From positions 1-62,690 of IMG/VR virus record IMGVR_UViG_3300048915_000098: a DNA stretch of 62,690 bases. One strand, 5' to 3'. How positions within the stretch are numbered: the stretch's first letter is position 1; every line of letters starts with the position of its first letter. The DNA comes from a virus. Under the pieces are notes generated by a model. It saw nothing but the letters and a program-made list of their open reading frames with translations. It was not told the DNA's origin and did no database searches. The position numbers were made by a program, and so were the translations under genes. Positions 1-62,690 of the stretch are shown here, one piece after another.

Positions 1-121
1 GGCCAGATGGCGCATCGCGGTCTTGACATCGATGCCGGGCTTCGGCACCGGGTAGCCCTTGAGTCCGCTGAAGAACCAGTCCGACTGCCACTGAGTCCAC
101 TTGTTGCCGTTGTGCCGCTTG
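1..121. repeat. Terminal direct repeat, left copy (121 bp, identical to 62570..62690)
   Basis: Base-by-base comparison: ggccagatggcgcatcgcgg...ttgtgccgcttg is present at both window ends. This implies circular closure or terminal redundancy. Confidence 0.95.
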
Positions 122-231
122 AACTCCTCGGGGATCTGAGCGTAGGGCGGCAGGAGCTTTGCCATGTCACTGCCGAAGACGGCGGACAGCTTGTCGACAT
201 CGGTTGGCTTCTTGAAAGAGGTCACGGTCAT
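1..231 (-). CDS. 5' part of a wrap-around gene (111-aa hypothetical protein; continues 62690 down to the stop at 62465)
   Basis: ATG at 231 with an AAGGA RBS. Reads MTVTSFKKPTDVDKLSAVFGSDMAKLLPPYAQIPEEFKRHNGNKWTQWQSDWFFSGLKGYPVPKPGIDVKTAMRHLA with no stop to position 1, then continues in frame through the repeat. Not in the ORF track because it is edge-truncated. Confidence 0.7.
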   Translation of the reverse strand, partial: MTVTSFKKPTDVDKLSAVFGSDMAKLLPPYAQIPEEFKRHNGNKWTQWQSDWFFSGLKGYPVPKPGIDVKTAMRHLA

Positions 232-271
232 TCCTTGTGTCAGTAGAAGAAGGGGCTCTGCGAGGTGCGGG

Positions 272-664
272 TTAGGCGTCGTCCTCGGCGGTCTCGATCT
301 CGCCGGCGCGAACTGTCATGAGCTTTTGGCCGCAGCAGCCGTAGTGCGCTACCCAGACCGGCGTGTTCTCACCCATGAGGAATTCGCCGCCTTTGTAGCC
401 CGTGAGTTCACGCCCCATGACGTTTCGGCAGCGCTCCAGCAGCTTGCCCGCGGTGCATTCCAGCTCACCGCGCTCGAAAGCGAGGTCGCTGTAGTAGCCG
501 CGGTAGCTGTGGGGCGAGCACAGCGACGGAATCACCGTGTCTGCCGGCATCGCTTCCAGCGCTGCGATCAGCTTTCCTAGCGTCATTTGCGTCTCGGCGC
601 GTTCCCGTCGCCACTCCGCACTCTTGGCGTCGAGCATTGCTTGGAAGGGGTTGAACTCGCTCAT
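272..664 (-). CDS. Hypothetical early-left protein (130 aa)
   Basis: ORF-track ORF. ATG 664 with an AAGGAA RBS; G/C-rich third codon positions. No recognisable domain. Confidence 0.7.
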   Translation of the reverse strand: MSEFNPFQAMLDAKSAEWRRERAETQMTLGKLIAALEAMPADTVIPSLCSPHSYRGYYSDLAFERGELECTAGKLLERCRNVMGRELTGYKGGEFLMGENTPVWVAHYGCCGQKLMTVRAGEIETAEDDA

Positions 665-716
665 GTCATTCCTTGGTAAGTAGAGAGGCCCTGCAGGGTG
701 TGCGGCGATGGGGGGG

Positions 717-905
717 TCAGGGAGCCTTGAACTCCGCCGGCGCGCTGGCCGGTTGTTCGGCGTGGTGGTCCCAGGTGTCGAGGAACGGCTCGCGCGCCGC
801 CCGGTGCTTGTTAGCCTCGATGGCGCCCAGCACGGCCATGCCGAAGGTCGCGAGGTTGAGGACGATCAAGGCGGCGTAGAGAAGGCGGCGGCGGGTGAAC
901 TTCAC
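717..905 (-). CDS. Small membrane protein (62 aa)
   Basis: GTG start overlaps the upstream stop (GTGA). One hydrophobic helix: LLYAALIVLNLATFGMAVLGAI. Confidence 0.55.
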   Translation of the reverse strand: MKFTRRRLLYAALIVLNLATFGMAVLGAIEANKHRAAREPFLDTWDHHAEQPASAPAEFKAP

Positions 906-1084
906 TTGGCGTAGTCCTTGGACTCAGAGGACGTGCCGCAGAAGGGGCACTTGGGGTGGTAGGACAGGTACGACAGGCCGCAGGCCGGGGCAGGACAGCG
1001 AACGGTGGTTGCGCGAGCGGTGGGCGCGGGTGCGGGGTGCTCGCGGCGCTCGCGGTAGTAGGCGGGGGTGCCTTTGGCGGGCAT
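902..1084 (-). CDS. Small four-Cys zinc-ribbon protein (60 aa)
   Basis: Trimmed from the 85-aa ORF to ATG 1084, just after the upstream stop at 1093. Contains CPAPAC...CPFC. Confidence 0.6.
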   Translation of the reverse strand: MPAKGTPAYYRERREHPAPAPTARATTVRCPAPACGLSYLSYHPKCPFCGTSSESKDYAK

Positions 1085-1092
1085 GGTGGTGC

Positions 1093-1617
1093 TCAGTGAA
1101 ACTGAACCGCGCCACCATCGGCCGCAAAGTCCATCGAAGCGCGGAACTCGCAATAGCACTCGTAGAAGTTGCGGCGCCCTTCGCTCTCGAACGTCTTGGC
1201 GCGTTCGTCGAACTCGGCGAAGTCCTTGGCCAGCTTCGCGGCCGTGACTGGCCCGATCAGGCCGTCGCAGTCGGTGAAATTAATGAGCTCAGAGAACGGG
1301 CCGGTGGCACCGTTCCATACCGCGGCGTCGTGGCGCATCTCGGTAGTGCCGTAGCGCGTGTAGGGTATGGCCTCGTAGCCGGCCAGCCTCGCCAGCTCCT
1401 CGCGCCAGAAGTTGTAGCCGCCGTAGCCGCCACTGAAGCCGTCGAGCGCATCCTCGTATGTGTAGATGCCCTTCTCAAGGCCGTCAGCACGCGAGACAAA
1501 GTCGCTGCTCGGGTAGAGGCGGACATAGTCCCGTTCGAGGTCGATGGGCTCGCCATCCTCGTCGCAGGGGCCGGCCCACTTGGTGAGCTTCTTGTATGCA
1601 GTCACGTCGAGTCCCAT
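1093..1617 (-). CDS. Hypothetical protein (174 aa)
   Basis: Trimmed to ATG 1617 (MGLDVTAYKKL...) with a GAAGGA RBS. An in-frame ATG at 1803 would add a 62-aa Arg/Cys-rich extension and is not excluded. Confidence 0.65.
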   Translation of the reverse strand: MGLDVTAYKKLTKWAGPCDEDGEPIDLERDYVRLYPSSDFVSRADGLEKGIYTYEDALDGFSGGYGGYNFWREELARLAGYEAIPYTRYGTTEMRHDAAVWNGATGPFSELINFTDCDGLIGPVTAAKLAKDFAEFDERAKTFESEGRRNFYECYCEFRASMDFAADGGAVQFH

Positions 1618-1920
1618 GGTGGGTCCTTCAGAATGTTTGGGCCGGGTTACCTTCGTCCCGGCTGCTGCAGGCTGCTGCAGGCTCCTGCAGCGGGTGGCGC
1701 TTTCGGCGCGCGGGCCTGGGGTCACAAATCCGCCGCTTCGACACTCGGTGACCTTGTCGTCGCAGCCGCGGGCCCGCTGCAGCGTCCCGCGTCGTGAGCA
1801 CATCGCTCTTGGGGTTAGGGTGGGCGGTCTGGGCGCAACCCCAGAATCGTTGCTTACGCCAGGGAGGCGTGGCGCACTCGGTCAGCTCACGGCGCTTGCC
1901 GCCGCCCGTGAAAGTGAGAC

Positions 1921-2565
1921 TTAGGTCGCGTCGTCCAGCGCCAGCAACTTCTCGCGCTCTTCGGGCGGGAGCTTCTTCACGGCCGACAGAATCTCGACCG
2001 CAGTGCGCCACGGCATGCGACGCGGCGCGCTCTGCGCGGCATGCCATGAGGCGCACAGGGATTCGTAGGTGGTGTCGGGCTGGGCGTGACCCATGTCCTC
2101 GCGCACTCGCGCCACGGCCTTCTCGATAGCTTCCAGCCCCTGGATGTTGGCGAAGGTGATGAGCATCAGCGTCTCGCCGTCCCTCGCGGCGCCGTTGCGC
2201 TGGCGCTCGACGCCGAGCCCCTGGCCATCGTTGCCGAAGAACAGCGCGGGCAGGCCTTCCCAGCTCGCATTGCCCACCTCGATCTTGCCGTGTCCCATCG
2301 CGATGACGGGGAACTCCGAGACGAGGCCATCGTCGATGGCGTGATAGCCCTCCTCGAAGGCCTTGGCCGGAGAGATGGAGGCATAGCCGTCCGAATAGAC
2401 CACGTAGTACTGTCCCTCTCCGGGTGTGAACTTCAGCGACCAGGTGGCGTCCTTCGCGATGCTCTCGCCATCCTCGAAATGGAGCGTGACGCCGTCGATG
2501 AGGTAGCCCTCGACGCGGACGATCTTGGCCGCATGGACGACCTTGTGACATTGAAACTTCTGCAT
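1921..2565 (-). CDS. Hypothetical protein (214 aa)
   Basis: ORF-track ORF with good codon bias. No domain recognised. Confidence 0.7.
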   Translation of the reverse strand: MQKFQCHKVVHAAKIVRVEGYLIDGVTLHFEDGESIAKDATWSLKFTPGEGQYYVVYSDGYASISPAKAFEEGYHAIDDGLVSEFPVIAMGHGKIEVGNASWEGLPALFFGNDGQGLGVERQRNGAARDGETLMLITFANIQGLEAIEKAVARVREDMGHAQPDTTYESLCASWHAAQSAPRRMPWRTAVEILSAVKKLPPEEREKLLALDDAT

Positions 2566-2644
2566 GGAGAGCCTTTCTGACGTGGAAGAGAAAAGGGGCG
2601 CAGGCGGCGGGAGGCTGTGAGGGCCGACTGGCGCCCGGAAATGG

Positions 2645-2977
2645 TCAGGCCAGCGGCTCGCCGTCGAGCTCGACCTGCGGCTCAGGGATCTGCTCCAGGC
2701 CGAGCGCGACGGCGACCTCGGGGCTGACGCGCGAGAACTCGAAGTCCTCGCGACGCAGAAGGATCGGCTTTCCGGTCGGCGCCATCGAGCCTTGGACGGG
2801 CGTGCCGACGACGAACGTCTCGTCGCTCGTCTCGCCCCGGAAGATCAGGTGTTCGTAGTCGCGGCTGCGCTTCGTGGTCTTGGGGCCGAAGCCGCCGAAG
2901 CCGCTGTCGATGACTTCGACGCGCAGGCAGCGAACGGAAAACAGTTCGTCGCGAATCGGGTTTCTGGTGAGAGGCAT
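2645..2977 (-). CDS. Hypothetical protein (110 aa)
   Basis: ORF-track ORF; AAGGA RBS before ATG 2977. Confidence 0.65.
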   Translation of the reverse strand: MPLTRNPIRDELFSVRCLRVEVIDSGFGGFGPKTTKRSRDYEHLIFRGETSDETFVVGTPVQGSMAPTGKPILLRREDFEFSRVSPEVAVALGLEQIPEPQVELDGEPLA

Positions 2978-3083
2978 GGATGTCCTTCGCTTGTTGCTAG
3001 TTGCTAGTTGGTGGTCGGGGCAGCCCGCACTCCGCCAGTGGTGCGTCTATCGCGGCGTCCCAGAACAGCCGCCCCGGAGAGGG

Positions 3084-3314
3084 TCAGGCCGTCTCGTGCG
3101 CCTGGTGGGGGTACTTGCCGACGACGTTGGCGGCGATGAACTTGCCGACGGACTCGGCCTTGTGCAGCGCGTCGACGACGTCCTGCTGGACGTCCTGGTA
3201 TTCGTAGCGCTTCTTGCCGTGAACGAACGTGACGGCGAGCGTCTTGGTGATGGGGTCGTAGCCCACAGCGCTGACGCTGCTGGACTTGACGGGCTTCATG
3301 TGGTGGATGGTCAT
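3084..3314 (-). CDS. KTSC-domain protein (76 aa)
   Basis: Trimmed from the 185-aa ORF to ATG 3314. SSSVSAVGYDPITKTLAVTFVHGKKRYEYQDVQQDVVDAL is a KTSC-like signature, recognised by eye. Confidence 0.7.
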   Translation of the reverse strand: MTIHHMKPVKSSSVSAVGYDPITKTLAVTFVHGKKRYEYQDVQQDVVDALHKAESVGKFIAANVVGKYPHQAHETA

Positions 3315-3331
3315 GCGGTGTCTCCTGGTTG

Positions 3332-4000
3332 TCAGAGGTTGAAGATCGAGGCGCCGCGGGCGACCACGTTGCGACCAGCGCCCGCGGCGATGCGGTTGGC
3401 CCAGCTCCTCGAGATGCCATGGCTTTCGGCAACCTCGCCGCGGTCGGCGCCAGCGCGGATCTGGTCGTGAACTTCCCTGGCGGCCTCGTTCGTGAGCGCG
3501 GAGCGGCGTGCGGCCGAGGCCGCCTTCGCTGCGGCCTGGGCCGGTGTGTTCAGCCGCCCGGTGTCGTTCAGCCAGCGAACGTATTCCCAGGGGGCGAGCA
3601 CGCGCACGCACTTCGGCGCAACGCAAAGCCGGTCCTGGCATTCAGAGACGACGAAATAGCCCTTGGGTGGCTGAACCTTGTTGCTCAGGAAGGCGACTTC
3701 ACGGCGCACAAGCACGGACTTGCCGCGCGTGCGTGCCTGCGGAACGCCTTCGCTGTTCGTGCCCTGCTTCCAGAGCCAGCAATCTCCGACGACATCGCAG
3801 CGGGCCTCGATGTCGGACAGCTTGAGCACCCGCGCCTTTGAGCGCTTGGCGGTCGGAACATCCTTTGCGCCCAACTCGCACATGATCTGGGCAGCCTCGT
3901 TCTCCAAGGCGGCCGTTTCCTCGGCGGCCAAAGCCATGAGATGGCGGCTGAGCTCGTATGCTGCAGCAACCTCGGCGGCGCTGATCGAGCGGTTGTGCAT
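3332..4000 (-). CDS. DNA-binding protein: degenerate HNH_3-like Cys core plus C-terminal HTH (222 aa)
   Basis: GDCWLWKQGTNSEGVPQARTRGKSVLVRREVAFL...SECQDRLCVAPKCVRV parallels the HNH endonuclease at 16879..17487, but the catalytic His positions are replaced. C-terminal HTH: GADRGEVAESHGISRSWANRI. Confidence 0.6.
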   Translation of the reverse strand: MHNRSISAAEVAAAYELSRHLMALAAEETAALENEAAQIMCELGAKDVPTAKRSKARVLKLSDIEARCDVVGDCWLWKQGTNSEGVPQARTRGKSVLVRREVAFLSNKVQPPKGYFVVSECQDRLCVAPKCVRVLAPWEYVRWLNDTGRLNTPAQAAAKAASAARRSALTNEAAREVHDQIRAGADRGEVAESHGISRSWANRIAAGAGRNVVARGASIFNL

Positions 4001-4962
4001 TACGCCGCCCTCAGCGACTTCTTCTCGAAGACACGCACGCCGTCGATCTTGGTGTTGGCGCCGAGTGCCTTGACGTAGGCCCGCATCTTCACGCCATCGA
4101 CGATCAGCAGGTTGGCGAGTTCAGGCTGAGTGTCGAGGCGCATGGCGATGTCGACGATGACCTTGGCCATGTTCTCGACTTCGTAGTCCATGGTCTTGCT
4201 GGTCGACAGGCCACTGACCTTCAGCGGCGCGGCAACGGTCGGCGCGGCAACGACGACGGCGGCCACACTCTGCACAGCGGCGACTTCGAGAGCGGCGGCG
4301 TGGGCGGCGGCGTCGCGCACGCGCTGCGCCTCCTGTGCCTCGGCCGCAGCCTTCTCGCTCGCAGCCTTGGCGGCAGCTTCCGCGGCGGCGGCGGCGGCGG
4401 CGTTGCCCGCGGCGGCCGCGGCGGCGGCTTCGTCGGCGAGGCGCTTCTGTTCGGCCGCGGCGGCGGCTGCACGCTCAGCTTCGGCGCGCACCAGCGCCTG
4501 GCGCTCCGCTTCAGCGCGGGCAGCGATAGCGCGCGCCTCATCTTCGAGGCGGCGGCGCTCGGCGGCGGCAGCCTCTTCGGCCGCACGTCTCGCGTCGGCG
4601 GCAATCTTCTCCTGCGCCGCTGTGTAGCCGAGCATCTTGTTCTTGATGATCGTCTCGGCCGCCTTCAGCGTCTTGAGGTGCGGCTGGAAGCGAGCGTTGA
4701 TCTTGTCGAGGATCGCGTTCAGCGGGCCCGTGAAGCCGGTGCGATCGGCCTCCATCGCCTTCCAAGCATCCTTGATGCCGGTGAGTTCGGCATGCGCGCA
4801 CTTGTAGTCGTCCTCCGTCTCGACACTCATGCTCTCGACCATGCGCAGGAACGAGTTCGCGCGCTTGGCGATGCGGACCGAGTCCGGCGCCACCATGGCG
4901 GCGATCGGCGCGAAGATGTTCTCCATCCCCTCGACGGGGCGCTCTTGGGTTTCCGTGGTCAT
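4000..4962 (-). CDS. Ala-rich coiled-coil protein of the recombination module (320 aa)
   Basis: Trimmed from the 397-aa ORF to ATG 4962, which overlaps the exonuclease stop (ATGA). Long AEAERAAAAAAEQKRLADEAAAAAAAG coiled-coil stretch flanked by globular ends. Confidence 0.65.
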   Translation of the reverse strand: MTTETQERPVEGMENIFAPIAAMVAPDSVRIAKRANSFLRMVESMSVETEDDYKCAHAELTGIKDAWKAMEADRTGFTGPLNAILDKINARFQPHLKTLKAAETIIKNKMLGYTAAQEKIAADARRAAEEAAAAERRRLEDEARAIAARAEAERQALVRAEAERAAAAAAEQKRLADEAAAAAAAGNAAAAAAAEAAAKAASEKAAAEAQEAQRVRDAAAHAAALEVAAVQSVAAVVVAAPTVAAPLKVSGLSTSKTMDYEVENMAKVIVDIAMRLDTQPELANLLIVDGVKMRAYVKALGANTKIDGVRVFEKKSLRAA

Positions 4963-5555
4963 TTCAGGTTGCTCTCTTTCCACTTGAAGACGTTGACGAA
5001 CGAGACGAACGTCGAGAAGTCGTTGGGGCTGGTGAACTCGTGCAGCCGGTACGTGCCGTCCGGCTTGAGTTGCAGCGCAGCGCGCTTGATTGAGGTCGGG
5101 CCCTTCTCGCCGACAAGCTCGCGCGGGAGCGCGCCGACATAGCCGGCCGTCTGCAGCGCGGTGGCCGGATTGATCGCCAGCGGCGTCTTCCAATCGATCA
5201 GCCAGCGGGCACCGTCGAATTCGGTGAGCAGGTCGAGCTTTCCGGCATAGCCGTAGACGGCGTGGTAGACCGGGAGCTCAGTCGCGATAACGTTGGTGAC
5301 CTTGTCACGTTTGAACTTCCGGTACCCCTCCAGATAGCCGCGCACGCTGCTGTGCACCGATTCCTCGACCAGGTCGTTCGCGTCATCCAGCTCGCAGGCG
5401 ATGTGCACGGCGGTGCCGAGTTCGGCCTTCGCCTCCAGAACATCACGCGACACCATGGAGAAGTCGAAGCACTGTTTGAGCACCTGGGTGACGGAAGGCA
5501 CCCGCGCGCCGTTCCATCGGTACTCGTGCAGATCAGCGTCGAACGTCAGCATCAC
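4959..5555 (-). CDS. PD-(D/E)XK family exonuclease
   Basis: Motifs GTAVH, YAGKLDLL, WLIDWKT and QTAGY. The start (GTG 5555 or ATG 5552) overlaps the recT stop. Confidence 0.75.
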   Translation of the reverse strand: MMLTFDADLHEYRWNGARVPSVTQVLKQCFDFSMVSRDVLEAKAELGTAVHIACELDDANDLVEESVHSSVRGYLEGYRKFKRDKVTNVIATELPVYHAVYGYAGKLDLLTEFDGARWLIDWKTPLAINPATALQTAGYVGALPRELVGEKGPTSIKRAALQLKPDGTYRLHEFTSPNDFSTFVSFVNVFKWKESNLK

Positions 5556-6496
5556 GAAGCCGCCAGCAGTTCCGACTTCAGGGCGTCGAATTGCTCCGCC
5601 GTCATCGTCGTGTCCATGGCCTTGATCTGCAGGCGGCCCAGCAGCGCCGAAACCTGCTCCTCGCCCATTTCGAGCGCAGCGATCTTCTGCTGCAGGTACT
5701 TGACCTGGCCCGGATTGATCGTCGACGCGGCGGCCGGCGTTTGCGCAGCCGGCTTCGGCGGCGGCGTCGTAGCTTGGGCTGGCGCGCTCGTGGCGCCCTC
5801 CTCCATCGTCGCGATGGGCGGCGTGGTTGCACCCTGTTCGCTCTTGCGCTGGGGCGTCAAGTTGGTCGGCGTGACAGTGCCGCTGGGGCCGAGGTCGAAG
5901 TCATAGGACTTGCCCTCCATCTCGTCAGCGGTCGGCTGGTTGCCGACTTCGGGGAACCCCTTGCGCAGCGCCTGCGCCTCGGCACACTTGGAGAGCTGCG
6001 CACGGACGCGCTTCTTCCACATCGCGTTCGGCATCTTGGAATCGCTGCCCGCAGTGGCGTAGTTCTCGGTCCAGTACTCGGTAGCCGTGAAGGCGCAACG
6101 CTGACCGCCGATCAGGCGATAAACCGTCACGCGGCACCATTCGGGGTACTGCATCACGAAGTCGCCGACCTTCAGGTCAAGCATCGGGCCGAACACCGGC
6201 TCATCGGTGCCGGCGTGCTCGCCAGTGCGCGCCGCCTGGATGCGGTACAGACCGATGGCGGGCATGACGGTGTCGCGCCATTCGTACTGGTCGCGCGAAC
6301 CTGCCTTCTTGCAGCGCATCGGCACGATGTGCGCTGGCTTGAGCATCGGGTCGAGGCTGCGCGCGGTGCAATAGCCCAGCACCAACTTGATCGACTCCCG
6401 CTTGGCGCCGGGAAACAGCGAGGCCTCCATGACGTCGAGCAGTTCGCTTTCGGTCAGCGCGAGCGCGCTGCGCTCGGTCGTCGTGACAGCATTCAT
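5552..6496 (-). CDS. recT: RecT-family single-strand annealing recombinase
   Basis: 314 aa. Contains LDPMLKPAHIVPM...IGLYRIQAARTGEHAG...NAMWKKRVRAQLSKCAEAQALRKGFPE, typical of RecT. Confidence 0.85.
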   Translation of the reverse strand: MNAVTTTERSALALTESELLDVMEASLFPGAKRESIKLVLGYCTARSLDPMLKPAHIVPMRCKKAGSRDQYEWRDTVMPAIGLYRIQAARTGEHAGTDEPVFGPMLDLKVGDFVMQYPEWCRVTVYRLIGGQRCAFTATEYWTENYATAGSDSKMPNAMWKKRVRAQLSKCAEAQALRKGFPEVGNQPTADEMEGKSYDFDLGPSGTVTPTNLTPQRKSEQGATTPPIATMEEGATSAPAQATTPPPKPAAQTPAAASTINPGQVKYLQQKIAALEMGEEQVSALLGRLQIKAMDTTMTAEQFDALKSELLAAS

Positions 6497-6525
6497 GGTT
6501 CAGTTCCAGGAAAGGGGTAGGAAGA

Positions 6526-6669
6526 TCAGCGGCAGAACAGGTGCGCCAGGAGACGAGCCAGCCAGCCGCCCTTGAGCGAAAGCGAGCGCGGCGGCGTCGG
6601 CCAGCGTTGTTCGGTGGTGCGCGGCGCGAAGCCGGTCCATGCGCCAGAGGTGTTGCGGTAGTCGTTCAT
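6526..6669 (-). CDS. Small hypothetical protein (47 aa)
   Basis: Trimmed to ATG 6669 with a GGAG RBS; high GC3. Confidence 0.45.
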   Translation of the reverse strand: MNDYRNTSGAWTGFAPRTTEQRWPTPPRSLSLKGGWLARLLAHLFCR

Positions 6670-6704
6670 GCGGTGCTCCAAGTTCTTAAGGAAAACGGGG
6701 CGCA

Positions 6705-6932
6705 TCACAGACCCACCGCGGGCGGGCAGCCGGCCGTGATGAGCAGCGCGCAGCCGGCGGCCACCAGCGTGATCGCGAGAACCAGGCGCAGCGCCGAGAA
6801 GTCACGGCGACGCGCCGTAGCGGGCGTGGGGCTGCGCGACTCCAAGGGGTAGGACACGTCCTCCTCCATGGCGGTGCAGCGGTGGAGTTCCGTGTTGATC
6901 CAGACCACGTTGGTTCTGTTGCGGGTGTTCAT
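6705..6932 (-). CDS. Small membrane protein (75 aa)
   Basis: ATG 6932 overlaps the upstream stop (ATGA). C-terminal TM helix: LRLVLAITLVAAGCALLITAG. Confidence 0.55.
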   Translation of the reverse strand: MNTRNRTNVVWINTELHRCTAMEEDVSYPLESRSPTPATARRRDFSALRLVLAITLVAAGCALLITAGCPPAVGL

Positions 6933-7330
6933 GCTTCCTCCCTTGAGGGGTTCCAGTAGACCGTTTCCCCGACCTTGACGGCCCCGGCGCCACCGAGGAA
7001 TCGCGCGGTGTTGGGGATTTGGTCGGCGTAGCGCTCCGGAACGTCGCCGCCAGCCCAGAGGTCATAGGTCGTGACCTTTCGGCCATCGAAGTACTCGATG
7101 TCGAAGCGCCGGCCAGCCATGCCGTTGTGCCTTCCGCCCTTGGGCCGATCGCCGACGCCGTAGATGCGTCCGTCGATGACTGTTTCGTGCTTCTTCTCGA
7201 CCTGCACACGCCAGAAGGCACAGGTAAAGCAGACGCCATGGGCATCCATGGCATTTTTCTCGGCGCAGGTCGAGGTGTACGCCGTGGGGTAGCCCTTGAC
7301 CCCGCAGTCGCTGCACTGAAGTTCAGCCAT
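6929..7330 (-). CDS. Cys-rich hypothetical protein (133 aa)
   Basis: Trimmed from the 178-aa ORF to ATG 7330 (MAELQCSDCG...CAEKNAMDAHGVCFTCAFW). Overlaps the upstream gene by 8 nt. Confidence 0.6.
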   Translation of the reverse strand: MAELQCSDCGVKGYPTAYTSTCAEKNAMDAHGVCFTCAFWRVQVEKKHETVIDGRIYGVGDRPKGGRHNGMAGRRFDIEYFDGRKVTTYDLWAGGDVPERYADQIPNTARFLGGAGAVKVGETVYWNPSREEA

Positions 7331-7871
7331 GCGCCACCTCCCGCACCACCGCTCCCGACCCATCCGTCGCCGCCATGCCGCGCGCGAACGCGAGCACGGC
7401 CGGGTCGGTCTTGACCGGCGCGGGGATGTCGAACAGCTCGCCCAGCGTGATGGAGTCGTCGCCAATGCTTTCGCCGAGTTCGACGGTGCCGTGCAGCACG
7501 GTGCGCGGCTTCTTGGCCTGCTGGATCGACGCGTGGGCGTCGGACATCGCGTGCCGGAACGTAGGCCGGTAGTCGAGCGTGAGCTCGCACTCGGCCAACA
7601 GCGCCTCGAGCGCGGCGAGTGGCGTCGGGATGTCGGTCGAGGCCGGCGCGCGCACGGTATGGTCGCGGCGGTCCGGCACCGGAAACTGATGCACGGCGTA
7701 CATCGTCCGCGCCGTGTTGAAGTGCAGACACACGATCGACTTCAGCAGCGCATCGAGGCTTTCGAAGTTGGCATGCTGACCGTGAGCGGCTTTGTCGCGG
7801 AGGTCCTGGATCGCGGTGTGCAGGCGCTTGGCCGCGTCGTTCGCGTCGGTGGAGTGGCGGGCGGCGCTCAT
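7323..7871 (-). CDS. Hypothetical protein (182 aa)
   Basis: Trimmed to ATG 7871, overlapping the upstream stop (ATGA). Confidence 0.6.
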   Translation of the reverse strand: MSAARHSTDANDAAKRLHTAIQDLRDKAAHGQHANFESLDALLKSIVCLHFNTARTMYAVHQFPVPDRRDHTVRAPASTDIPTPLAALEALLAECELTLDYRPTFRHAMSDAHASIQQAKKPRTVLHGTVELGESIGDDSITLGELFDIPAPVKTDPAVLAFARGMAATDGSGAVVREVAHG

Positions 7872-8314
7872 GCTTCCACCTCGGCATAGCCGTAGGAAAC
7901 CCAGCGATCCGTCTGCTCGTCGACCAGGCGCGAGCTGTAGTCGACGCCGTCGACGAGGTCGTCGACACCCTTCTCCGCCGCGATGGCCTTGCGCCACATC
8001 AGGTAGGCGCGATAGTGGGCGGCGTAGCGGTCGCGCACGTCCACGGGCATGCGGTCGAACTTCGTGGCCGGGAACACGTCGGCGCGCAGGAACGTGGCGC
8101 CCACCGGCATCAGCTCCTCGACATCCGGCATTTCCGCCAGCGGCGAAGCCTCCTGCACGGCGATGATTCGCTCGTGCGCCACCTCGAAGTCCGAGCCATC
8201 GGCCGCCAGCTTGTCGAAGCGGAAGTCGATGGTGACGACCCAGGGCACGGACGATGCGATCGCCTTGATCGCGCCGGAGAGGGTCAAGCCCTCCAACAGT
8301 CTCGCGTGGTGCAT
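7868..8314 (-). CDS. First gene of the leftward early operon, hypothetical (148 aa)
   Basis: ORF-track ORF. GGGAGAG RBS before ATG 8314; sits downstream of the PL-like promoter. Confidence 0.65.
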   Translation of the reverse strand: MHHARLLEGLTLSGAIKAIASSVPWVVTIDFRFDKLAADGSDFEVAHERIIAVQEASPLAEMPDVEELMPVGATFLRADVFPATKFDRMPVDVRDRYAAHYRAYLMWRKAIAAEKGVDDLVDGVDYSSRLVDEQTDRWVSYGYAEVEA

Positions 8315-8354
8315 GCTGCTCTCCCGTGATGCCTCGGCTGAGGCGACGGGATGC

Positions 8355-8397
8355 AGTTTAAGCGCGGCGCTTTCGTTTCGTCAAGCGCGTCGCTTCA
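8355..8397 (-). promoter_or_regulatory. PL-like promoter with two operator-like palindromes
   Basis: The minus strand reads GAAGCGACGCGCTTGACGAAACGAAAGCGCCGCGCTTAAACT. The -35 is TTGACG (8379..8384), followed by an 18-nt spacer and -10 TAAACT (8355..8360). AAGCG-N3-CGCTT sites overlap the -35 and the spacer/-10. The layout is the same as PR. Confidence 0.5.
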
Positions 8398-8412
8398 TTA
8401 TTTTTAAGCGCG

Positions 8413-8434
8413 AAAAAGCCCGCGCGCGGCGGGC
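8413..8434 (-). terminator. Rho-independent terminator after the repressor-lipoprotein operon
   Basis: Minus strand: GCCCGC-CGCGC-GCGGGC hairpin followed by TTTTT, 27 nt downstream of the lipoprotein stop. Confidence 0.6.
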
Positions 8435-8460
8435 CTTGTTCAGATTGGGGGGCTTCTGGC

Positions 8461-8859
8461 TTATCGCGTGGTGCACCGTGTCGCGTTGCCAACGGTTGTG
8501 CAGTTGGTGGTCATGCGAGATGGTTGCCAATTGGGCATTCCTGGCGCCGGCCCCCCGAATGGGAAGCCTGGAAGCGCGCCGTCCGATGGGCCGCAGGCGT
8601 AGCTCATGGAGAACCAAGTCACCGGGCCCGGAATCACGTCGTCGCCGAGGCCTCCTGCATGGCTCTCACTGGAGAGCACCTGGTAAGTGCCGCCGGGCGC
8701 GCAGCTCTTGGCCGCGAGTGCGAAGCACTTGCCCCTGTCTGACGCGCATTTCGCGGTTTTCACGAGGACGCCATTGGGCGCGCGGTACTCGCTGACCGAC
8801 TCGGTCGCGCAACCAGCCACGCAGGCCGCGAGCGCGAACGCTGCTGTTGAATGTCGCAT
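8461..8859 (-). CDS. Lipoprotein moron co-transcribed with the repressor (132 aa)
   Basis: Signal peptide plus lipobox: MRHSTAAFALAACVAGC. The start overlaps the repressor stop (TGATG). Cys-rich mature part. Confidence 0.7.
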   Translation of the reverse strand: MRHSTAAFALAACVAGCATESVSEYRAPNGVLVKTAKCASDRGKCFALAAKSCAPGGTYQVLSSESHAGGLGDDVIPGPVTWFSMSYACGPSDGALPGFPFGGPAPGMPNWQPSRMTTNCTTVGNATRCTTR

Positions 8860-9671
8860 CAGATCTTCCTTGCATTCCAGACCATCACCACTCGGCCCAA
8901 CACGCGCAGCTTCTCGCGCTCGGCATCGGCAATGACATAGGAGTCATAGGCCTTGTTGTCCGAGATCATCACGAAGGCGCCATCTGGTCGCTGCTGCAGA
9001 CGCTTGATGTACAGGCGGTCATTGAGCGACAGCACGTACACCGCGTCGAGCTTCACATCGTTGACGCTTCGGTCGACCAGCAGCGGGTCGCCATCCTCGA
9101 ACGTGGGGAACATACTGTCCCCTATGCCGGTAAGTATCCCCAGGTTGTTGGGGTGAGAAAAACTTGCGTGACGGCGCAACCAAGACTCGTCCACTTCCAT
9201 CGACATGACAACGCTTTCGCGGGACGGCTGATCTGCGCCTTGGCCCATGGACGCCCTCACGTCCATAACGGCCAGGCTCACCTTGCCCGCTGACCTCCGA
9301 TCTCGAATGTACTGAGCTGGGGGCTCAGTGACTGAGCTTGCGGCCGGCTTTGCGCCAAAGGCGACGATTTCGTCACGAGTGTCAAGAACTCCCGACAGAC
9401 GCGACCGCTTGCGGGGCTCATCGCTGTACGGGTGCTCAGTGTCCATCCAGTTGTTTGGCTTCGCGCAACCCGCCTCAAGGCGTCGGGCCATGACGGAACC
9501 CATCTCACGCACCTTGCCTGTCTTCGCGTCGACCGCTCCATTACGCAATTGGCTCAGGTAGACCGAGGACGTGCCGGCCCTTTCGGCGACGGCCTCCAAC
9601 GTCCCCTTCTCTTTGACCAATCGCTCGAGGTTTTCGAGGCGGATCTCAGCAACGGATTTCATGCCCGCCAT
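8859..9671 (-). CDS. cI-like repressor (XRE-type HTH plus S24/LexA autopeptidase)
   Basis: Trimmed from the 374-aa ORF to ATG 9671 (MAGMKSVAEIRLENL...; ATG 9662 is also possible). HTH: GTLEAVAERAGTSSVYLSQLRNG. S24 motifs: GDSMFPTFEDGDPLLVD and YIKRL. Confidence 0.85.
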   Translation of the reverse strand: MAGMKSVAEIRLENLERLVKEKGTLEAVAERAGTSSVYLSQLRNGAVDAKTGKVREMGSVMARRLEAGCAKPNNWMDTEHPYSDEPRKRSRLSGVLDTRDEIVAFGAKPAASSVTEPPAQYIRDRRSAGKVSLAVMDVRASMGQGADQPSRESVVMSMEVDESWLRRHASFSHPNNLGILTGIGDSMFPTFEDGDPLLVDRSVNDVKLDAVYVLSLNDRLYIKRLQQRPDGAFVMISDNKAYDSYVIADAEREKLRVLGRVVMVWNARKI

Positions 9672-9674
9672 TTG

Positions 9675-9752
9675 AAGCGCTGCGATTAAATCGGTCGATG
9701 AGCGGCGCGCTTCATTAAGCGCTTGACTCTCTTTAAGCGGCGCGCTTATCAT
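9675..9752 (+). promoter_or_regulatory. OR/PR region: PR-like promoter and 3-4 operator-like palindromes
   Basis: -35 TTGACT (9723..9728), 18-nt spacer, -10 TATCAT (9747..9752). Operator-like sites: AAGCG-GCG-CGCTT (9735..9747), AGCG-GCG-CGCTT (9701..9712), AAGCGCTT (9717..9724) and AAGCG-CTG-CGATT (9675..9687). Confidence 0.55.
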
Positions 9753-9758
9753 GCCGCA

Positions 9759-10034
9759 ATGAACCTCACAGAATGGACGGCGCAGCGCGGCCGGCAAACC
9801 GAATTGGCACTCGCGCTGGAGTGCGATCCCCAACTCGTTGGCCAGTGGGCAAACGGCCGTCGCCCGATCCCGCCTGCCAGACGGCCAGCCATCGAAGCCG
9901 CCACGCAGGGCGATGTCCGGTGCGAGGACATGGGCGACGACGTCGTCTGGCGCCGCGTTCCTGACAAGGCATGGAAGTGGCACCCGAAGGGCCGCCCGCT
10001 GCTCGACCTGACGCGTGTCGCGAGGGTTGCGTGA
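9759..10034 (+). CDS. Cro/YdaS-like HTH regulator (91 aa)
   Basis: Trimmed to ATG 9759. GRQTELALALECDPQLVGQWANGRRPIPPARRPAIEAATQGDV is a YdaS/Cro-type signature. Divergent from the repressor. Confidence 0.75.
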   Translation: MNLTEWTAQRGRQTELALALECDPQLVGQWANGRRPIPPARRPAIEAATQGDVRCEDMGDDVVWRRVPDKAWKWHPKGRPLLDLTRVARVA

Positions 10035-10471
10035 TGGAGCGGCTTTACATCGCGCGAGGCGATGGCGGCCTGTTCAAGGTTGGCCGAACCCGAGATTGGG
10101 AGACGCGCCTTTATCGGCTGCGCTACCAGTTCAGAGATCGCGGCGAGTCGCTTGTTGTGGCGCACGCCTTCGTGGATGAGGTTAAGAGCGCGCATGACGC
10201 CGAATTCACGATGCTTCGCGTCATCAGCAATGTCGGACACAAGCCCGTCGAGGGCCGTGAGTGGTTCCGAGATGTCGACTTTCGATGGGCTCACGTTGTT
10301 GGCGCGCTCGTGATAACGCATGCCAAGGCTGGCCACCTCTTTTTCAGCATGGTGGGCCACGTCACCCCTGAGGCGACGCTGCTTGCCGCCCGTATGCGAG
10401 ATGCGCCGCGCAAAGCCGGTCTGCCTCCCGCCGCAAGTCGTTCGACAGCACGAGCACCTGGCGCGCGATGA
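10034..10471 (+). CDS. T5orf172 (GIY-YIG-related) domain protein
   Basis: Trimmed to ATG 10034, overlapping the cro stop. Contains LYIARGDGGLFKVGRTRDWETRLYRL...GREWF. The last ~35 codons have poor GC3 and overlap a convergent small gene. Confidence 0.6.
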   Translation: MERLYIARGDGGLFKVGRTRDWETRLYRLRYQFRDRGESLVVAHAFVDEVKSAHDAEFTMLRVISNVGHKPVEGREWFRDVDFRWAHVVGALVITHAKAGHLFFSMVGHVTPEATLLAARMRDAPRKAGLPPAASRSTARAPGAR

Positions 10472-10532
10472 ATTCGCGCACGGCTTCGTGCGCCCACTGA
10501 TCTACCGATTTTTCTTCCGGGGTTTTATTCAT
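10362..10532 (-). CDS. Small antisense-oriented hypothetical protein (56 aa)
   Basis: MNKTPEEKSVDQWAHEAVREFIARQVLVLSNDLRREADRLCAAHLAYGRQAASPQG. High GC3 in this frame. An alternative ATG at 10538 adds MS. It is the C-terminal part of the spurious 229-aa track ORF. Confidence 0.5.
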   Translation of the reverse strand: MNKTPEEKSVDQWAHEAVREFIARQVLVLSNDLRREADRLCAAHLAYGRQAASPQG

Positions 10533-10785
10533 GGACATGGACTCCCTACCTCTTGAATCGAGAACTTCGATGAGCGCATTTGAATGCCTCACCGACGAGA
10601 TGCCCAAGATTCGCATGAGCGACGAGACGATGCTCATCCTGCGGCGCAAGGCCGCGGCGGCGCACATGAATCTGACGGAGTACGTCCGGATGCGCTTGGA
10701 CATCTTTGCGTTCGGTGAAGACCACATCGCAAATCTATGCGCTGACCGCGCCCGGCGGGTGGTACGAATGGGTGGCGAGTCGTGA
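10531..10785 (+). CDS. Ribbon-helix-helix (MobC/CopG-like) protein
   Basis: KIRMSDETMLILRRKAAAAHMNLTEYVRMRL fits a beta-strand-helix-helix pattern. The start is uncertain (ATG 10531, 10570 or 10600). Confidence 0.55.
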   Translation: MDMDSLPLESRTSMSAFECLTDEMPKIRMSDETMLILRRKAAAAHMNLTEYVRMRLDIFAFGEDHIANLCADRARRVVRMGGES

Positions 10786-11126
10786 GCGCGCAACTCGAGC
10801 TCCCGCTGAAGGCCGCGCGCGCCCGCGCCGATCTGGGCATCCAGCGCTGCTCGGAATCCGCTGAGCGTGTCAGCCCTGGCTGGGTGGATCGCGCCGCAGA
10901 GGCGCTTCGCGACTTCGCCAAGACGCAGACCGAACCCTTCCTGGTCGAGGCCGCGCGGCTGCACATCGCTGGCTCGCTGGCCGAGCCGCCGACGCTCAAG
11001 TCTTGGGGCGGCGCCACCCGGCGCGCCCTTGCTCTGGGCTACCTCGCGCACACCGGCGAGTTCGGCCGCGCGGCGAGTTCGAACGGCGCACCGAAAGAGA
11101 AGTACCGGGCTGGAGCGAACGCATGA
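10782..11126 (+). CDS. Hypothetical protein (114 aa)
   Basis: GTG start overlapping the upstream stop (GTGA); good codon bias. Confidence 0.6.
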   Translation: MSAQLELPLKAARARADLGIQRCSESAERVSPGWVDRAAEALRDFAKTQTEPFLVEAARLHIAGSLAEPPTLKSWGGATRRALALGYLAHTGEFGRAASSNGAPKEKYRAGANA

Positions 11127-11350
11127 CCAGCCGCGCCGGCTCCGACAAACCCTGCCCCTTCTGCGGCTTCCGGTTTCGCGTGGTTAGGCGCTTGCGCGAC
11201 CACATCGCTGAACACCACCCGAGCCCGAGCATTGTTTCCGTCGGCCTGTTCGGCGTGCCGGTCTTACCTGTCATCGAGGTTTCGATCGACTCCATCCACT
11301 CGTCCGCCATCGTGGCGGAGAAAGCGAAGGCCGCCTGTGGCGCTCAATGA
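11123..11350 (+). CDS. Small C2H2-type zinc-finger protein (75 aa)
   Basis: Trimmed to ATG 11123 (ATGA overlap). Contains CPFCGFRFRVVRRLRDHIAEHH. Confidence 0.6.
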   Translation: MTSRAGSDKPCPFCGFRFRVVRRLRDHIAEHHPSPSIVSVGLFGVPVLPVIEVSIDSIHSSAIVAEKAKAACGAQ

Positions 11351-12077
11351 GGTTCGTCGATTCGCGCGGAACACTGCTGGCTTCGACGTCGCCGTTGGCG
11401 ACATCCACGGGTGCGTTTCGAAGTTCCTGGTCGCGCTGGGGGAAATCGGGTTCGATCCTTCGCACGACCGGTGCTTCTCCGTCGGCGATCTTGTCGACCG
11501 CGGCCCCGAGTCGCACCGCTGCGACGAGCTCATCGCGCAGCCCTGGTTCTTCGCCGTGCAGGGGAACCACGAAGATTTCGCCATCCGCTGGCCGAACGGC
11601 CACATGGATGCCGGCAACTACGCGGCGAACGGTGGCGCCTGGAACATCGGCAACACGCACGACGAGCGCGTGCGATACGCCGACCTGCTTGGCAGCCTGC
11701 CTGTGGCGATGGAAGTCGAGACGGAGGGCGGCCTCGTGGGCATCGTCCATGCCGACTGCCCGCATGCCGACTGGTGGCGGTTCACGCGGGAGTTGGAGGA
11801 TGCTAGCTCGACCCGCGGCCTGATCGCCAATGTCCGCGAGCTGTGCATGTGGAATCGCACCCGGGTGCAGACCGAAGACCGCACCCCGGTCGCGGGCGTG
11901 CGCGCGGTGATCGTCGGCCACACGCCAATGCGCCAGCCGATGATCCTCGGCAACGTCTACCACATCGACACGATGGGGTGGAAGCAGGACGGTCGGTTCA
12001 CGTTCGTCGACCTCGAAACCCTGGGCATCGTGCAGCCGAAGCGCGCAGGTGCATCCAGCCTTGTCTGGGAGGCCTGA
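11337..12077 (+). CDS. Lambda-type Ser/Thr protein phosphatase (metallophosphoesterase, NinI-like)
   Basis: Motifs GDIHGC, GDLVDRG and GNHE. The start is set at in-frame GTG 11337, because the track ORF has no ATG before the domain. Confidence 0.85.
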   Translation: MALNEVRRFARNTAGFDVAVGDIHGCVSKFLVALGEIGFDPSHDRCFSVGDLVDRGPESHRCDELIAQPWFFAVQGNHEDFAIRWPNGHMDAGNYAANGGAWNIGNTHDERVRYADLLGSLPVAMEVETEGGLVGIVHADCPHADWWRFTRELEDASSTRGLIANVRELCMWNRTRVQTEDRTPVAGVRAVIVGHTPMRQPMILGNVYHIDTMGWKQDGRFTFVDLETLGIVQPKRAGASSLVWEA

Positions 12078-12078
12078 C

Positions 12079-12315
12079 GTGACCAAGCCCCGCACCACCT
12101 TCCAGCTCGAGCCCCTGTGGCCCCCTGGCTTTTCTCCCAAGCTCCCCGCCCTGCTCCAGGCCACCGCCGAAGAAGCTGCGCGCAGCGCAGCCGCTTCGTC
12201 CCGTCGACGCGCCTTGCTCGATTCCGAGGACTTGGCCGACCGGCGCCGCGGCGCGGGCTCGATCTTCGGTTTGTCGCGCCAAGCGGACGAGCGCATTCAC
12301 AAGGGGCGGGTTTGA
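12079..12315 (+). CDS. Hypothetical protein (78 aa)
   Basis: GTG 12079, 2 nt after the phosphatase stop. Moderate codon bias. Confidence 0.45.
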   Translation: MTKPRTTFQLEPLWPPGFSPKLPALLQATAEEAARSAAASSRRRALLDSEDLADRRRGAGSIFGLSRQADERIHKGRV

Positions 12316-12341
12316 CAACAGCCATCAACGCAGGAGTGACC

Positions 12342-12623
12342 ATGCAACAAGCTGATTGGGTTGGTGCGCCGACCGCTGCCGTCAAGCCCTTCAAGGACAT
12401 CCGCAACACCCGCGAGAGCGTTGCCGAGGAAAAGGCGCGACTCGTGATGGAACTCGGATGGCTCTTCCGCTCGCCCCCCCCCAGCGTCGTCAACGGATCC
12501 ATCCAAAAGGTGCGGCAGTGGACGGCCGCGCGCGAAGCCGCCCGCAAGGTTGCGGCCAGTGCGCGATCCAGCGCGCACGACCTGCGATCAGCGATCACCA
12601 GCATGCAAGGGTTTGAAGCATGA
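12342..12623 (+). CDS. Hypothetical protein (93 aa)
   Basis: Trimmed to ATG 12342 with an AGGAG RBS (12332..12336). Confidence 0.6.
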   Translation: MQQADWVGAPTAAVKPFKDIRNTRESVAEEKARLVMELGWLFRSPPPSVVNGSIQKVRQWTAAREAARKVAASARSSAHDLRSAITSMQGFEA

Positions 12624-14587
12624 GGGGCCCAATTTCCCGCCCGCGCCAGCGCCCCACATCGGTCGCGAAGGCCGCGCGCCAGTTCATCCTGGGGCTCGAT
12701 GACGGGCTCATCATCGACGAATTCGCCTGCGGCGGCGGCATGTCCGAGGCGATCGAGCAGGCCTTGGGCCGCCACGTCGACCATTCGGTCAACCACGACG
12801 ACGACGCCTGCAGCCTGCACCAGGCGAACCACCCGCAGACGATCCACCACTGCGCGGACGTCTTCGGCCGCGAGGTATCGCCGGCGTCGATCGAGCCCGA
12901 TCGTCCGATCGATCACCTTCACCTGAGCCCGGACTGCACGGACCATTCCCAGGCCAAGGGCGGCCAGCCGCGCTCGGTCAAACGCCGCGGCCTCGCCTGG
13001 ATCGGCGTGCGCTGGGCGGCGCTGCCCGCGTGGCGCCGGCCGAAGGTGATCTCGCTGGAGAACGTGAAGGAGGTCTTGCGCTGGGGCGCCCTGATCGCCA
13101 AGCGTTGCCCGAAGACCGGCCGCGTGGTCAAGGTCGACGGCTCGGTGGCGGCCAAGGGCGAGCGCGTGCCGCGCCGCGAGCAGTACCTGATCCCCGATCC
13201 CGCCCGCGCTGGCCAGACGTGGCAGCGGTTCGTCGGTGCGCTGCGCGCGCTGGGCTACACCGTTGACTGGTGGGCGTTAAACGCGGCCGACTTCGGCACG
13301 CCGACGACGCGCACGCGCCTGTTCATGGTCGCGACCTGTGACGGCATCGCGCCGATCCGCCCGCAGCCGACGCACTTCAAGAACCCGGAGCTGGGCCAGC
13401 AGAAGTGGCGCGCCGCGGCGGAGTGCATCGATTGGTCGATCCCGGCGCGGAGCATCTTCGGGCGCAAGAAGGATCTGGCCGACGCCACCATGCAGCGCAT
13501 CGCGCGCGGCATGTGGAAGTTCGTGCTGGGCCCGGACGCGAAGCCGTTCATTGTCAACAACCTCACGAACAACGTGCCGCGCGGCGTCGACGAGCCGATG
13601 GCGCCGATCCTGACAGGTGGCCACAAGGCTGTCGTCTCCCCCATGATCGCCCCCGTCACGCACAGCGACAAGCGAGTGCACGACGCCAGCGCCCCGCTGC
13701 CCACCATCACCACAGCCAAGGGCGGAGAGTTCGCGCTGGGCGCGGCGACGATCGTCAAGTTCAAGGGCGAGAGCCCGGGCACTGCCGCCTCCGATCCGCT
13801 GGACACCGTCACGGCCAAGGGCCACGGGATGGGGGCGCTCTCTGCCTTCATCGTCCAGGCCGGCCATGGCGAAGGGAAAGGCGCGTCGAAGCGCCGGAGT
13901 TACGGCGTCAATGATCTGGGCGGCCCGGTTGGAACCATCACGGCAAGCGGCGGCGGCCAGTCGATCGCAACCGCCTTCATGCTGCAGGCCAACGGGGGCT
14001 TCAACGATCAGCGCGGCTCGCCCGGCCACGCAGCCGACGAGCCCATGTCGACGATCGGCACGAAGGGCGCCGCCCAGCAGCCAGTCGTCGCGCACATGGT
14101 GCACCTGCACAACAACTGCGACGCGCGCGCGGCCAACGAGCCGCTTCGCACCGTTGGCGCCAGCGGTCAGCACCACGGCGTCGTCGAGTATCGACTCGCC
14201 AAGGAGCACGAGGAGGGCGCGCTGCGCTGCGCGGCGTTCCTGCTGCGCTATCACCGCGACGGCGGGCAGTGGGCCGACCTGCACGAGCCGGCGACGACCA
14301 TCACCACGAAGGATCGCCTGGCGCTGGTCACTGTCTGGTTCCGCGGCGAGCCCTGGGTCATCGTCGATATCTGCCTGCGCATGCTCACGCCGCGCGAGTT
14401 GGCGCGCGCGCAGGGCTTCCCCGACGACTACATCCTTGAGCACGGGCACGACGGCCGCAAGTTCTCCCAGGCCACGCAGGTCTGGATGATCGGAAACAGC
14501 GTTCCGCCGCCGCTCGGACGAGCGGTGATCGCCGCGCAATGGGACGTTCGTCGCCCCGGCGCTGAGCGGTATCGGGAGGCTGCTTGA
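12620..14587 (+). CDS. DNA (cytosine-5) methyltransferase, 655 aa, with an expanded repeat-containing variable region
   Basis: Motif I EFACGGGMS, IV SPDCTDHS, VI SLENV, VIII TRTRLF, then QGFPDDY, and X IGNSVPPPL. About 330 aa lie between motifs VIII and IX. Confidence 0.9.
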   Translation: MRGPISRPRQRPTSVAKAARQFILGLDDGLIIDEFACGGGMSEAIEQALGRHVDHSVNHDDDACSLHQANHPQTIHHCADVFGREVSPASIEPDRPIDHLHLSPDCTDHSQAKGGQPRSVKRRGLAWIGVRWAALPAWRRPKVISLENVKEVLRWGALIAKRCPKTGRVVKVDGSVAAKGERVPRREQYLIPDPARAGQTWQRFVGALRALGYTVDWWALNAADFGTPTTRTRLFMVATCDGIAPIRPQPTHFKNPELGQQKWRAAAECIDWSIPARSIFGRKKDLADATMQRIARGMWKFVLGPDAKPFIVNNLTNNVPRGVDEPMAPILTGGHKAVVSPMIAPVTHSDKRVHDASAPLPTITTAKGGEFALGAATIVKFKGESPGTAASDPLDTVTAKGHGMGALSAFIVQAGHGEGKGASKRRSYGVNDLGGPVGTITASGGGQSIATAFMLQANGGFNDQRGSPGHAADEPMSTIGTKGAAQQPVVAHMVHLHNNCDARAANEPLRTVGASGQHHGVVEYRLAKEHEEGALRCAAFLLRYHRDGGQWADLHEPATTITTKDRLALVTVWFRGEPWVIVDICLRMLTPRELARAQGFPDDYILEHGHDGRKFSQATQVWMIGNSVPPPLGRAVIAAQWDVRRPGAERYREAA

Positions 14588-14796
14588 CCTCTCACGACAC
14601 CGACCGCGCCCACCGCGTGCGCATCGCCGCCTTGCTGCTCGCACCGCGCGACAGCGAGGGCGTCGTGCGCGCACCACTGTCGGACGCACAGACGCTGGCG
14701 ACGATCAAGAACCTGCGGGCGCCCCAGCGCGCTGCGCTCACCAGCCAGGTGAACTTCGTTCGCGAGTACGAGCGCGAGGAGAGCGGCGATGCGTGA
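14584..14796 (+). CDS. Hypothetical protein (70 aa)
   Basis: TTG start overlapping the methyltransferase stop; moderate support only. Confidence 0.4.
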   Translation: MTSHDTDRAHRVRIAALLLAPRDSEGVVRAPLSDAQTLATIKNLRAPQRAALTSQVNFVREYEREESGDA

Positions 14797-15745
14797 ATAC
14801 GGCAAGGTCTTCGTCCAGATCTGGGAGAGCGAGGACTTTCGCTCCCTCAGCGAGGATGGCCGCACGTTGGTCCTGTACCTGTTGACCTGCAAGCACACCA
14901 CCATCGCTGGAGCGTTCCGTCTGCCCGATGGGTACGCCTGCGAAGACCTGCAATGGTCTTCCGAAAGGGTTCGTGAAGGGTTCGCGAACGTCTCCTCAAA
15001 GGGTTTCGCAACCCGGTGCGAGGCGTCGAAATGGGTCTGGGTGACGAAGTTCCTCGAATGGAACCCTCCGGAGAACCCGAACCAGCGCAAGGCTGCCGCC
15101 AAAGTTGCCGCCGGCATTCCGTCGCAATGCGCCTGGAAGCAAGCATTCATGCGGGTTTGTGGCGAATCGATAGGGCTGGAAGTGCCGCCGAACTTGCCTC
15201 CTGAACCTCCCCAAATCGGAACCCTTTCGAAACCGTTCCTTAACCAGGAACAGGAACAGGAGCAGAACCAGGATCAGGAACAGGAGCAGCAACAGGAAAT
15301 CCTTCCGCCGGCCGAATTGCTGAAGTCCCCTGCGACTCGCTCCGCTCGCGCCCCGAAGGCTCCGGCGGGGAAGTCCGACCAGCCGGTAGGTGCAACGACG
15401 TGGAACGCCTATTCGACAGCCTATGTCGACCGCTACGGCTCACCACCGGTGAGGAACGCCAAAGTCAACGCCCAGGTCGCGCAGCTCGTCCAACGTCTCG
15501 GTGCCGAGGAAGCCCCTCGGGTCGCCGCGTTCTACGTCCTTCACAACGGGCAGGCCTACGTCCGAGCGACGCACACCGTCGACCTGTTGCTGCGCGACGC
15601 CGAGGGCTTGCGAACGCAGTGGGTTCAGGGGCGGCAGACCACCCACACCGCGGCCGCTCAAGTCGACCGCACGCAGACCAACGCCAGCGCCTTCGCGCCG
15701 TTGATCGCTGAAGCCAGAGCGCGCGAAGCGCAAGGAGTCGAATGA
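14789..15745 (+). CDS. Putative replication initiator/replisome organiser (318 aa)
   Basis: Two globular halves joined by a Q/E linker encoded by reiterated CAGGAACAGGA DNA, a lambda O-like arrangement. The position precedes a loader-like gene. Confidence 0.55.
   Translation: MREYGKVFVQIWESEDFRSLSEDGRTLVLYLLTCKHTTIAGAFRLPDGYACEDLQWSSERVREGFANVSSKGFATRCEASKWVWVTKFLEWNPPENPNQRKAAAKVAAGIPSQCAWKQAFMRVCGESIGLEVPPNLPPEPPQIGTLSKPFLNQEQEQEQNQDQEQEQQQEILPPAELLKSPATRSARAPKAPAGKSDQPVGATTWNAYSTAYVDRYGSPPVRNAKVNAQVAQLVQRLGAEEAPRVAAFYVLHNGQAYVRATHTVDLLLRDAEGLRTQWVQGRQTTHTAAAQVDRTQTNASAFAPLIAEARAREAQGVE
15244..15298. repeat. Iteron-like reiterated (C)AGGAACAGGA(G) motifs inside the replication gene (candidate origin)
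   Basis: The sequence is ccaggaacaggaacaggagcagaaccaggatcaggaacaggagcagcaacaggaa. Confidence 0.4.
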
Positions 15746-16353
15746 TGGCCAGTTCCGCCCTTCTTGAGGCCGTTGCCGTGACCGCGGAACTCTGCGGCCG
15801 CGTCTTCAGTCCGGCCGCTGCCCGCGTGTTCGTCGAAGACCTGGCGGCCTACCCCGAGCGGCAAGTGCTTGGCGCGTTGCGACGCTGCCGCAAGGAAGTC
15901 AAAGGCATCCTCACGACGCAGGATGTCGTCTCCCGGCTGGACGACGGACGTCTGGGCGCGGAGGAGGCATGGGCGATGCTGCCGAAATCCGAGGCTGAGA
16001 GCGTGGTCTGGACGACCGAAATGGCTGAGGCGCTGCGGGTGGCGCAGCCACTGCTCGACGAAGGAGACCGCGTCGCTGCACGCATGGCGTTCAAGCAGGC
16101 CTACGACCGCCTCGTCGCTGCCGCTCGCGATGCAGGCCGCCCGGTCGACTGGCAGCCATCGCTGGGTCATGACCCCCGCGGGCGCGAGCAGGCAATCCGC
16201 GAGGCCGTAGAGCGTGGGCGTCTCTCCGTCGAATACGCGCAGACGGTGTGCCCGACGCTGCCAGCGCCATCGCACGAAGTCGCTGCCCTGCTTGAGAAAA
16301 GCCTTGCCGGCCATGTCATCCATTTGCAAACGGGTGCCCCCCGTCTCGCATGA
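15742..16353 (+). CDS. Hypothetical protein, possible helicase-loader-like partner of the replication protein
   Basis: ATGA overlap with the upstream gene. The assignment rests on position only. Confidence 0.45.
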   Translation: MMASSALLEAVAVTAELCGRVFSPAAARVFVEDLAAYPERQVLGALRRCRKEVKGILTTQDVVSRLDDGRLGAEEAWAMLPKSEAESVVWTTEMAEALRVAQPLLDEGDRVAARMAFKQAYDRLVAAARDAGRPVDWQPSLGHDPRGREQAIREAVERGRLSVEYAQTVCPTLPAPSHEVAALLEKSLAGHVIHLQTGAPRLA

Positions 16354-16546
16354 CCCGCTCGCCCTTCCTCCGCTCCGGCCCCTTGTACCGCTCCTTCTGC
16401 GGAGGCGCCAGCTCGCGGATCGTCATCGCCGCCAGCCAGTCGGCCGCAGGCCAGGGCGCCAAGTGCGCGGCGCGCTCCGGCGTGTCGAGCAGGACCGATC
16501 GGCGGAAGTCGCGTTCGTCCTTGAGCGTCCATTCGGAGATTTGCAT
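16316..16546 (-). CDS. Small antisense-oriented hypothetical protein (76 aa)
   Basis: Trimmed from the 141-aa ORF to ATG 16546 (MQISEWTLKDERDFRRSVLLDTPERAAHLAPW...). Very high GC3. Divergent from the wHTH gene. Confidence 0.55.
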   Translation of the reverse strand: MQISEWTLKDERDFRRSVLLDTPERAAHLAPWPAADWLAAMTIRELAPPQKERYKGPERRKGERVMRDGGHPFANG

Positions 16547-16609
16547 GGGTCGACCCTCTGTCGTTCTGTGCCCAGATCGCAGCAACCGTCGCGCCCTGTG
16601 GAGTTCGAA

Positions 16610-16882
16610 ATGACGACAACGAACGGATCCCGCTTGCATGCGGTTGAAATCTTCGCAGCGCTCATGAAGGAACCCTGCACGAAGGAGCAACTCTGCGAGC
16701 GCGTAGGCATCTCCGACAGCGCCGTTCGGAACTGGCTTCACGAGCTGCGCCGGTCGGGTGTGGTCCGGGTCTGCGGGTTCGTCCGACGCGCCGCGTCCGG
16801 CTACCCGGCGCGCGTCTTCTGCCTTCAGTCCAAGCCGTTCGAGCTGCCCGACGTGCCCTATCGCCGAAAGGACTTGGCATGA
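16610..16882 (+). CDS. Winged-helix DNA-binding protein (90 aa)
   Basis: Trimmed from the 222-aa ORF to ATG 16610. Contains CTKEQLCERVGISDSAVRNWLHELRRSGVVRV. Confidence 0.65.
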   Translation: MTTTNGSRLHAVEIFAALMKEPCTKEQLCERVGISDSAVRNWLHELRRSGVVRVCGFVRRAASGYPARVFCLQSKPFELPDVPYRRKDLA

Positions 16883-17487
16883 ACACGGTCGCCAGCAAGG
16901 CCTGCAGCATCGACGGTTGCGGTCGACCGATCCTCGCGTGGGGATGGTGCAACCGGCATTACAGGCGCTGGAAGCGGAACGGTGATCCGTCAGACAAGCC
17001 GCGGGTCTACCCCGTGAAGAGCGAAGCGCCTGGGTGGTTCAACGACGTCTTCATGGCCTCGGTCAAGATCGATGAAGCGACCGGGTGCTGGGTCTGGCAA
17101 CGGCCAATCTCGACAAGTCGGTACGGGGCCATCAACTTCGCCGGCAAGAGGCGAGGCGCACACCGTGTCGCTTTCGCAGTCCACAACGGACGAAACATCG
17201 ATGGCCTGGGCTGCATCTGCCACCGCTGCGACAACCCGCCTTGCGTAAATCCGGCGCACTTGTTCGAAGCAACTCAGCTCGAGAACATCCGCGACCGCAA
17301 CGAAAAGCAACGCACCGCCCGCGGGGAGGCGACTCCTCACGCGCGCCTGAATCCTGAGAAGGTGCTCGACATTCGACGCCGCGCGGCAAGCGGAAAGGAG
17401 AGTGTTCGCTCTATCAGCCGGTCATACGGTGTCGATCACATGACGATTCTCAACATCGTGCGTGGGGAAACCTGGGGGCACGTATGA
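16879..17487 (+). CDS. HNH (HNH_3-type) endonuclease with C-terminal HTH
   Basis: Contains CSIDGCGRP...GWCNRHYRRW, GCWVWQ..., ICHRCDNPPCVNPAHL and a terminal HTH (SVRSISRSYGVDHMTILNIVRG). Confidence 0.85.
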   Translation: MNTVASKACSIDGCGRPILAWGWCNRHYRRWKRNGDPSDKPRVYPVKSEAPGWFNDVFMASVKIDEATGCWVWQRPISTSRYGAINFAGKRRGAHRVAFAVHNGRNIDGLGCICHRCDNPPCVNPAHLFEATQLENIRDRNEKQRTARGEATPHARLNPEKVLDIRRRAASGKESVRSISRSYGVDHMTILNIVRGETWGHV

Positions 17488-17720
17488 AGACCGTGATTCT
17501 CAACGACGGCCGGGAGGTTGATAGCAACTCTCCCGAATGGCGTGATGAAACGATGGTCAGACACGGCCAAGTGCAAGAGCTCCTGGGCATGCGCGGCGTG
17601 GCCAACCGGCCGAAGCGCCAGCAGTTCATCGACCAGGTCGAGTTCCTGGAGGGTGCCCTCGCCGGCGAGCGCTTGCGCGCCGCGCTGCAGAAAGCCTGGA
17701 CGGAGGGCGCCGACGCATGA
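17484..17720 (+). CDS. Hypothetical protein (78 aa)
   Basis: ATGA overlap with the upstream gene; good codon bias. Confidence 0.55.
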   Translation: MKTVILNDGREVDSNSPEWRDETMVRHGQVQELLGMRGVANRPKRQQFIDQVEFLEGALAGERLRAALQKAWTEGADA

Positions 17721-18013
17721 ACTACGCCGAACGCAACGGCGGCGACACGACGCGCTTCGGCGGCGGCCGCGTCCTGCTGTTCCTGCACCGCACCGCCCGG
17801 CAGTTTCGCTGGCAGGCGCGCTGCTACCAGCCGGATTGCTGTGGCTGCACCGCCTGCGGGGCCGGCGACACACCCCGTGAAGCCTATGCGCAACTCATGG
17901 GCGTGCTCAAGGGTGACGGCGTCCAGCGGCTGTCCGAGCGGATGGTCGACCTGCTGTGCGGCCTGAGCGCGTGGCAGGCCATTGCCCTGAATCCGAGGAA
18001 CGAGAAGGCATGA
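17717..18013 (+). CDS. Cys-rich hypothetical protein (98 aa)
   Basis: ATGA overlap with the upstream gene. Contains CYQPDCCGCTACG. Confidence 0.55.
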   Translation: MNYAERNGGDTTRFGGGRVLLFLHRTARQFRWQARCYQPDCCGCTACGAGDTPREAYAQLMGVLKGDGVQRLSERMVDLLCGLSAWQAIALNPRNEKA

Positions 18014-18444
18014 GAGCAGTCACCGGCCCGCTCAGCGACCCCAAGCAGGCGATCGCCTTCTGGGAGCGCTTCGTTTATCCGCGCATCCGGCCATTTCTTG
18101 AGGCGGGGGTTCGCCTTCGCCTGAGCATCCGCGAGGACACCCGCACGCTCGATCAGAACGCGAAGTTTCACGCGCTGTGCGGGGACATCGAAGTCAGCAA
18201 GTTCCCCTGGATGGGAAAGCCCAGGTCGGCAAAGCAATGGAAGGTGCTGCTGGTGTCGGGGCACGCGATCGCAACCGAGGAAGGCGCGGACGTAATGCCA
18301 GGACTAGAAGGCGAGTTCGTGAACCTGCGCGAGAGCACCGCGCTCATGAGCGTGCGCCGCAGCGCCAGCCTCATCGAATACACCTTGGCGTTCATGGCAC
18401 GCAACGAGATTCCAGTCCTGGACAACGTGGGGGCCGAATGCTGA
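18010..18444 (+). CDS. ninB: NinB/Orf-family recombination mediator
   Basis: Trimmed to ATG 18010. RTLDQNAKFHALCGDI...KQWKVLL...STALMSVRRSASLIEYTLAF aligns by eye with lambda NinB. Confidence 0.8.
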   Translation: MRAVTGPLSDPKQAIAFWERFVYPRIRPFLEAGVRLRLSIREDTRTLDQNAKFHALCGDIEVSKFPWMGKPRSAKQWKVLLVSGHAIATEEGADVMPGLEGEFVNLRESTALMSVRRSASLIEYTLAFMARNEIPVLDNVGAEC

Positions 18445-19112
18445 GCCGCCGCACACCGCTCAAGCGCACCGCCATGAAGCGCAGCACCCTGCTCCGTGCG
18501 GCGGGCCCGGCCCGGGCATCGGTTCCCGTGTTGCGACCGCGCAAGTGCGCCAACTGCCGCGAGCCGTTCCAGCCTCGGACGTCGATGATCAAGTGGTGCT
18601 CCACCGACTGCGGCGCAGCGCTGGCGCTGGTCAAGTTGGAGAAGGTCAAGGCCAAGGCGGCGCGCGATGATCGCAAGAAGACCCGCGCGCAGCTCGAGGC
18701 CATGAAGACGATCGCCAAACTCGAAGACGAGTGCCGCAAGATCGTCCAGAAGATCGCCCGCATTCGCGACCGCAACGATGGCTGCATCTCGTGCCACATG
18801 GGGCCGAACTACAGCGGCCAATGGCATGGCTCGCACTACCGGGCTCACGGGGCCTGTTCATCGCTGCAGTTCCACCTCTGGAACATCCACAAGTCCTGCG
18901 CCCAATGCAATCTCTACAAGGGCGGCAACAAAGAGGGCTACATCGCCGGCCTTCTTGCCAAGTCAGGCTACGGCCGCGAGCGCCTCGAGTGGCTGGACTG
19001 CCAACCGAAGTCGAAGCGGTTCGATCGTGCGTACCTGCTGCGATTCAAGTCCGTCATGGGTCGGCGCTGCCGCCGCTTGGAGAAATCGAGTATGAAAGGA
19101 ATCGAAGCATGA
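18438..19112 (+). CDS. ninG: NinG/Rap-family protein
   Basis: Trimmed to ATG 18438. Contains KCANCREPFQP...KWCSTDCG and CISCH...CAQCN, the NinG-type Cys pattern. Confidence 0.8.
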   Translation: MLSRRTPLKRTAMKRSTLLRAAGPARASVPVLRPRKCANCREPFQPRTSMIKWCSTDCGAALALVKLEKVKAKAARDDRKKTRAQLEAMKTIAKLEDECRKIVQKIARIRDRNDGCISCHMGPNYSGQWHGSHYRAHGACSSLQFHLWNIHKSCAQCNLYKGGNKEGYIAGLLAKSGYGRERLEWLDCQPKSKRFDRAYLLRFKSVMGRRCRRLEKSSMKGIEA

Positions 19113-19546
19113 CCGTGATCTGCTGGGACGGGAAGACGCTGGCCGCCGACCGCATGTGCCAACACGGACACACCGCGTCGCCGGTGGTGAAGATCTTCCG
19201 CGTCCGCGATGAGTTGGTCGGCGTCAGCGGCTGCTTTCCCGACGGCATGGAGCTGCTGGATTGGTTCCGCGCTGGCGCCGTGCCCAAGGACTTCCCCTCC
19301 GCCAGCCGAAGCCGTGAGGGCGGCGCCGCGCTGCTGGTCATCGGCGCCGACGGCCGGGCCAGGAAATACGAGATCGGCCCCTACCCCTTCTTCTTCGACA
19401 GCACGCAGGTCGCTGCCGGCTGCGGGGACGAATCCGCGCTCGTCGCCATGGCATGCGGGAAGAACGCGCGGGAGGCGGTCGAGATGGCCATCCGATTCAA
19501 CAGCGGGTGTGGCCTGGGCGTCGACACCCTGGAGCTCAACCCATGA
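19109..19546 (+). CDS. Mini Ntn-hydrolase / proteasome-beta (HslV)-like protein (145 aa)
   Basis: Trimmed to ATG 19109. N-terminal MT-VICWDGKTLAADR has Thr directly after Met, and AAGCGDESALVAMACG resembles the proteasome-beta GSG motif. Confidence 0.55.
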   Translation: MTVICWDGKTLAADRMCQHGHTASPVVKIFRVRDELVGVSGCFPDGMELLDWFRAGAVPKDFPSASRSREGGAALLVIGADGRARKYEIGPYPFFFDSTQVAAGCGDESALVAMACGKNAREAVEMAIRFNSGCGLGVDTLELNP

Positions 19547-20115
19547 ACACCATCAACGACCGCCCGCCGTGCATCAGCGAGCGCTTCGCCTCCGCGACGG
19601 ACAGCTCAGACCTCACACTCCACACCGAGCATCGCTGCGATGCGGACATGCTCCTTGCTGCAGGCTACGCCGCCCAGGGCAACCGCAAGGGCATGATCGC
19701 CCTCATGGCCTACCGGATGAAGATCACCGGTGACAAGGCCTCGAAGTGGGAGATCGTGGAGGCCCTGATCGAGCACATGCGCTATGAGGTGCTCCGGCGC
19801 ACCCGCCAGAGTGGCCTGCCCAAGATCACTCGCGAGCAATCCCGCGTCGTCGTGCAGACCGTCATCAACTGGTGGATGGACGACAACTGCGTGACCTGCA
19901 CCGGCCGCAAGATGCAGCCGATCCCCGGCACGCCGCACCTTTCGGCGAACTGGTGCGAGGCCTGCGCGGGCAGCGGCAAGCGAGACATCCCGGACACCGG
20001 ACCGCACGCGAAGTGGCTGGCCGCGGAACTCGACCACATGCTGACGTTCATCGTCGGCGACATGGCGCGGCGGCTGAGCGCGCGCCTGGATCTGAAAAGC
20101 GAGGGCAAGCCATGA
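19543..20115 (+). CDS. Zinc-finger protein (CxxCxGxK ... CxxCxGxGK), function unknown
   Basis: Trimmed to ATG 19543. Contains CVTCTGRK...CEACAGSGK. It occupies the Q position of lambdoid nin regions, but no late operon follows it. Confidence 0.5.
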   Translation: MNTINDRPPCISERFASATDSSDLTLHTEHRCDADMLLAAGYAAQGNRKGMIALMAYRMKITGDKASKWEIVEALIEHMRYEVLRRTRQSGLPKITREQSRVVVQTVINWWMDDNCVTCTGRKMQPIPGTPHLSANWCEACAGSGKRDIPDTGPHAKWLAAELDHMLTFIVGDMARRLSARLDLKSEGKP

Positions 20116-20318
20116 AGGTCACGCTCACGAAGTGGGCGGCGGCGCGATACGATCCGCTGCCCAGCCTCTGGACGCTCAGGAGATGGGCGCGTGAGGGCGA
20201 ACTGCACCCTCCGCCCGAACTGGTCGGGAAGACGTACTACATCGACGAGAACGCGCGCCGACTGTCCATCCCTGAACCGAAGGCCACGCTGGTCGATCGC
20301 ATGAAAGCCACCGCGTGA
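20112..20318 (+). CDS. xis: Excisionase (lambda Xis-like)
   Basis: MKVTLTKWAAARYDPLPSLWTLRRWAREGELHPPPELVGKTYYIDENA resembles lambda Xis. Lies directly upstream of int. Confidence 0.75.
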   Translation: MKVTLTKWAAARYDPLPSLWTLRRWAREGELHPPPELVGKTYYIDENARRLSIPEPKATLVDRMKATA

Positions 20319-21403
20319 ACGCAGCACGTCGCTCCCGCCGCAAGCAGGACTGGCCGCGAGGCCTGTACGAGCCGCGGCCCGGCTACTTCGTCTGGAGGCA
20401 CCCGAAGACCGGCGAGACCATGGCCATCGGCCGCACGACCGTTGCCGACGCGCGCAACCAGGCGTTGGCAGCGAACCAGCACGTTCTGGACACTGCGCCG
20501 ACGCTGATCGAGCGGATGGAGGGCAGGGAGCACACGGTCGCGGATGTGCTGGACGTGATGCCCGAAGCCGAGAACGCCAACACGGCGAAGTCGCAGCGCT
20601 CGCTGGACAAGCGCATCCGTGCAAAGCTGGGCGGCAAGCACTGCGGCCGGCTGTCGGTCAGGGACTGCGCCGACATGCTCGATGAGATTGTCGAGGACGG
20701 CCACGCGCGCACGGCTCAGGCGGTTCGTTCACGGCTAATCGTGGTGTGCAAGAAGGCGCTGGCCAAAGGCTGGATGGAGAGCAACCCGGCCGAGGTGACG
20801 GAGGAGATCGAGGTCGAGGTCAAGCGCGGCCGGTTGACGCTCGAGATGTTCCATGCGGTCTACGAGAACGCACCCGAGGTGTGCGAATGGCTGCAGGCGG
20901 CCATGCGCCTGGCGCTCGTCACGGGCCAGGACCGGTCCACCATCTGCGACATGGAGCGATCACACGTCGCCGATGGCTTCCTGACCGTCTGGCGCACGAA
21001 GACCCGCGAGACCAATCAGCCCGTCGATATTCCCCTCGCGCTGCGCCTGGACGCGGTGGGCTGGTCGCTCGCCGACCTGGTCAAGCCGCGAACCGGCGTG
21101 CTGTCGAAGTACCTCGTCCACCACGTCCAGCCTTGGGGCAACGCGCCGGCGGGCTCGCCGATCCACGTCAACGCCTTGTCGCGCAGCTTCACCGAGGCCC
21201 GCATCCTGGCCAAGATCCCGGACGTCGGGCCAGACGGCAAGGGCGCGCCGACGTTCCATGAGATCCGGTCGCTGTCGAAGCGCCTCTACGCCGCCCAGGG
21301 CGGTGTCGACACCAAGGCCCTGCTCGGCCACAAGACCGACAAGGCGGCAGACCTGTATGCCGACCCGCGAGGCGTCGAACACATCCGTGTGCGCATCGCC
21401 TGA
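20315..21403 (+). CDS. int: Tyrosine integrase (lambda Int family)
   Basis: 362 aa, GTG start. The C-terminus has HEIRSLSKRLY...LLGHKTDKAADLY (the R..H-x-x-R..Y catalytic pattern). Confidence 0.9.
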   Translation: MNAARRSRRKQDWPRGLYEPRPGYFVWRHPKTGETMAIGRTTVADARNQALAANQHVLDTAPTLIERMEGREHTVADVLDVMPEAENANTAKSQRSLDKRIRAKLGGKHCGRLSVRDCADMLDEIVEDGHARTAQAVRSRLIVVCKKALAKGWMESNPAEVTEEIEVEVKRGRLTLEMFHAVYENAPEVCEWLQAAMRLALVTGQDRSTICDMERSHVADGFLTVWRTKTRETNQPVDIPLALRLDAVGWSLADLVKPRTGVLSKYLVHHVQPWGNAPAGSPIHVNALSRSFTEARILAKIPDVGPDGKGAPTFHEIRSLSKRLYAAQGGVDTKALLGHKTDKAADLYADPRGVEHIRVRIA

Positions 21404-21653
21404 CTTATCAAATGAACGGCAAGTAAACAGGAAATGAACTCACCGGGCGCGGTGTCTGTTGCCGAGGCAGACCATCAAAACACGAACTTTGTTCATATAC
21501 ATCAACGGCTTAGGTCTCTTTTTCGGCCCCTTATTCATGCGCAGAAAGACATCAAATAGGTTGATATGAATCAACCATTTATCAAACGCATTTGAACAGG
21601 GCTAACCCCATTTCAACCACCCGCTCGGGCATGCTCAAGCGTACAGTCGCGCG
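21404..21653. other. attP region (AT-rich, repeat-dense)
   Basis: The only strongly AT-rich 250 bp, directly 3' of int. It has about six ATGAA(C/T) copies in both orientations, a GGTTGAT-ATGA-ATCAACC inverted repeat (21559..21576) and TTATCAAA(T/C)G repeats. Confidence 0.6.
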
Positions 21654-22022
21654 ATGGCATTGAAGCGATCGCACGTCATCGCCGGCACCGTCCTGGCGCT
21701 GCTGGCTTTGGCGTCGCTGGTTCGTGGAGGGGAGACGGGGGCGCGGCCGGAGGCTGCGCAACCCCCGCTTGAACGGTCGGTGGCAGCCGCCGCGGCGCGC
21801 GCGCGGGCTGATCTCCCGATCAATCCGCGCATCCTGAAGGTCGGCGCCAACCAGGTGCAGGTCATCGACATCCCGTCGATGGTCAGCCCGAAGTCTGCTC
21901 TGGTGGAGACGCGCCGCTGCTACGTGTGGCGCGACCTCGAATTCCGTACGGCGTCGGTCACCTGCCCGGAAGATGGTGAGATGCTGCCAGCGGCCGGGCC
22001 TCCGCCCAGCGGCGAGCGCTAG
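21654..22022 (+). CDS. Secreted/membrane-anchored small protein next to attP (122 aa)
   Basis: N-terminal signal/anchor VIAGTVLALLALASLVRG; good codon bias. Converges on the giant gene with overlapping stops. Confidence 0.6.
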   Translation: MALKRSHVIAGTVLALLALASLVRGGETGARPEAAQPPLERSVAAAAARARADLPINPRILKVGANQVQVIDIPSMVSPKSALVETRRCYVWRDLEFRTASVTCPEDGEMLPAAGPPPSGER

Positions 22023-25000
22023 TCTTCGTCCGCCGTCGCCGCGGCCTTCTCGGTCTTGACGGCTTCCCGCTTGCGCTCGGCATCGAGCAGCTCGTTCATC
22101 TTCTCCAGGTCGTCGTCGCTAGCGCGCTGGCTGAAGCGACGGAAGGCACCCGCGCTCAAGCGGGACTCCGGCATCTGCAGGTGTCGCAGCGTGGTCATGA
22201 TCTGCGACGGCGGCATCTTGATGCCCTCGAGGAGCGCGATCGCCTTGTCGTCGTCGCCATCCTTGATGGCCTGCTTGACCTGGGGCATGACGTCCATCTT
22301 CGCGCCTTCGAACTTCCGGTCGGCGGCGTACATCTGGCCGACGGCCGGGCCGCCCGGTGCACCCTTGCTGAATGTCAGGCCGGCAAACGGCCCCACGGTC
22401 TTGAGCTTGTCGACGTCGGTGGCGGTGCCCTTCTTCCAGTCCCAGGCGCCGGCGATCGCGTCGGCCGGGATCATCTGCGTGGCGAACAGCTTGGCGATGC
22501 GGCCGGCGTTCGTCAGCACGCCGCCCAGGCCGGGAGCGTCGGGGTCGTAGATGCGCTGGCCGATGCCGTTGTCGTTGTTCCAGACCTGCTGGAGCGGCCG
22601 CACGAGTTGGCTTTCCTTGGCCTTGGCCGTGACCAGCGGCTTGGTGATCCAGTTCTTGAAGTCCTCGCCGACCTTGCCGGTGGGCAGGCGCATGTAGATC
22701 GCCGTGCCATCGGCCGACGTGCCCACGCGGATCCGGTCTTCCTTGCCGGGCTCGTTCTCCGAGGTCGACGACAGCGCGTTGACGGCGTCGAAGGGGTTGC
22801 TCAGCGTGTCCAGCGGGTGGTCGCCGGCGCGCTTCAGCAACTTGTGCAGGCGCTCGGCATACCCCTGACCGACATCACCCCAGGTCTTCTTGTCCTTCCA
22901 GTGCTCGAAGGCGCTTTGCATCAGGGAGTTGCCGACGTACATCAGGCCGATGTCCAGGATGAACGAGGCGATTGCGATGCGGCGCGCGCGCGAGGTCGCG
23001 GCGGCCGCGGCCAGCTCGCCGGCCGACACCTTGATCTGCGCGCGGACGTCGCGCGGCAGGCCGGTCATCATGTCCTTCATCAGGCCCATGTTGCCCAGGG
23101 TGAAGGTGCGCGAGAACATCAGCAGGTTGGCCGTGCGCCGGGCCGCCACCGACATCGCCTCGTTGGGCAGCGCGCCGGCGAAGCGGTTGGCGAAGTGGGC
23201 GGCGACCTTGCCGGCGGCGGCCGGATCCATCCCCTTGGAGATCTCGTGCTCGCGGATCGAGCCGTACAGTCCCGCCTGCAGGTCACCCACGCGATCCCAC
23301 AGCAGGGTGTTGTGCCAGATGTCGCCGGCCCGGTCGATCGCCTTCTTCGCCGCGGTGCCGGCCTTCTCGCTGGCCAGCCCGAGCGCGCCGCCGATCAGCT
23401 TGGCGGTCCAGCTCCGGCCCGGCGTCAGGCTCGGATCCTCCATGATCCCGGTGATGTCCTGGATCCCGCCGCGCCGGCCAATGGGCACCAGGCCGTCGGA
23501 GATCGCCTGGCGCATCTGCGCCGGGTCGTTCTTGATGCGGTTGCCCTCGAAGTAGATCTGGAACGTCGCTACCTTGCCGGGCATCGCCGGCAGCGCGCGG
23601 CCCCACTCCACCGCGTTGTGGATCAGCGGCGAGTACATGATGAGGCCCATCGACTTGCCCTTGAGCGCCATCAGGGCGTTGTAGATCTCGTTGGGCTTCT
23701 CGGTCATGACGGCCTTCAGCGGCCCCTCGAAGTCCTTGGAGACGTACAGCGGCACCCGCTCGAAGGTCTTCGAGCCATCCTCGTTCGAGGTCACCCGCCA
23801 GGTCTTGAGCGCCGGGCTGTCGAAGGTCACGAAGCCCGGCTCCTCGCTGGTCGACACCGTCTTCATGCCGGCCTTGTCGCCGTAGGCCTTGATCTGGTTG
23901 ACCAGCTCCCGGCCGGCGATCGCGCGCTCGAGCCGGGACATGGCCAGCGGCATGGTGCGGATGTCGCGGACGAGCTGCGCGCCCTCGCCCAACTTGCCCT
24001 TCATGGCGGCCTCGGTGTCCTCGGCGGTCAGGTGCTTGCGGCCCTTGAGGCTGCTCGCCGTCGTGACGATGTTGCGGCCCTGGGTGCCGCTGCCCTCGAC
24101 GTTGCCTCCCTTCGGCCGCGAGTACTCGCCGGCGCCGTCGATCATGACGGCCATCCGCGGCGTCCAGTACGGCAGGCCCTCGCCTTCGAACATCCCGACC
24201 GCCTTGGCGCGCTGCAGGAGCGATTCACCGTAGTTGTGCAGTGCGTCGACGGTGGCGCGTTGGTCCGGGGTCAGGCGGTTCAGGCCCTCGCCGGGCCCGG
24301 GTTCCTTGCCCTGCTGGCGCAGGACGCCCTCTTGGTCGGCCGCCTCCCACATCTCGCGGCGCTGGGCCTCGTCGTAGTTCTTGGCGATGACCGAATCGAA
24401 CTTGTCCCATTGCCAGCGCGCGAGGCGATCGGCGTTGGCGAAGTCCTTGACCAGCGCGCGGGTCTGATCGGTGCCCAGCGCCATGGGCGCGGTGATTCGG
24501 ACTGCCTCGTCGCGCAGCTTGCGGGCCGCGTCGGCAGCCGTGGCCGCGGCTTCGCGCACCTTGCCGAAGACCTCGGCCAGCTTGGATGGTTCGTGGATGT
24601 CCGGAACGTCGCCGGACTCATCGCCGGCGTGCTGACTCAGGAGCGGGGCGTCGCCACCGGCGTCGCTTTGGCGAACGCCTTCTTGCCGAACTCGTTCAGC
24701 ATGCGCTTGTGCTGCCGCAGCGACTCGATTTCGGAGCTCGTCAGCATTCCGGAAGCCAATGAGGTATCCCGCCTCGGCGCCGGTGAGGGCGCGGGGGTCG
24801 ACGTGAAGTTCGTCGCGGACGGTTTGACCATATCGGCTTTCAATCTCGGCGGTTTGTCGCTTCGGCGCAACCATTGTAGGTGCACGGCTGGCGTCTGCCA
24901 AGGTGGCCACCCCTACAACCTCGCCGCCGCCGGCGCGGATGTGATCCGCCAGTTCCGCGAGGGTCCCGCCCATGGTCGTCACATCGTCGACCACGACATA

Positions 25001-28000
25001 CTTGCGGCCCGGCTCGACCTGGCCGCTGAAGTCGGGGCGCGCGACCATCCGCTCCATCGCGTTGGCCCCTGTGTGGAACGCTCGATTCGTCTGGACGATG
25101 TCGGAGTCGACCTCGCCACCTGTCTCTGCGGCGTACTTGTGGGCGAGCATCGCCGGAATCGCGTTGCGTCCGCTTGCCTCCTCGGCGTGGGGATACGCAT
25201 AGACGATTCCCGGGCCAAGCTTTCGTGCAGCTTCGATGTCCTCTGCCTTGACCAGCGCGTTGACCACGCGCACCGCGGCATCGGGGTCGCCAGCCTTCGC
25301 CGCCTTGTAGTCGGGCTGGGCTTTCAGGTCGTCGACCGCAACACCGCCGCCGAGCTCCTTCGCGCCCTCGGGGATTCCCTGCTCACGCACCGGCCGCGAG
25401 GTAGCCGGCACAAGGTCGCCCGCCACCTCGCCTCCGCCGGCGTCCGCCTCGACCGCGCGCCGCGCGCGCGCCAGCAGCGCCGCCGTCTCGGCCTCCGTCA
25501 TCTTCTCCAGTTGGTCGGCGACGCTATGCAGGCCCACGCTGCGCAGCCACTCCTGGATCTTGGCCATGAGCTTCTGCAGCCCGCGGATCGGCTCGCCGCG
25601 GCCGGCGCGGTCGGCCAGCGCCTCCTCGGTGGACAGCGCGCGGACGACCCGCATGGCTGCCTCCTGCGACAGCCCGCGGCTCATGCGGTCGGCGATGGCG
25701 CCGCGGCCGTGGGCTTGCATCCACGCCTCCGCCTCCTTCGCCAACTCCGGATTGGCCTGGCGGAGCTTGTACATCTCGGCGAAGTAGGTGGCGTCCGAGC
25801 CGAGCACCTTGCGGATCCCGTAGTGGCCCAGCACCTCGTGGAACAGCGCGGCCTGCGCCATCGGCACGTCCTTCAGGCGACTGGCGATGAGGTAGACGTC
25901 GCCGGGATCGCTGCCGCGGCCGGGCATCAGCAGCGCGCGGGTCTTGCCCTCGGCGCCCATCGAGCGCAGAGAATCCTGGATGTGGTTCGGCAGGCCGTTG
26001 ACGTCATCGACGACGTGCACCGGAGGCGCGTCCTTCCAGCCGGCTTGGATGCGGGTGACCTCGGCGCGCAGGACATCAGGGGAGACGCCCTTGCGCACTG
26101 GCTCAGTCGACTGCTTCAACCGAATGTCAGCGCTTTCCGGATCGAAGGTGCCGCGGTTGCCGATCGCGCTCTTGACCTGCTCGGGATCGAAGGCGATGAA
26201 AACGCGGTGCTTGGTGCTGTCACCCTTGATGCGGCCGCCGCCGATGTGCGTGATGCCGTCGTAGCCCATCGACCGCAGGCCTTCCTGCATGATTTCGGCG
26301 CCCTCCCACTTGGGCAGGCCTTCGTCGATCAGGTGATCCTCGGCGATCCTGTAGAAGTCCTCATTGGTGTACGTCTCGCCGTTGCGCGGCTTGCGGTCGG
26401 TGTTTTCGAAGTCAACGTCAGGGAAGGCCTTTTGCCACGCAGACAACTCGCGCGTGACAGGCTTGTCCATGTCGATCGGGTTCTTGATCGACAGGTGCAC
26501 CGGGTAAACGGTAGGCGACTTGCCCTTGCCCTTCGTCGTGTAGTCGCTGGCGATCTTCGGGTCAGCGGTGAAGTAGGAGCCCTGGCCGAACAGCCCGTGC
26601 TCGGAGGCATAGGAGTCAAACGCCGAGAAGGCGTCGCCGTCCTCGGTCTTGCTCGTGCCGTGGAACATCACCTGCGGCTCGCCGTGCTCATCGACGACCT
26701 TGCTGTCGCCGAACCACTTCTTGAACTCCGGAGTGCTGGTGGTGCGCCGCGCGAGTTCCGCGCGAGCAACGTCCCGCGCACGCGCGGTGGCAGCGGCGGA
26801 GTCAACGATCTTCGCGAGCTTCTCGTCCGCCCACTGGTCGACCGGCTTTCCGAGCAGCCGCGGCGCAGGCTCGGCCGGCATCAGTGCCGCGTCGGCTCCG
26901 CCTCCAACGTCCACAGCAGCAGGCGCTCGAGCACCGGCTGCAGGTGCGGCGGCATCTCCACCGACTCCTCGTGCTCCGGCGACATCAGCATTCGATCCCA
27001 GATCTCCGCCGCTTGCGACAGCAGGACCACCTCCGCCATCACCGGCTCCAGCAGGTACTCCGGCAGGCTCTGCCACGTCAGGCTGTGCGCGCTCATCGGT
27101 CGGGCTCCATTGCGTGATGTCGCCCAGCGGCTTCGACTTGACGCCGTCGCGCACCCAGGCCTTGAAGGCGTCCATCGGCAGTGGGGTGATCGCGCCCAAG
27201 CCGTTCCACCCGTCGGCGTAGTTCGCGGCGTAGAGCTGGCGCGCCTGCGCCTCGCTGTCGGCGCCCAGGATGGTCTTGGGCTCGTCGAACTTGCCGGTGG
27301 CGGGGTCGACCTGGTCGATGACGTAGGCGATCTTCGATTCGGGATTCGGGCCGATGAAGGTGTCGACGTGATCGCCGTCGTTTGCCCTGGTGCCGCGGAT
27401 AAACCCATAGTGGGCCTGCATCTCGTTCGACCACGGCTTGCCATCCGGATCGACGCCGGACCGCACAGAGCCTTGCGGGTTCTCGATGGTGATGTCCAGC
27501 CCGTGCAGTTGGACGTGGCCCATCGGGTAGTTGCCCGCTGCCTTCTGCGCGTCGGTCGGCTCCGGCCGGTCGTTGAATGGTGACGTGGCGGCCTGGTGCG
27601 CGGCGTCGGCGATGTCGTTCGCCTGCGCCATCGCAGTCGGCGCGATCGGCGCAGGTGCAGCATCCTCGGGGGCGGCTGCATCGTGGGCCGGCGTGGGTTC
27701 CGGCGGCCGGATGGCGGCGAGCTGGTCGGCCACGCTCGACTTTCCCGCCTTCGGTGTCGGCGCGGCCGCGGGCTGCTCCGGCTGTTGCGCGGCGACGCGC
27801 TGAGCCAGCGCGTCCCGGAACGCTCCGGGTGCGCCGGGCTTGGTCGTCAGACCGTTGGCCTCCATGCGGTGGAACGCGCGCGCGACGAAGGTGGCTGCGT
27901 CCTGCGGATCACGCTGGGCGGCAGCCTCGCGCAGCGCGGCGGTTGCCTTCGGGGACAGGCCGACGGTTCGCGCGGCCTCATCGATCGAGTCGTGCAGGGT

Positions 28001-29317
28001 GTCCAGGCCAATCGGCCCGGGTGCCGGCGGCGCGGCCGCAGTCGTGTCGGCTGTCGTGGTCGGCGTCGCATCGGCCGGCGGCGGGTTCGCGCTGTCGATC
28101 TCGCGCGCCGCCGCGGCGTTGCCGTCGCCGTGCGCCAGCGAGTGCGCAGCATGGAACAGGTGGCCGGCGGCCAGCGGCACGCCCGGCACAGCCAGCGTCA
28201 GGAGCGTGGCGGATTTCGCCGTCGCGGCGATGTCGTGCAGCATGTCGTCGGCGGACATGTTCGGCTTGAGGCCGCCCGGCGCCATCTTGTCGTACAGGTC
28301 GCCCAGGACGGTCGTCGCCTCCATCCCGCCCACGTTCGTGGTCAGCGCGTGGCCGAGCGCGGCGATGGCCTGGCCAGCCGGTGCGCCCGACACCGCCTTC
28401 GTCAGCGCGCCGGTCAAGCCTGGAACCTGCGTGCGCAGCCCGACGTAGTTCGCCAACGCCATGGCCGTGCCGCGGCTGACCGCTTCGCCGGGCGAGTCGC
28501 CGGCCTGCCGCGCGTCGGCGTACCCGTCGACGCCGGCCTGCGTGACCATCGCCCCGAGGCCGGCCGGCCCTGCCACCAGCGGCGCGAGACTGAAGACGCC
28601 GGCCACGGTCTTGACCGTGTCGGAATCCTCGTTGCCCTGCATCGCGCGGTTGATGCGCGCGTCGGCGGCGGCCTGGTACTGCCGGCCGAGAGTGCGCAGG
28701 CCTTCGGTGTCGGTGACCTCGCCCGCGGTGGTCATCAGGTTGGCCAGCGTCTTGCCGGCCTGCCCTGCCGCGGCGTTGTAGCCGGCCTGCACCGGGTTCT
28801 GAGGGATGTCGTCCCAGGCCTTGCGGCGCGCGGCCGCCTGGTCGATCGCGACGGCTTCCGTGTGCGGGATCACCGGCTTGGTGACCGGCGCGGGCGGCCC
28901 GACGGGAATACCGCCCGCCGAGGCCGCGTCGATCATGTCGGCATGGGACATCGGCGCAGGTGCAGGGGGCGGCGCGGCCACGGTCGACGTCGCGAATGGG
29001 CTTTCTCCCGCTTCGCTGGAATGCGCGAGCGAGGCCAGCCCGGACTTCACGCTGTCGACGGCGCCGGACGCGGCGTCCGCGACGCTCGCGGCGGCCGACT
29101 TGATCGTGCCCATGACTGAATCGGCGAGCGATGGCGCGGGCGCTGCGGCGGCCGCGGGGGGCGCCGCCTGCCGGCCGCCGTCGATGTTGGCGATCCCGCG
29201 GCCACCGAAGTCCGTCGCGGCGCGCGCGGCGACGTCACCCGGGGTCAGGTCATCGGGAGCGTTCTGGTAGACGTGGCTGGTGCCGTCGGCGAAGGTGACC
29301 GTGATGTTGCGCGGCAT
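22019..29317 (-). CDS. Giant polyvalent virion/ejection protein (2,432 aa)
   Basis: One uninterrupted ORF. Pyrophosphatase-like motif DGDHVDTFIG (27350..27379). ART-like WFGDSKVVDEHGEPQVMFHGT (26654..26716). HEVLGH (25823..25840). PRTase-like VVVDDVTTMGGT (24962..24997). Hydrophobic C-terminal third. Confidence 0.9.
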   Translation of the reverse strand: MPRNITVTFADGTSHVYQNAPDDLTPGDVAARAATDFGGRGIANIDGGRQAAPPAAAAAPAPSLADSVMGTIKSAAASVADAASGAVDSVKSGLASLAHSSEAGESPFATSTVAAPPPAPAPMSHADMIDAASAGGIPVGPPAPVTKPVIPHTEAVAIDQAAARRKAWDDIPQNPVQAGYNAAAGQAGKTLANLMTTAGEVTDTEGLRTLGRQYQAAADARINRAMQGNEDSDTVKTVAGVFSLAPLVAGPAGLGAMVTQAGVDGYADARQAGDSPGEAVSRGTAMALANYVGLRTQVPGLTGALTKAVSGAPAGQAIAALGHALTTNVGGMEATTVLGDLYDKMAPGGLKPNMSADDMLHDIAATAKSATLLTLAVPGVPLAAGHLFHAAHSLAHGDGNAAAAREIDSANPPPADATPTTTADTTAAAPPAPGPIGLDTLHDSIDEAARTVGLSPKATAALREAAAQRDPQDAATFVARAFHRMEANGLTTKPGAPGAFRDALAQRVAAQQPEQPAAAPTPKAGKSSVADQLAAIRPPEPTPAHDAAAPEDAAPAPIAPTAMAQANDIADAAHQAATSPFNDRPEPTDAQKAAGNYPMGHVQLHGLDITIENPQGSVRSGVDPDGKPWSNEMQAHYGFIRGTRANDGDHVDTFIGPNPESKIAYVIDQVDPATGKFDEPKTILGADSEAQARQLYAANYADGWNGLGAITPLPMDAFKAWVRDGVKSKPLGDITQWSPTDERAQPDVAEPAGVPAGAGDGGGGPAVASGGDLGSNADVAGARGVGGDAAAPAAGARAPAAVDVGGGADAALMPAEPAPRLLGKPVDQWADEKLAKIVDSAAATARARDVARAELARRTTSTPEFKKWFGDSKVVDEHGEPQVMFHGTSKTEDGDAFSAFDSYASEHGLFGQGSYFTADPKIASDYTTKGKGKSPTVYPVHLSIKNPIDMDKPVTRELSAWQKAFPDVDFENTDRKPRNGETYTNEDFYRIAEDHLIDEGLPKWEGAEIMQEGLRSMGYDGITHIGGGRIKGDSTKHRVFIAFDPEQVKSAIGNRGTFDPESADIRLKQSTEPVRKGVSPDVLRAEVTRIQAGWKDAPPVHVVDDVNGLPNHIQDSLRSMGAEGKTRALLMPGRGSDPGDVYLIASRLKDVPMAQAALFHEVLGHYGIRKVLGSDATYFAEMYKLRQANPELAKEAEAWMQAHGRGAIADRMSRGLSQEAAMRVVRALSTEEALADRAGRGEPIRGLQKLMAKIQEWLRSVGLHSVADQLEKMTEAETAALLARARRAVEADAGGGEVAGDLVPATSRPVREQGIPEGAKELGGGVAVDDLKAQPDYKAAKAGDPDAAVRVVNALVKAEDIEAARKLGPGIVYAYPHAEEASGRNAIPAMLAHKYAAETGGEVDSDIVQTNRAFHTGANAMERMVARPDFSGQVEPGRKYVVVDDVTTMGGTLAELADHIRAGGGEVVGVATLADASRAPTMVAPKRQTAEIESRYGQTVRDELHVDPRALTGAEAGYLIGFRNADELRNRVAAAAQAHAERVRQEGVRQSDAGGDAPLLSQHAGDESGDVPDIHEPSKLAEVFGKVREAAATAADAARKLRDEAVRITAPMALGTDQTRALVKDFANADRLARWQWDKFDSVIAKNYDEAQRREMWEAADQEGVLRQQGKEPGPGEGLNRLTPDQRATVDALHNYGESLLQRAKAVGMFEGEGLPYWTPRMAVMIDGAGEYSRPKGGNVEGSGTQGRNIVTTASSLKGRKHLTAEDTEAAMKGKLGEGAQLVRDIRTMPLAMSRLERAIAGRELVNQIKAYGDKAGMKTVSTSEEPGFVTFDSPALKTWRVTSNEDGSKTFERVPLYVSKDFEGPLKAVMTEKPNEIYNALMALKGKSMGLIMYSPLIHNAVEWGRALPAMPGKVATFQIYFEGNRIKNDPAQMRQAISDGLVPIGRRGGIQDITGIMEDPSLTPGRSWTAKLIGGALGLASEKAGTAAKKAIDRAGDIWHNTLLWDRVGDLQAGLYGSIREHEISKGMDPAAAGKVAAHFANRFAGALPNEAMSVAARRTANLLMFSRTFTLGNMGLMKDMMTGLPRDVRAQIKVSAGELAAAAATSRARRIAIASFILDIGLMYVGNSLMQSAFEHWKDKKTWGDVGQGYAERLHKLLKRAGDHPLDTLSNPFDAVNALSSTSENEPGKEDRIRVGTSADGTAIYMRLPTGKVGEDFKNWITKPLVTAKAKESQLVRPLQQVWNNDNGIGQRIYDPDAPGLGGVLTNAGRIAKLFATQMIPADAIAGAWDWKKGTATDVDKLKTVGPFAGLTFSKGAPGGPAVGQMYAADRKFEGAKMDVMPQVKQAIKDGDDDKAIALLEGIKMPPSQIMTTLRHLQMPESRLSAGAFRRFSQRASDDDLEKMNELLDAERKREAVKTEKAAATADED

Positions 29318-29320
29318 GGC

Positions 29321-30619
29321 TTACCAGTTCGACACCGAGGGAACGGCTGCGCTGGCGGCCGGCTTGGGCACGAGGCCGGGCGCCGGGCCCGGAGCCGGCG
29401 GCGGCGTACCGGACAAAGCCTGCATCGCCGCGGCTCGCAGGTCGGCATCGCTCTTGTTCATGTTGTGGGGATCCTGGCGGGCAGCCCGTACCAGCCCGTC
29501 GACGCGCTTGGCGTACTCGCCCGATCGCACCGGCTGACCATTGACGGTCGCCCGCTGCATCGAGCCGTCCTTGAAGACGTTGACGACGTAACCGTCTGCG
29601 TCGGTGATGGTCTTTTGCACCTTCTTGGCGCCATCGACCCCGCCGCCGGCGCGGATCCCCGCCGCGTCGACGCGGCCCTGCGCGGTGATCCCCGCAGCCT
29701 CCGTCTCCGCGCCAGCGCGGATGCCGGCCGCGCCGAGGGTGGCCTTGTTGTTGCCTTCGGCGACCTTCTCGCGGCTGGTGTTTTCGAGGCCGATGCCCTG
29801 CAGGTGGAAGCCGCCCTTCACGTTCTCCGTGAGCCGGTCCTGCTCGCCCTTGGCCTGGGCTTCGATCTTCTTGGCGTTCGCCTCCTGGGCAGCCTTGGCC
29901 GCCAACAGGCGCGACTCGTACTCGTACTTCGCCGCGTCGGCCGGATTCATCATCACGTCGTGCGCCATGCTCGCGATCTGATCGCCGGTCAGGGTATGGG
30001 TCTGGCCGTCAGAAGTGGAGATCCTGTAGACGGGCGTGGTCGGCTGCGGCTTGAACTGCGTCGGGTCGTTGCCGGCCGCCACCCAGGCCTGGCGCTGTTG
30101 CTGGATGGCAGGGCTGGCGCCATCCGTGCCGCCCGCCCCGTTGTCCACCGTGATGCCGGTGATGTCGACGCCATCGTGCACCGTCGGATAGACGGTCTGC
30201 GCCAGCGCGGCGCCGTCTCCCGTTGCCTGGTAGTCGGCCAGCGCCTTGCCGATCACCTGCTGGCGGATCTGGTTGCGAATCGGCGCCGTAGCCGCTTCGT
30301 TCTTCGTCCACAGATCGAGGTCGCCGCTCTTGGCAATCGCGTCGCTGCGGGCATGCAGGCCGGCCAGCAGCACGGGTGCCGACATCTGGAACGGCTTGGG
30401 CTGGAACGTCGACGGGTCATTGCCGGCGTCCGTCCACGCCTTCTGCTGCTGGGCGATGTCCTGGTCGTGGGCGTCCTGCAGCGCCTGCGCACCGGCGGCG
30501 TTCGCGTCATTGATGACCTGCAGTTGCTTGTTCTGCATCGCCTGCTGCTTTTGCTGGTCATTCCAGGCGACGCCCTCCTGGTAGCCACGAAGGGCGTTCG
30601 TCAACCCGAGTCCGCTCAT
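29321..30619 (-). CDS. Internal-virion-like protein (432 aa, Gln/Ala/Gly-rich)
   Basis: ORF-track ORF, directly upstream of the giant gene. Internal repeat QKAWTDAGNDPSTFQPKP / RQAWVAAGNDPTQFKPQP. Confidence 0.7.
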   Translation of the reverse strand: MSGLGLTNALRGYQEGVAWNDQQKQQAMQNKQLQVINDANAAGAQALQDAHDQDIAQQQKAWTDAGNDPSTFQPKPFQMSAPVLLAGLHARSDAIAKSGDLDLWTKNEAATAPIRNQIRQQVIGKALADYQATGDGAALAQTVYPTVHDGVDITGITVDNGAGGTDGASPAIQQQRQAWVAAGNDPTQFKPQPTTPVYRISTSDGQTHTLTGDQIASMAHDVMMNPADAAKYEYESRLLAAKAAQEANAKKIEAQAKGEQDRLTENVKGGFHLQGIGLENTSREKVAEGNNKATLGAAGIRAGAETEAAGITAQGRVDAAGIRAGGGVDGAKKVQKTITDADGYVVNVFKDGSMQRATVNGQPVRSGEYAKRVDGLVRAARQDPHNMNKSDADLRAAAMQALSGTPPPAPGPAPGLVPKPAASAAVPSVSNW

Positions 30620-31515
30620 GCTGTTCCTTTCGCGGCGCGGCGCGCCTTGGCCGCGGCGATCTGCTTGCCGAGGCTGTCGATCTGCTTCTTCAGTTCCTGG
30701 ATGGCAGCGATGTGCACGCCGTTGGTGTCGACCGGGTGCGCGCAGTCCAGGCCGCGCTGCATGGCCGCCTGCGTGGCGCCGCGTGTCTTGACCGACTTCG
30801 ACGACTGCGCGATCTGCTGGTCGAGCTGCGACACCAGCCCGGCGTAGCCTTCGGCCCCCTGCACGGTCACGGGCTGCACCATCGGCTGCTGGCGCCTGCG
30901 CTGCTGTTGCTGGGGTCGGAACTGCTGTTGCCCGACGGTCGGAGCCTCTTGCGCGGGGCCGTAGCCCTGAGTGAGCCCAGGTTCCGCACCTTCAGCGTCG
31001 ACGGCAGCCGAGTCCGCTGCAGCCAGGCCGGCCACGTCACCCCCGCCAGCGCTGGCACCGACATCACCGGCCGTCAGGCCCAGGCCGGTGGAGGCGGCCG
31101 ACGAATCAGCGGCCCCGAGCGTCCCGGCAGAACCTCCCATGGCGGTGCCTTCACCACCGGCAGCAAGCCCTCCGCCGCCTGCACCACCAGCACCGCCAGC
31201 GGCCCCGCCCCCACCAAGCGCTGCACCACCCGCCATCGCGCCCGCGACGATGGCCAGTGCATCCCCCGGCTTGCTGGCGATGATGTCGCCCGCCCTGTTG
31301 ACGATCGGGATCTTGCGCACCGGATTGATGGTCTTGTCGACCTTGTCGAACGGCTTCATCACCGTCGACAAGCCGGAGTTGACCTTTTCCGGCAGGACGG
31401 TGCTGGTGAGCTTGGTCGACTTGCCGCCCGTGATCCAGGAGATCGGGTTCAGGTACTTGTCGCCATACCCGCCGATCTTTCCGAGGATCGAGCTGTGATC
31501 GAGCCACTTGGTCAT
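30616..31515 (-). CDS. Internal-virion-like Gly-rich protein (299 aa)
   Basis: ATGA overlap with the next gene. Long GGGGAAGGAGGAGGGG tract. C-terminal helix HIAAIQELKKQIDSL. Confidence 0.7.
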   Translation of the reverse strand: MTKWLDHSSILGKIGGYGDKYLNPISWITGGKSTKLTSTVLPEKVNSGLSTVMKPFDKVDKTINPVRKIPIVNRAGDIIASKPGDALAIVAGAMAGGAALGGGGAAGGAGGAGGGGLAAGGEGTAMGGSAGTLGAADSSAASTGLGLTAGDVGASAGGGDVAGLAAADSAAVDAEGAEPGLTQGYGPAQEAPTVGQQQFRPQQQQRRRQQPMVQPVTVQGAEGYAGLVSQLDQQIAQSSKSVKTRGATQAAMQRGLDCAHPVDTNGVHIAAIQELKKQIDSLGKQIAAAKARRAAKGTA

Positions 31516-32693
31516 GCCAGCGCCGCCAGTTCGCGCTTCATCGCCGCCACCTGCTTGGCGAGCTGTGCGATCGCCTTGCCGTTGACCTCGGACATCGCGC
31601 CCATGTCGATCGCCTTGCCGCGGGGCGCAACCGCATCACCGAACGCTGCATGCACGTCCTCGGCGTAGGGGCCGACGTGGTCGCCGGAATCCTCGACGCC
31701 CTTGTGATACTTCCAGCCGTCTACCGGCATCTTGCCGTTGGTCAGGCCCTCGAGCGCCTTCGGGCCGCTGACCCGGAGCGTGCTGGGCTTGGCCTTGACC
31801 GTCTGCTTGGCGGCCGGCGCGCCGCCGGCGACGAGGCCCTCCAACGCCGCCTTGCCGTCGACGCGCGAGATCTTGGTCTTGGCGGTCTTCGTGGACGTCG
31901 CAGTGCCGCCGTGCATCCCGTACGCCATCGCCCCTGCGCCGATCAGGTCACCGAAGAAGCCCTGATTGGCGGAGGCGGCGCCCTGCTGGAGTTGGTTGAA
32001 TCCAATGAGCCCGTTGACACCGGCACCGAAGGCTGGGGTCGAAGTTGTCAACGGTGCGGCCGTAAGACCCGATGCACCGCTCACGCTTCCTTGCGCGGCT
32101 TGGCCTGAACTTTGCGCCGCGCCAGCCGCCTGGAGGCTGGCCGTCGGCAGGCCGCGGCCGATGTTGACGGCGCTTCCCTGCAGGTTGAGGCCCGTGTTCT
32201 CGACATTCGTGCGCGCGGCATTCGCGGCCCCGGCCTTGGCCGTGGCCTCCTGCAGGTTGAGCGCGTTGTTCAATGCGAGGGCCTTGCCGCTGCCGGCCTG
32301 GACGCCGCCCGCCTGGAGCTGGTCCGCCTGCTGCGCGCGCGCCGTGTCGAACGCGGTGCCGACTTGGCCCTCCGCGGTCTGGGCGGCCTGCTCCTTGCGG
32401 CCGTCGGTGGCGTAGTCGGCCGCCTCGGTGGCGTACTGGCCTTCGAGCGGCTGGAAGTATTTGCGATAGTTCGCGTACTGGTCGGCCGCCTGCTGCGTTT
32501 CCTGCTGCTGCGCCGCGGTGTTGGAGGCGACCTGCTGCTGGAACAGCGGCATGTATTGATCGAGCAGCGCTTTCTGGTCCTGATATTCCTGCTTGCTCAG
32601 GGCGATCTGGTTCAGCGATGCTTGACCAATTTGTGGGTCTGGGGTCGGTGTTTTGACTTTGATGATGCTCTCCTTAGAGGGTGCAACCCTCAT
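31512..32693 (-). CDS. Internal-virion-like Gln-rich protein with an S74-chaperone-like C-terminus (393 aa)
   Basis: Trimmed from the 452-aa ORF. ATG 32693 lacks an obvious RBS, and a strong AAGGAG at 32671..32676 suggests the true start may be a few codons downstream. Confidence 0.65.
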   Translation of the reverse strand: MRVAPSKESIIKVKTPTPDPQIGQASLNQIALSKQEYQDQKALLDQYMPLFQQQVASNTAAQQQETQQAADQYANYRKYFQPLEGQYATEAADYATDGRKEQAAQTAEGQVGTAFDTARAQQADQLQAGGVQAGSGKALALNNALNLQEATAKAGAANAARTNVENTGLNLQGSAVNIGRGLPTASLQAAGAAQSSGQAAQGSVSGASGLTAAPLTTSTPAFGAGVNGLIGFNQLQQGAASANQGFFGDLIGAGAMAYGMHGGTATSTKTAKTKISRVDGKAALEGLVAGGAPAAKQTVKAKPSTLRVSGPKALEGLTNGKMPVDGWKYHKGVEDSGDHVGPYAEDVHAAFGDAVAPRGKAIDMGAMSEVNGKAIAQLAKQVAAMKRELAALA

Positions 32694-33525
32694 GAAGACG
32701 GCGCTTCGCCGCAACGTAGGTTCGATGAGCCTCTTCGGCGGTGTCAAAGGTACCGAGGTTGATTGCCTTACCCCGAACCTTGATGGCTGATTTGAAGCGG
32801 CCACCGTGTGCGTGCGCACCCAGCAACCCGGTGCTGTTGTTTGCCTGGGCGCGCCGCCTGTTCTCCGCATTCACCCGCCGGCTCACGTCACGCAGGTTCG
32901 CCCATCGATTGTTCGATCGGTCAGTGTCCCGGTGGTCGACATCAGCCTTTGGCCACTCGCCTGTGACGATGACCCAGATCAGCCTGTGCGCAGCGTAGGT
33001 CTTCCCGTCGATTTCGACCATGACATAGCCGTGGCTCTTGACGCTTCCGGCGAGTTGCCCTACTTCGACATTGCTGTATTTGGTGGGCTTGCCGGCCCAA
33101 CGCAAAAGACCCGTGCCCGCCTCATACGTGAACAACGCTCGCAGCATTGCTTGCGCAGCGGCCCCATCGCGAGGAATCCTGATCTTCGTTCGGGTATCGC
33201 CATAGGCTTTGAACCTGGCTGCGAGATGGTCTGCCTTCGGGCGATCCTTCAAGTTGACCCAGCGGTTGTCCGCGTGCGTGTCGTTTTCGTGAGTGACCTG
33301 GAACTGCGGCCATCGGCCCGTCATGTACAGCCAAGCCAAGCGATGCACCGCATGCGACTTTCCGTCCACGCACGCATACCTGTAGCCGTCCGTTTCATTG
33401 ACTCGGCCGATCTCATCGCCAACCTTTGTGCGATTCGATAGCGAAATGCGTCGAGTCATCACGCCCGTCTCCGGGTCGTAGTGAACCAGCTCGCGCAGGC
33501 GCTCGGCGCTCAGTTCTTGAGCCAT
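32674..33525 (-). CDS. HNH_3 x2 + AP2 homing endonuclease
   Basis: Two ~110-aa tandem modules ending THENDTHADNRWVNL and VDHRDTDRSNNRWANLRD. C-terminal AP2-like GRFKSAIKVRGKAINLGTFDTAEEAHRTY. Start taken at ATG 33525. Confidence 0.8.
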   Translation of the reverse strand: MAQELSAERLRELVHYDPETGVMTRRISLSNRTKVGDEIGRVNETDGYRYACVDGKSHAVHRLAWLYMTGRWPQFQVTHENDTHADNRWVNLKDRPKADHLAARFKAYGDTRTKIRIPRDGAAAQAMLRALFTYEAGTGLLRWAGKPTKYSNVEVGQLAGSVKSHGYVMVEIDGKTYAAHRLIWVIVTGEWPKADVDHRDTDRSNNRWANLRDVSRRVNAENRRRAQANNSTGLLGAHAHGGRFKSAIKVRGKAINLGTFDTAEEAHRTYVAAKRRLHEGCTL

Positions 33526-33929
33526 CTGCACTCTTCCTTCAACATCCGGTACATCCACCCCGGCTCGTCACCGAACCAGGCCTCAAGGGGAGCCTCGAAT
33601 AGAAAGCCCATCTTCACGAGCGCGCGCTGGGCATCGGTGTTTGACTCGCGCGTTACCGCGGTCAGGCGCTTGCAGCGCCACTCGACGAATGCGATGTGAA
33701 ACACGTTGCGCAGGAACGTGCGCCCGCCCATTGCGTGGGCGCGATCGAACCACACCGAGAATTCGGCTTTGGTGCCAACGGAGATGTCGGAGAACACCGC
33801 TTGCCCGTGAATCCCCTCGGCGCTTGCTGCCGTCAACACCTTGTCGCCTTCCTCGTGGCGGAAATGCCCGCCTAGCTTCTCGCTGGCGTGAAGGAATAGA
33901 GCCGGAGATTGATCGTTCCAGACATACAT
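33510..33929 (-). CDS. GNAT-family N-acetyltransferase-like protein (139 aa)
   Basis: RLTAVTRESNTDAQRALVKMGFLFEA matches the GNAT C-terminal motif pattern (V...N..A..L..K.GF). Confidence 0.55.
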   Translation of the reverse strand: MYVWNDQSPALFLHASEKLGGHFRHEEGDKVLTAASAEGIHGQAVFSDISVGTKAEFSVWFDRAHAMGGRTFLRNVFHIAFVEWRCKRLTAVTRESNTDAQRALVKMGFLFEAPLEAWFGDEPGWMYRMLKEECRWLKN

Positions 33930-33978
33930 GGTCTACCCCAATATGTCAGGGAAGCCCGCGAAACTCAACGGAAGTCGG

Positions 33979-34611
33979 TCAGGGCCAGGTGATCGCCCGG
34001 ACGGCGTCCGTCGTGGTGGCCGCGCGCACGGCCGCCTTCAGGTCCTGCAACTGCGCGAAGGCGGCGAAGCCATGATTGGCAAGCGCCGCGGCCAGACCCT
34101 GCAGGTCGGCGTAGGTGAACGGCGTCACCCGCGTGTTGTCCTTGGACTGCCAGAAGTAGCCCTCGGGCACCGCCTGCGCTGCCTGGAAGCCCAGGAGGCA
34201 GGATGACAAGTCGCTGACCGATTGCGGGTCGGCCTGATACATGCGGGTGTCCCCGGCGGCCGTCGTGAACGAGACATCCGCGGCGATCGCGCGAGCGTAG
34301 GCGGCGTCGAGCAGCGCGCACTGGCGGATCTGCACGGCGGCCAAGGATTGCGACTCGTCGCTGACGACCGCGGCGCCGTCGAATGGCGCGATGCTGGCGA
34401 GAGCCGAGTCGAGGTCGGAGAGCGCGCTTGGCGTGGCCGCAATCGGCCACATCCAGGCCAGATTACCGCCAGCGTTGTGTGCGTCCTCATCGACCCAGCT
34501 CGCGACGTTCACAGCGACGGTGCCGCCGACGGGGTCATAGTTGACCTGCATGGCCTTGTGAAATCCGACCGAAGCGCCATTCGGCGCGGTGATGTCTTTG
34601 AGGAGGGGCAT
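33979..34611 (-). CDS. DUF4376-like tail-fibre-associated protein (210 aa)
   Basis: Trimmed from the spurious 449-aa ORF to ATG 34611. YFWQSKDNTRVTPFTYADLQGLAAA...LKAAVRAATTTDAVRAITWP is a DUF4376-like pattern. Confidence 0.6.
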   Translation of the reverse strand: MPLLKDITAPNGASVGFHKAMQVNYDPVGGTVAVNVASWVDEDAHNAGGNLAWMWPIAATPSALSDLDSALASIAPFDGAAVVSDESQSLAAVQIRQCALLDAAYARAIAADVSFTTAAGDTRMYQADPQSVSDLSSCLLGFQAAQAVPEGYFWQSKDNTRVTPFTYADLQGLAAALANHGFAAFAQLQDLKAAVRAATTTDAVRAITWP

Positions 34612-35342
34612 CAGGTGAGTCCGTTGGCTTCGATGAGGATTCCGGTGCAGGCGCCACGGAATAGGCTTGGTGTCACGCCTGAGTCGCTGTTTTCGTAGGA
34701 GTCCAGGTACTCCGCACGGTGCAACTGGTTGTCGCCGGTCCAGTGCCACATGCCGCGGTAGCCCTGATTGACGTAGCTCACGCCGCTTCCGCTGGAGGTC
34801 TTCTGTTCGTACCAGGGCTTGCCGATGATCGCTGGCTTCGTCAGCACCGGGATCGTTGTCGCCAGCACGCTGTCGGCCAGTGCGATCCGCGACGCGGGCG
34901 TCAGTGGCATGCGACTCAGGTCTCCGGTCAATGTGCCCGCGGCGTTGTAGAGGGCAACGCCGAACGCTGGCAGCGAGCCCGGGAACCCGAACACGTAGAC
35001 GTCGGTTGTCGTGTTCTGCGCGTCGTAGGTTCCGCCAGAGGATGGGGAAACGGAACCCGTTCCACCGTCGTACGTCGTGATGGTCCATGTGCTGCCGGAC
35101 TTGCTCATGCTGAGCAATGCGACGCCGGTCTGGCCCGAAGACTTCAGGCCAAGCGCCACCAGGATCGGTCCGGAGGACGTGAACGTCCAGGTGCTGTAGC
35201 CGGATGTGCTCGAGAGGCTGTCGACGTTCTGCGCCGGCGTCGACGAGACGAATGTGGCCTTGCCGAGGTACCCGAACGTGTAGGCCTCGGACGAGATGGT
35301 GAGCTCGCCCGTGGACGCGTTGGTGCACTGGATCCCGAACAT
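34611..35342 (-). CDS. Tail-associated hypothetical protein (243 aa)
   Basis: ORF-track ORF. Ser/Thr/Gly-rich and beta-rich; its N-terminus is paralogous to the next gene. Confidence 0.6.
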   Translation of the reverse strand: MFGIQCTNASTGELTISSEAYTFGYLGKATFVSSTPAQNVDSLSSTSGYSTWTFTSSGPILVALGLKSSGQTGVALLSMSKSGSTWTITTYDGGTGSVSPSSGGTYDAQNTTTDVYVFGFPGSLPAFGVALYNAAGTLTGDLSRMPLTPASRIALADSVLATTIPVLTKPAIIGKPWYEQKTSSGSGVSYVNQGYRGMWHWTGDNQLHRAEYLDSYENSDSGVTPSLFRGACTGILIEANGLT

Positions 35343-35626
35343 CAGAAGACCACCAAGATGAATGAGAAGGCCGCAGGAGCGCCCGACGACACGGTCACGA
35401 CGGGGTATCCCGAGGACATGCTCAATGACGTGAGCGACTGGCCGTAGCCATTGCCGCCCGCGTCAAGGATGAACGCCGAGAAGCCAGCCCATTGCGGGTA
35501 GCTCAAGGTCGTGCCGCTGAAGCCTGCGGAGTACTGCTGGTAGTCGGCTGCGACGCCGCCCATGGCAGTGGTCGAATCCCACAGCAGGCCGCCCGAGGCG
35601 TCGAAGATCTGAACCCCGAAGGTCAC
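35342..35626 (-). CDS. Tail-associated hypothetical protein (94 aa)
   Basis: MTFGVQIFDASGGLLWDS resembles MFGIQCTNASTGELTISS of 34611..35342. Confidence 0.5.
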   Translation of the reverse strand: MTFGVQIFDASGGLLWDSTTAMGGVAADYQQYSAGFSGTTLSYPQWAGFSAFILDAGGNGYGQSLTSLSMSSGYPVVTVSSGAPAAFSFILVVF

Positions 35627-36972
35627 GAGAGGTCACCGATCTTGACCCGGCAAACGTTGGACGAGTCGTAGACGCGGATCTTGTTGTCCTGCACTTCGGT
35701 GCGCTGGCCACTCGATGCGGTGCGCAGGGTGCCAATCGTGGCCGAGATGGCGTCAAGCTGCGTGACGCTGATCTTCGAGGCGGTCACCTGACCGGCGCCG
35801 ATCTGTGATGCGACGAGCTGATCGCGGATCATCGCGAACGAGAACTCCGCGGTGCCGTTGCCCAGGATTCGCCAGCCCGTCGAGCCTGCGGTGAAGCCGG
35901 TGCTCTGGATGTACTGGCCCACCGCGATAGAGCCCGCGGTCAGCTTTCCGGCGGAGACGTTGGCAATCTTGGCGTCGTCGATCGCGGCCGAGCCGATCAT
36001 CGCGTTGACGATCGCGCCGTTCTGGATCGCCGCGGTGCCGACGGCGATTGCGTTCGCTGCGATCGCGCTTGCCGTCACGGCACCCACCGCGAGCGAGCCG
36101 GCAATGATGCTGCCGGCAATCACATCGGCGCCGTCGACTGCCTTCGTGTAGGCCGTGCCGTTCCAGCGATAGAGCTTGCCGTCGGTGGTGTTGAAGATCG
36201 TCTTGGTGACCAGCGTCGACGGCACCGAGGAGACGACCGAGACGGGTTCCACGCCGGCCGCGAACTTGGTGGCGTCCACAGAGTTCGCGCCCAGCTTGGC
36301 CAGCGTCACCGCGCCGTTGGCAAGATTGCCTGCCAAGACAACGAGCGGCCCGAGGTCGGCGCTGCCTACCTTTCCGGTGGTGGCCGACACGCCGTTGGTC
36401 CCGCCAGTGGGGCCAGCGCCGTCGACCTGCCGCACGCCGTCGACCGTGACCGCTCCAGCCCAGAAGTGCGTCTCCTGACCGGTCTGCGCGGGGATGATGG
36501 CGATCGTCGCGGCGCCAGTGACCTGGTAGACCTCGACGGCGTCGGCGAACGTGGGCAGCGGGCCGGTGCCGGAATAGTTTGCCGCGTAGATCTGCGTATA
36601 GGCGTTGCCGTGGCCCTGCGTGTAGGCCGGCGCGTCGAACTCGACGAAGAAGTTCGTCAGGCCGGGCGTGACCGTCAGCCCCGTGATCGAGTCGGGTGCC
36701 GAAAGGTCTGGCGTGCTTCCGCCGCCGCTGACACCAGAACCACCGCCGGCCAGCGTACCGACGCCGAACGATCCGCCGGTTCGGTACTCCAGGACGTTGA
36801 GCCCAACGAGCTCGCCGCGGGTGACGAACTTCTGCAGCGAGTCGCCCTTGGCAATCGGCTCGCGCGTCATGGCCTGCGTGCGCAGGTTCTGCAACCACTC
36901 GATGACCTGGTCGAGCGATGCCCCCGTGGGGAGTTCCGGCAGATCGGGAACGACCGGCGGCGTGCGGCTCAC
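35623..36972 (-). CDS. Tail fibre / host-specificity (J C-terminal-like) protein (449 aa)
   Basis: FN3-like ITGLTVTPGLTNFFVEFDAPAY...YTQIYAANYSG, then DGKLYRWNGTAYTK and repetitive AGSI(A/I)VG... segments. Confidence 0.7.
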   Translation of the reverse strand: MSRTPPVVPDLPELPTGASLDQVIEWLQNLRTQAMTREPIAKGDSLQKFVTRGELVGLNVLEYRTGGSFGVGTLAGGGSGVSGGGSTPDLSAPDSITGLTVTPGLTNFFVEFDAPAYTQGHGNAYTQIYAANYSGTGPLPTFADAVEVYQVTGAATIAIIPAQTGQETHFWAGAVTVDGVRQVDGAGPTGGTNGVSATTGKVGSADLGPLVVLAGNLANGAVTLAKLGANSVDATKFAAGVEPVSVVSSVPSTLVTKTIFNTTDGKLYRWNGTAYTKAVDGADVIAGSIIAGSLAVGAVTASAIAANAIAVGTAAIQNGAIVNAMIGSAAIDDAKIANVSAGKLTAGSIAVGQYIQSTGFTAGSTGWRILGNGTAEFSFAMIRDQLVASQIGAGQVTASKISVTQLDAISATIGTLRTASSGQRTEVQDNKIRVYDSSNVCRVKIGDLS

Positions 36973-38585
36973 GGCAGGTCATCCGTTTCTTCGGCCAGCA
37001 GCACGGCCTCGATGGGGCCGGTGCCGGAGACGGTCACATAGAACTCGTTGGCGCCGCCGTAGTTGCCAGGCAGCGGGAACGGCAGCGAGTCCGAGACGGT
37101 GCGCGTCTCCAGCAGGGTGCCATCGCCGTACAGGCTGAACGTCACCGGGTAGGTCGACGCGATGACCTGCGCCCGCCCGGGCGTGGTCTTGTCCTTGGTG
37201 CGCTTGACGTCCGTGGTGAACGTCGCGGTCAGCGCGCTGCCGGCATCCCACTTCTTGACCACGTTGCCGGTGTCGAGCAGGTAGAGCGACTGGCTGATGA
37301 GGTCGAAGAAGACCGCATCTGCGCCCTGGTCGAGCCAGATCACGCCGACGGGGTTCGTCGTGTCGATCATGAAGCCGCCACGCACGGAGCCGGTGTTGTA
37401 GAAACCGATGTACCACTTCTTCCAGCTCACGCCGATGATCGAAGAAGGCACCAGGGCGGCCCAGGCCGCTTTGCTGATGAACTTCTCGGTGATGACCCCC
37501 GCGGGAAACAGCGAGCCGAAGTAACACAGGCCATCCTGCGATGCCCAGCAGACGCCGTGGCCGACGCCCACGACAGAGCGCTTCGAGACGCCGCCTTGCT
37601 TCAGGTAGATCGGCACATCGGACAGACTGGCCGACGTGCTGCCGGTGACCAGCCGCGGTAGGCCCGTCGTCACCAGCACCCACTGCTGGCCGTAGGTGGC
37701 CGAGCCGACGATGGTGTCCGGCACCACGCCCTGATACTCCAGCGGCCAGGCGTGCGGCGTGTAGGCCACGCACGCGCCGTAGCCCTTGCCGAAGAACCCG
37801 CCCATCATCCCGTTCCACAGCTCGGTCAGCCCGGACAGGTTGTCCGGCGGCGTGAGCCAGGCCGGGCGCGACGCCGAGCCGCCGGTGGCCAGCACCTGCA
37901 GTCGGGTCGTCCCGGCATCGGTTGCCGTCGTGAGCGCCGCAGCCTGTTCCAGCACGAGCTGAAAGTCGCTGCCCGTCGAAACGTAGATGCGGCGCGTGAC
38001 CGTGCCGAAACTCCCGCTGGGCGGCGGGGCCAGGCCGGAGAGGTTGACGCTGGATCCGCCCGGGCATGAGATCTCGACAGGGTTCGGGTTCGGCGCCGAC
38101 TCGTCGCCGTTGGCGCGTCGGAACGTCTCCGTGTACTCGCGCGTCTCCGTTGGGCCGGTGCCAGCGGTTCCCACGGCCGCGGCCAGCGTGCTGGTGGGCG
38201 CTGGGACACCCAGCGTCGTGAATCCATCCGGATACGGCGCGGTGCCGAGCTGGGTGTTGTCGGTGTACTTCGGCAAGCCGTCGCCGGTGTAGTACGTCCG
38301 CTCGGTCGAATCCGTCGCCAGCATGGAGCGCACGGCGTTGACGTCGGTCGTCCAGGTCAGCCAGTAGGCGGTGTCGCTGGGCGCGTCGCGGCCCATCCGA
38401 TAGATGGTCTTCTGCTGCACGCTCAAGCCCGGCAGCGTGATGACGGCCGCGGCGCCGGCGCGCCCGCGCAGGTCGCCGTGAATGGTGTCGAGGTTGCGCG
38501 CGTTCTGCCCGATCCCGTCAGGCAGCCCCTTCGGGTTGGTGTTGTTGTTCGCGCCGAGGAACTGCGTCCAGTGAGCCAGCAGCAT
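36969..38585 (-). CDS. Virion/tail structural protein (538 aa)
   Basis: ORF-track ORF in the tail module with strong codon bias. No catalytic motif recognised. Confidence 0.65.
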   Translation of the reverse strand: MLLAHWTQFLGANNNTNPKGLPDGIGQNARNLDTIHGDLRGRAGAAAVITLPGLSVQQKTIYRMGRDAPSDTAYWLTWTTDVNAVRSMLATDSTERTYYTGDGLPKYTDNTQLGTAPYPDGFTTLGVPAPTSTLAAAVGTAGTGPTETREYTETFRRANGDESAPNPNPVEISCPGGSSVNLSGLAPPPSGSFGTVTRRIYVSTGSDFQLVLEQAAALTTATDAGTTRLQVLATGGSASRPAWLTPPDNLSGLTELWNGMMGGFFGKGYGACVAYTPHAWPLEYQGVVPDTIVGSATYGQQWVLVTTGLPRLVTGSTSASLSDVPIYLKQGGVSKRSVVGVGHGVCWASQDGLCYFGSLFPAGVITEKFISKAAWAALVPSSIIGVSWKKWYIGFYNTGSVRGGFMIDTTNPVGVIWLDQGADAVFFDLISQSLYLLDTGNVVKKWDAGSALTATFTTDVKRTKDKTTPGRAQVIASTYPVTFSLYGDGTLLETRTVSDSLPFPLPGNYGGANEFYVTVSGTGPIEAVLLAEETDDLP

Positions 38586-38591
38586 GGTCGT

Positions 38592-39269
38592 TCAGCTCCG
38601 GCGGCAGTACCAGGCCGGCGCGGCGTCCTGCATCTGGACGCGCAGCCCCTTGCGACGGACCGGGCCCGCGCGCGAGCCGGCCAGCATCACGGCGGCGTCG
38701 AACTTGGTCTTGTGAAACGCGGCCAGGCCCGGGTTCGACCAGGGCTTTCCCTCCTGCGCGCACAAGATCTCGATGGCGCCCGACGCGATCTCGCGGCGCC
38801 AACGGTTGAAGATGAAGTCCGGCACGCCGGTGGCTGCGTCCGATGGCGCGAACGACAGCGTGCCGGTGATGGCGATGCCGCCCGTGTCCGGCGCCGGCGT
38901 TGCGCGCAGTGCGGCGGGGCCGTCGATACCGATGACGCAGCGCGGCCAGCCGCAGTCGACCCGGCCTTGCGTGCCCGGGGCGTAGTCGTCGCTTTCCCCC
39001 GGCTCCTCGACATCGACTTCCCGGCCGTTGGCCCAAGCCGAATGCACGCCCACAAGCTGCGCATCGGCCGGGATCAACGCCGTGATGTCGTAGGACTCCT
39101 GCCCCGCCACCGTGGTGAACAGGGCGAGCTCGCGCACGCGCCACATGAACGAGCGCCGGCAGAAGTCCTGCGCCGCGTTGCGGATCTGGTTGATGCGCTC
39201 GAACTCCGGACAGGCCGTCGTCGACAGGTTCACGTCCGGCAGGAACAGCGAGTAGTCGATCGTGCTCAC
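38592..39269 (-). CDS. Virion structural protein (225 aa)
   Basis: Trimmed from the 341-aa ORF to GTG 39269 (GTGA overlap, GAGGG RBS). Begins VSTIDYSLFLPDVNLSTTACPEFERI. Confidence 0.6.
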   Translation of the reverse strand: MSTIDYSLFLPDVNLSTTACPEFERINQIRNAAQDFCRRSFMWRVRELALFTTVAGQESYDITALIPADAQLVGVHSAWANGREVDVEEPGESDDYAPGTQGRVDCGWPRCVIGIDGPAALRATPAPDTGGIAITGTLSFAPSDAATGVPDFIFNRWRREIASGAIEILCAQEGKPWSNPGLAAFHKTKFDAAVMLAGSRAGPVRRKGLRVQMQDAAPAWYCRRS

Positions 39270-39949
39270 GTCGCCGCCCTCTGGCTGCCGGCGGCGTCCG
39301 CCATCTGCACGTTCTGGCCGCGCACGCCCAGCGACTGCAGGAACAATTGCCAGTAGGCGCTGGCCAGTTGCGGGCTCTTGGCGTAGGTCGCGTCCTTCGA
39401 GTACATGCTGAACAGCGCGAAGAACTGCAGCGCGTTCGCGTAGGTGTCGGGGATCGTGATGATGTCGGTCAGGGCCGTGAGCGGCGCCGGTTCCGCGGCG
39501 TAGACGATCTCGAGCTTCGCGCCGGACTGCAGAGGCGGATAGATGAAGAAGGCCAGCGGGTCGCGGTCGTCCGACATCCAGTGCACCGCGTCGAGCGCGG
39601 CTGCGGTGGAGTGCCACAGGGGGATCTGCTCGTCGAACTCGACCCGATCGCGCTTGGTCATCGCCCGGCCCGGCGTGGTGCCGTCAGCGCGGAAGTTGCG
39701 CGTGATGTCGACGAGTTCGACCCCGTCCACGATCGACAGGCCAGTGAAGTCCTGGCGGGTGCCGGCCACGGCCGTTGCCTTGACCGCCTTCGTGTAGGCG
39801 CGCGGCGACTGGTTGACGATCTCGCGCTGGCCGTCGTTGATCCAGCGCAGCATCTCGGCCGACGTCCAGCGCACCGCAGTGCCGTCCGTCTGCTCGTTGA
39901 CCTTCGTCCACGCGCCTTGCGCGATCTGCGTCCCGGTGATGGTTGGCAT
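39266..39949 (-). CDS. Putative head-tail adaptor-like structural protein (227 aa)
   Basis: ORF-track ORF with a TGGAG RBS. The adaptor call rests on position and size only. Confidence 0.5.
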   Translation of the reverse strand: MPTITGTQIAQGAWTKVNEQTDGTAVRWTSAEMLRWINDGQREIVNQSPRAYTKAVKATAVAGTRQDFTGLSIVDGVELVDITRNFRADGTTPGRAMTKRDRVEFDEQIPLWHSTAAALDAVHWMSDDRDPLAFFIYPPLQSGAKLEIVYAAEPAPLTALTDIITIPDTYANALQFFALFSMYSKDATYAKSPQLASAYWQLFLQSLGVRGQNVQMADAAGSQRAAT

Positions 39950-39962
39950 TCGGGCTCCAATG

Positions 39963-39986
39963 AAAAAAGCCCGCGACGTGCGGGCT
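39963..39986 (-). terminator. Hairpin plus T6 (minus strand) between the accessory cassette and the adaptor-like gene
   Basis: Minus strand: AGCCCGC-ACGTC-GCGGGCT followed by TTTTTT, only 14 nt upstream of ATG 39949. Confidence 0.5.
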
Positions 39987-40090
39987 TCAAGTTAGGGGTA
40001 CTGCTGCTTTTGGGCGCGCTGCATGCTCCGTCCCCACCCGACTCGCGCGCGCGGGGCGCTCGGTGTCGACCATGTACAGGGAGGAGATTT

Positions 40091-40702
40091 ATGAAACGCG
40101 AATTCAAGGCCGGCTTGGCTGCGCTGGCGATCATCGGCAGTGCTGCGCACGCGTCAGCTACCGCAGACGTTTCATTTGGGGACGGGATTGGGATATCGGC
40201 CGGCCCGATCGCCGGCGGCACCTATGTGACCGACGGATGGACGTCGCCTACGCTCGGCTACCAGGAGACATACACATTCACCATCACCTACACGATCAAT
40301 CTGGCAGCGGATGGCTTGGCCGTGACGCGCGACTGGATGTTTTGCACGCCTTCGTTCCCTGACTATTGCGGCCGCGCGCCGACAGGGCGGGAGTCGGCTG
40401 AGGTCTACCTCATGTGGGGTGGCATGGACTCGCGCGGAAATCCGGGCGTCGACAACCTCTCGTTCACCTACACGCCAGATCAGGACTTCTATCTGAGCAG
40501 CGGCTCGCATACCTACGCGGGCGTGATGACCTTGAGCGTCACCAACAACGACTACTTTCCGACCGCCTTCTCGCCGGTGCTGCTGGCGGGTGTCTTTGTG
40601 GACTCGAGCGCTGCCTCGCCTGCACCAGAGCCTGCGCCTTCCGGCCTGCTATTGGCCGGCGGAGCGCTTTTGTTCGCGGTTAGACGAAGCGGACGCGCCT
40701 GA
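40091..40702 (+). CDS. PEP-CTERM-anchored secreted protein (203 aa)
   Basis: Trimmed from the 451-aa ORF to ATG 40091 with a GGAGGAG RBS. Signal peptide: MKREFKAGLAALAIIGSAAHASA. C-terminus: SPAPEPAPSGLLLAGGALLFAVRRSGRA, i.e. PEP motif, TM helix and Arg cluster. Confidence 0.75.
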   Translation: MKREFKAGLAALAIIGSAAHASATADVSFGDGIGISAGPIAGGTYVTDGWTSPTLGYQETYTFTITYTINLAADGLAVTRDWMFCTPSFPDYCGRAPTGRESAEVYLMWGGMDSRGNPGVDNLSFTYTPDQDFYLSSGSHTYAGVMTLSVTNNDYFPTAFSPVLLAGVFVDSSAASPAPEPAPSGLLLAGGALLFAVRRSGRA

Positions 40703-43166
40703 TGCCAGTGTTGGTGCCCTGCCCTGCTCGGATAATCAGACGAATAACGTAAGGCCCGATCTTTGGCGGCGTCCAGGCAAGTGCCTCGGACGGTCCGACG
40801 GTTGACGTGCCGACGGCGCCATTGCCACCAGCCGGGACGTGCACCGTACCAATCTGCACTGCACCACTTTGGTCTGGAGGGTAATACCAGACTTCAACTG
40901 CGGTGGCTGCGACGTCAGTGCCATCAACAAAAATCTGGCGCGCAGTCAGTGTGTTGTTGCAATAGACCCAATCGACATTCCGATCCTTGGCGTTGCTGCC
41001 GGTCCCCCAATAGAGGACACCTGTCGTCGCCTGAATGAACGTCGTGCTGGTCATCTCCTTGGCGTTTTGGTAGTACGCCACATCCAGCGTGCAGAGGTCG
41101 TGTCCGTTGATATTTGAGTAGAAGACGTCGTCGTTGAACTTGTTGTAGCCGGCCTTCTTGGCGCTGTAGTTGCTGTCAGTGGAGGTGACGCTGTCGCTCC
41201 AGTAGGTGCACGATTGCCACTGATCATTGCCGCTGTTGCCGTTCTTGGTGACGCGCGGCGACGAGTGGAAATTCATGCACCGCTGCACGCCGTTTTGCAG
41301 CACCGTGCGGACATGGGCATCAACGTAGGCCTCCATCCGCGGGTCGACGGCGGCTTGCACCGCATACGAGGACCAGCTCGTGTACTGCAGCGCCGGACCG
41401 CCCTCGTAACTGATTGGGCGCAGGCCGTTCCGCAAAGCGAGATAGACGGCGCCGCGAGCGCCGTTATCGATCGTTGCCGCAGTGCCGGCTCCAGTCGAAT
41501 CGTTCAGCAACGCATAGAGGCTCGTCGTCTTCGTCGCGTCGTACAGGTCGTCATACGCAGCCAACGTGCCCGAATTGGCGTTGTAGAAAGCCGGCGCAAA
41601 GCCGTCCAGCCATGCGCCCGTGCCATCCAGCCACTTGTAGTAGGTGATCTCGAACGGACTGGCGTCCTGACCGCCCTGTACCCCCGCCGGCATCTGGACG
41701 TTCAGGTAGCAGCGATCCTTGTACGTGGCTTTCGGGCGAACGGTTTGCCACGATTGCATGCCGAGATAGGTGTTGCGGACCGTCCACTTGACCTTGACGC
41801 TGGCGAGCGCAAACGAAAGGTTGTCGGCCAGCAGCGGAGAGCCGACGTTGAAATACATTTGTGTGCTGCCAGGAGCAGTCGACGCAGTCGTCGTGCTGAT
41901 GCCAGTGTTGTAGGTGAACGTGTTCCCGCTCACGCTGGTCACCGTCACCTGCCTGGTCGTGTTGGCGATCTGGCCGAGTGCGTTGAAGGACACCGTGGTC
42001 GCGCTCACGATGAGTGGCGCGTTAAGGACGATGTAGGGCTGATTCGTCGCGTAGTCCAGGTACGTCGAGCAGTTGGACGCCAGCGTCACGGTCACATTGC
42101 CGGCCGTATCCAGACTCATGCTCGTGATTTGAATCGCCGCGGTAGGGCCTTGATAGAGCGCGCTGGGCTGGCTCGAGTTGTAGTTGGAGTTGAGCAAGTA
42201 GTTCGCCAGCGCCTGCGTGCTGTTGACCACGGCCCACAGATAGGCATTGAAGCGAATCGGGATGAATGAATTCCACGGCTCGTTGCCGTACTCCATCTCC
42301 AGCTCGTCGATGCCGATGCCCTTTGAATTGGCAAGTGTCGCGAGTTGGGCCCAGTAGTCCGCGTCGCAGAACGGTGGCACGTTGACCATCAGCTTGGATG
42401 TCCGCGAACCGGGATACGCTTTGGCAGCCAAGTAGAAGTCGAAACCTCGCTCCCAACTGCCGATGTCCGCGGCCACCTGTGGCCCTGTGTAGTTGGGCGG
42501 CCGCGTCGACCACGTCGTGTCAGTGCGACCACCGCCGTTCCAGAAGTCAAGCAGGCGCATGACGTTGTTCTTGGAGACTTCGGCCAGCGCCTCGGCACGG
42601 AACAACGGGCCGCCGACGGTAGTAGCCTGCCCATCGAACGGCGTGTCCACGAATGTCACGGCGCCGTTGACGCCAAGGTTCACCGTCGCGCCAGGCGCCA
42701 CGGTGAAGGTAAACGGCTGCACCGTGGTCGCGCCGCCGTTGGTCGTATAGCTTGCGCCGAGCGTGAAGCCCGTGATCCCGGAGCTTGCCGGCGAGGGGGT
42801 CGAGAACGAGGGCAGCGTGGCGCCCTGCGAGGTGTTGTACCAGATGGCCCAGGTGTACGTGCCCGCTGGCACGACACTGTCGTACGAGGTGCCAGCGCCG
42901 TTAGAGATGGCAATGCTGATGCGGACAAAGAACGCCTCGGTCGGCCAGCCCGTGACCGGGTCACGATTGCAATTGACGCCAGGGCTCCCCATCCTTTCAA
43001 GCCGTGCTCCGTTGTAGAGCGCTTGGGAATAGAGGCGGTTCGTCAGGATCGAGTTCGCACCGCTGAAGTTGGCGCCCATGCCGCCGATGTCGCGGAATTT
43101 GGCCTTCCAGGTGCCAGCCGTGGCCCGCACAAAGGCATTCATCTGGAATCGGCTGATGGCGCTCAT
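40680..43166 (-). CDS. Glycoside-hydrolase-like (clan GH-A type) putative polysaccharide depolymerase (828 aa)
   Basis: ELEMEYGNEPWN contains the NEP acid/base signature of TIM-barrel GH-A enzymes. Asn/Thr/Ser/Tyr-rich; GC visibly lower than the flanks. Confidence 0.55.
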   Translation of the reverse strand: MSAISRFQMNAFVRATAGTWKAKFRDIGGMGANFSGANSILTNRLYSQALYNGARLERMGSPGVNCNRDPVTGWPTEAFFVRISIAISNGAGTSYDSVVPAGTYTWAIWYNTSQGATLPSFSTPSPASSGITGFTLGASYTTNGGATTVQPFTFTVAPGATVNLGVNGAVTFVDTPFDGQATTVGGPLFRAEALAEVSKNNVMRLLDFWNGGGRTDTTWSTRPPNYTGPQVAADIGSWERGFDFYLAAKAYPGSRTSKLMVNVPPFCDADYWAQLATLANSKGIGIDELEMEYGNEPWNSFIPIRFNAYLWAVVNSTQALANYLLNSNYNSSQPSALYQGPTAAIQITSMSLDTAGNVTVTLASNCSTYLDYATNQPYIVLNAPLIVSATTVSFNALGQIANTTRQVTVTSVSGNTFTYNTGISTTTASTAPGSTQMYFNVGSPLLADNLSFALASVKVKWTVRNTYLGMQSWQTVRPKATYKDRCYLNVQMPAGVQGGQDASPFEITYYKWLDGTGAWLDGFAPAFYNANSGTLAAYDDLYDATKTTSLYALLNDSTGAGTAATIDNGARGAVYLALRNGLRPISYEGGPALQYTSWSSYAVQAAVDPRMEAYVDAHVRTVLQNGVQRCMNFHSSPRVTKNGNSGNDQWQSCTYWSDSVTSTDSNYSAKKAGYNKFNDDVFYSNINGHDLCTLDVAYYQNAKEMTSTTFIQATTGVLYWGTGSNAKDRNVDWVYCNNTLTARQIFVDGTDVAATAVEVWYYPPDQSGAVQIGTVHVPAGGNGAVGTSTVGPSEALAWTPPKIGPYVIRLIIRAGQGTNTGIRRVRFV

Positions 43167-43169
43167 GGC

Positions 43170-45044
43170 TTACGGCAGCTTGTTGATGCCAACGCAGCGA
43201 ACGCCGACGTTTGCGGTCTTGGTGAAGTCGCTGCTCGCGGCCGCCGAGACACCGTTGACGGTGCCCATCTTGACCTGGATCTGCGGCACGACAGTGCTGA
43301 TGGTGCCGTTGCTCATTTGCAGGCGTCCCGTGGAGATCTTCATATTCCCGGATGGCGAAGCCACTGGGAATGGGCCCGAGTCAAGCGTTTCGCCGTTCGT
43401 GACAAAGCCGTATCGGCCGCTGGCGTTTGTCGTCATCTGCGCAAGGATGTACTGAATCCCCGCGGCGACCGCGTTTTCCCAATACAGTTCGAACACGAAC
43501 TCGTATTCGGCTTCGTCCGTTGGTGAACCGATGCCTGCTGCCGCCAGGTTGGCAAAGCCAGAGGTGCCAGCCGGGTCGAAGACCAAGACCTCGTTGCTGC
43601 CGCCGCCGGCGCACTCAGCGTTGATCCACACACCGAGACCATCGGGATCGGCCCACTGCGAGCACTTCATGGTCGCCGTTGCGGATGCCCCTTGCCCGCA
43701 GACCCAGCCAGACGGAATGCCGGCGACTGGCGAAGTGCCCTTCGGAAGCCGCGTGCTGTTCGATCCGCCGCCGAGGTATGTGCCGCTGGTCGAGCTGGTG
43801 TTCCACGGGCCCTTGAGCCAGACGTGCGTGCGACCGCCGGGCGTGCCGGAGTCGGTCGAACTGCGCGGAACTACCACCGGGAACGTGATCCCAGCAGCAG
43901 TCATTGTCGCGGCGAGAGGAACGCCCTGCTTGGCTGCAGACGACGTCGTGAAGTGCGTGCCGTCGCTGGTGTCGTAGTTGCCGTCGGGGTCGAGGTGACC
44001 GCTGTTGTCGTACATCACCTGAGAGGCGAAGCTGTACGTCGGCGTGGATACGTCCGAGAAGAGGATGCGTCCGGGGCTAGCCTGTTGAAGTTCGTACAAC
44101 TGCCGGTTGTACGTCTTCCTAGGCGTGGGGTTGTACAGCGTGTACGTGCTGGAATCGACGTTGAGCGTGTTCGGCGCGCCAGAAGTTGCGCACTTGCCGA
44201 TGACTTGCTCGTTGAAACTTCCGACGACGCCGGTGTATGGCGTACCTAGGGCTGCGGCGCTGCCAACGAACGAGCAAGATTCGAGCACGACATATGCGTT
44301 GCCACCACTGCCGTCCGCGCCCGTCAGGCCATCGAGCAACTTCTTCATCGAAGTAGCTGTCGCAGTTGGATCACCGCCAGGCTTCAGATCGTTGATGCCC
44401 ATGCGGACGATGCACAGCACCTGACGGCCGAGGCCGTTGTAGTAGGTGGTCAGTTGCTTGGCGTAGGCGAGCTCAGCCGCCGATTCGGCCGAGAGATTGC
44501 CGGAGCCGTCACCGATCAGTGCGCCAGGGTGGCCCAGGTTGGCCACGATGTCCATGCCGCCACCCAGGATCGCGTTGGCGTGGTTCACTGGCCCGCGCCA
44601 GGAGCGGCGCTCCATGTTGATGATGTCGCCGTTGCCGAGAACCTGCGTGACGCCCGATGCGGCGGTTGTCGCATTCCAACTTGGCGCACCCTTCGCGTAG
44701 GTGTCGCTGGCGTTCGTGTGGATGCTGAGGCCCGTCGTCGTCGAGTCCTCGTAGTTGTTTCGGCCAATGACCTCGAGAGACTTGTCCGAGACATTGACGA
44801 TAGATGCGCGCGGCGTCCCGGCCATCGCCGTGGAGCCTAGCGTCGTCGTGATGGCTGCCGTAATGCGGCCCGGATGCGTCGTACCGTCGCGAGCGAGGGT
44901 GGCCGCGCCAATCGCCACCATCTGGTTTTCCTTACCCGTGATCGAGTCACCGATCAGGATGACCGCCGGATTCGACAGCGCCGGGAAGGTGGCGGCCCCG
45001 AACTTCTTGACAGCCCGGGCGCGCGCGTGGAGTGCTGGCCGCAT
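43170..45044 (-). CDS. SGNH/GDSL-family esterase with a C-terminal beta-rich domain (624 aa)
   Basis: Block I VILIGDSITG, block III MGINDL, block V SDGTHFT. Confidence 0.7.
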   Translation of the reverse strand: MRPALHARARAVKKFGAATFPALSNPAVILIGDSITGKENQMVAIGAATLARDGTTHPGRITAAITTTLGSTAMAGTPRASIVNVSDKSLEVIGRNNYEDSTTTGLSIHTNASDTYAKGAPSWNATTAASGVTQVLGNGDIINMERRSWRGPVNHANAILGGGMDIVANLGHPGALIGDGSGNLSAESAAELAYAKQLTTYYNGLGRQVLCIVRMGINDLKPGGDPTATATSMKKLLDGLTGADGSGGNAYVVLESCSFVGSAAALGTPYTGVVGSFNEQVIGKCATSGAPNTLNVDSSTYTLYNPTPRKTYNRQLYELQQASPGRILFSDVSTPTYSFASQVMYDNSGHLDPDGNYDTSDGTHFTTSSAAKQGVPLAATMTAAGITFPVVVPRSSTDSGTPGGRTHVWLKGPWNTSSTSGTYLGGGSNSTRLPKGTSPVAGIPSGWVCGQGASATATMKCSQWADPDGLGVWINAECAGGGSNEVLVFDPAGTSGFANLAAAGIGSPTDEAEYEFVFELYWENAVAAGIQYILAQMTTNASGRYGFVTNGETLDSGPFPVASPSGNMKISTGRLQMSNGTISTVVPQIQVKMGTVNGVSAAASSDFTKTANVGVRCVGINKLP

Positions 45045-45048
45045 CGCT

Positions 45049-46371
45049 TCAGCCCACCAGAGCGCGCCAGGTGTCCGCGCCCACCTTCTGCAAGAACGCG
45101 GTTTCGTACTGCGCGCTGATGGCCAGCGACCGCGCCGAGGGCTTGACGATCGTCACGCCCGAACCGGCCGCAATGGTCGTCGTCCCGGCGCCGCCCTGGG
45201 ACACGCTGATGACCGTGTAGAGCGGGAAGGCGACGGACGAATTGGGCGGGATCGTCAACGTGTTCGCGGCTGCGTTCGCCATGTCCACGCTGTTGCCGGC
45301 ATCGCTGAGCGCCAGCGTGTAGGTGGTGCCGGTCTGGAAGTTGATCGGCTGCTGCAGGAGAGCCGGAGCGGTCGCCGTCAGAACCGTGGTGTTCGTGCCG
45401 GCCGCGCGCGTCACGTCGCCAGTGAGTGCGCCCGATTGCGCTGCCGGGACGTAGCCGCTGCCATCGAGCGAGGCCACGCCGTTTGCGGCGCCGACCTGCA
45501 CGGAGGTGATGTTCTTCTGCCAGGCGGTGCCATCGCTCTTGTAGAGGACGCCCGCCACCAGCGCATCGCAGTCGACGTTGCTGGCTGCCGGATAGGCGGT
45601 CTGGAGCGCAGAGGTCGAGGCGTAGGAACCGAGGTAGCCGCCGCCAAGGCGCACACAGGTGAAGGTTGTCCCGTTCCACACTGCCTCGTCGCCAGTCTGA
45701 TAGGTCTGGCCGTCCAGCACCTTGCCGCCCGCCCCGGTGTAGAGGAAAGCGTTCGATCCGAACAGTGGGAGCGGATTGGTGCCTGACGTGAGGTTGGGCG
45801 TCGTTCCGTCCCAGTTGATGGGGATGTTCTGCTTGGCCGCCAGGGCGCTCACGCCATCGGTCAGGTCGGTGGTGGCCAGCTTGCCCGTCATCTGGGCGGT
45901 CGGAACCTTGGTGTCGGAGCCGAGCGTCGCGACACCGTTGGCGGCGCCCTTCTGCGTCGAGGGGATCGCTGCATTGGCTGTGGTTTGCGCCGATCCCGCG
46001 GTGCTGAGCGCATTCGAGGCGTTGTTGTTCGCCGTGGTGATCGAGGCTTGCATGCCAGTGATGTCGATCGCCACGTACGCGGTTCCCGCCGCGTTGATGT
46101 ACCGGAGGATGTTGTCCGCCCCGACGAACAGCGCGCCGGCACCCAGCGCGATGTCGGCACTCGTGGGGGTGCCGGCCAGTTGAGGCGAGGTACGGACGTT
46201 CAGGCGCTTGTAGGATGCGGTGAGCGCAGTCCACGAACTGGACCCGTCGCCGATGCGCAGGTGCCCGGTGTCCGTCTCGAGGCCGACTTCGCCGAGGGCG
46301 AGCACCGGATTGACCGTCGTCCAGTTCGCGGAGGTGTCGCGGCGGACTTGAATTTGGGTGAGGAGACTCAT
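45049..46371 (-). CDS. Tail fibre protein with an Mtd-N/HylP-type N-terminal domain (440 aa)
   Basis: IQVRRDTSANWTTVNPVLALGEVGLETDTGHLRIGDGSSSW is the widespread fibre N-terminal signature. Confidence 0.75.
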   Translation of the reverse strand: MSLLTQIQVRRDTSANWTTVNPVLALGEVGLETDTGHLRIGDGSSSWTALTASYKRLNVRTSPQLAGTPTSADIALGAGALFVGADNILRYINAAGTAYVAIDITGMQASITTANNNASNALSTAGSAQTTANAAIPSTQKGAANGVATLGSDTKVPTAQMTGKLATTDLTDGVSALAAKQNIPINWDGTTPNLTSGTNPLPLFGSNAFLYTGAGGKVLDGQTYQTGDEAVWNGTTFTCVRLGGGYLGSYASTSALQTAYPAASNVDCDALVAGVLYKSDGTAWQKNITSVQVGAANGVASLDGSGYVPAAQSGALTGDVTRAAGTNTTVLTATAPALLQQPINFQTGTTYTLALSDAGNSVDMANAAANTLTIPPNSSVAFPLYTVISVSQGGAGTTTIAAGSGVTIVKPSARSLAISAQYETAFLQKVGADTWRALVG

Positions 46372-46380
46372 GGACTTCCC

Positions 46381-46908
46381 TCAGGCGGTGCCGCCGTCGA
46401 TGGGTGGAAGGGTGTAGGTGCTGTTCGAGCTGCCGCCGCTCAGGGACTCGCCCAGATACGTCGACGAGGCGGTGCCGCCGTCGTAGGCGAGGACCGCCCC
46501 GGCCCCGTCGATGGGGCCGCCGACCGCCGCGTACGACAGGCCGATCGCGATGCAATTGATGCTGGTGCCGGCGTCGGCCGAGGTGACCGAGTACGAAGCG
46601 CCCGTCGCCCCGCTGATCGGGACGCCGTTGCGCGTCCACTGGAAGCTGGTCGCAGCCCAGCCGGCCGCGAGCTGCGCGACCAGGGTGCCGCCCACCACGA
46701 AGTTGCCGGTGACCGAGACAGGGGCAATGCCGCCCGCCACATAGGCGAGCGAGGCCTGGCCCGGGCCGTTGATGAGCACCGACTTGCCGAGCCCGCGCGC
46801 GATGTCCTTCTGCAGGGACGTGGTCGTGCCGGCCTTGACGGTGAGCACGTCGAAGACCACGTCCTCCAGGAACGTGACGCTCAGGTACTGGATCGGCGAG
46901 ACGGGCAT
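46381..46908 (-). CDS. Ig-like-domain protein (possible decoration/fibre accessory, 175 aa)
   Basis: FQWTRNGVPISGATGASYSVTSADAGTSINCIA is a bacterial Ig-like repeat signature. Confidence 0.55.
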   Translation of the reverse strand: MPVSPIQYLSVTFLEDVVFDVLTVKAGTTTSLQKDIARGLGKSVLINGPGQASLAYVAGGIAPVSVTGNFVVGGTLVAQLAAGWAATSFQWTRNGVPISGATGASYSVTSADAGTSINCIAIGLSYAAVGGPIDGAGAVLAYDGGTASSTYLGESLSGGSSNSTYTLPPIDGGTA

Positions 46909-46919
46909 CTCTTCTCCGA

Positions 46920-47264
46920 TCAGGCCGCGGCTTGGCCGGCTTCAGCGTCGGCGATCGCCTTGAGCAGGCGGGGCTCGCCCCAGGTGCCCTTGACGTCGAT
47001 GCCGAGCTCCTTGGCGCGCACGCGCAGCGCGTCGAGCTTGGCGACCTTCTGCGCGGCGGAGCCGGCGGGCTCGTCCTCGCTGTTGCCTTGTTCGCTGACC
47101 GGCTCGTTCGCCTCTTCCCACACGGTGGGAAACGAGAGCAGCTTGGAGGCGGCAACGGGGTCGGCGACCTCGTGCACGTCGCCATTGCCCATCCAGACGA
47201 TCCCGGTGGCGGCGACGTTGTCTTGCTTCACCGGCTTGATGCCGATGTATCGGATCTGCGTCAT
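46920..47264 (-). CDS. Hypothetical head-module protein with a Rho-N/HeH-like C-terminus (114 aa)
   Basis: Start moved to ATG 47264 (GGAG RBS); the track start at 47276 is a TTG. C-terminus: KLDALRVRAKELGIDVKGTWGEPRLLKAI. Confidence 0.55.
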   Translation of the reverse strand: MTQIRYIGIKPVKQDNVAATGIVWMGNGDVHEVADPVAASKLLSFPTVWEEANEPVSEQGNSEDEPAGSAAQKVAKLDALRVRAKELGIDVKGTWGEPRLLKAIADAEAGQAAA

Positions 47265-47274
47265 TCGGCGCTCC

Positions 47275-47304
47275 AAAAAGAAGAGCGGCTCCCGAAGGAG
47301 CCGC
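47275..47304 (-). terminator. Rho-independent terminator after the capsid/decoration genes
   Basis: Minus strand: GCGGCTCC-TTCG-GGAGCCGC followed by TCTTCTTTTT. Confidence 0.6.
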
Positions 47305-47338
47305 CCAAAGCGCCCGCAGGCGCGGAGACAACAGCGAA

Positions 47339-47782
47339 TTACTTCGGACCGTTGGCGTTGCCCGAGACGATCGCCCAGAGCTTGCCGGCCGCGGCGAACG
47401 TGGCCGCCGAAGCCGTCAGCGTCAGGCGCACGATCACGTCTTCGTTGAAGGTGATCGGCTCGAAGCCGCAGAACAGCCGGCCGCCGGCGCGCATGACCGT
47501 CTGGCCCGCCGCGGCGAAGTAGTTGTCGACCGCCGTCAGCGAGGACGTCGAGTCGACCGCCAGGTAGCCCAGCTTGAACGCCAGCGTCGGGGTGCCGTTG
47601 GTGTCGAAGGCCGCGGACTGCACCGCCACGTTGGTGATCTCCAGCCCCGCGGGGATGTAGAAGTCGAACGTGTCGCCGCTGGCCGCAGCCGTCGGGACGC
47701 AGTAGTCGTTGATGTGGACAGCCAGGCCCTCGGCCTGCATGAACTTCGGCGCGTTGAAACGCACCGCCTTGGTGTTTGCCAT
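47339..47782 (-). CDS. Putative capsid decoration/auxiliary head protein (147 aa)
   Basis: Immediately follows the major capsid gene. Beta-rich; good codon bias. Confidence 0.55.
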   Translation of the reverse strand: MANTKAVRFNAPKFMQAEGLAVHINDYCVPTAAASGDTFDFYIPAGLEITNVAVQSAAFDTNGTPTLAFKLGYLAVDSTSSLTAVDNYFAAAGQTVMRAGGRLFCGFEPITFNEDVIVRLTLTASAATFAAAGKLWAIVSGNANGPK

Positions 47783-47841
47783 GGTGGATTTCTCCGAAAG
47801 AGGTTGAGAGCGGGGCGACCGACGGCCGCCCCGTCAGTGCG

Positions 47842-49137
47842 TCAGACGCGGCGGCGGGTGACGGAGTCGATGACCATCACGCCGAAGTCGGTCGGCTCGG
47901 CCTGGCCCGTCTCGTTGGGCACGGAGAACCGCACCTTCTGCTCGGCGCCGATGATCTCGCCCGCGATCTCCAGATTGCGGCCGAAGTTCTCGGAGTTCTC
48001 GAGCATCGTGTAGGGCGAGCCCGAACCGGTGTTCGCGCCGCCGGCCACGCCCAGCGCCTGCGCCGACAGGAACAGCGAGCGCGAGATCTGGTAGGCCGAG
48101 GTGATCGCCGCGTTGACGGTGACCTGCGTCTCGGTGGCCGCGTAGCGGTTGGCCTGCGACACGTAGTTGACGCCGGCACCCGCCGAGAAGCGCACGCCCT
48201 GGCTCATCTTGCGAACCAGCACGCCGTTCCACAGCAGCGGGCCGCCGGCGAACAGCGGGTGCTTGGCCATGTCGCCGTACTTGGCGCGCTCGAGCGCCGC
48301 CGACTGCCACTGGCGGAAGTTGTTGCCCGTGGACTTGTCGGTCAGGATCGTGTCCCAGACCAGCGGGTCGACCATCAGCACGCCCTTGATCGGGTCGTCA
48401 CCCGCGGCGGGGTCGCCGGGGATCTGGATCGGGGCCATCTTGATGGTCATTTCGTCGAACAGCGCGGCGATCTCGTCGATGTGCGACAGCAGGAGGACGT
48501 CCGTGTTGTCGATCGCCGAGAGTTGCTGGCCGCCCTGCACCAGCGTGGAGCCGTCGCAGACGTAGTGCCGGTTGTAGGTCGGCGCCATGACCGGGTTGAT
48601 CATCTGGCTGGCGAAGTCCGGATCGCTGGCCAGGGGCAGCACCCAATCGGAGCCGTCCATCTCGCCGCGAGCGCCGGCCATCTGGGTCAGCGCGCGCTGC
48701 CACAGGAACGCCGGGACGCTGCCGGCCAGTTGCGCCAGCGCGAGGGTGCGCAGGTCGAACTGCAGGCGCTTCTGCGTCATCTTGCCGCCGACCGACACCG
48801 GCAGGGTCGCCATGTCGATCTTGATGTCCTGCTGGCTGAACTTCATCGAGGCGCCCAGGCCCTCAGCGTTCTGGTCGCCCATCACGGCGCGAACCTTGAC
48901 GACTTGCGCGCAGTCCATGCGCACGGTGTCGCCGGCGGTCTTGTCCAGGTCGTTGATGCGCACGATGGGCATGCCGGTCGACGACTGGCGGCGCAGGATG
49001 CCGGTGGCCTTGTCGATGGTCGGCGCGCCGGCGGACAGGGTCTTGAGCGGCGTGGGCGCCTTGACAGCCTGCGCGTAGAGCATGTCGCTCCAGATCTTGG
49101 GTGCCAGGTTGGAGCCCGACGGAACTTGCGTGGTCAT
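47842..49137 (-). CDS. Major capsid protein (N4-gp56-type)
   Basis: 431 aa. Lies after the scaffold gene. The N-terminal APKIWSDMLYAQA...GDTVRM pattern and length resemble the N4-gp56 family, recognised by eye. Confidence 0.8.
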   Translation of the reverse strand: MTTQVPSGSNLAPKIWSDMLYAQAVKAPTPLKTLSAGAPTIDKATGILRRQSSTGMPIVRINDLDKTAGDTVRMDCAQVVKVRAVMGDQNAEGLGASMKFSQQDIKIDMATLPVSVGGKMTQKRLQFDLRTLALAQLAGSVPAFLWQRALTQMAGARGEMDGSDWVLPLASDPDFASQMINPVMAPTYNRHYVCDGSTLVQGGQQLSAIDNTDVLLLSHIDEIAALFDEMTIKMAPIQIPGDPAAGDDPIKGVLMVDPLVWDTILTDKSTGNNFRQWQSAALERAKYGDMAKHPLFAGGPLLWNGVLVRKMSQGVRFSAGAGVNYVSQANRYAATETQVTVNAAITSAYQISRSLFLSAQALGVAGGANTGSGSPYTMLENSENFGRNLEIAGEIIGAEQKVRFSVPNETGQAEPTDFGVMVIDSVTRRRV

Positions 49138-49166
49138 GGTGAGTTACCTCAGAGGTTGGTCTGAAG

Positions 49167-50099
49167 TCACCCGAAGCGCGCGAGCGCGGCATGCATGTCC
49201 TCTTCGGACATGTTCATGATCTGCTCGAGGCTGGGGGCGCCTTCGGTCGTGGGTGCCGCACCGCCAGCGATGTCCGACAGCGTCGAGGGCTGGGCCCGGG
49301 GCGCTTTCGCAACAACTTCGGCGGGATCGCGGCGTGCGGTGGTAGCAGGTGCCGGCGCGGCGGCCGGCTTCTGAGGAGGCGTGGGAGCAGCGGGGGCGGA
49401 CTCGCCGAGCTCTGCCTTCACGCGTCGCGCGCATTCGGCGAGGCGTTCGGTCAGCGGCTTGTCAGCCCACTTCGGGTGGTTCTTCAGCAGGGCATCGGTC
49501 TGCACGGCCAGGTTGAACGCCGTCTGGTCCGGGTCGTTCTGCATGTCCAGGAGATCGGGGATCTCGTCGATCGCGTCCTGGACCGCCGGGGGCTGCGTGG
49601 GCGGAACGAAGTCGGAGTCGGCAGGCGCCGGCGCGGGGGCAGCCTTCGGGAGTGCGGCCTTGATGGCGCGCGTCTCGCGGAGGGCCTTGGCCACGACGGG
49701 CATGTCCTTCTCGAGTTCGGCGATTTCCTCGTCGGTGAGGCTCTCGTCCTTGGGCGTGGGGATCTGCTTGCGCGTCTCCTCGAGTTCCGCCTTCAGGCGA
49801 GCCGCTTCCTCGCGGGCTCGCTGCTCGGCGCGACGCGACGCACGGAGTGCGGCACGGACATCGCCTTGCTTTTCCGCCGCCGGCGCGGGGGCCGGGGCTT
49901 CGGCGGTGGTGCCGCCCTCGCCTTCAGTCTTCGCCGGGGTCGCTTCCTGGGTGCCTTGCGTCGCGCCTTCGGCCGGCTGCTCGCTCGTCGACGTGGTCGT
50001 CGCGGCCTGCTGCTCGGCTTCCGTCGCTTCGTGCTGGCGGATGTGCTCGATTACCTTGGCGAAGTCGTCATCGCCGTAGTCCTGCTGGGTGGTGGTCAT
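49167..50099 (-). CDS. Scaffolding protein (310 aa)
   Basis: Trimmed to ATG 50099. Acidic, Ala/Pro/Glu-rich and helical; lies between portal and capsid genes. Confidence 0.7.
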   Translation of the reverse strand: MTTTQQDYGDDDFAKVIEHIRQHEATEAEQQAATTTSTSEQPAEGATQGTQEATPAKTEGEGGTTAEAPAPAPAAEKQGDVRAALRASRRAEQRAREEAARLKAELEETRKQIPTPKDESLTDEEIAELEKDMPVVAKALRETRAIKAALPKAAPAPAPADSDFVPPTQPPAVQDAIDEIPDLLDMQNDPDQTAFNLAVQTDALLKNHPKWADKPLTERLAECARRVKAELGESAPAAPTPPQKPAAAPAPATTARRDPAEVVAKAPRAQPSTLSDIAGGAAPTTEGAPSLEQIMNMSEEDMHAALARFG

Positions 50100-50145
50100 T
50101 GCTCTTGGCTTCCTCAGTGCGCTGTGACGGGCGCGGCCCGAACGC

Positions 50146-50174
50146 AAAAAGCCCGCGTGATTGCTCAGGCGGGC
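50146..50174 (-). terminator. Hairpin plus T5 between portal and scaffold genes
   Basis: Minus strand: GCCCGC-(12-nt loop)-GCGGGC followed by TTTTTG. Confidence 0.45.
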
Positions 50175-50282
50175 TCGTGCGTGCCGTCCATGGATTCACG
50201 CGGCGGGGTCGGACGACGCCCTGCTGCGGCTGCCTCTGCGTACACGCTGCCCGGCGAGGCCGGTCGGGCAGCGGCTATGGGG

Positions 50283-52481
50283 TCAGGCGGCGGCTTCGGC
50301 CAGCGACTGGTTGATGAGGTCGGACTCCTGCGGCTGGTTGGCCGCGGGGTCGGCGGCGCCCGGGTACGGGTCGGCCGGCTGCGGGATGCCGCCATGGAAC
50401 TGGTGGGCGACGTCCAGATTGATCTGCGTCGCCTTGGACTTGGCGAGCTCGGCCTGCGCGGAGTCGAGGACTGCCTTGGCCTGGTCGTGCTGCGCGCTGG
50501 CGGCCAGCGCCTGCGTCTTGGCGGCCTGCTCCTGCGCCGCGGCGGCAGCCTGCTGGGTGGCGACCTGCTGTTGCTGCTGCTGCCAGGCTTGCGCACCTGC
50601 GCGATCGCCCGTGACTGGCAGACCCGCCATCCGGCGCATGTCGTCGGCCGCCTGCTTGCGGCCCGGGCCCAGGGTCGTGTTGTTCTCGACCCACATGGGC
50701 ACGAGCACGGTGGCCTGCGGCGTGCCGGCCAGCGCGCGCACCATGTCGCCGATCTGCTGGCTGGCCTGCATCTGGTAGGCCGGCGATGCAGGAACCTCGG
50801 ACAGCCCGACGTTCAGCTTCATGTCCTTGACCTGGTTCATCGGCTTGGACTGATCGAGCGCCGGCTGCCCGGTCCGCGGATCCACCACCGGCTGGCCGTT
50901 CTGGTCGACCAGCGGCTCGAAGGTGTTCAGTACCACCACACGGCGCGAGTCGCCGGCGCCGATGGCGACCTGCATGTTCGGCTCCATGCAGTCCTCGGCG
51001 ATGAGGTCGAGGAGCGCTTCGAACACGGTGTTGCGCGCCAAGCCGTAGTTGTCGTTGAGCTCGCCCATGGCGATCTGGCCCTGCTCCACGAGCGAATTGA
51101 TCGCGATCCCCGACGTGACGCCGGCCGGAGCGTTTCCGAGCTGCGTCGCGTAGACGCCAGGCACGTCCTGGATCAACTGCTTGGCGTCCTGCATCACCTC
51201 GAACTGCTCCTGCTGGAGCTGCATCGAGTTGCCGATCTTGATGCCGTCGATGTTCTTCCGGCCCGGATTCGTCACCAGGAGCATGTCCGGGCGCATGGCG
51301 TTCTCGGCCAGGTCGGCGATGTTGTTGTACTTGCTCTCGAGGGCGTCCGAGTCGACCTGGATCTGCTGGGCCTTGAGCATCCACTGAATGCGCAGGCGCC
51401 GCTCGTTGTACTCGTCCTGCGGGTCGAGCATCCCGTGCACCAGCCCGTAGGGGGTGTTGTCCTGGTCGTCGCGGAAGGCGAAGAACGGGATGTAGGGGAA
51501 GTCGAGCTTGGTAGTCGCCACGTCCATGATCCGGAACGGGCCGGCGAACAGCGACATGCGCACCTGGTCGGTGATCTTCTTTTCGATCTGCACCGTGCCG
51601 CGCGACACCGCGGCGACGTGGTACGGGTTGTCTTCCTTGTACTGCACCCAGCGCGGGCCGATCCGGATCATGACGATCTCGGCGGGCACGCGGTACCAGA
51701 CCTCGTAGAACTTCAGGCGCTGGCGGATGCCGTCCAGCCACTCCGAGCGGCGCACGCCGAAGTTCTGGCAGTCGTTGTACGCCTGGTGAAAGCGCGTCTC
51801 GAACGAGAACTGGAAGTCGGCGATCGCTCCCTGCCAGTTGTTCATGGCCAGGTCGAACACGTCGGCAAACTGCGGCATGCTCGCCTTGGCGACGTCCAGG
51901 TCGACCCAGCGCGCGCGGCACAGCCAGCGGGCGTCGCGCAGCAGGATGTGCTTGGCGCGCCAGTCCCAGAAGATCTCCGAGCGGTGAACCTCCTGCACCC
52001 GGTACGGGAAGCGCCGCGGGTCGGCCACGCGGGAGACTTCGACCCAGCCGATGCCGGCCGACACCTGCGAGGCGTAGGCGTTGGAGATCGCCATGTCCGT
52101 CAGCGACTCGCGCTGCGCCTGCTTGAGCTTGACGCTCATCACGTCGCAGACGTCGGCCCACTGGTCGTCGTCGGGCTCGAGGTGCGCGTCGCGGCGGTTC
52201 TTGGCCTCGGCGCCCAGCACGCTGCGGATCGTGCGGCCGATCAGGTTGGTGACCCGCGGGACGAGCTTGTTCTTCTCGGCCCACAGACGCTGCTCGGCCG
52301 AGAGCTGCTTGCCGTCGACGTAGGCGCAGCACAGGTCGGCCGTCGACCGCCAAGCCGGCTGCTGCTCGCAGTCGGCCAGCATGCGCTCGAGTTGCCGGAG
52401 CGAATAGCCGCCCTTCGCCCGGTCGCGGTAGGTGTCGACGGCACCCTCGCTGCGGACGGTCTGGACGGGATTCATGCTCAT
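50283..52481 (-). CDS. Portal protein (732 aa)
   Basis: Follows terL. The size and the Gln-rich helical C-terminal extension (AWQQQQQQVATQQAAAAAQEQAAK) fit a portal protein. Confidence 0.8.
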   Translation of the reverse strand: MSMNPVQTVRSEGAVDTYRDRAKGGYSLRQLERMLADCEQQPAWRSTADLCCAYVDGKQLSAEQRLWAEKNKLVPRVTNLIGRTIRSVLGAEAKNRRDAHLEPDDDQWADVCDVMSVKLKQAQRESLTDMAISNAYASQVSAGIGWVEVSRVADPRRFPYRVQEVHRSEIFWDWRAKHILLRDARWLCRARWVDLDVAKASMPQFADVFDLAMNNWQGAIADFQFSFETRFHQAYNDCQNFGVRRSEWLDGIRQRLKFYEVWYRVPAEIVMIRIGPRWVQYKEDNPYHVAAVSRGTVQIEKKITDQVRMSLFAGPFRIMDVATTKLDFPYIPFFAFRDDQDNTPYGLVHGMLDPQDEYNERRLRIQWMLKAQQIQVDSDALESKYNNIADLAENAMRPDMLLVTNPGRKNIDGIKIGNSMQLQQEQFEVMQDAKQLIQDVPGVYATQLGNAPAGVTSGIAINSLVEQGQIAMGELNDNYGLARNTVFEALLDLIAEDCMEPNMQVAIGAGDSRRVVVLNTFEPLVDQNGQPVVDPRTGQPALDQSKPMNQVKDMKLNVGLSEVPASPAYQMQASQQIGDMVRALAGTPQATVLVPMWVENNTTLGPGRKQAADDMRRMAGLPVTGDRAGAQAWQQQQQQVATQQAAAAAQEQAAKTQALAASAQHDQAKAVLDSAQAELAKSKATQINLDVAHQFHGGIPQPADPYPGAADPAANQPQESDLINQSLAEAAA

Positions 52482-52494
52482 TGGCGTTGCTCTC

Positions 52495-54033
52495 TCAGTT
52501 CAAGCCGCGTAGGCGGCGGAATTTGTCGGCGTCGTCGGTCGAAGACGCGAGTGGGATGCCATCAGCGAACGTCATCGCGACCGCGTCGCCCTTGTCTGGC
52601 GAGCGGCCCAGGACTTCGCGGATCTCGTCCTTGTCGCGCACTAGGATCCCGGCGAAGGGGCCCATCTGCACGACCTTGTAGCGAACGGCGCAGAGGTCGC
52701 CGAGCAACTCCTGATCGGGTGGCAGCGCGATCGGCTCCTCTGCCGTCGGATCAAGCGCCTCGCGCATGCGCCAGTACATCTCCGCGCGCAGGTTCTTGAA
52801 CCGCAGCGCGCCTGTCTGATCGGTGCCGTTCGAGCCCTGGGAGCCGACGATGGGCACGGTCTTGATGTTCAGGCCCTTCAGATAGTCGTAGGCCGACGAG
52901 CCGATGCCGATCGAGTCGACGCACACCGGCGCGCCGTTGCGCACATGCGGCGTTACGAAGGCCGCGGCATGTGGTCCATCCTTGGTCATCGCGCCAGGCA
53001 CGGACAGCAACTCGTCGAACCAGTTGTCATGCCGCCGCGCCAGCGTGCTCTTGTCCGTGCCACCGCGCGCCACATCGAAGCCCAGCGAGCGCATCGGGCC
53101 CTTCTTCTCGCGCGGTTGCCAGCGCGCCTGCGCCGCCTTGACCCATTCCGTCGGGATCAACTGCCAGACTGGATCCGACCGGCCCGCCATGAAGTTGCCC
53201 TCGGCCATCTGCGATCGCAGCGGCTCGGGCAGCGCCATCAGCGTGTCGCGGTAGCCGGTCAGCGTCAGGAACAGGTTGTCGTCGACCGAGGAGCGGATGA
53301 AAGTCCGGCTCTTGGGCTTGACCAGCCGACCCTTGACCTTGACCTTGTCCGGCCCTGGAACCTCAAGATCCTTGCCGTCCGCATCGGTGACAAACCACCG
53401 CAGTTCGCCATCCTTGGCTGGATTCGGGTGCATCGGATCGAGCCACGGGGCCCAGAAGCGGACGACCCATTCGCCATCGGCGTCCGTCGGCGGGTTGCCG
53501 GCGCAGATCACTCGCTGACGCACACCCGGGTTGTCGGTACGCATCCAGCCGATCAGCGCCCGGAATTGCGCCTCCAGGAAGTGGCAGATCTCGTCGAAGC
53601 CCTTCAGGTCGTGCGGCCGACCCTGGTACTTCATCCAATCGTCCGGTTCCTTGACTGAACCGAGTTCGAGCACGCGCTTGGTGCCCGGAATGCGCCAGAC
53701 GCCGGTCTGGCTGTTGTAGCCGGTGCGCGAGCCCAGCACCTTCGTGATGCGCTCCTCGAGCCCCACGAGCTGCACCGACTCGCGCCGGAAGATGATCGAG
53801 TGCTCCTGTTGCGTCAGTGCCGCGCCGATCAGAAGGTCGCTCTTGCCGCCGCCGGCCTGGCCGCCATAGAACAGGATGTCCGCCTGCGACGCCAGCGCGC
53901 GCATCTGCGGGCCGACCTGTTCGAGCCAGGGCGGCAGGTCGTCAGTCAGTAGCGCATCGAGCTCAGCGCGATCCTCGTCGGACATGTGCGGCAGCAGCCG
54001 CAAGAGCTCCTGCGGGTCAAGCAGGTTCGACAT
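52495..54033 (-). CDS. terL: Terminase large subunit
   Basis: Walker A FYGGQAGGGKSD and Walker B DLKGFDEI. Start trimmed to ATG 54033. Confidence 0.9.
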   Translation of the reverse strand: MSNLLDPQELLRLLPHMSDEDRAELDALLTDDLPPWLEQVGPQMRALASQADILFYGGQAGGGKSDLLIGAALTQQEHSIIFRRESVQLVGLEERITKVLGSRTGYNSQTGVWRIPGTKRVLELGSVKEPDDWMKYQGRPHDLKGFDEICHFLEAQFRALIGWMRTDNPGVRQRVICAGNPPTDADGEWVVRFWAPWLDPMHPNPAKDGELRWFVTDADGKDLEVPGPDKVKVKGRLVKPKSRTFIRSSVDDNLFLTLTGYRDTLMALPEPLRSQMAEGNFMAGRSDPVWQLIPTEWVKAAQARWQPREKKGPMRSLGFDVARGGTDKSTLARRHDNWFDELLSVPGAMTKDGPHAAAFVTPHVRNGAPVCVDSIGIGSSAYDYLKGLNIKTVPIVGSQGSNGTDQTGALRFKNLRAEMYWRMREALDPTAEEPIALPPDQELLGDLCAVRYKVVQMGPFAGILVRDKDEIREVLGRSPDKGDAVAMTFADGIPLASSTDDADKFRRLRGLN

Positions 54034-54727
54034 CAACCGCCGCGGCCTTCTGGCGCGCACGTTCCAGGATGGTGGCCAGCCGGCTCGCGCGCTCAGCGTC
54101 CGTCAGCGTCTTGCCACCGCCTTCGCCTTGATCGGGGTCGTCGAGCCGGAACGTCACGCGTTCGGCGTCGATGAGCTTCGTGATGGTGTCGGCCAGTGCC
54201 TTAACCCCGGTGATCCGACTTGGAAGGCTGATCGCCCGGTTGAGCGCCTGCCGCAGCTTGTTCTCGTCGGGCTTCTCGTCGCCGGAGCCGCCCAGCATTT
54301 CGGCGATCTGGTCGAGCGTGTCAGCGTGCTCGCTGGTTTGCTGCAGTTCGGCAAGCATCGCCAACGCCACGTCGCGGATCGAGCGCAGGTCTTCGCGGTG
54401 GCGAATCTCGACGCTGGAGCGCACCTCCGCAAGGGCGGCGACGACCTCGGTGGTTGCCGGGATGGCGGTGGCAACCTGTCTGGCAACCGCTTTGGCAACC
54501 GCGCTGCTGGCAACCTTGGAAACCTCGTGCTCGGCCAGCTTTGCCTGGGTGGCGGCCCGAACGGCGCCGGCGAGATCCTTCTGCCATCCAGCCTTCTTGG
54601 CGCGCTTCTGGATGGCCGTGTGGCTGACGCCGTAGCGGGCGCCGAGTTCCCGGTCGGTGAAGTGGCCGGTGCGGTAGTCGCGCTCGACTGCCTCCCAATC
54701 GACGGGCGGCTTCTTGGCTTCGGTCAC
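54017..54727 (-). CDS. terS: Terminase small subunit (N-terminal HTH)
   Basis: FTDRELGARYGVSHTAIQKRAKKAGW is the HTH. Directly upstream of and overlapping terL; GTG start. Confidence 0.7.
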   Translation of the reverse strand: MTEAKKPPVDWEAVERDYRTGHFTDRELGARYGVSHTAIQKRAKKAGWQKDLAGAVRAATQAKLAEHEVSKVASSAVAKAVARQVATAIPATTEVVAALAEVRSSVEIRHREDLRSIRDVALAMLAELQQTSEHADTLDQIAEMLGGSGDEKPDENKLRQALNRAISLPSRITGVKALADTITKLIDAERVTFRLDDPDQGEGGGKTLTDAERASRLATILERARQKAAAVDVEPA

Positions 54728-54903
54728 GAGAACACCACCCAGGCCGCGGCGCCGCCGCAGATGGCTGCGAGGCTGAAGAACAGGTGACTGGCCTTGCCGG
54801 CTTGGTCGATGGGGTCAACGAGTTCGAAGGCGCCGAGCAGGAGGAAGACCAGGCCGACGACAACCATCACCGCGGCGATCCCGATGCGGAAGGGGTAACT
54901 CAT
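54724..54903 (-). CDS. Small two-TM membrane protein (59 aa, below the ORF-track cutoff)
   Basis: My translation: MSYPFRIGIAAVMVVVGLVFLLLGAFELVDPIDQAGKASHLFFSLAAICGGAAAWVVFS. High GC3. Its stop overlaps the terS GTG. Confidence 0.5.
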   Translation of the reverse strand: MSYPFRIGIAAVMVVVGLVFLLLGAFELVDPIDQAGKASHLFFSLAAICGGAAAWVVFS

Positions 54904-55097
54904 TTCGCGTCGGCCCGGGTGACCAGCGGCGGCATGGCGCAGCGGCGCGCGACCTGCAGGCGGATGCGGTGGAGTTCCATGGCGGCCTGAGCCTCGGCGC
55001 GCGCCTTCGGGGCGGTGCGGACGATCCAGTCGAACGGGTTGCCGTCGGTGGCGGGGTCGAAGACGGGCTTGGGCGGCAGGCGCAGGAGGTCGGTCAC
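54900..55097 (-). CDS. Hypothetical protein (65 aa)
   Basis: GTG 55097 overlapping the o-spanin stop (GTGA). Trimmed from the 79-aa ORF. Confidence 0.4.
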   Translation of the reverse strand: MTDLLRLPPKPVFDPATDGNPFDWIVRTAPKARAEAQAAMELHRIRLQVARRCAMPPLVTRADAK

Positions 55098-55363
55098 GGC
55101 TGCACCGCCTTGATGAGGGCGGCCTTGGTGTCCGCGCACTCGTTGTAGGCGCGGCCGAGCTCCACGAGCTTTCGGGTCATGTCAGCGCCCGTCCGCCCCA
55201 GAAGCGGCGACAGCGGCGGGCACGGCTGCGTCAGGCTGGCTGGGATCAGCGGCTGCTCCGGCAAGGGCGGCGTTGATGTTGCGCAGGCCGTCATCGTCGA
55301 TGCACTCGCTGCGATACACAGGGCGCTCCACCACGCGGTCGACGGTCTTGGTGATCGTTGCAT
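55094..55363 (-). CDS. o-spanin (Rz1-like lipoprotein), overlapped architecture
   Basis: Starts inside the i-spanin gene in another frame. Lipobox-like STMTAC, followed by the Pro-rich CATSTPPLPEQPLIPASLTQPCPPL. Confidence 0.6.
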   Translation of the reverse strand: MQRSPRPSTAWWSALCIAASASTMTACATSTPPLPEQPLIPASLTQPCPPLSPLLGRTGADMTRKLVELGRAYNECADTKAALIKAVQP

Positions 55364-55604
55364 AGATGACCTTCTGGTCGGCCTGCTTGGTTGCGAGGCT
55401 GCCGGCGACTTCGTTGTTGCGGAAGTTCAGCTTGGCGATGCGCTCGTGCTCAGCCTGCTGGGCGATGGCTTCGTTCGCCTTCTCGGCGGCGCGCCCCAGG
55501 CCCTCGAAGTGGTTGGCCAGCGCCAGGGCGCCGGCGATGAGGGCGACGAGCGCGACCGCGTAGGCGATCAGCTTCGCCTCGAGCGGGAGGCCGGGCAGGG
55601 TCAC
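55182..55604 (-). CDS. i-spanin (Rz-like)
   Basis: N-terminal TM helix LIAYAVALVALIAGALALA, followed by a charged coiled-coil periplasmic domain. Confidence 0.7.
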   Translation of the reverse strand: MTLPGLPLEAKLIAYAVALVALIAGALALANHFEGLGRAAEKANEAIAQQAEHERIAKLNFRNNEVAGSLATKQADQKVIYATITKTVDRVVERPVYRSECIDDDGLRNINAALAGAAADPSQPDAAVPAAVAASGADGR

Positions 55605-55861
55605 CCGCCCTGCCCCGTCGTCTTGTTGATGGAGTCGGCGATCTGCTGCATGGCGACCTTCTCCAGCGCGGCCTGCGCATCGATCTCGGCCTTCGCGTCC
55701 GCGGCGCCAGGCAGTTTCATGGCAGCGGAGAACAGCGCGTGCGCGGCCTTCAGGGCGTCGGCGCGGGTGGTGCCGCGGCGCTTGTAGAAGACCCAGGCGA
55801 CGGCGACGCCAAGGATGAAGCCGATCAGCACGAAGACGAGGTCGGTGGGGGTGATGGTCAT
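55601..55861 (-). CDS. Single-TM membrane protein of the lysis cassette (86 aa)
   Basis: Trimmed to ATG 55861. TM helix: LVFVLIGFILGVAVAWVFY. Lies between the peptidase and the spanins. Confidence 0.55.
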   Translation of the reverse strand: MTITPTDLVFVLIGFILGVAVAWVFYKRRGTTRADALKAAHALFSAAMKLPGAADAKAEIDAQAALEKVAMQQIADSINKTTGQGG

Positions 55862-55880
55862 GGTGGACTCCGCTCGGCGA

Positions 55881-56285
55881 TCAGCCGATGGTGATGAAGA
55901 CCTGCTCGCCGGCATCGCGGGCCGCCCGGATCTTCGGAAAGAGGACGTTGAAAGCGAGCACGCTGCTGCCCACACCCTTGGGCTGACGGATTTGGCCGAC
56001 GAGGATGCAGCCCTCGGTGTCTGCGGCCGTGTTTCCGGGGTGGATGCGCACGCCCTGGAAATTCGGGACGTCGGCGAGCTCGGGAAGGTCGCGGTTGAAG
56101 TGCGGGCTGTAGGTGACCTCGACCTCATAGCGGCCGGCGGGGATGGCGGTCTGGCCGAAGACCTTGGGCGCGCCCGGCGCGCGGACGGTGTCTTCGCACG
56201 TCCAGCACTCGAAAGCGCCGTCGACCGTCATGGCGCCGATGGTGCAGTCCGGATCGAGCTGCAGGCGGGAGACGCGGATTTCCAT
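55881..56285 (-). CDS. DUF5675-type (YkuD-like) putative cell-wall peptidase / endolysin (134 aa)
   Basis: TAIPAGRYEV...FQGVRIHPGNTAADTEGCILVG carries the His...Cys signature of this family. Confidence 0.6.
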   Translation of the reverse strand: MEIRVSRLQLDPDCTIGAMTVDGAFECWTCEDTVRAPGAPKVFGQTAIPAGRYEVEVTYSPHFNRDLPELADVPNFQGVRIHPGNTAADTEGCILVGQIRQPKGVGSSVLAFNVLFPKIRAARDAGEQVFITIG

Positions 56286-56287
56286 GG

Positions 56288-56512
56288 TCAGGCCGCCTCG
56301 AACTCGCGCTTGGCTTGGGCGAGCTGCGCTTCCAGATCCTGCTCGATGACCTTGAGGGCGCGCAGCCAGGCGTCCTCGGACGCGAGGGAGCAGTAGAAGT
56401 AGGAGAGCTCGGAGCGCGCGCCGCGGCGCTTGGCCATGGCTTGCAACTCGTTCTCCAGCCCGCGAATTCGCTCACTGAGGGCGTTCAGCTTCTCAAGACG
56501 TTCGATGTTCAT
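56288..56512 (-). CDS. Coiled-coil small protein (74 aa)
   Basis: Trimmed from the 243-aa ORF to ATG 56512 (MNIERLEKLNALSERIRGLENEL...). Confidence 0.5.
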   Translation of the reverse strand: MNIERLEKLNALSERIRGLENELQAMAKRRGARSELSYFYCSLASEDAWLRALKVIEQDLEAQLAQAKREFEAA

Positions 56513-56691
56513 CAGAAGCACCCGTAGTTCTGCGGGATGTTGGTGCGGAGCTGCCCGTCGCGGTTCTCCTCGACGCCCTTGGCCGCGCCGGGGCGCTGCT
56601 TCCACTCGGGCTCGACGTCCTTCGGCTTGGGCGGCACCTTCTCGCCCAGCGGCTGGAATCGTTCGGGGTTCAGGTCGTCGGTCGTGCGCAT
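56512..56691 (-). CDS. Small hypothetical protein (59 aa, below the track cutoff)
   Basis: My translation: MRTTDDLNPERFQPLGEKVPPKPKDVEPEWKQRPGAAKGVEENRDGQLRTNIPQNYGCF. GGAG RBS; high GC3. Confidence 0.5.
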   Translation of the reverse strand: MRTTDDLNPERFQPLGEKVPPKPKDVEPEWKQRPGAAKGVEENRDGQLRTNIPQNYGCF

Positions 56692-56852
56692 GGCGTCTCC
56701 AATCCGAGCTGGCGAACAAGCGCGAGGGCTTCGCGCGACTCCTGGGCGATGCCGCGGCGGAACGTGGCGATCCAGGACGTGACGAACGGCTCCGGCCGCG
56801 GCGCGTCATCCGCCGGCTTCTGGGGCTCGGCGTAGACGGGCTGGCGGCGCAA
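56670..56852 (-). CDS. Small hypothetical protein (60 aa)
   Basis: TTG start 9 nt after an AGGAGG RBS, just past the holin stop; high GC3. Confidence 0.45.
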   Translation of the reverse strand: MRRQPVYAEPQKPADDAPRPEPFVTSWIATFRRGIAQESREALALVRQLGLETPCARPTT

Positions 56853-56856
56853 GGGG

Positions 56857-57270
56857 CTACCTCCTCTTGGTACCGGTGGGCCCGGCCAGGACGCCCCACT
56901 TCTTCTCGGCGAAGGCCTCGAAGGCGTTGATGGCCCGAGTTCCCATGTGGCCGGCGACGCCGACCAGGCCGATGGTCACCTTCAGCGAGACGCCGATGGC
57001 GTCGCAGAGCAGGAAGCACAGGAAGCCAGCGAAGGCCGATGTGCAGAGCTCTCCGATCAGGTGCATGAGGCTCCAGCCGGGGACGACACCGGCTTTGACC
57101 TTGGCGATCCAGCTCACGAGGCCTCCCAGCAACGACATGCCCACGATGAACGCCAACGTGTGCAGGTTCAGATCGAGTTCGTCACGCGGCGCGGGCTCGA
57201 CGGCCTGGGCCAGGGTCACCACCATCGCGACGAGGAAGGCAGCAGCGAAGCGCGTGATGGTGCGGCGCAT
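56857..57270 (-). CDS. Holin-like multi-TM protein (137 aa)
   Basis: Trimmed from the 329-aa ORF to ATG 57270. Has 3-4 TM helices. LIGELCTSAFAGF...GLVGVAGHMGTRAINAFE resembles holin superfamily III members. Confidence 0.6.
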   Translation of the reverse strand: MRRTITRFAAAFLVAMVVTLAQAVEPAPRDELDLNLHTLAFIVGMSLLGGLVSWIAKVKAGVVPGWSLMHLIGELCTSAFAGFLCFLLCDAIGVSLKVTIGLVGVAGHMGTRAINAFEAFAEKKWGVLAGPTGTKRR

Positions 57271-57389
57271 TGGTGCCCTCACTTGCAGGTGATGCCCGGG
57301 CCGCGGACTCCCAGCGCCAGCGGCGCCTGGTAGGTTCGCGGCTCGCGGCGATGGCGCCAAAGCACCCGGACGATCCAGACGATCACGGA

Positions 57390-57680
57390 TCAGCCGAACG
57401 CGACGTTCAGGCCGGTGGGGGCCTCGTAGGTCATCACCGGGGGCGGCGGAGGTGCGTCGGCCGGCACGGTGAACTCGATCGAGGCGAAGCCCAGCGGCGC
57501 GCCGTCGGTGTCGTAGGCCTGGCATGAGCCGCTGTAGGCGCCGGCCGGCAGGTCGTACTCGACGATCGTCTGCTTGGTGTCGACGTCGGCCTGGCCCGTG
57601 ACCTTGAACCGGTAGAACCCGAACGAGACTCCGGAGGCCAGCTCCGTCGTCGTGGTGGCGAGCGTGAGGGTGACTTTCAT
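57390..57680 (-). CDS. Small beta-rich protein, first gene after the late-region terminator (96 aa)
   Basis: Trimmed to ATG 57680 with a GGAG RBS. Confidence 0.55.
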   Translation of the reverse strand: MKVTLTLATTTTELASGVSFGFYRFKVTGQADVDTKQTIVEYDLPAGAYSGSCQAYDTDGAPLGFASIEFTVPADAPPPPPVMTYEAPTGLNVAFG

Positions 57681-57690
57681 GGCGACTCCA

Positions 57691-57719
57691 GAAACGACAA
57701 AGCCGCCTCGATGGCGGCT
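57691..57719 (-). terminator. Rho-independent terminator ending the leftward early operon
   Basis: Minus strand: AGCCGCC-ATCGA-GGCGGCT followed by TTGTCGTTTC. Confidence 0.55.
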
Positions 57720-57903
57720 TCGGGTGGAAGATTTTGCAGACGGCTCCGCCACTAAGCGGAGTCTGCGTTTTATTCTGGCCTGGTTCGTCTGTCAGGCTAT
57801 GGTTGCGCTGGTTACTATGCCTGCGGCAAAACCTTCCGTCAAGCAATTCGAGTGCCCAGCCGAGTTCTAGAGCGCAGGCCCTGTGCGCCTCTCCGGCGTG
57901 TGC

Positions 57904-57913
57904 TGTATATAAT
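57904..57913 (+). promoter_or_regulatory. Consensus -10 (TATAAT within tgtatataat), 6 nt upstream of ATG 57920
   Basis: A perfect TATAAT at 57908..57913 in a GC-rich genome. The -35 is weak. Implies a leaderless or near-leaderless transcript. Confidence 0.4.
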
Positions 57914-57919
57914 CACAGC

Positions 57920-58219
57920 ATGTCGTTGGAGCGCCTTCCCCACTACCGCTGGCGCATGCGCAGCCAGACCATCCCCGGCCGAATGGTCACCAGCGAGCTC
58001 ATGACGGAGCGGCAGGCGAAGGCGGCCGATCCTGACGCGGTGCCGCTGCCGGGCACGCTGGAAATGCGGGTGGTCGACGAGGACGAGCCGGAGGCGTTCG
58101 ATCCCTATGACCCGCGGTGGACACGACCTGACCACCGGTGCGCATGCGCTCGGCGATCGGGTGCGGCCCGGGCAACCAGACGCGGTCAGCGTCGAAGCCG
58201 CGTTGAAGTTCGGCCTTGA
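57920..58219 (+). CDS. Plus-strand hypothetical protein (up to 99 aa)
   Basis: High GC3 from 57920 to about 58110 (MSLERLPHYRWRMRSQTIPGRMVTSELMTERQAKAADPDAVPLPGTLEMRVVDEDEPEAFDPYDPRW). The tail overlaps a convergent gene. Confidence 0.45.
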   Translation: MSLERLPHYRWRMRSQTIPGRMVTSELMTERQAKAADPDAVPLPGTLEMRVVDEDEPEAFDPYDPRWTRPDHRCACARRSGAARATRRGQRRSRVEVRP

Positions 58220-58343
58220 GGTCGACGTGCTCGCGAGCGCCGCACCTGCATGCTCGTTCAGCAGGGACGCTGAAGCCATTCCAGGCGGTGTCATCCCAGG
58301 AATGGCGGTGGAGCGCGCGGCGGATACGTTGAATGAGCGTCAT
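57999..58343 (-). CDS. Hypothetical protein (up to 114 aa)
   Basis: ATG 58343 overlaps the upstream stop (ATGA). Good GC3 for about 70 codons (MTLIQRIRRALHRHSWDDTAWNGFSVPAERACRCGAREHV...), then degrades. Confidence 0.5.
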   Translation of the reverse strand: MTLIQRIRRALHRHSWDDTAWNGFSVPAERACRCGAREHVDLKAELQRGFDADRVWLPGPHPIAERMRTGGQVVSTAGHRDRTPPARPRRPPAFPACPAAAPRQDRPPSPAAPS

Positions 58344-59569
58344 GGCAGTTCCACCGTCTCGCCCAGCTTCGAAGCGACGTAGGCGCGCATGGCGGCGACG
58401 AGGTACGTTCGACCCGTTTGCTCATGCTCGCCGCTGATGTTCGTGTCGCTGTCTATGTCCCAGCGCCCGACACAAGCGCGGAACCCTTCGCGGTTGCGTT
58501 CGCTCACGTTCTCACCCCAGGAAATCCACGTCTTCTCGACAGCGACTCCCTCGCGATCGAGGATCGGGCCGCCCTGCTCCCATGCGGTCGACGGACACCA
58601 GTCGAAGCGGCCATCCCCTGCGCGGGCCGGGCCGAGCACGCAGGCTTCCGCGCGGTCGCCGTCGCCCGGGTCGATCCAAAACGACGGGAATCCCTCCGCC
58701 TTGGCGACGGCAGCGTCCAGCAGCGCGCCAGTCAGCTCGGCGACCTTGTGAGTGGACATCCTCATTCCTCCTTCGCCCAGCTCGTCACGATCAGTCGAGG
58801 CCTGTCGGCTCAGCATCGCCACCTCCTGCGGCACCCCTGCACCAGCAGAAGGGTGGATCACGCCGAGCGCGCGAATGGTCGTCGGCGTCTTGACCGTCCC
58901 GGCGTCCGCTTTGGCTGCAGCCAACGTGTCGCGCGCCGGGAACATCGGCGCATCGGTGAAGACCGAGCAGACCTGCCACGCCACTGCCTTCTGCGCTTCG
59001 CTGGGGGATGCGCTGGCCGCAACGTCGGCGAATAGGCGCTTGAACTCGTCGACCGACGGCACGATGGGCACCCGATGGCCGCTGTCCAGGCCCAACGCGT
59101 TGCTGATAGCGAGGATCCAGTCGCGATCACGCTCGGCCGTAGGCTTGGCCTCGACTGCGGGAGCATCGATGCGCACGAAGCGTCCGTCGTCGAACTCGCT
59201 CGCGACTCGGTCCCACAGGACGCCGGTCGCGCTGCGATAGATCACCCGGGAAAGCTCGGGGTTTGCCTCGTCGATCGCACGGCAGATCAACTCGTACTCG
59301 CCGCCCGACTTGACGTGGCGGTAGAACTGGCGCTCCTCCACCGGGCTATCTGCCCTACTGGCGAGGTCGCGGAGGCGGTCGATGGTGGAGGAAAGCTGTG
59401 CGAGCTGTTCGCGCGCTTGCTTGTCGTACTTCTCCTGCTGCTTCCACGAGTCGCGCTCGTCGGCCACGCCTTGGCTGTAGGCGCTGCTGCTCAACTGGCG
59501 AGCCAGCCGATTCGCCTCCTCCGCCAGCCTCGCCGCTTCGGCGTCTTGTGGGGTAGTGTTGGGGGTCAT
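58340..59569 (-). CDS. Multidomain protein with DUF1653-like and NinX/DUF2591-like modules (409 aa)
   Basis: FYRHVKSGGEYELICRAIDEANPELSRVIYRSATGVLWDRVASEFDDGRFVRI is DUF1653-like. KVAELTGALLDAAVAKAEGF...WCPSTAWEQGGPILDREGV is NinX-like. Confidence 0.7.
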   Translation of the reverse strand: MTPNTTPQDAEAARLAEEANRLARQLSSSAYSQGVADERDSWKQQEKYDKQAREQLAQLSSTIDRLRDLASRADSPVEERQFYRHVKSGGEYELICRAIDEANPELSRVIYRSATGVLWDRVASEFDDGRFVRIDAPAVEAKPTAERDRDWILAISNALGLDSGHRVPIVPSVDEFKRLFADVAASASPSEAQKAVAWQVCSVFTDAPMFPARDTLAAAKADAGTVKTPTTIRALGVIHPSAGAGVPQEVAMLSRQASTDRDELGEGGMRMSTHKVAELTGALLDAAVAKAEGFPSFWIDPGDGDRAEACVLGPARAGDGRFDWCPSTAWEQGGPILDREGVAVEKTWISWGENVSERNREGFRACVGRWDIDSDTNISGEHEQTGRTYLVAAMRAYVASKLGETVELP

Positions 59570-60339
59570 GCATACTCCAGTTGCAATTGCGGTTCAGGCT
59601 CAGGCTCGTCGGGGATCACGACGGAGAAGTCCCAGCGCGGCGGCGAGTTGTTGGCAGGGTTCTCGATGCGCTCGCGCATGACCGCAGCGCGGCCTTCCTT
59701 GGTGGAAGGAAGGTAGACGCCATTGGCCCAATTGACGTCCTTGCCGATGTTCTGGCCGATGTTCGTGCTGTCGACGCTGGCGAACGGGAATCGCGACGAA
59801 ATGGCCCCATCCAGCATCCGCAGACCGTGGAACTTGCAGAGCGGATACCCGTCCTCGTCACATGCGACCTGCATCGCCTGGGCCATACGTTGCCACCATG
59901 CAGGGGTTTTCAGCTTGGCAAACTCCCCCGAGCTGCCGAAACACACGCGCGGCCACTCACGCACCAGCCGTTGCAACCGACCGAGCGATTCGTGAAGGTG
60001 CCACACCGGCGCGCCAAAGTTCTTCCCCAGCGGCCACGCGGCCAGCAGCGCGTCGTTCTGTTCCTCGTCGCCATCGATAACGTCTGGAACGACTGCGAAG
60101 TCGCATGACGGGATGCGTCGGCATTCCGCTGCCCAATCGTAGAACGGCTTCCAGTCTGTGATCGGCTTGCCTTTGCGCCAGGCGCTGAACGCCCCGTTGT
60201 CCAGCGCGAAGGATTGGCAGACCGAGATGGCCAACGGTAGCTGCCGGTAGTCGGAGAACGGGACGAACGCGTGGCCGCGTGCTATTGCAACGACAGCCGC
60301 GGTTTCAGGCGTGATAGGCAAGCCTTCGTACGGAATCAC
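59566..60339 (-). CDS. TGT-fold / DpdA-like DNA transglycosylase candidate (257 aa)
   Basis: The CDS itself is solid. The family call is tentative. It rests on FALDNGAFSAWRKGKPITDWKPFYDW, VVPDVIDGD, VCFGSSGEF, KFHGLRML and FASVDSTNIG, which resemble DpdA/TGT motif order (DSGAF ... HGLG ... SxDS). Confidence 0.45.
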   Translation of the reverse strand: MIPYEGLPITPETAAVVAIARGHAFVPFSDYRQLPLAISVCQSFALDNGAFSAWRKGKPITDWKPFYDWAAECRRIPSCDFAVVPDVIDGDEEQNDALLAAWPLGKNFGAPVWHLHESLGRLQRLVREWPRVCFGSSGEFAKLKTPAWWQRMAQAMQVACDEDGYPLCKFHGLRMLDGAISSRFPFASVDSTNIGQNIGKDVNWANGVYLPSTKEGRAAVMRERIENPANNSPPRWDFSVVIPDEPEPEPQLQLEYA

Positions 60340-61262
60340 GCACTACCCTCCATGCGCTCGCTCACCTCGCCCGCCTTCAGCCACGGCTCAGCAAGCACCA
60401 GTCGGCGCGTGCGATCAGCGGCGATAGCAGCACGCGCCATCTTCAGGTGCGGCGTGGCGACATGCGGATAGACCTTCAGCAGCAAGGCCGTCAACTCGCT
60501 GTCCGTCATGTCCACCTGCGCCCCCATGACTCCCTGCACGCTCGCCGATGCAGCCCGCGCAATCGCGGCATTGACGGGTTGGAGCGTGAAGCTGTCGATG
60601 CGCCCAGCCGGCACCAACCTGTCGTCGAGCAGGCCCTGCACGATGTCGCGCAGTTCGGTCAACGCTTCCAGCAGCTCGCCGCTCGCCAATGCAGTCGAGC
60701 CCGCACGGGGTGGCTGCTCGTAGGTGTCGATGAGTCGGCAAATGTTGGAATGAACGTCCGATGCGTGGGCATAGCGTTCGTCTTCCAGAGCATCGGCGTA
60801 CTCACTGATCGCTCGCTTCAGCTCAGACTTCCACGCCACCGGCTCTCCCGCCACTGCATCGACAGCCTGGATGGGAGCGGCTGAGGGGAGGCGCATCCAG
60901 CCCACGCAGTCCTTTTGGTTGCGCGGGATGCAGGTTCCGGCGTCAGGCATCCAGCCCTCGCGCGGGCAGCCGGCGATCTTGAGGCGCGGACTGTCCTCGG
61001 CCGAGGCCCACGCTCCGATGCAGATCCACTCCGATTGACCGCTGACCCATCGGAGCAGCACCCGCTTGATCGGATTCTTCGGCGCCGTCTCGATGGGCTG
61101 CCACATCCCTTGGGCAGTCGCATTGAGGGCGCGGTCGGCCATGACGGCGGCGCGGGCGTAGGCTTCGATCTCTTCGCGAACCATTTTGGGGTGCGGAATG
61201 TCCTCGGTGGCGAGAAGCAGATCAACAGGCAGCGGTTGGAGGGTGATGGGCTTGTCGGTCAT
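60336..61262 (-). CDS. DUF551-containing protein (308 aa)
   Basis: WQPIETAPKNPIKRVLLRW...WICIGAW...GWMRLP is the DUF551 signature. Confidence 0.7.
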   Translation of the reverse strand: MTDKPITLQPLPVDLLLATEDIPHPKMVREEIEAYARAAVMADRALNATAQGMWQPIETAPKNPIKRVLLRWVSGQSEWICIGAWASAEDSPRLKIAGCPREGWMPDAGTCIPRNQKDCVGWMRLPSAAPIQAVDAVAGEPVAWKSELKRAISEYADALEDERYAHASDVHSNICRLIDTYEQPPRAGSTALASGELLEALTELRDIVQGLLDDRLVPAGRIDSFTLQPVNAAIARAASASVQGVMGAQVDMTDSELTALLLKVYPHVATPHLKMARAAIAADRTRRLVLAEPWLKAGEVSERMEGSA

Positions 61263-61267
61263 GGTGG

Positions 61268-61598
61268 TCAGTCCTTGGGGTTCAGAGCGGCGCGGGCTTG
61301 ACCAACAGCGGACAGGCCGCGTTCGATCATTTCGTCCGGATAGTGGTAGTCGCGGTCGATCTCGATGAGGCTGATCCGGCGCAGTGCCTCCCGCAGTCGA
61401 TGCAATTCAGCATCCTTTTCAGCGAGGAGGCGAGAGGCGTCGTCGGCCCAAACGACCTGTCGGTATTGCCTGTCCGGTGCGAGGTAAGCATTGCGCTGTT
61501 CTGCGACTTGTCGGTCGTCGGTGAAAGCGCCGGACGGCGCTCACCCATGCCACCGTCTGAAGTTCCGCCCCGCTGGCGTTATCGGGTGCTTTGCTCAT
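61268..61598 (-). pseudogene. Frameshifted small gene (needs a +1 shift at a T3 run, 61524..61526)
   Basis: ATG 61598 gives MSKAPDNASGAELQTVAWVSAVRRF with good GC3, after which the frame decays. The +1 frame continues TDDRQVAEQRNAYLAPDRQYRQVVWADDASRLLAEKDAELHRLREALRRISLIEIDRDYHYPDEMIERGLSAVGQARAALNPKD to the stop at 61268. Confidence 0.55.
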
Positions 61599-61771
61599 GA
61601 TGCGAGTTCCTTGGTGGTGGCCTGGCGAATTCCGTAGAACCGGACGAATCGCTGCCATGCCTCGAACGCCAATAGCGGCGACTCGCCCTGCCCGAAGCCG
61701 CCCCCGCCGAAGCAAACCCAGACGCGCGAGCCGTAGGGACAGTAGCCGCTCTTTCGAATGCGTGGCTTCAT
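61595..61771 (-). CDS. Small hypothetical protein (58 aa, below the track cutoff)
   Basis: My translation: MKPRIRKSGYCPYGSRVWVCFGGGGFGQGESPLLAFEAWQRFVRFYGIRQATTKELAS. ATGA overlaps at both ends. Confidence 0.5.
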   Translation of the reverse strand: MKPRIRKSGYCPYGSRVWVCFGGGGFGQGESPLLAFEAWQRFVRFYGIRQATTKELAS

Positions 61772-62425
61772 GATGCGAGTCCTATGGCGACAAGTTTGGC
61801 GATGTTGATGAGTACGTCCCTGAATTCGGGGGGTGTGGCATTGCGGATTCGGGTCTTGTTCTTGCCGCCGACCATCGCGACGACACCGATGCGCCGGGCC
61901 TTCTCATAGCCGTAGCGCTCCACCATCCAGTCGGGCAAGCGCTGCGCTCCGCGCGACCAGTTCAGCTCGGGTAGATCGCGCTTCTGCATGCCGCACGCAA
62001 TCAGCCAGGTGGGTTTGCGGCTGCTGTGACCGTAGTGACCCTGCTCGACGTAGCAGACCCATACCCCGTGCTCTCGGTCGAACTCCCACCCGGCGCCTTG
62101 CTTGGGCTTGAGGATGCCGAATGCGTCCCACGCCTTGCTGTGCGCCGGATGTTCCAACACGCCACCGAAGCGCTTCAGGGCTTTGAATGCTGCCTCGAAG
62201 CATCCACCGTCGTCGCCGAGTTTGAACTGGTGCGGCTTGCGCGTGCTGCCGTGCCAGAAGCGGCCCCAGCGTTGACACGGTGAAGTGGCAAATCACTGGA
62301 TGCGGGCCGGCGTACTTGCGCGCATCCCGCACCTCGTCCCACGGGTCGACGCCAGTCAGGCCGAAGTAGGCGCCGCCCGTCTCGACGTACAGAGCAGCGA
62401 TTTGCGCTCCCTCGCTCATATTCAT
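61768..62425 (-). pseudogene. Frameshifted gene (needs a +1 shift near the T3 run at 62290..62292); compact C5-methyltransferase-like motif order
   Basis: The frame from ATG 62425 gives MNMSEGAQIAALYVETGGAYFGLTGVDPWDEVRDARKYAGPHPVI. The +1 frame continues ATSPCQRWGRFWHGSTRKPHQFKLGDDGGCFEAAFKALKRFGGVLEHPAHSKAWD...TRIRNATPPEFRDVLINIA to the stop at 61768. Confidence 0.55.
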
Positions 62426-62464
62426 TTCCTTTCCCCTATCGGGATGGGCTCTTGTGGGAGAGGG

Positions 62465-62690
62465 TCAGGCGGCCTTGGCTTCCGAGGGTGCCTCGAACCA
62501 GAGCGACGCGAGGTACGCGACGCCAGCCGCCTTGTGCTCGTGCTTGGGCGCCCACGAGCCCTGGATCGCGGCCAGATGGCGCATCGCGGTCTTGACATCG
62601 ATGCCGGGCTTCGGCACCGGGTAGCCCTTGAGTCCGCTGAAGAACCAGTCCGACTGCCACTGAGTCCACTTGTTGCCGTTGTGCCGCTTG
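62465..62690 (-). CDS. 3' part of the wrap-around gene (see 1..231)
   Basis: In-frame continuation ...AMRHLAAIQGSWAPKHEHKAAGVAYLASLWFEAPSEAKAA, with the stop (tca) at 62465..62467. Confidence 0.7.
   Translation of the reverse strand, partial: KRHNGNKWTQWQSDWFFSGLKGYPVPKPGIDVKTAMRHLAAIQGSWAPKHEHKAAGVAYLASLWFEAPSEAKAA
62570..62690. repeat. Terminal direct repeat, right copy (identical to 1..121)
   Basis: See the left copy. Confidence 0.95.

Follow-up and report, generated by a model that had tools for sequence, protein, structure and literature searches.

The DNA analysed here (the window) is a virus record of 62,690 nucleotides. Its two ends share an exact direct repeat of 121 bp, and it is therefore the complete circular genome of a phage, marked as temperate by an integrase gene (20315..21403, plus strand). 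The genome is 66% GC and its best portal match is 39% identical; stretches of 4.7 kb and 25 kb from the window had no megablast match among phage genomes, and the backbone appears, from these comparisons, to be novel. No tRNA genes were found in the window, and a scan of genome contigs recovered two loci only (a Terriglobia metagenome-assembled genome and Yersinia), a result that gives no host inference.

Positions 59566..60339, on the minus strand, encode a 257-residue protein with a GTG start, a singleton member of the DpdA family predicted to be a minimal (beta/alpha)8 DNA guanine transglycosylase. Direct reading of the sequence places a Shine-Dalgarno-like GGAGGG (60346..60351, minus strand) 6 nt 5' of the start codon. 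Four-nucleotide overlaps couple the gene to both of its minus-strand neighbours: GTGA is shared with the stop of the upstream 308-aa open reading frame (ORF; 60336..61262), and ATGA with the start of the downstream 409-aa ORF (58340..59569). The former is of unassigned function and matched nothing in PHROGs, Pfam, NCBIfam or PADLOC, while the latter ends in a P22 NinX domain (PF10765; phrog_4389). Both were considered as conserved partners of DpdA and rejected, as neither was found in the loci of relatives. A further ATGA overlap joins the 409-aa gene to a 114-aa ORF of doubtful coding status (57999..58343, minus strand). Downstream of the block, a terminator-like hairpin on the same strand, recognized by consensus match only (57698..57722; 10-bp stem with 7 G-C pairs), possibly marks the end of the transcription unit ahead of the holin and late genes.

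Homologues of the 257-residue protein fall into more than 7,200 clusters at 90% identity, in which temperate phages and prophages predominate; among the matches listed, the nearest relatives are metagenomic or Pseudomonas-prophage sequences, 63-82% identical. Comparison with four homologues gave dN/dS values of 0.10-0.19, which shows that the gene is under purifying selection. Because of this constraint, the abundance of homologues, the ribosome-binding site and the flanking overlaps, 59566..60339 is a real gene and not a chance ORF.

The first-pass annotation had placed this gene in an early-left operon. On one strand, a cI/LexA-like repressor with a Peptidase_S24 domain (8859..9983, minus strand) is followed by RecT (5552..6496) and an exonuclease (4000..5193), after which, across the circular junction, comes the DpdA block. 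This synteny matches that of phage BTP1 and of an E. coli lambdoid prophage. An early-left placement is thus a reasonable but putative one, drawn by analogy.

DpdA enzymes replace guanine in DNA with a 7-deazaguanine base. The four motifs on which membership of this family had been tentatively proposed are all present in the product: FALDNGAFS (residues 44-52), VVPDVIDGD (83-91), KFHGLRML (169-176) and FASVDSTN (186-193). The protein matches phrog_887 ('queuine tRNA-ribosyltransferase') at E=8e-65, and a profile of its family aligns with that of the validated CAjan DpdA1 at an hhalign probability of 97.6% (E=2.8e-12, 152 columns), with the motifs in register and D47, H114, H171 and D190 paired with D63, H132, H187 and D206 of DpdA1. 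In the reverse direction, a six-frame search of the window with the validated CAjan DpdA found 59566..60339 as its sole ORF (E=9.5e-5). The AlphaFold2 model (pLDDT 94.5, pTM 0.89) consists of eight alternating strands and helices, a (beta/alpha)8 barrel, and Foldseek against BFVD returned 29 matches at E<=1e-3, every named one of which is a phage 'queuine tRNA-ribosyltransferase'. The profile match, the alignment with DpdA1 and the confident barrel together bear out the assignment as a transglycosylase of DpdA type, folded like TGT, and the product is, on sequence and model, a well-conserved member of the phage DpdA family.

Pfam returned no family for the protein even at E<=10, PF01702 included, and NCBIfam nothing meaningful; precomputed Pfam domains are absent from all 240 homologues among the matches listed. 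PDB sequences yielded nothing by phmmer with the protein or by hmmsearch with the family profile, and the profile of validated DpdA1 likewise found none. The PADLOC model of bacterial DpdA matched neither the window protein nor that of phage 7-11, and matched the CAjan protein only weakly. Foldseek of the model against the PDB retrieved TIM barrels throughout, with generic ones outranking archaeosine TGT (rank 39, E=0.02), although ArcTGT (1j2b) has the top query TM-score (0.52) within the best 50 matches. This search did not set TGT apart from other TIM barrels. An hhalign comparison of the family with E. coli Tgt gave 0.1%, from a single-sequence template too weak to inform. The relatives of validated DpdA1 also lack a Pfam match, so the missing PF01702 match is no argument against DpdA membership; and because PF01702, the bacterial DpdA model and the solved TGT and DpdA structures all lack a significant match, the protein is linked to TGT by way of phage DpdA1 rather than directly.

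The putative active site comprises D47 (acid/base), F51, D86, H114, H171-G172 and D190 (nucleophile). Across 60 diverse family members, D47 and D190 never vary, and they align with the invariant D63 and D206 of DpdA1; D86, H114 and H171 are also invariant in these 60. In the model, D47, D86, H114, H171 and D190 sit at or just past the C-terminal ends of strands 3, 4, 5, 7 and 8, respectively. Bacterial DpdA has counterparts in the same order, D95, F99, D130, H181 and D256, of which D95 and D256 abolish activity when changed to alanine (PMC10164549). By analogy with that enzyme, D47 and D190 would act as acid/base and nucleophile (PMC10164549). D86 and H114 are candidates for the base recognition served there by D130 and H181; in the profile alignment, H114 meets H132 of DpdA1, and D86 falls three residues before the Asp of its 'LDG'. 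Beyond the nucleophile Asp the chain continues for only about 67 residues, and the six Cys (positions 41, 73, 79, 133, 160 and 168) form no CxCxxC motif.

The validated dPreQ0 and dG+ transglycosylases of CAjan and 9g (DpdA1) share with the window family the DxGAFS, H, HG and DS(S/T) motifs, and both families lack the CxCxxC zinc motif, a Pfam TGT match and a PDB-sequence match. DpdA1 is longer (about 306 residues), being extended by about 55 residues at the N terminus and lengthened towards the C terminus as well. Its gene always clusters with those for FolE, QueD, QueE and QueC, and it modifies about 25-30% of G, whereas the window phage lacks the pathway. Bacterial DpdA, known from the S. 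Montevideo Dpd island and by crystal structure, shares with the window protein the TIM-barrel core and the order of acid/base Asp, stacking Phe at +4 and nucleophile Asp, and putatively also that of the base-edge Asp and His between the last two. However, it is about 400 residues long, carries insertions Ins1, 2, 3 and 8 and a structural zinc site (CxCx2Cx22H), all absent here, and requires the DpdB ATPase, which the window phage also lacks: among the neighbours (the NinX-domain protein and unassigned ORFs), no PADLOC Dpd match to DpdB or to the partners dpdC-K was found. To TGT and ArcTGT (PF01702) the likeness is one of fold at superfamily level, the window protein being without the zinc subdomain, N-terminal beta-sheet lid and tRNA-reading insertions of TGT.

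Closest among described systems are the group-3 phages of gamma-proteobacteria that carry DpdA alone: Salmonella BTP1, SPN3UB, SEN1 and 7-11, Shigella SfI, E. coli HK106 and Pectobacterium PEAT2. Their DpdAs are homologous to the window protein over its full length (34-48% identical, with 83-91% of the query aligned), are likewise about 235-260 residues long, and occur in genomes without preQ0 or G+ genes; in the temperate members, dpdA has the same location, following the recombination genes in the accessory part of the early-left region. The phage backbones differ from that of the window. These proteins (that of BTP1 being SIU02687) are recorded as DpdA-only in Supplementary Data 1 of Hutinet et al. 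(2019), where the 76 DpdA-only phages form the largest phage group and supply by the host was already proposed (PMC6884629).

The absence of a phage-borne preQ0 pathway, also part of the first-pass annotation, holds for the complete genome. FolE, QueD, QueE, QueC and YhhQ were absent from PHROGs and Pfam scans of its approximately 58 ORFs, and six-frame phmmer of the window with the pathway proteins of CAjan, DMCA, Pam5 and two relatives' loci, L013 and L014, gave nothing better than E=0.012. That best score, of a QueD-like protein from DMCA to 57999..58343, was rejected, as Pfam does not support the ORF and the DMCA query itself matches PTPS only marginally and in truncated form. The occurrence of DpdA without precursor genes is thus a new example of the puzzle described in 2019 and not a new kind of system.

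In relatives, QueE-like and QueD-like genes abut homologues of 52% and 38% identity, the former being of the radical-SAM type; genes for Vut_1/YhhQ-type transporters lie one to two genes from homologues of 66% and 43% identity; and a nucleoside 2-deoxyribosyltransferase-like gene is linked to relatives. Locus L014 contains no pathway gene other than QueE, which would yield CDG. Adjacency of relatives (38-66% identity) to QueE-like, QueD-like or Vut_1 genes supports a role connected with 7-deazaguanine; nine of the 13 relatives' loci have no 7-deazaguanine gene nearby, which counts against it.

Two methylase-like genes had also been noted. The large C5 cytosine methyltransferase on the other arm is genuine (12620..14587, plus strand; 655 residues; PF00145, E=6e-27), and its product is 45-48% identical to methylases encoded next to DpdA homologues, or in their vicinity, in phage Epa33 and a P. 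fluorescens prophage. The compact one (61768..62425, minus strand) belongs to phrog_12600, a family of unknown function with conserved AHPPC(Q/E)RWG and LEHP motifs, and lies in two frames owing to a 1-nt insertion following 'PHPVICH', the join point being set from the homologue in locus L013, where that homologue is directly upstream of a DpdA homologue. It had no Pfam, NCBIfam or PDB-sequence match, and hhalign with genuine C5 methylases gave 0.2%. Its Foldseek matches were sub-threshold only (E>=0.1), about 40 of the best 50 being C5 methylases. The description as C5-methylase-like is therefore weakly supported, by structural resemblance below threshold and by no profile similarity.

Taken with these results, the gene probably encodes a minimal (beta/alpha)8 phage DpdA of the singleton class that places host-made preQ0 into phage DNA, sparsely or at specific sites, as an anti-restriction measure. 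That the substrate is DNA, that preQ0 is the base and that the phage gains against restriction are each what we infer. DpdA would be expressed during lytic growth from the early accessory gene block; D190 would attack C1' of a target deoxyguanosine in duplex DNA while D47 protonated the leaving guanine, and a free 7-deazaguanine base would resolve the resulting covalent enzyme-DNA intermediate. Since the phage lacks FolE, QueD, QueE, QueC and an importer, the likeliest base would be preQ0 from the queuosine pathway of the host, a supply that is assumed. As the host pool would be the sole source, the modification should be sparse or restricted to a motif, well under 1% of G. Together with the C5 methylase of the phage, it would blunt restriction and other defences aimed at DNA. 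Precedent exists in E. coli, where a phage DpdA alone inserts dPreQ0 from the host pool and the modification is lost in a queD mutant (PMC6884629; PMC10516641). Phage 7-11, whose DpdA is 34% identical to the window protein and whose genome lacks pathway genes, contains dADG at 0.02% of G (PMC6884629). Tested singleton phages thus range from this trace of dADG to no modification in mycobacteriophage Orion (PMC6884629), and our literature search found no test of a singleton DpdA from a temperate phage. Against the preferred reading count these meagre modifications, the lack of significant matches to Pfam TGT, the bacterial DpdA model and solved TGT or DpdA sequences, the rank of generic TIM barrels above archaeosine TGT, the offset of D86, and the loss of the zinc site and of the large Ins8 insertion by which bacterial DpdA and TGT contact DNA or tRNA.

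That the enzyme is an active transglycosylase with another substrate pair, either a different base (preQ1, CDG, queuine or a salvaged environmental 7-deazapurine) or host tRNA in place of DNA, is rather unlikely but credible. DpdA2 is promiscuous for preQ0, preQ1 and CDG (PMC10516641), the modification in 7-11 is dADG and not dPreQ0 (PMC6884629), and both the solitary QueE of L014, with its expected CDG, and the Vut_1 importers and nucleoside 2-deoxyribosyltransferase-like gene of relatives suggest routes, including salvage, other than the canonical one to preQ0. Yet every DpdA tested to date inserts preQ0 into DNA (PMC10516641), the window has neither an importer nor a nucleoside 2-deoxyribosyltransferase-like gene, and the protein lacks the insertions by which TGT reads the tRNA anticodon loop (PMC10164549).

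It is unlikely that base exchange has been lost from a diverged barrel now serving as a DNA glycosylase, a DNA-binding anti-defence factor or an enzyme of nucleotides or other small molecules. Hutinet et al. (2019) found singleton DpdAs in separate similarity clusters and considered that they may have diverged functionally (PMC6884629). The unmodified DNA of Orion (PMC6884629), the stripped-down form of the window protein, without a zinc subdomain, and the position of dpdA in BTP1 and E. coli prophages, where accessory genes of the anti-RecBCD and ral types surround it and a generic anti-defence role would suit, all fit such divergence. It is opposed by the catalytic Asp pair, the stacking Phe and the putative Asp and His of the base edge, invariant or nearly so in the 60 diverse members, and by the recurrent linkage to QueE, QueD-like and Vut_1 genes, hard to explain without a 7-deazaguanine substrate.

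More doubtful again is the idea that the zinc-less singleton DpdAs of about 250 residues from temperate phages form a distinct functional branch. In place of bulk hypermodification with preQ0, they would mark DNA sparsely and at particular motifs, using a 7-deazapurine that is salvaged or supplied by the host and is possibly not preQ0. The importer, the deoxyribosyltransferase-like partner and the QueE-only partner of relatives are the hints behind it. Such enzymes might work together with the uncharacterised PPC(Q/E)RWG/C5-methylase-like family that recurs nearby. Finally, a non-functional remnant or mis-called ORF, which the missing pathway partners and the frameshifted neighbour at 61768..62425 might favour, is effectively refuted by the low dN/dS, intact frame, ribosome-binding site, translational coupling, thousands of homologues and confident fold.

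The subfamily of this protein appears widespread in temperate phages and prophages, where 7-deazaguanine insertion and its benefit are still putative; to it the window adds a clean, complete, high-GC example that opens no new question. If preQ0 of the host is indeed used, as in the reading that we prefer, one small gene would suffice for partial protection of prophage progeny from restriction or Cas enzymes, and would also expose that progeny to glycosylases acting on 7-deazaguanine, which have recently been described.

The best-supported reading of the DpdA-family ORF at 59566..60339 (minus strand, 257 aa, GTG start) is that its product is a DNA transglycosylase, predicted to use preQ0 from the host. 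Judged on sequence grounds, the ORF is clearly a real gene, since it has homologues in more than 7,200 clusters at 90% identity and a dN/dS of 0.10-0.19 against homologues of 63-82% identity. The four motifs on which the first-pass annotation had based its proposal were confirmed at residues 44-52 (FALDNGAFS), 83-91 (VVPDVIDGD), 169-176 (KFHGLRML) and 186-193 (FASVDSTN). A GGAGGG lies 6 nt 5' of the start codon, which shares a GTGA overlap with the stop of an upstream 308-aa ORF; the DpdA stop shares ATGA with the start of a 409-aa ORF, itself joined to a 114-aa ORF by another ATGA. These overlapping starts and stops suggest coupled translation across the block. The 409-aa protein (58340-59569, minus strand), coupled 3' of DpdA, carries a P22 NinX domain in its last ~135 residues only, and its N-terminal ~270 residues gave no significant match.

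Assignment to the DpdA-type transglycosylases, tentatively proposed at first, is supported by both family and fold. The PHROGs match is phrog_887, 'queuine tRNA-ribosyltransferase' (E=8e-65), and 108 phage records were matched by tblastn, with a top identity of 54.6%. The validated DpdA of phage CAjan, searched against the six-frame window, found this ORF as its sole match (E=9.5e-5), and a profile of the CAjan family (DpdA1) aligned with our 60-sequence alignment of the target family (28-71% identity) at 97.6% probability (hhalign, E=2.8e-12). Invariant columns in the latter are D47, G49, A50, P85, D86, N95, H114, H171, P185 and D190, with D47, H114, H171 and D190 in register with D63, H132, H187 and D206, all four invariant in DpdA1. 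A confident AlphaFold2 model (pLDDT 94.5, pTM 0.89) shows 8 alternating strands and helices; the invariant residues lie where strands 3, 4, 5, 7 and 8 end C-terminally or just beyond, on the face that is catalytic in TIM barrels. The active site of bacterial DpdA comprises D95 as acid/base, F99, D130 and H181 at the base edge and D256 as nucleophile, and activity is abolished by D95A and by D256A (PMC10164549); D47, F51, D86, H114 and D190 of the window protein match it in order and spacing. Foldseek searches with the model returned 29 BFVD matches at E<=1e-3, all those named being phage 'queuine tRNA-ribosyltransferase', and from the PDB generic TIM barrels only (E>=1.7e-3). In that PDB search archaeosine TGT ranked 39th, yet with the top query TM-score (0.52).

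By Pfam, where nothing matched even at E<=10, the protein is no TGT, and it is no bacterial-type DpdA either, as the PADLOC model for that type gave no match. PDB sequence searches likewise found no match, hhalign of the target family against a single E. coli Tgt sequence gave no signal, and the protein has neither the CxCx2C...H zinc site nor the large insertion Ins8. The Pfam, PDB and zinc negatives are not peculiar to this protein, because relatives of the validated DpdA1 also lack a Pfam domain, the DpdA1 family profile also matches no PDB sequence and its consensus is also without CxCxxC. In the alignment of the two families D86 falls 3 residues ahead of the DpdA1 'LDG' aspartate, so that it can be called only a putative base-recognition residue.

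The first and last 121 bp of the window (1-121 and 62570-62690) are identical and in direct orientation; the assembly is therefore complete, and the genome, circular or terminally redundant, has ~62.57 kb. It is that of a temperate phage, with genes for integrase, S24 repressor, RecT, exonuclease, NinG, a NinI-like phosphatase, portal, TerL, major capsid protein and holin; megablast against deposited phages gave no match, and the closest match to the portal is 39% identical. The virion module is closed by a very large ORF (22019-29317, minus strand; 2,432 aa), which may encode a giant ejection or tail protein. The proposed lack of a phage preQ0 pathway was borne out in this complete genome: FolE, QueD, QueE, QueC, QueF and YhhQ families were absent from ~58 ORFs by PHROGs or Pfam, and six-frame phmmer with pathway proteins of CAjan, DMCA, Pam5 and two relatives' loci (L013 and L014) gave a best E of 0.012, which was rejected. 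The window has a GC content of 66% and the closest named homologues of its DpdA are in Pseudomonas; a supply of preQ0 by the host is assumed because the queuosine pathway is generally present in Proteobacteria.

In a double-displacement transglycosylation, for which D190 would serve as the nucleophile and D47 as the acid/base, the enzyme would exchange guanine of duplex phage DNA for host-made preQ0, at a level expected to be low or motif-restricted, as an anti-restriction measure beside the phage's own C5 methylase. Alone in E. coli, 9g DpdA or nt-1 DpdA2 inserts dPreQ0 from the host pool at 0.03-0.3% of G, and a queD mutation abolishes the insertion (PMC6884629, PMC10516641). Use of a different base, or of a tRNA substrate, is unlikely for the window enzyme, and divergence to a function other than base exchange, in a protein that retains D47 and D190, somewhat more so. 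A non-functional remnant is highly improbable, being contradicted by the low dN/dS.

A phage DpdA gene without pathway genes is of an already known type, and the present gene is a further case of a documented class. Hutinet et al. (2019) described a 'third group' of 76 phages with DpdA and without preQ0 or G+ genes, proposed that these use host preQ0 or imported precursors, and placed singleton DpdAs in similarity clusters of their own, one for gamma-proteobacterial phages (PMC6884629). Their Supplementary Data 1 includes proteins of BTP1 (SIU02687), SPN3UB, SfI, HK106, SEN1, PEAT2 and 7-11 (PMC6884629), which tblastn with the window DpdA recovered at 34-48% identity. DNA of DpdA-only phage 7-11 contained dADG at 0.02% of G and that of Orion no modification (PMC6884629); our literature search found no later paper testing a temperate-phage singleton.

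In BTP1 and an E. coli lambdoid prophage, the DpdA homologue lies within a pL-type operon ordered cI - N - ral - cIII - kil - recombination - anti-RecBCD - DpdA - int. As the window has S24 repressor, RecT and exonuclease genes upstream of the DpdA block, beyond the junction of the circle and on the block's own strand, and a strong terminator-like hairpin 3' of the block (57722-57698), the 'early-left' label is a fair analogy from synteny, albeit unproven. An adjacent 7-deazaguanine-related gene occurs at 4 of 13 loci carrying this subfamily: a QueE-like radical-SAM gene (TIGR04508, E=1.6e-29; CAjan QueE, E=7e-18) abuts a 52%-identical homologue, Vut_1/YhhQ-type transporter genes adjoin homologues of 66% and 43% identity, and a borderline QueD-like gene adjoins one of 38%. 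The other nine, like the window, have none, and the full pathway was found at none of the 13. In two unrelated contigs a small (132 aa) PF05014 nucleoside 2-deoxyribosyltransferase-like gene, absent from the window, occurs with the DpdA homologue, in regions that also hold the Vut_1 transporter (L013 10747-11627) or the QueE-like gene (L014 8974-10004); this gene is possibly an accessory, so far undescribed, of singleton-type DpdA modules.

The large C5 methylase noted on the other arm is present at 12620-14587 (plus strand) and has PF00145 segments. It is unusually long, a type (655-696 aa) with a large insertion between its N- and C-terminal PF00145 segments that recurs in phages and prophages with this DpdA subfamily (L001 8740-10830, L007 4086-6080). 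Methylases 45-48% identical to it are adjacent to a DpdA homologue in Epa33 and ~2 kb from one in a P. fluorescens prophage.

The supposed compact C5-MTase gene (61768..62425, minus strand) fared less well. It belongs to phrog_12600, whose function is not assigned, and is split between two frames by a 1-nt insertion directly 3' of 'PHPVICH', where intact relatives read AHPPC(Q/E)RWG. That motif, GGVLEHP, YGHxARKxTWLY and ATPxxFRD are conserved in the family (1,115 representative clusters, mostly 205-230 aa), which had no match in Pfam, NCBIfam or PDB sequences and no profile similarity to genuine C5 methylases (hhalign, 0.2%). The last 174 residues were modelled with confidence (pLDDT 92.1), and the model gave sub-threshold PDB matches only (Foldseek, E>=0.1, TM ~0.3), of which ~40 of the best 50 were C5 cytosine methyltransferases; by this resemblance the protein may derive from the core of C5 methylases, without a TRD. 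A homologue just upstream of the 66%-identical DpdA homologue (L013 9069-10004) is frame-shifted elsewhere, after about residue 106, and many representatives in the database align with just one half of the query, be it the first or the second. Assembly errors in high-GC DNA may lie behind such copies, as may recurrent inactivation of the gene or programmed frameshifting. Each genome arm also carries an HNH endonuclease gene (3332-4000, minus strand; 16879-17487, plus strand), and phrog_1872, phrog_826 and phrog_3593 are the related PHROG families for both.
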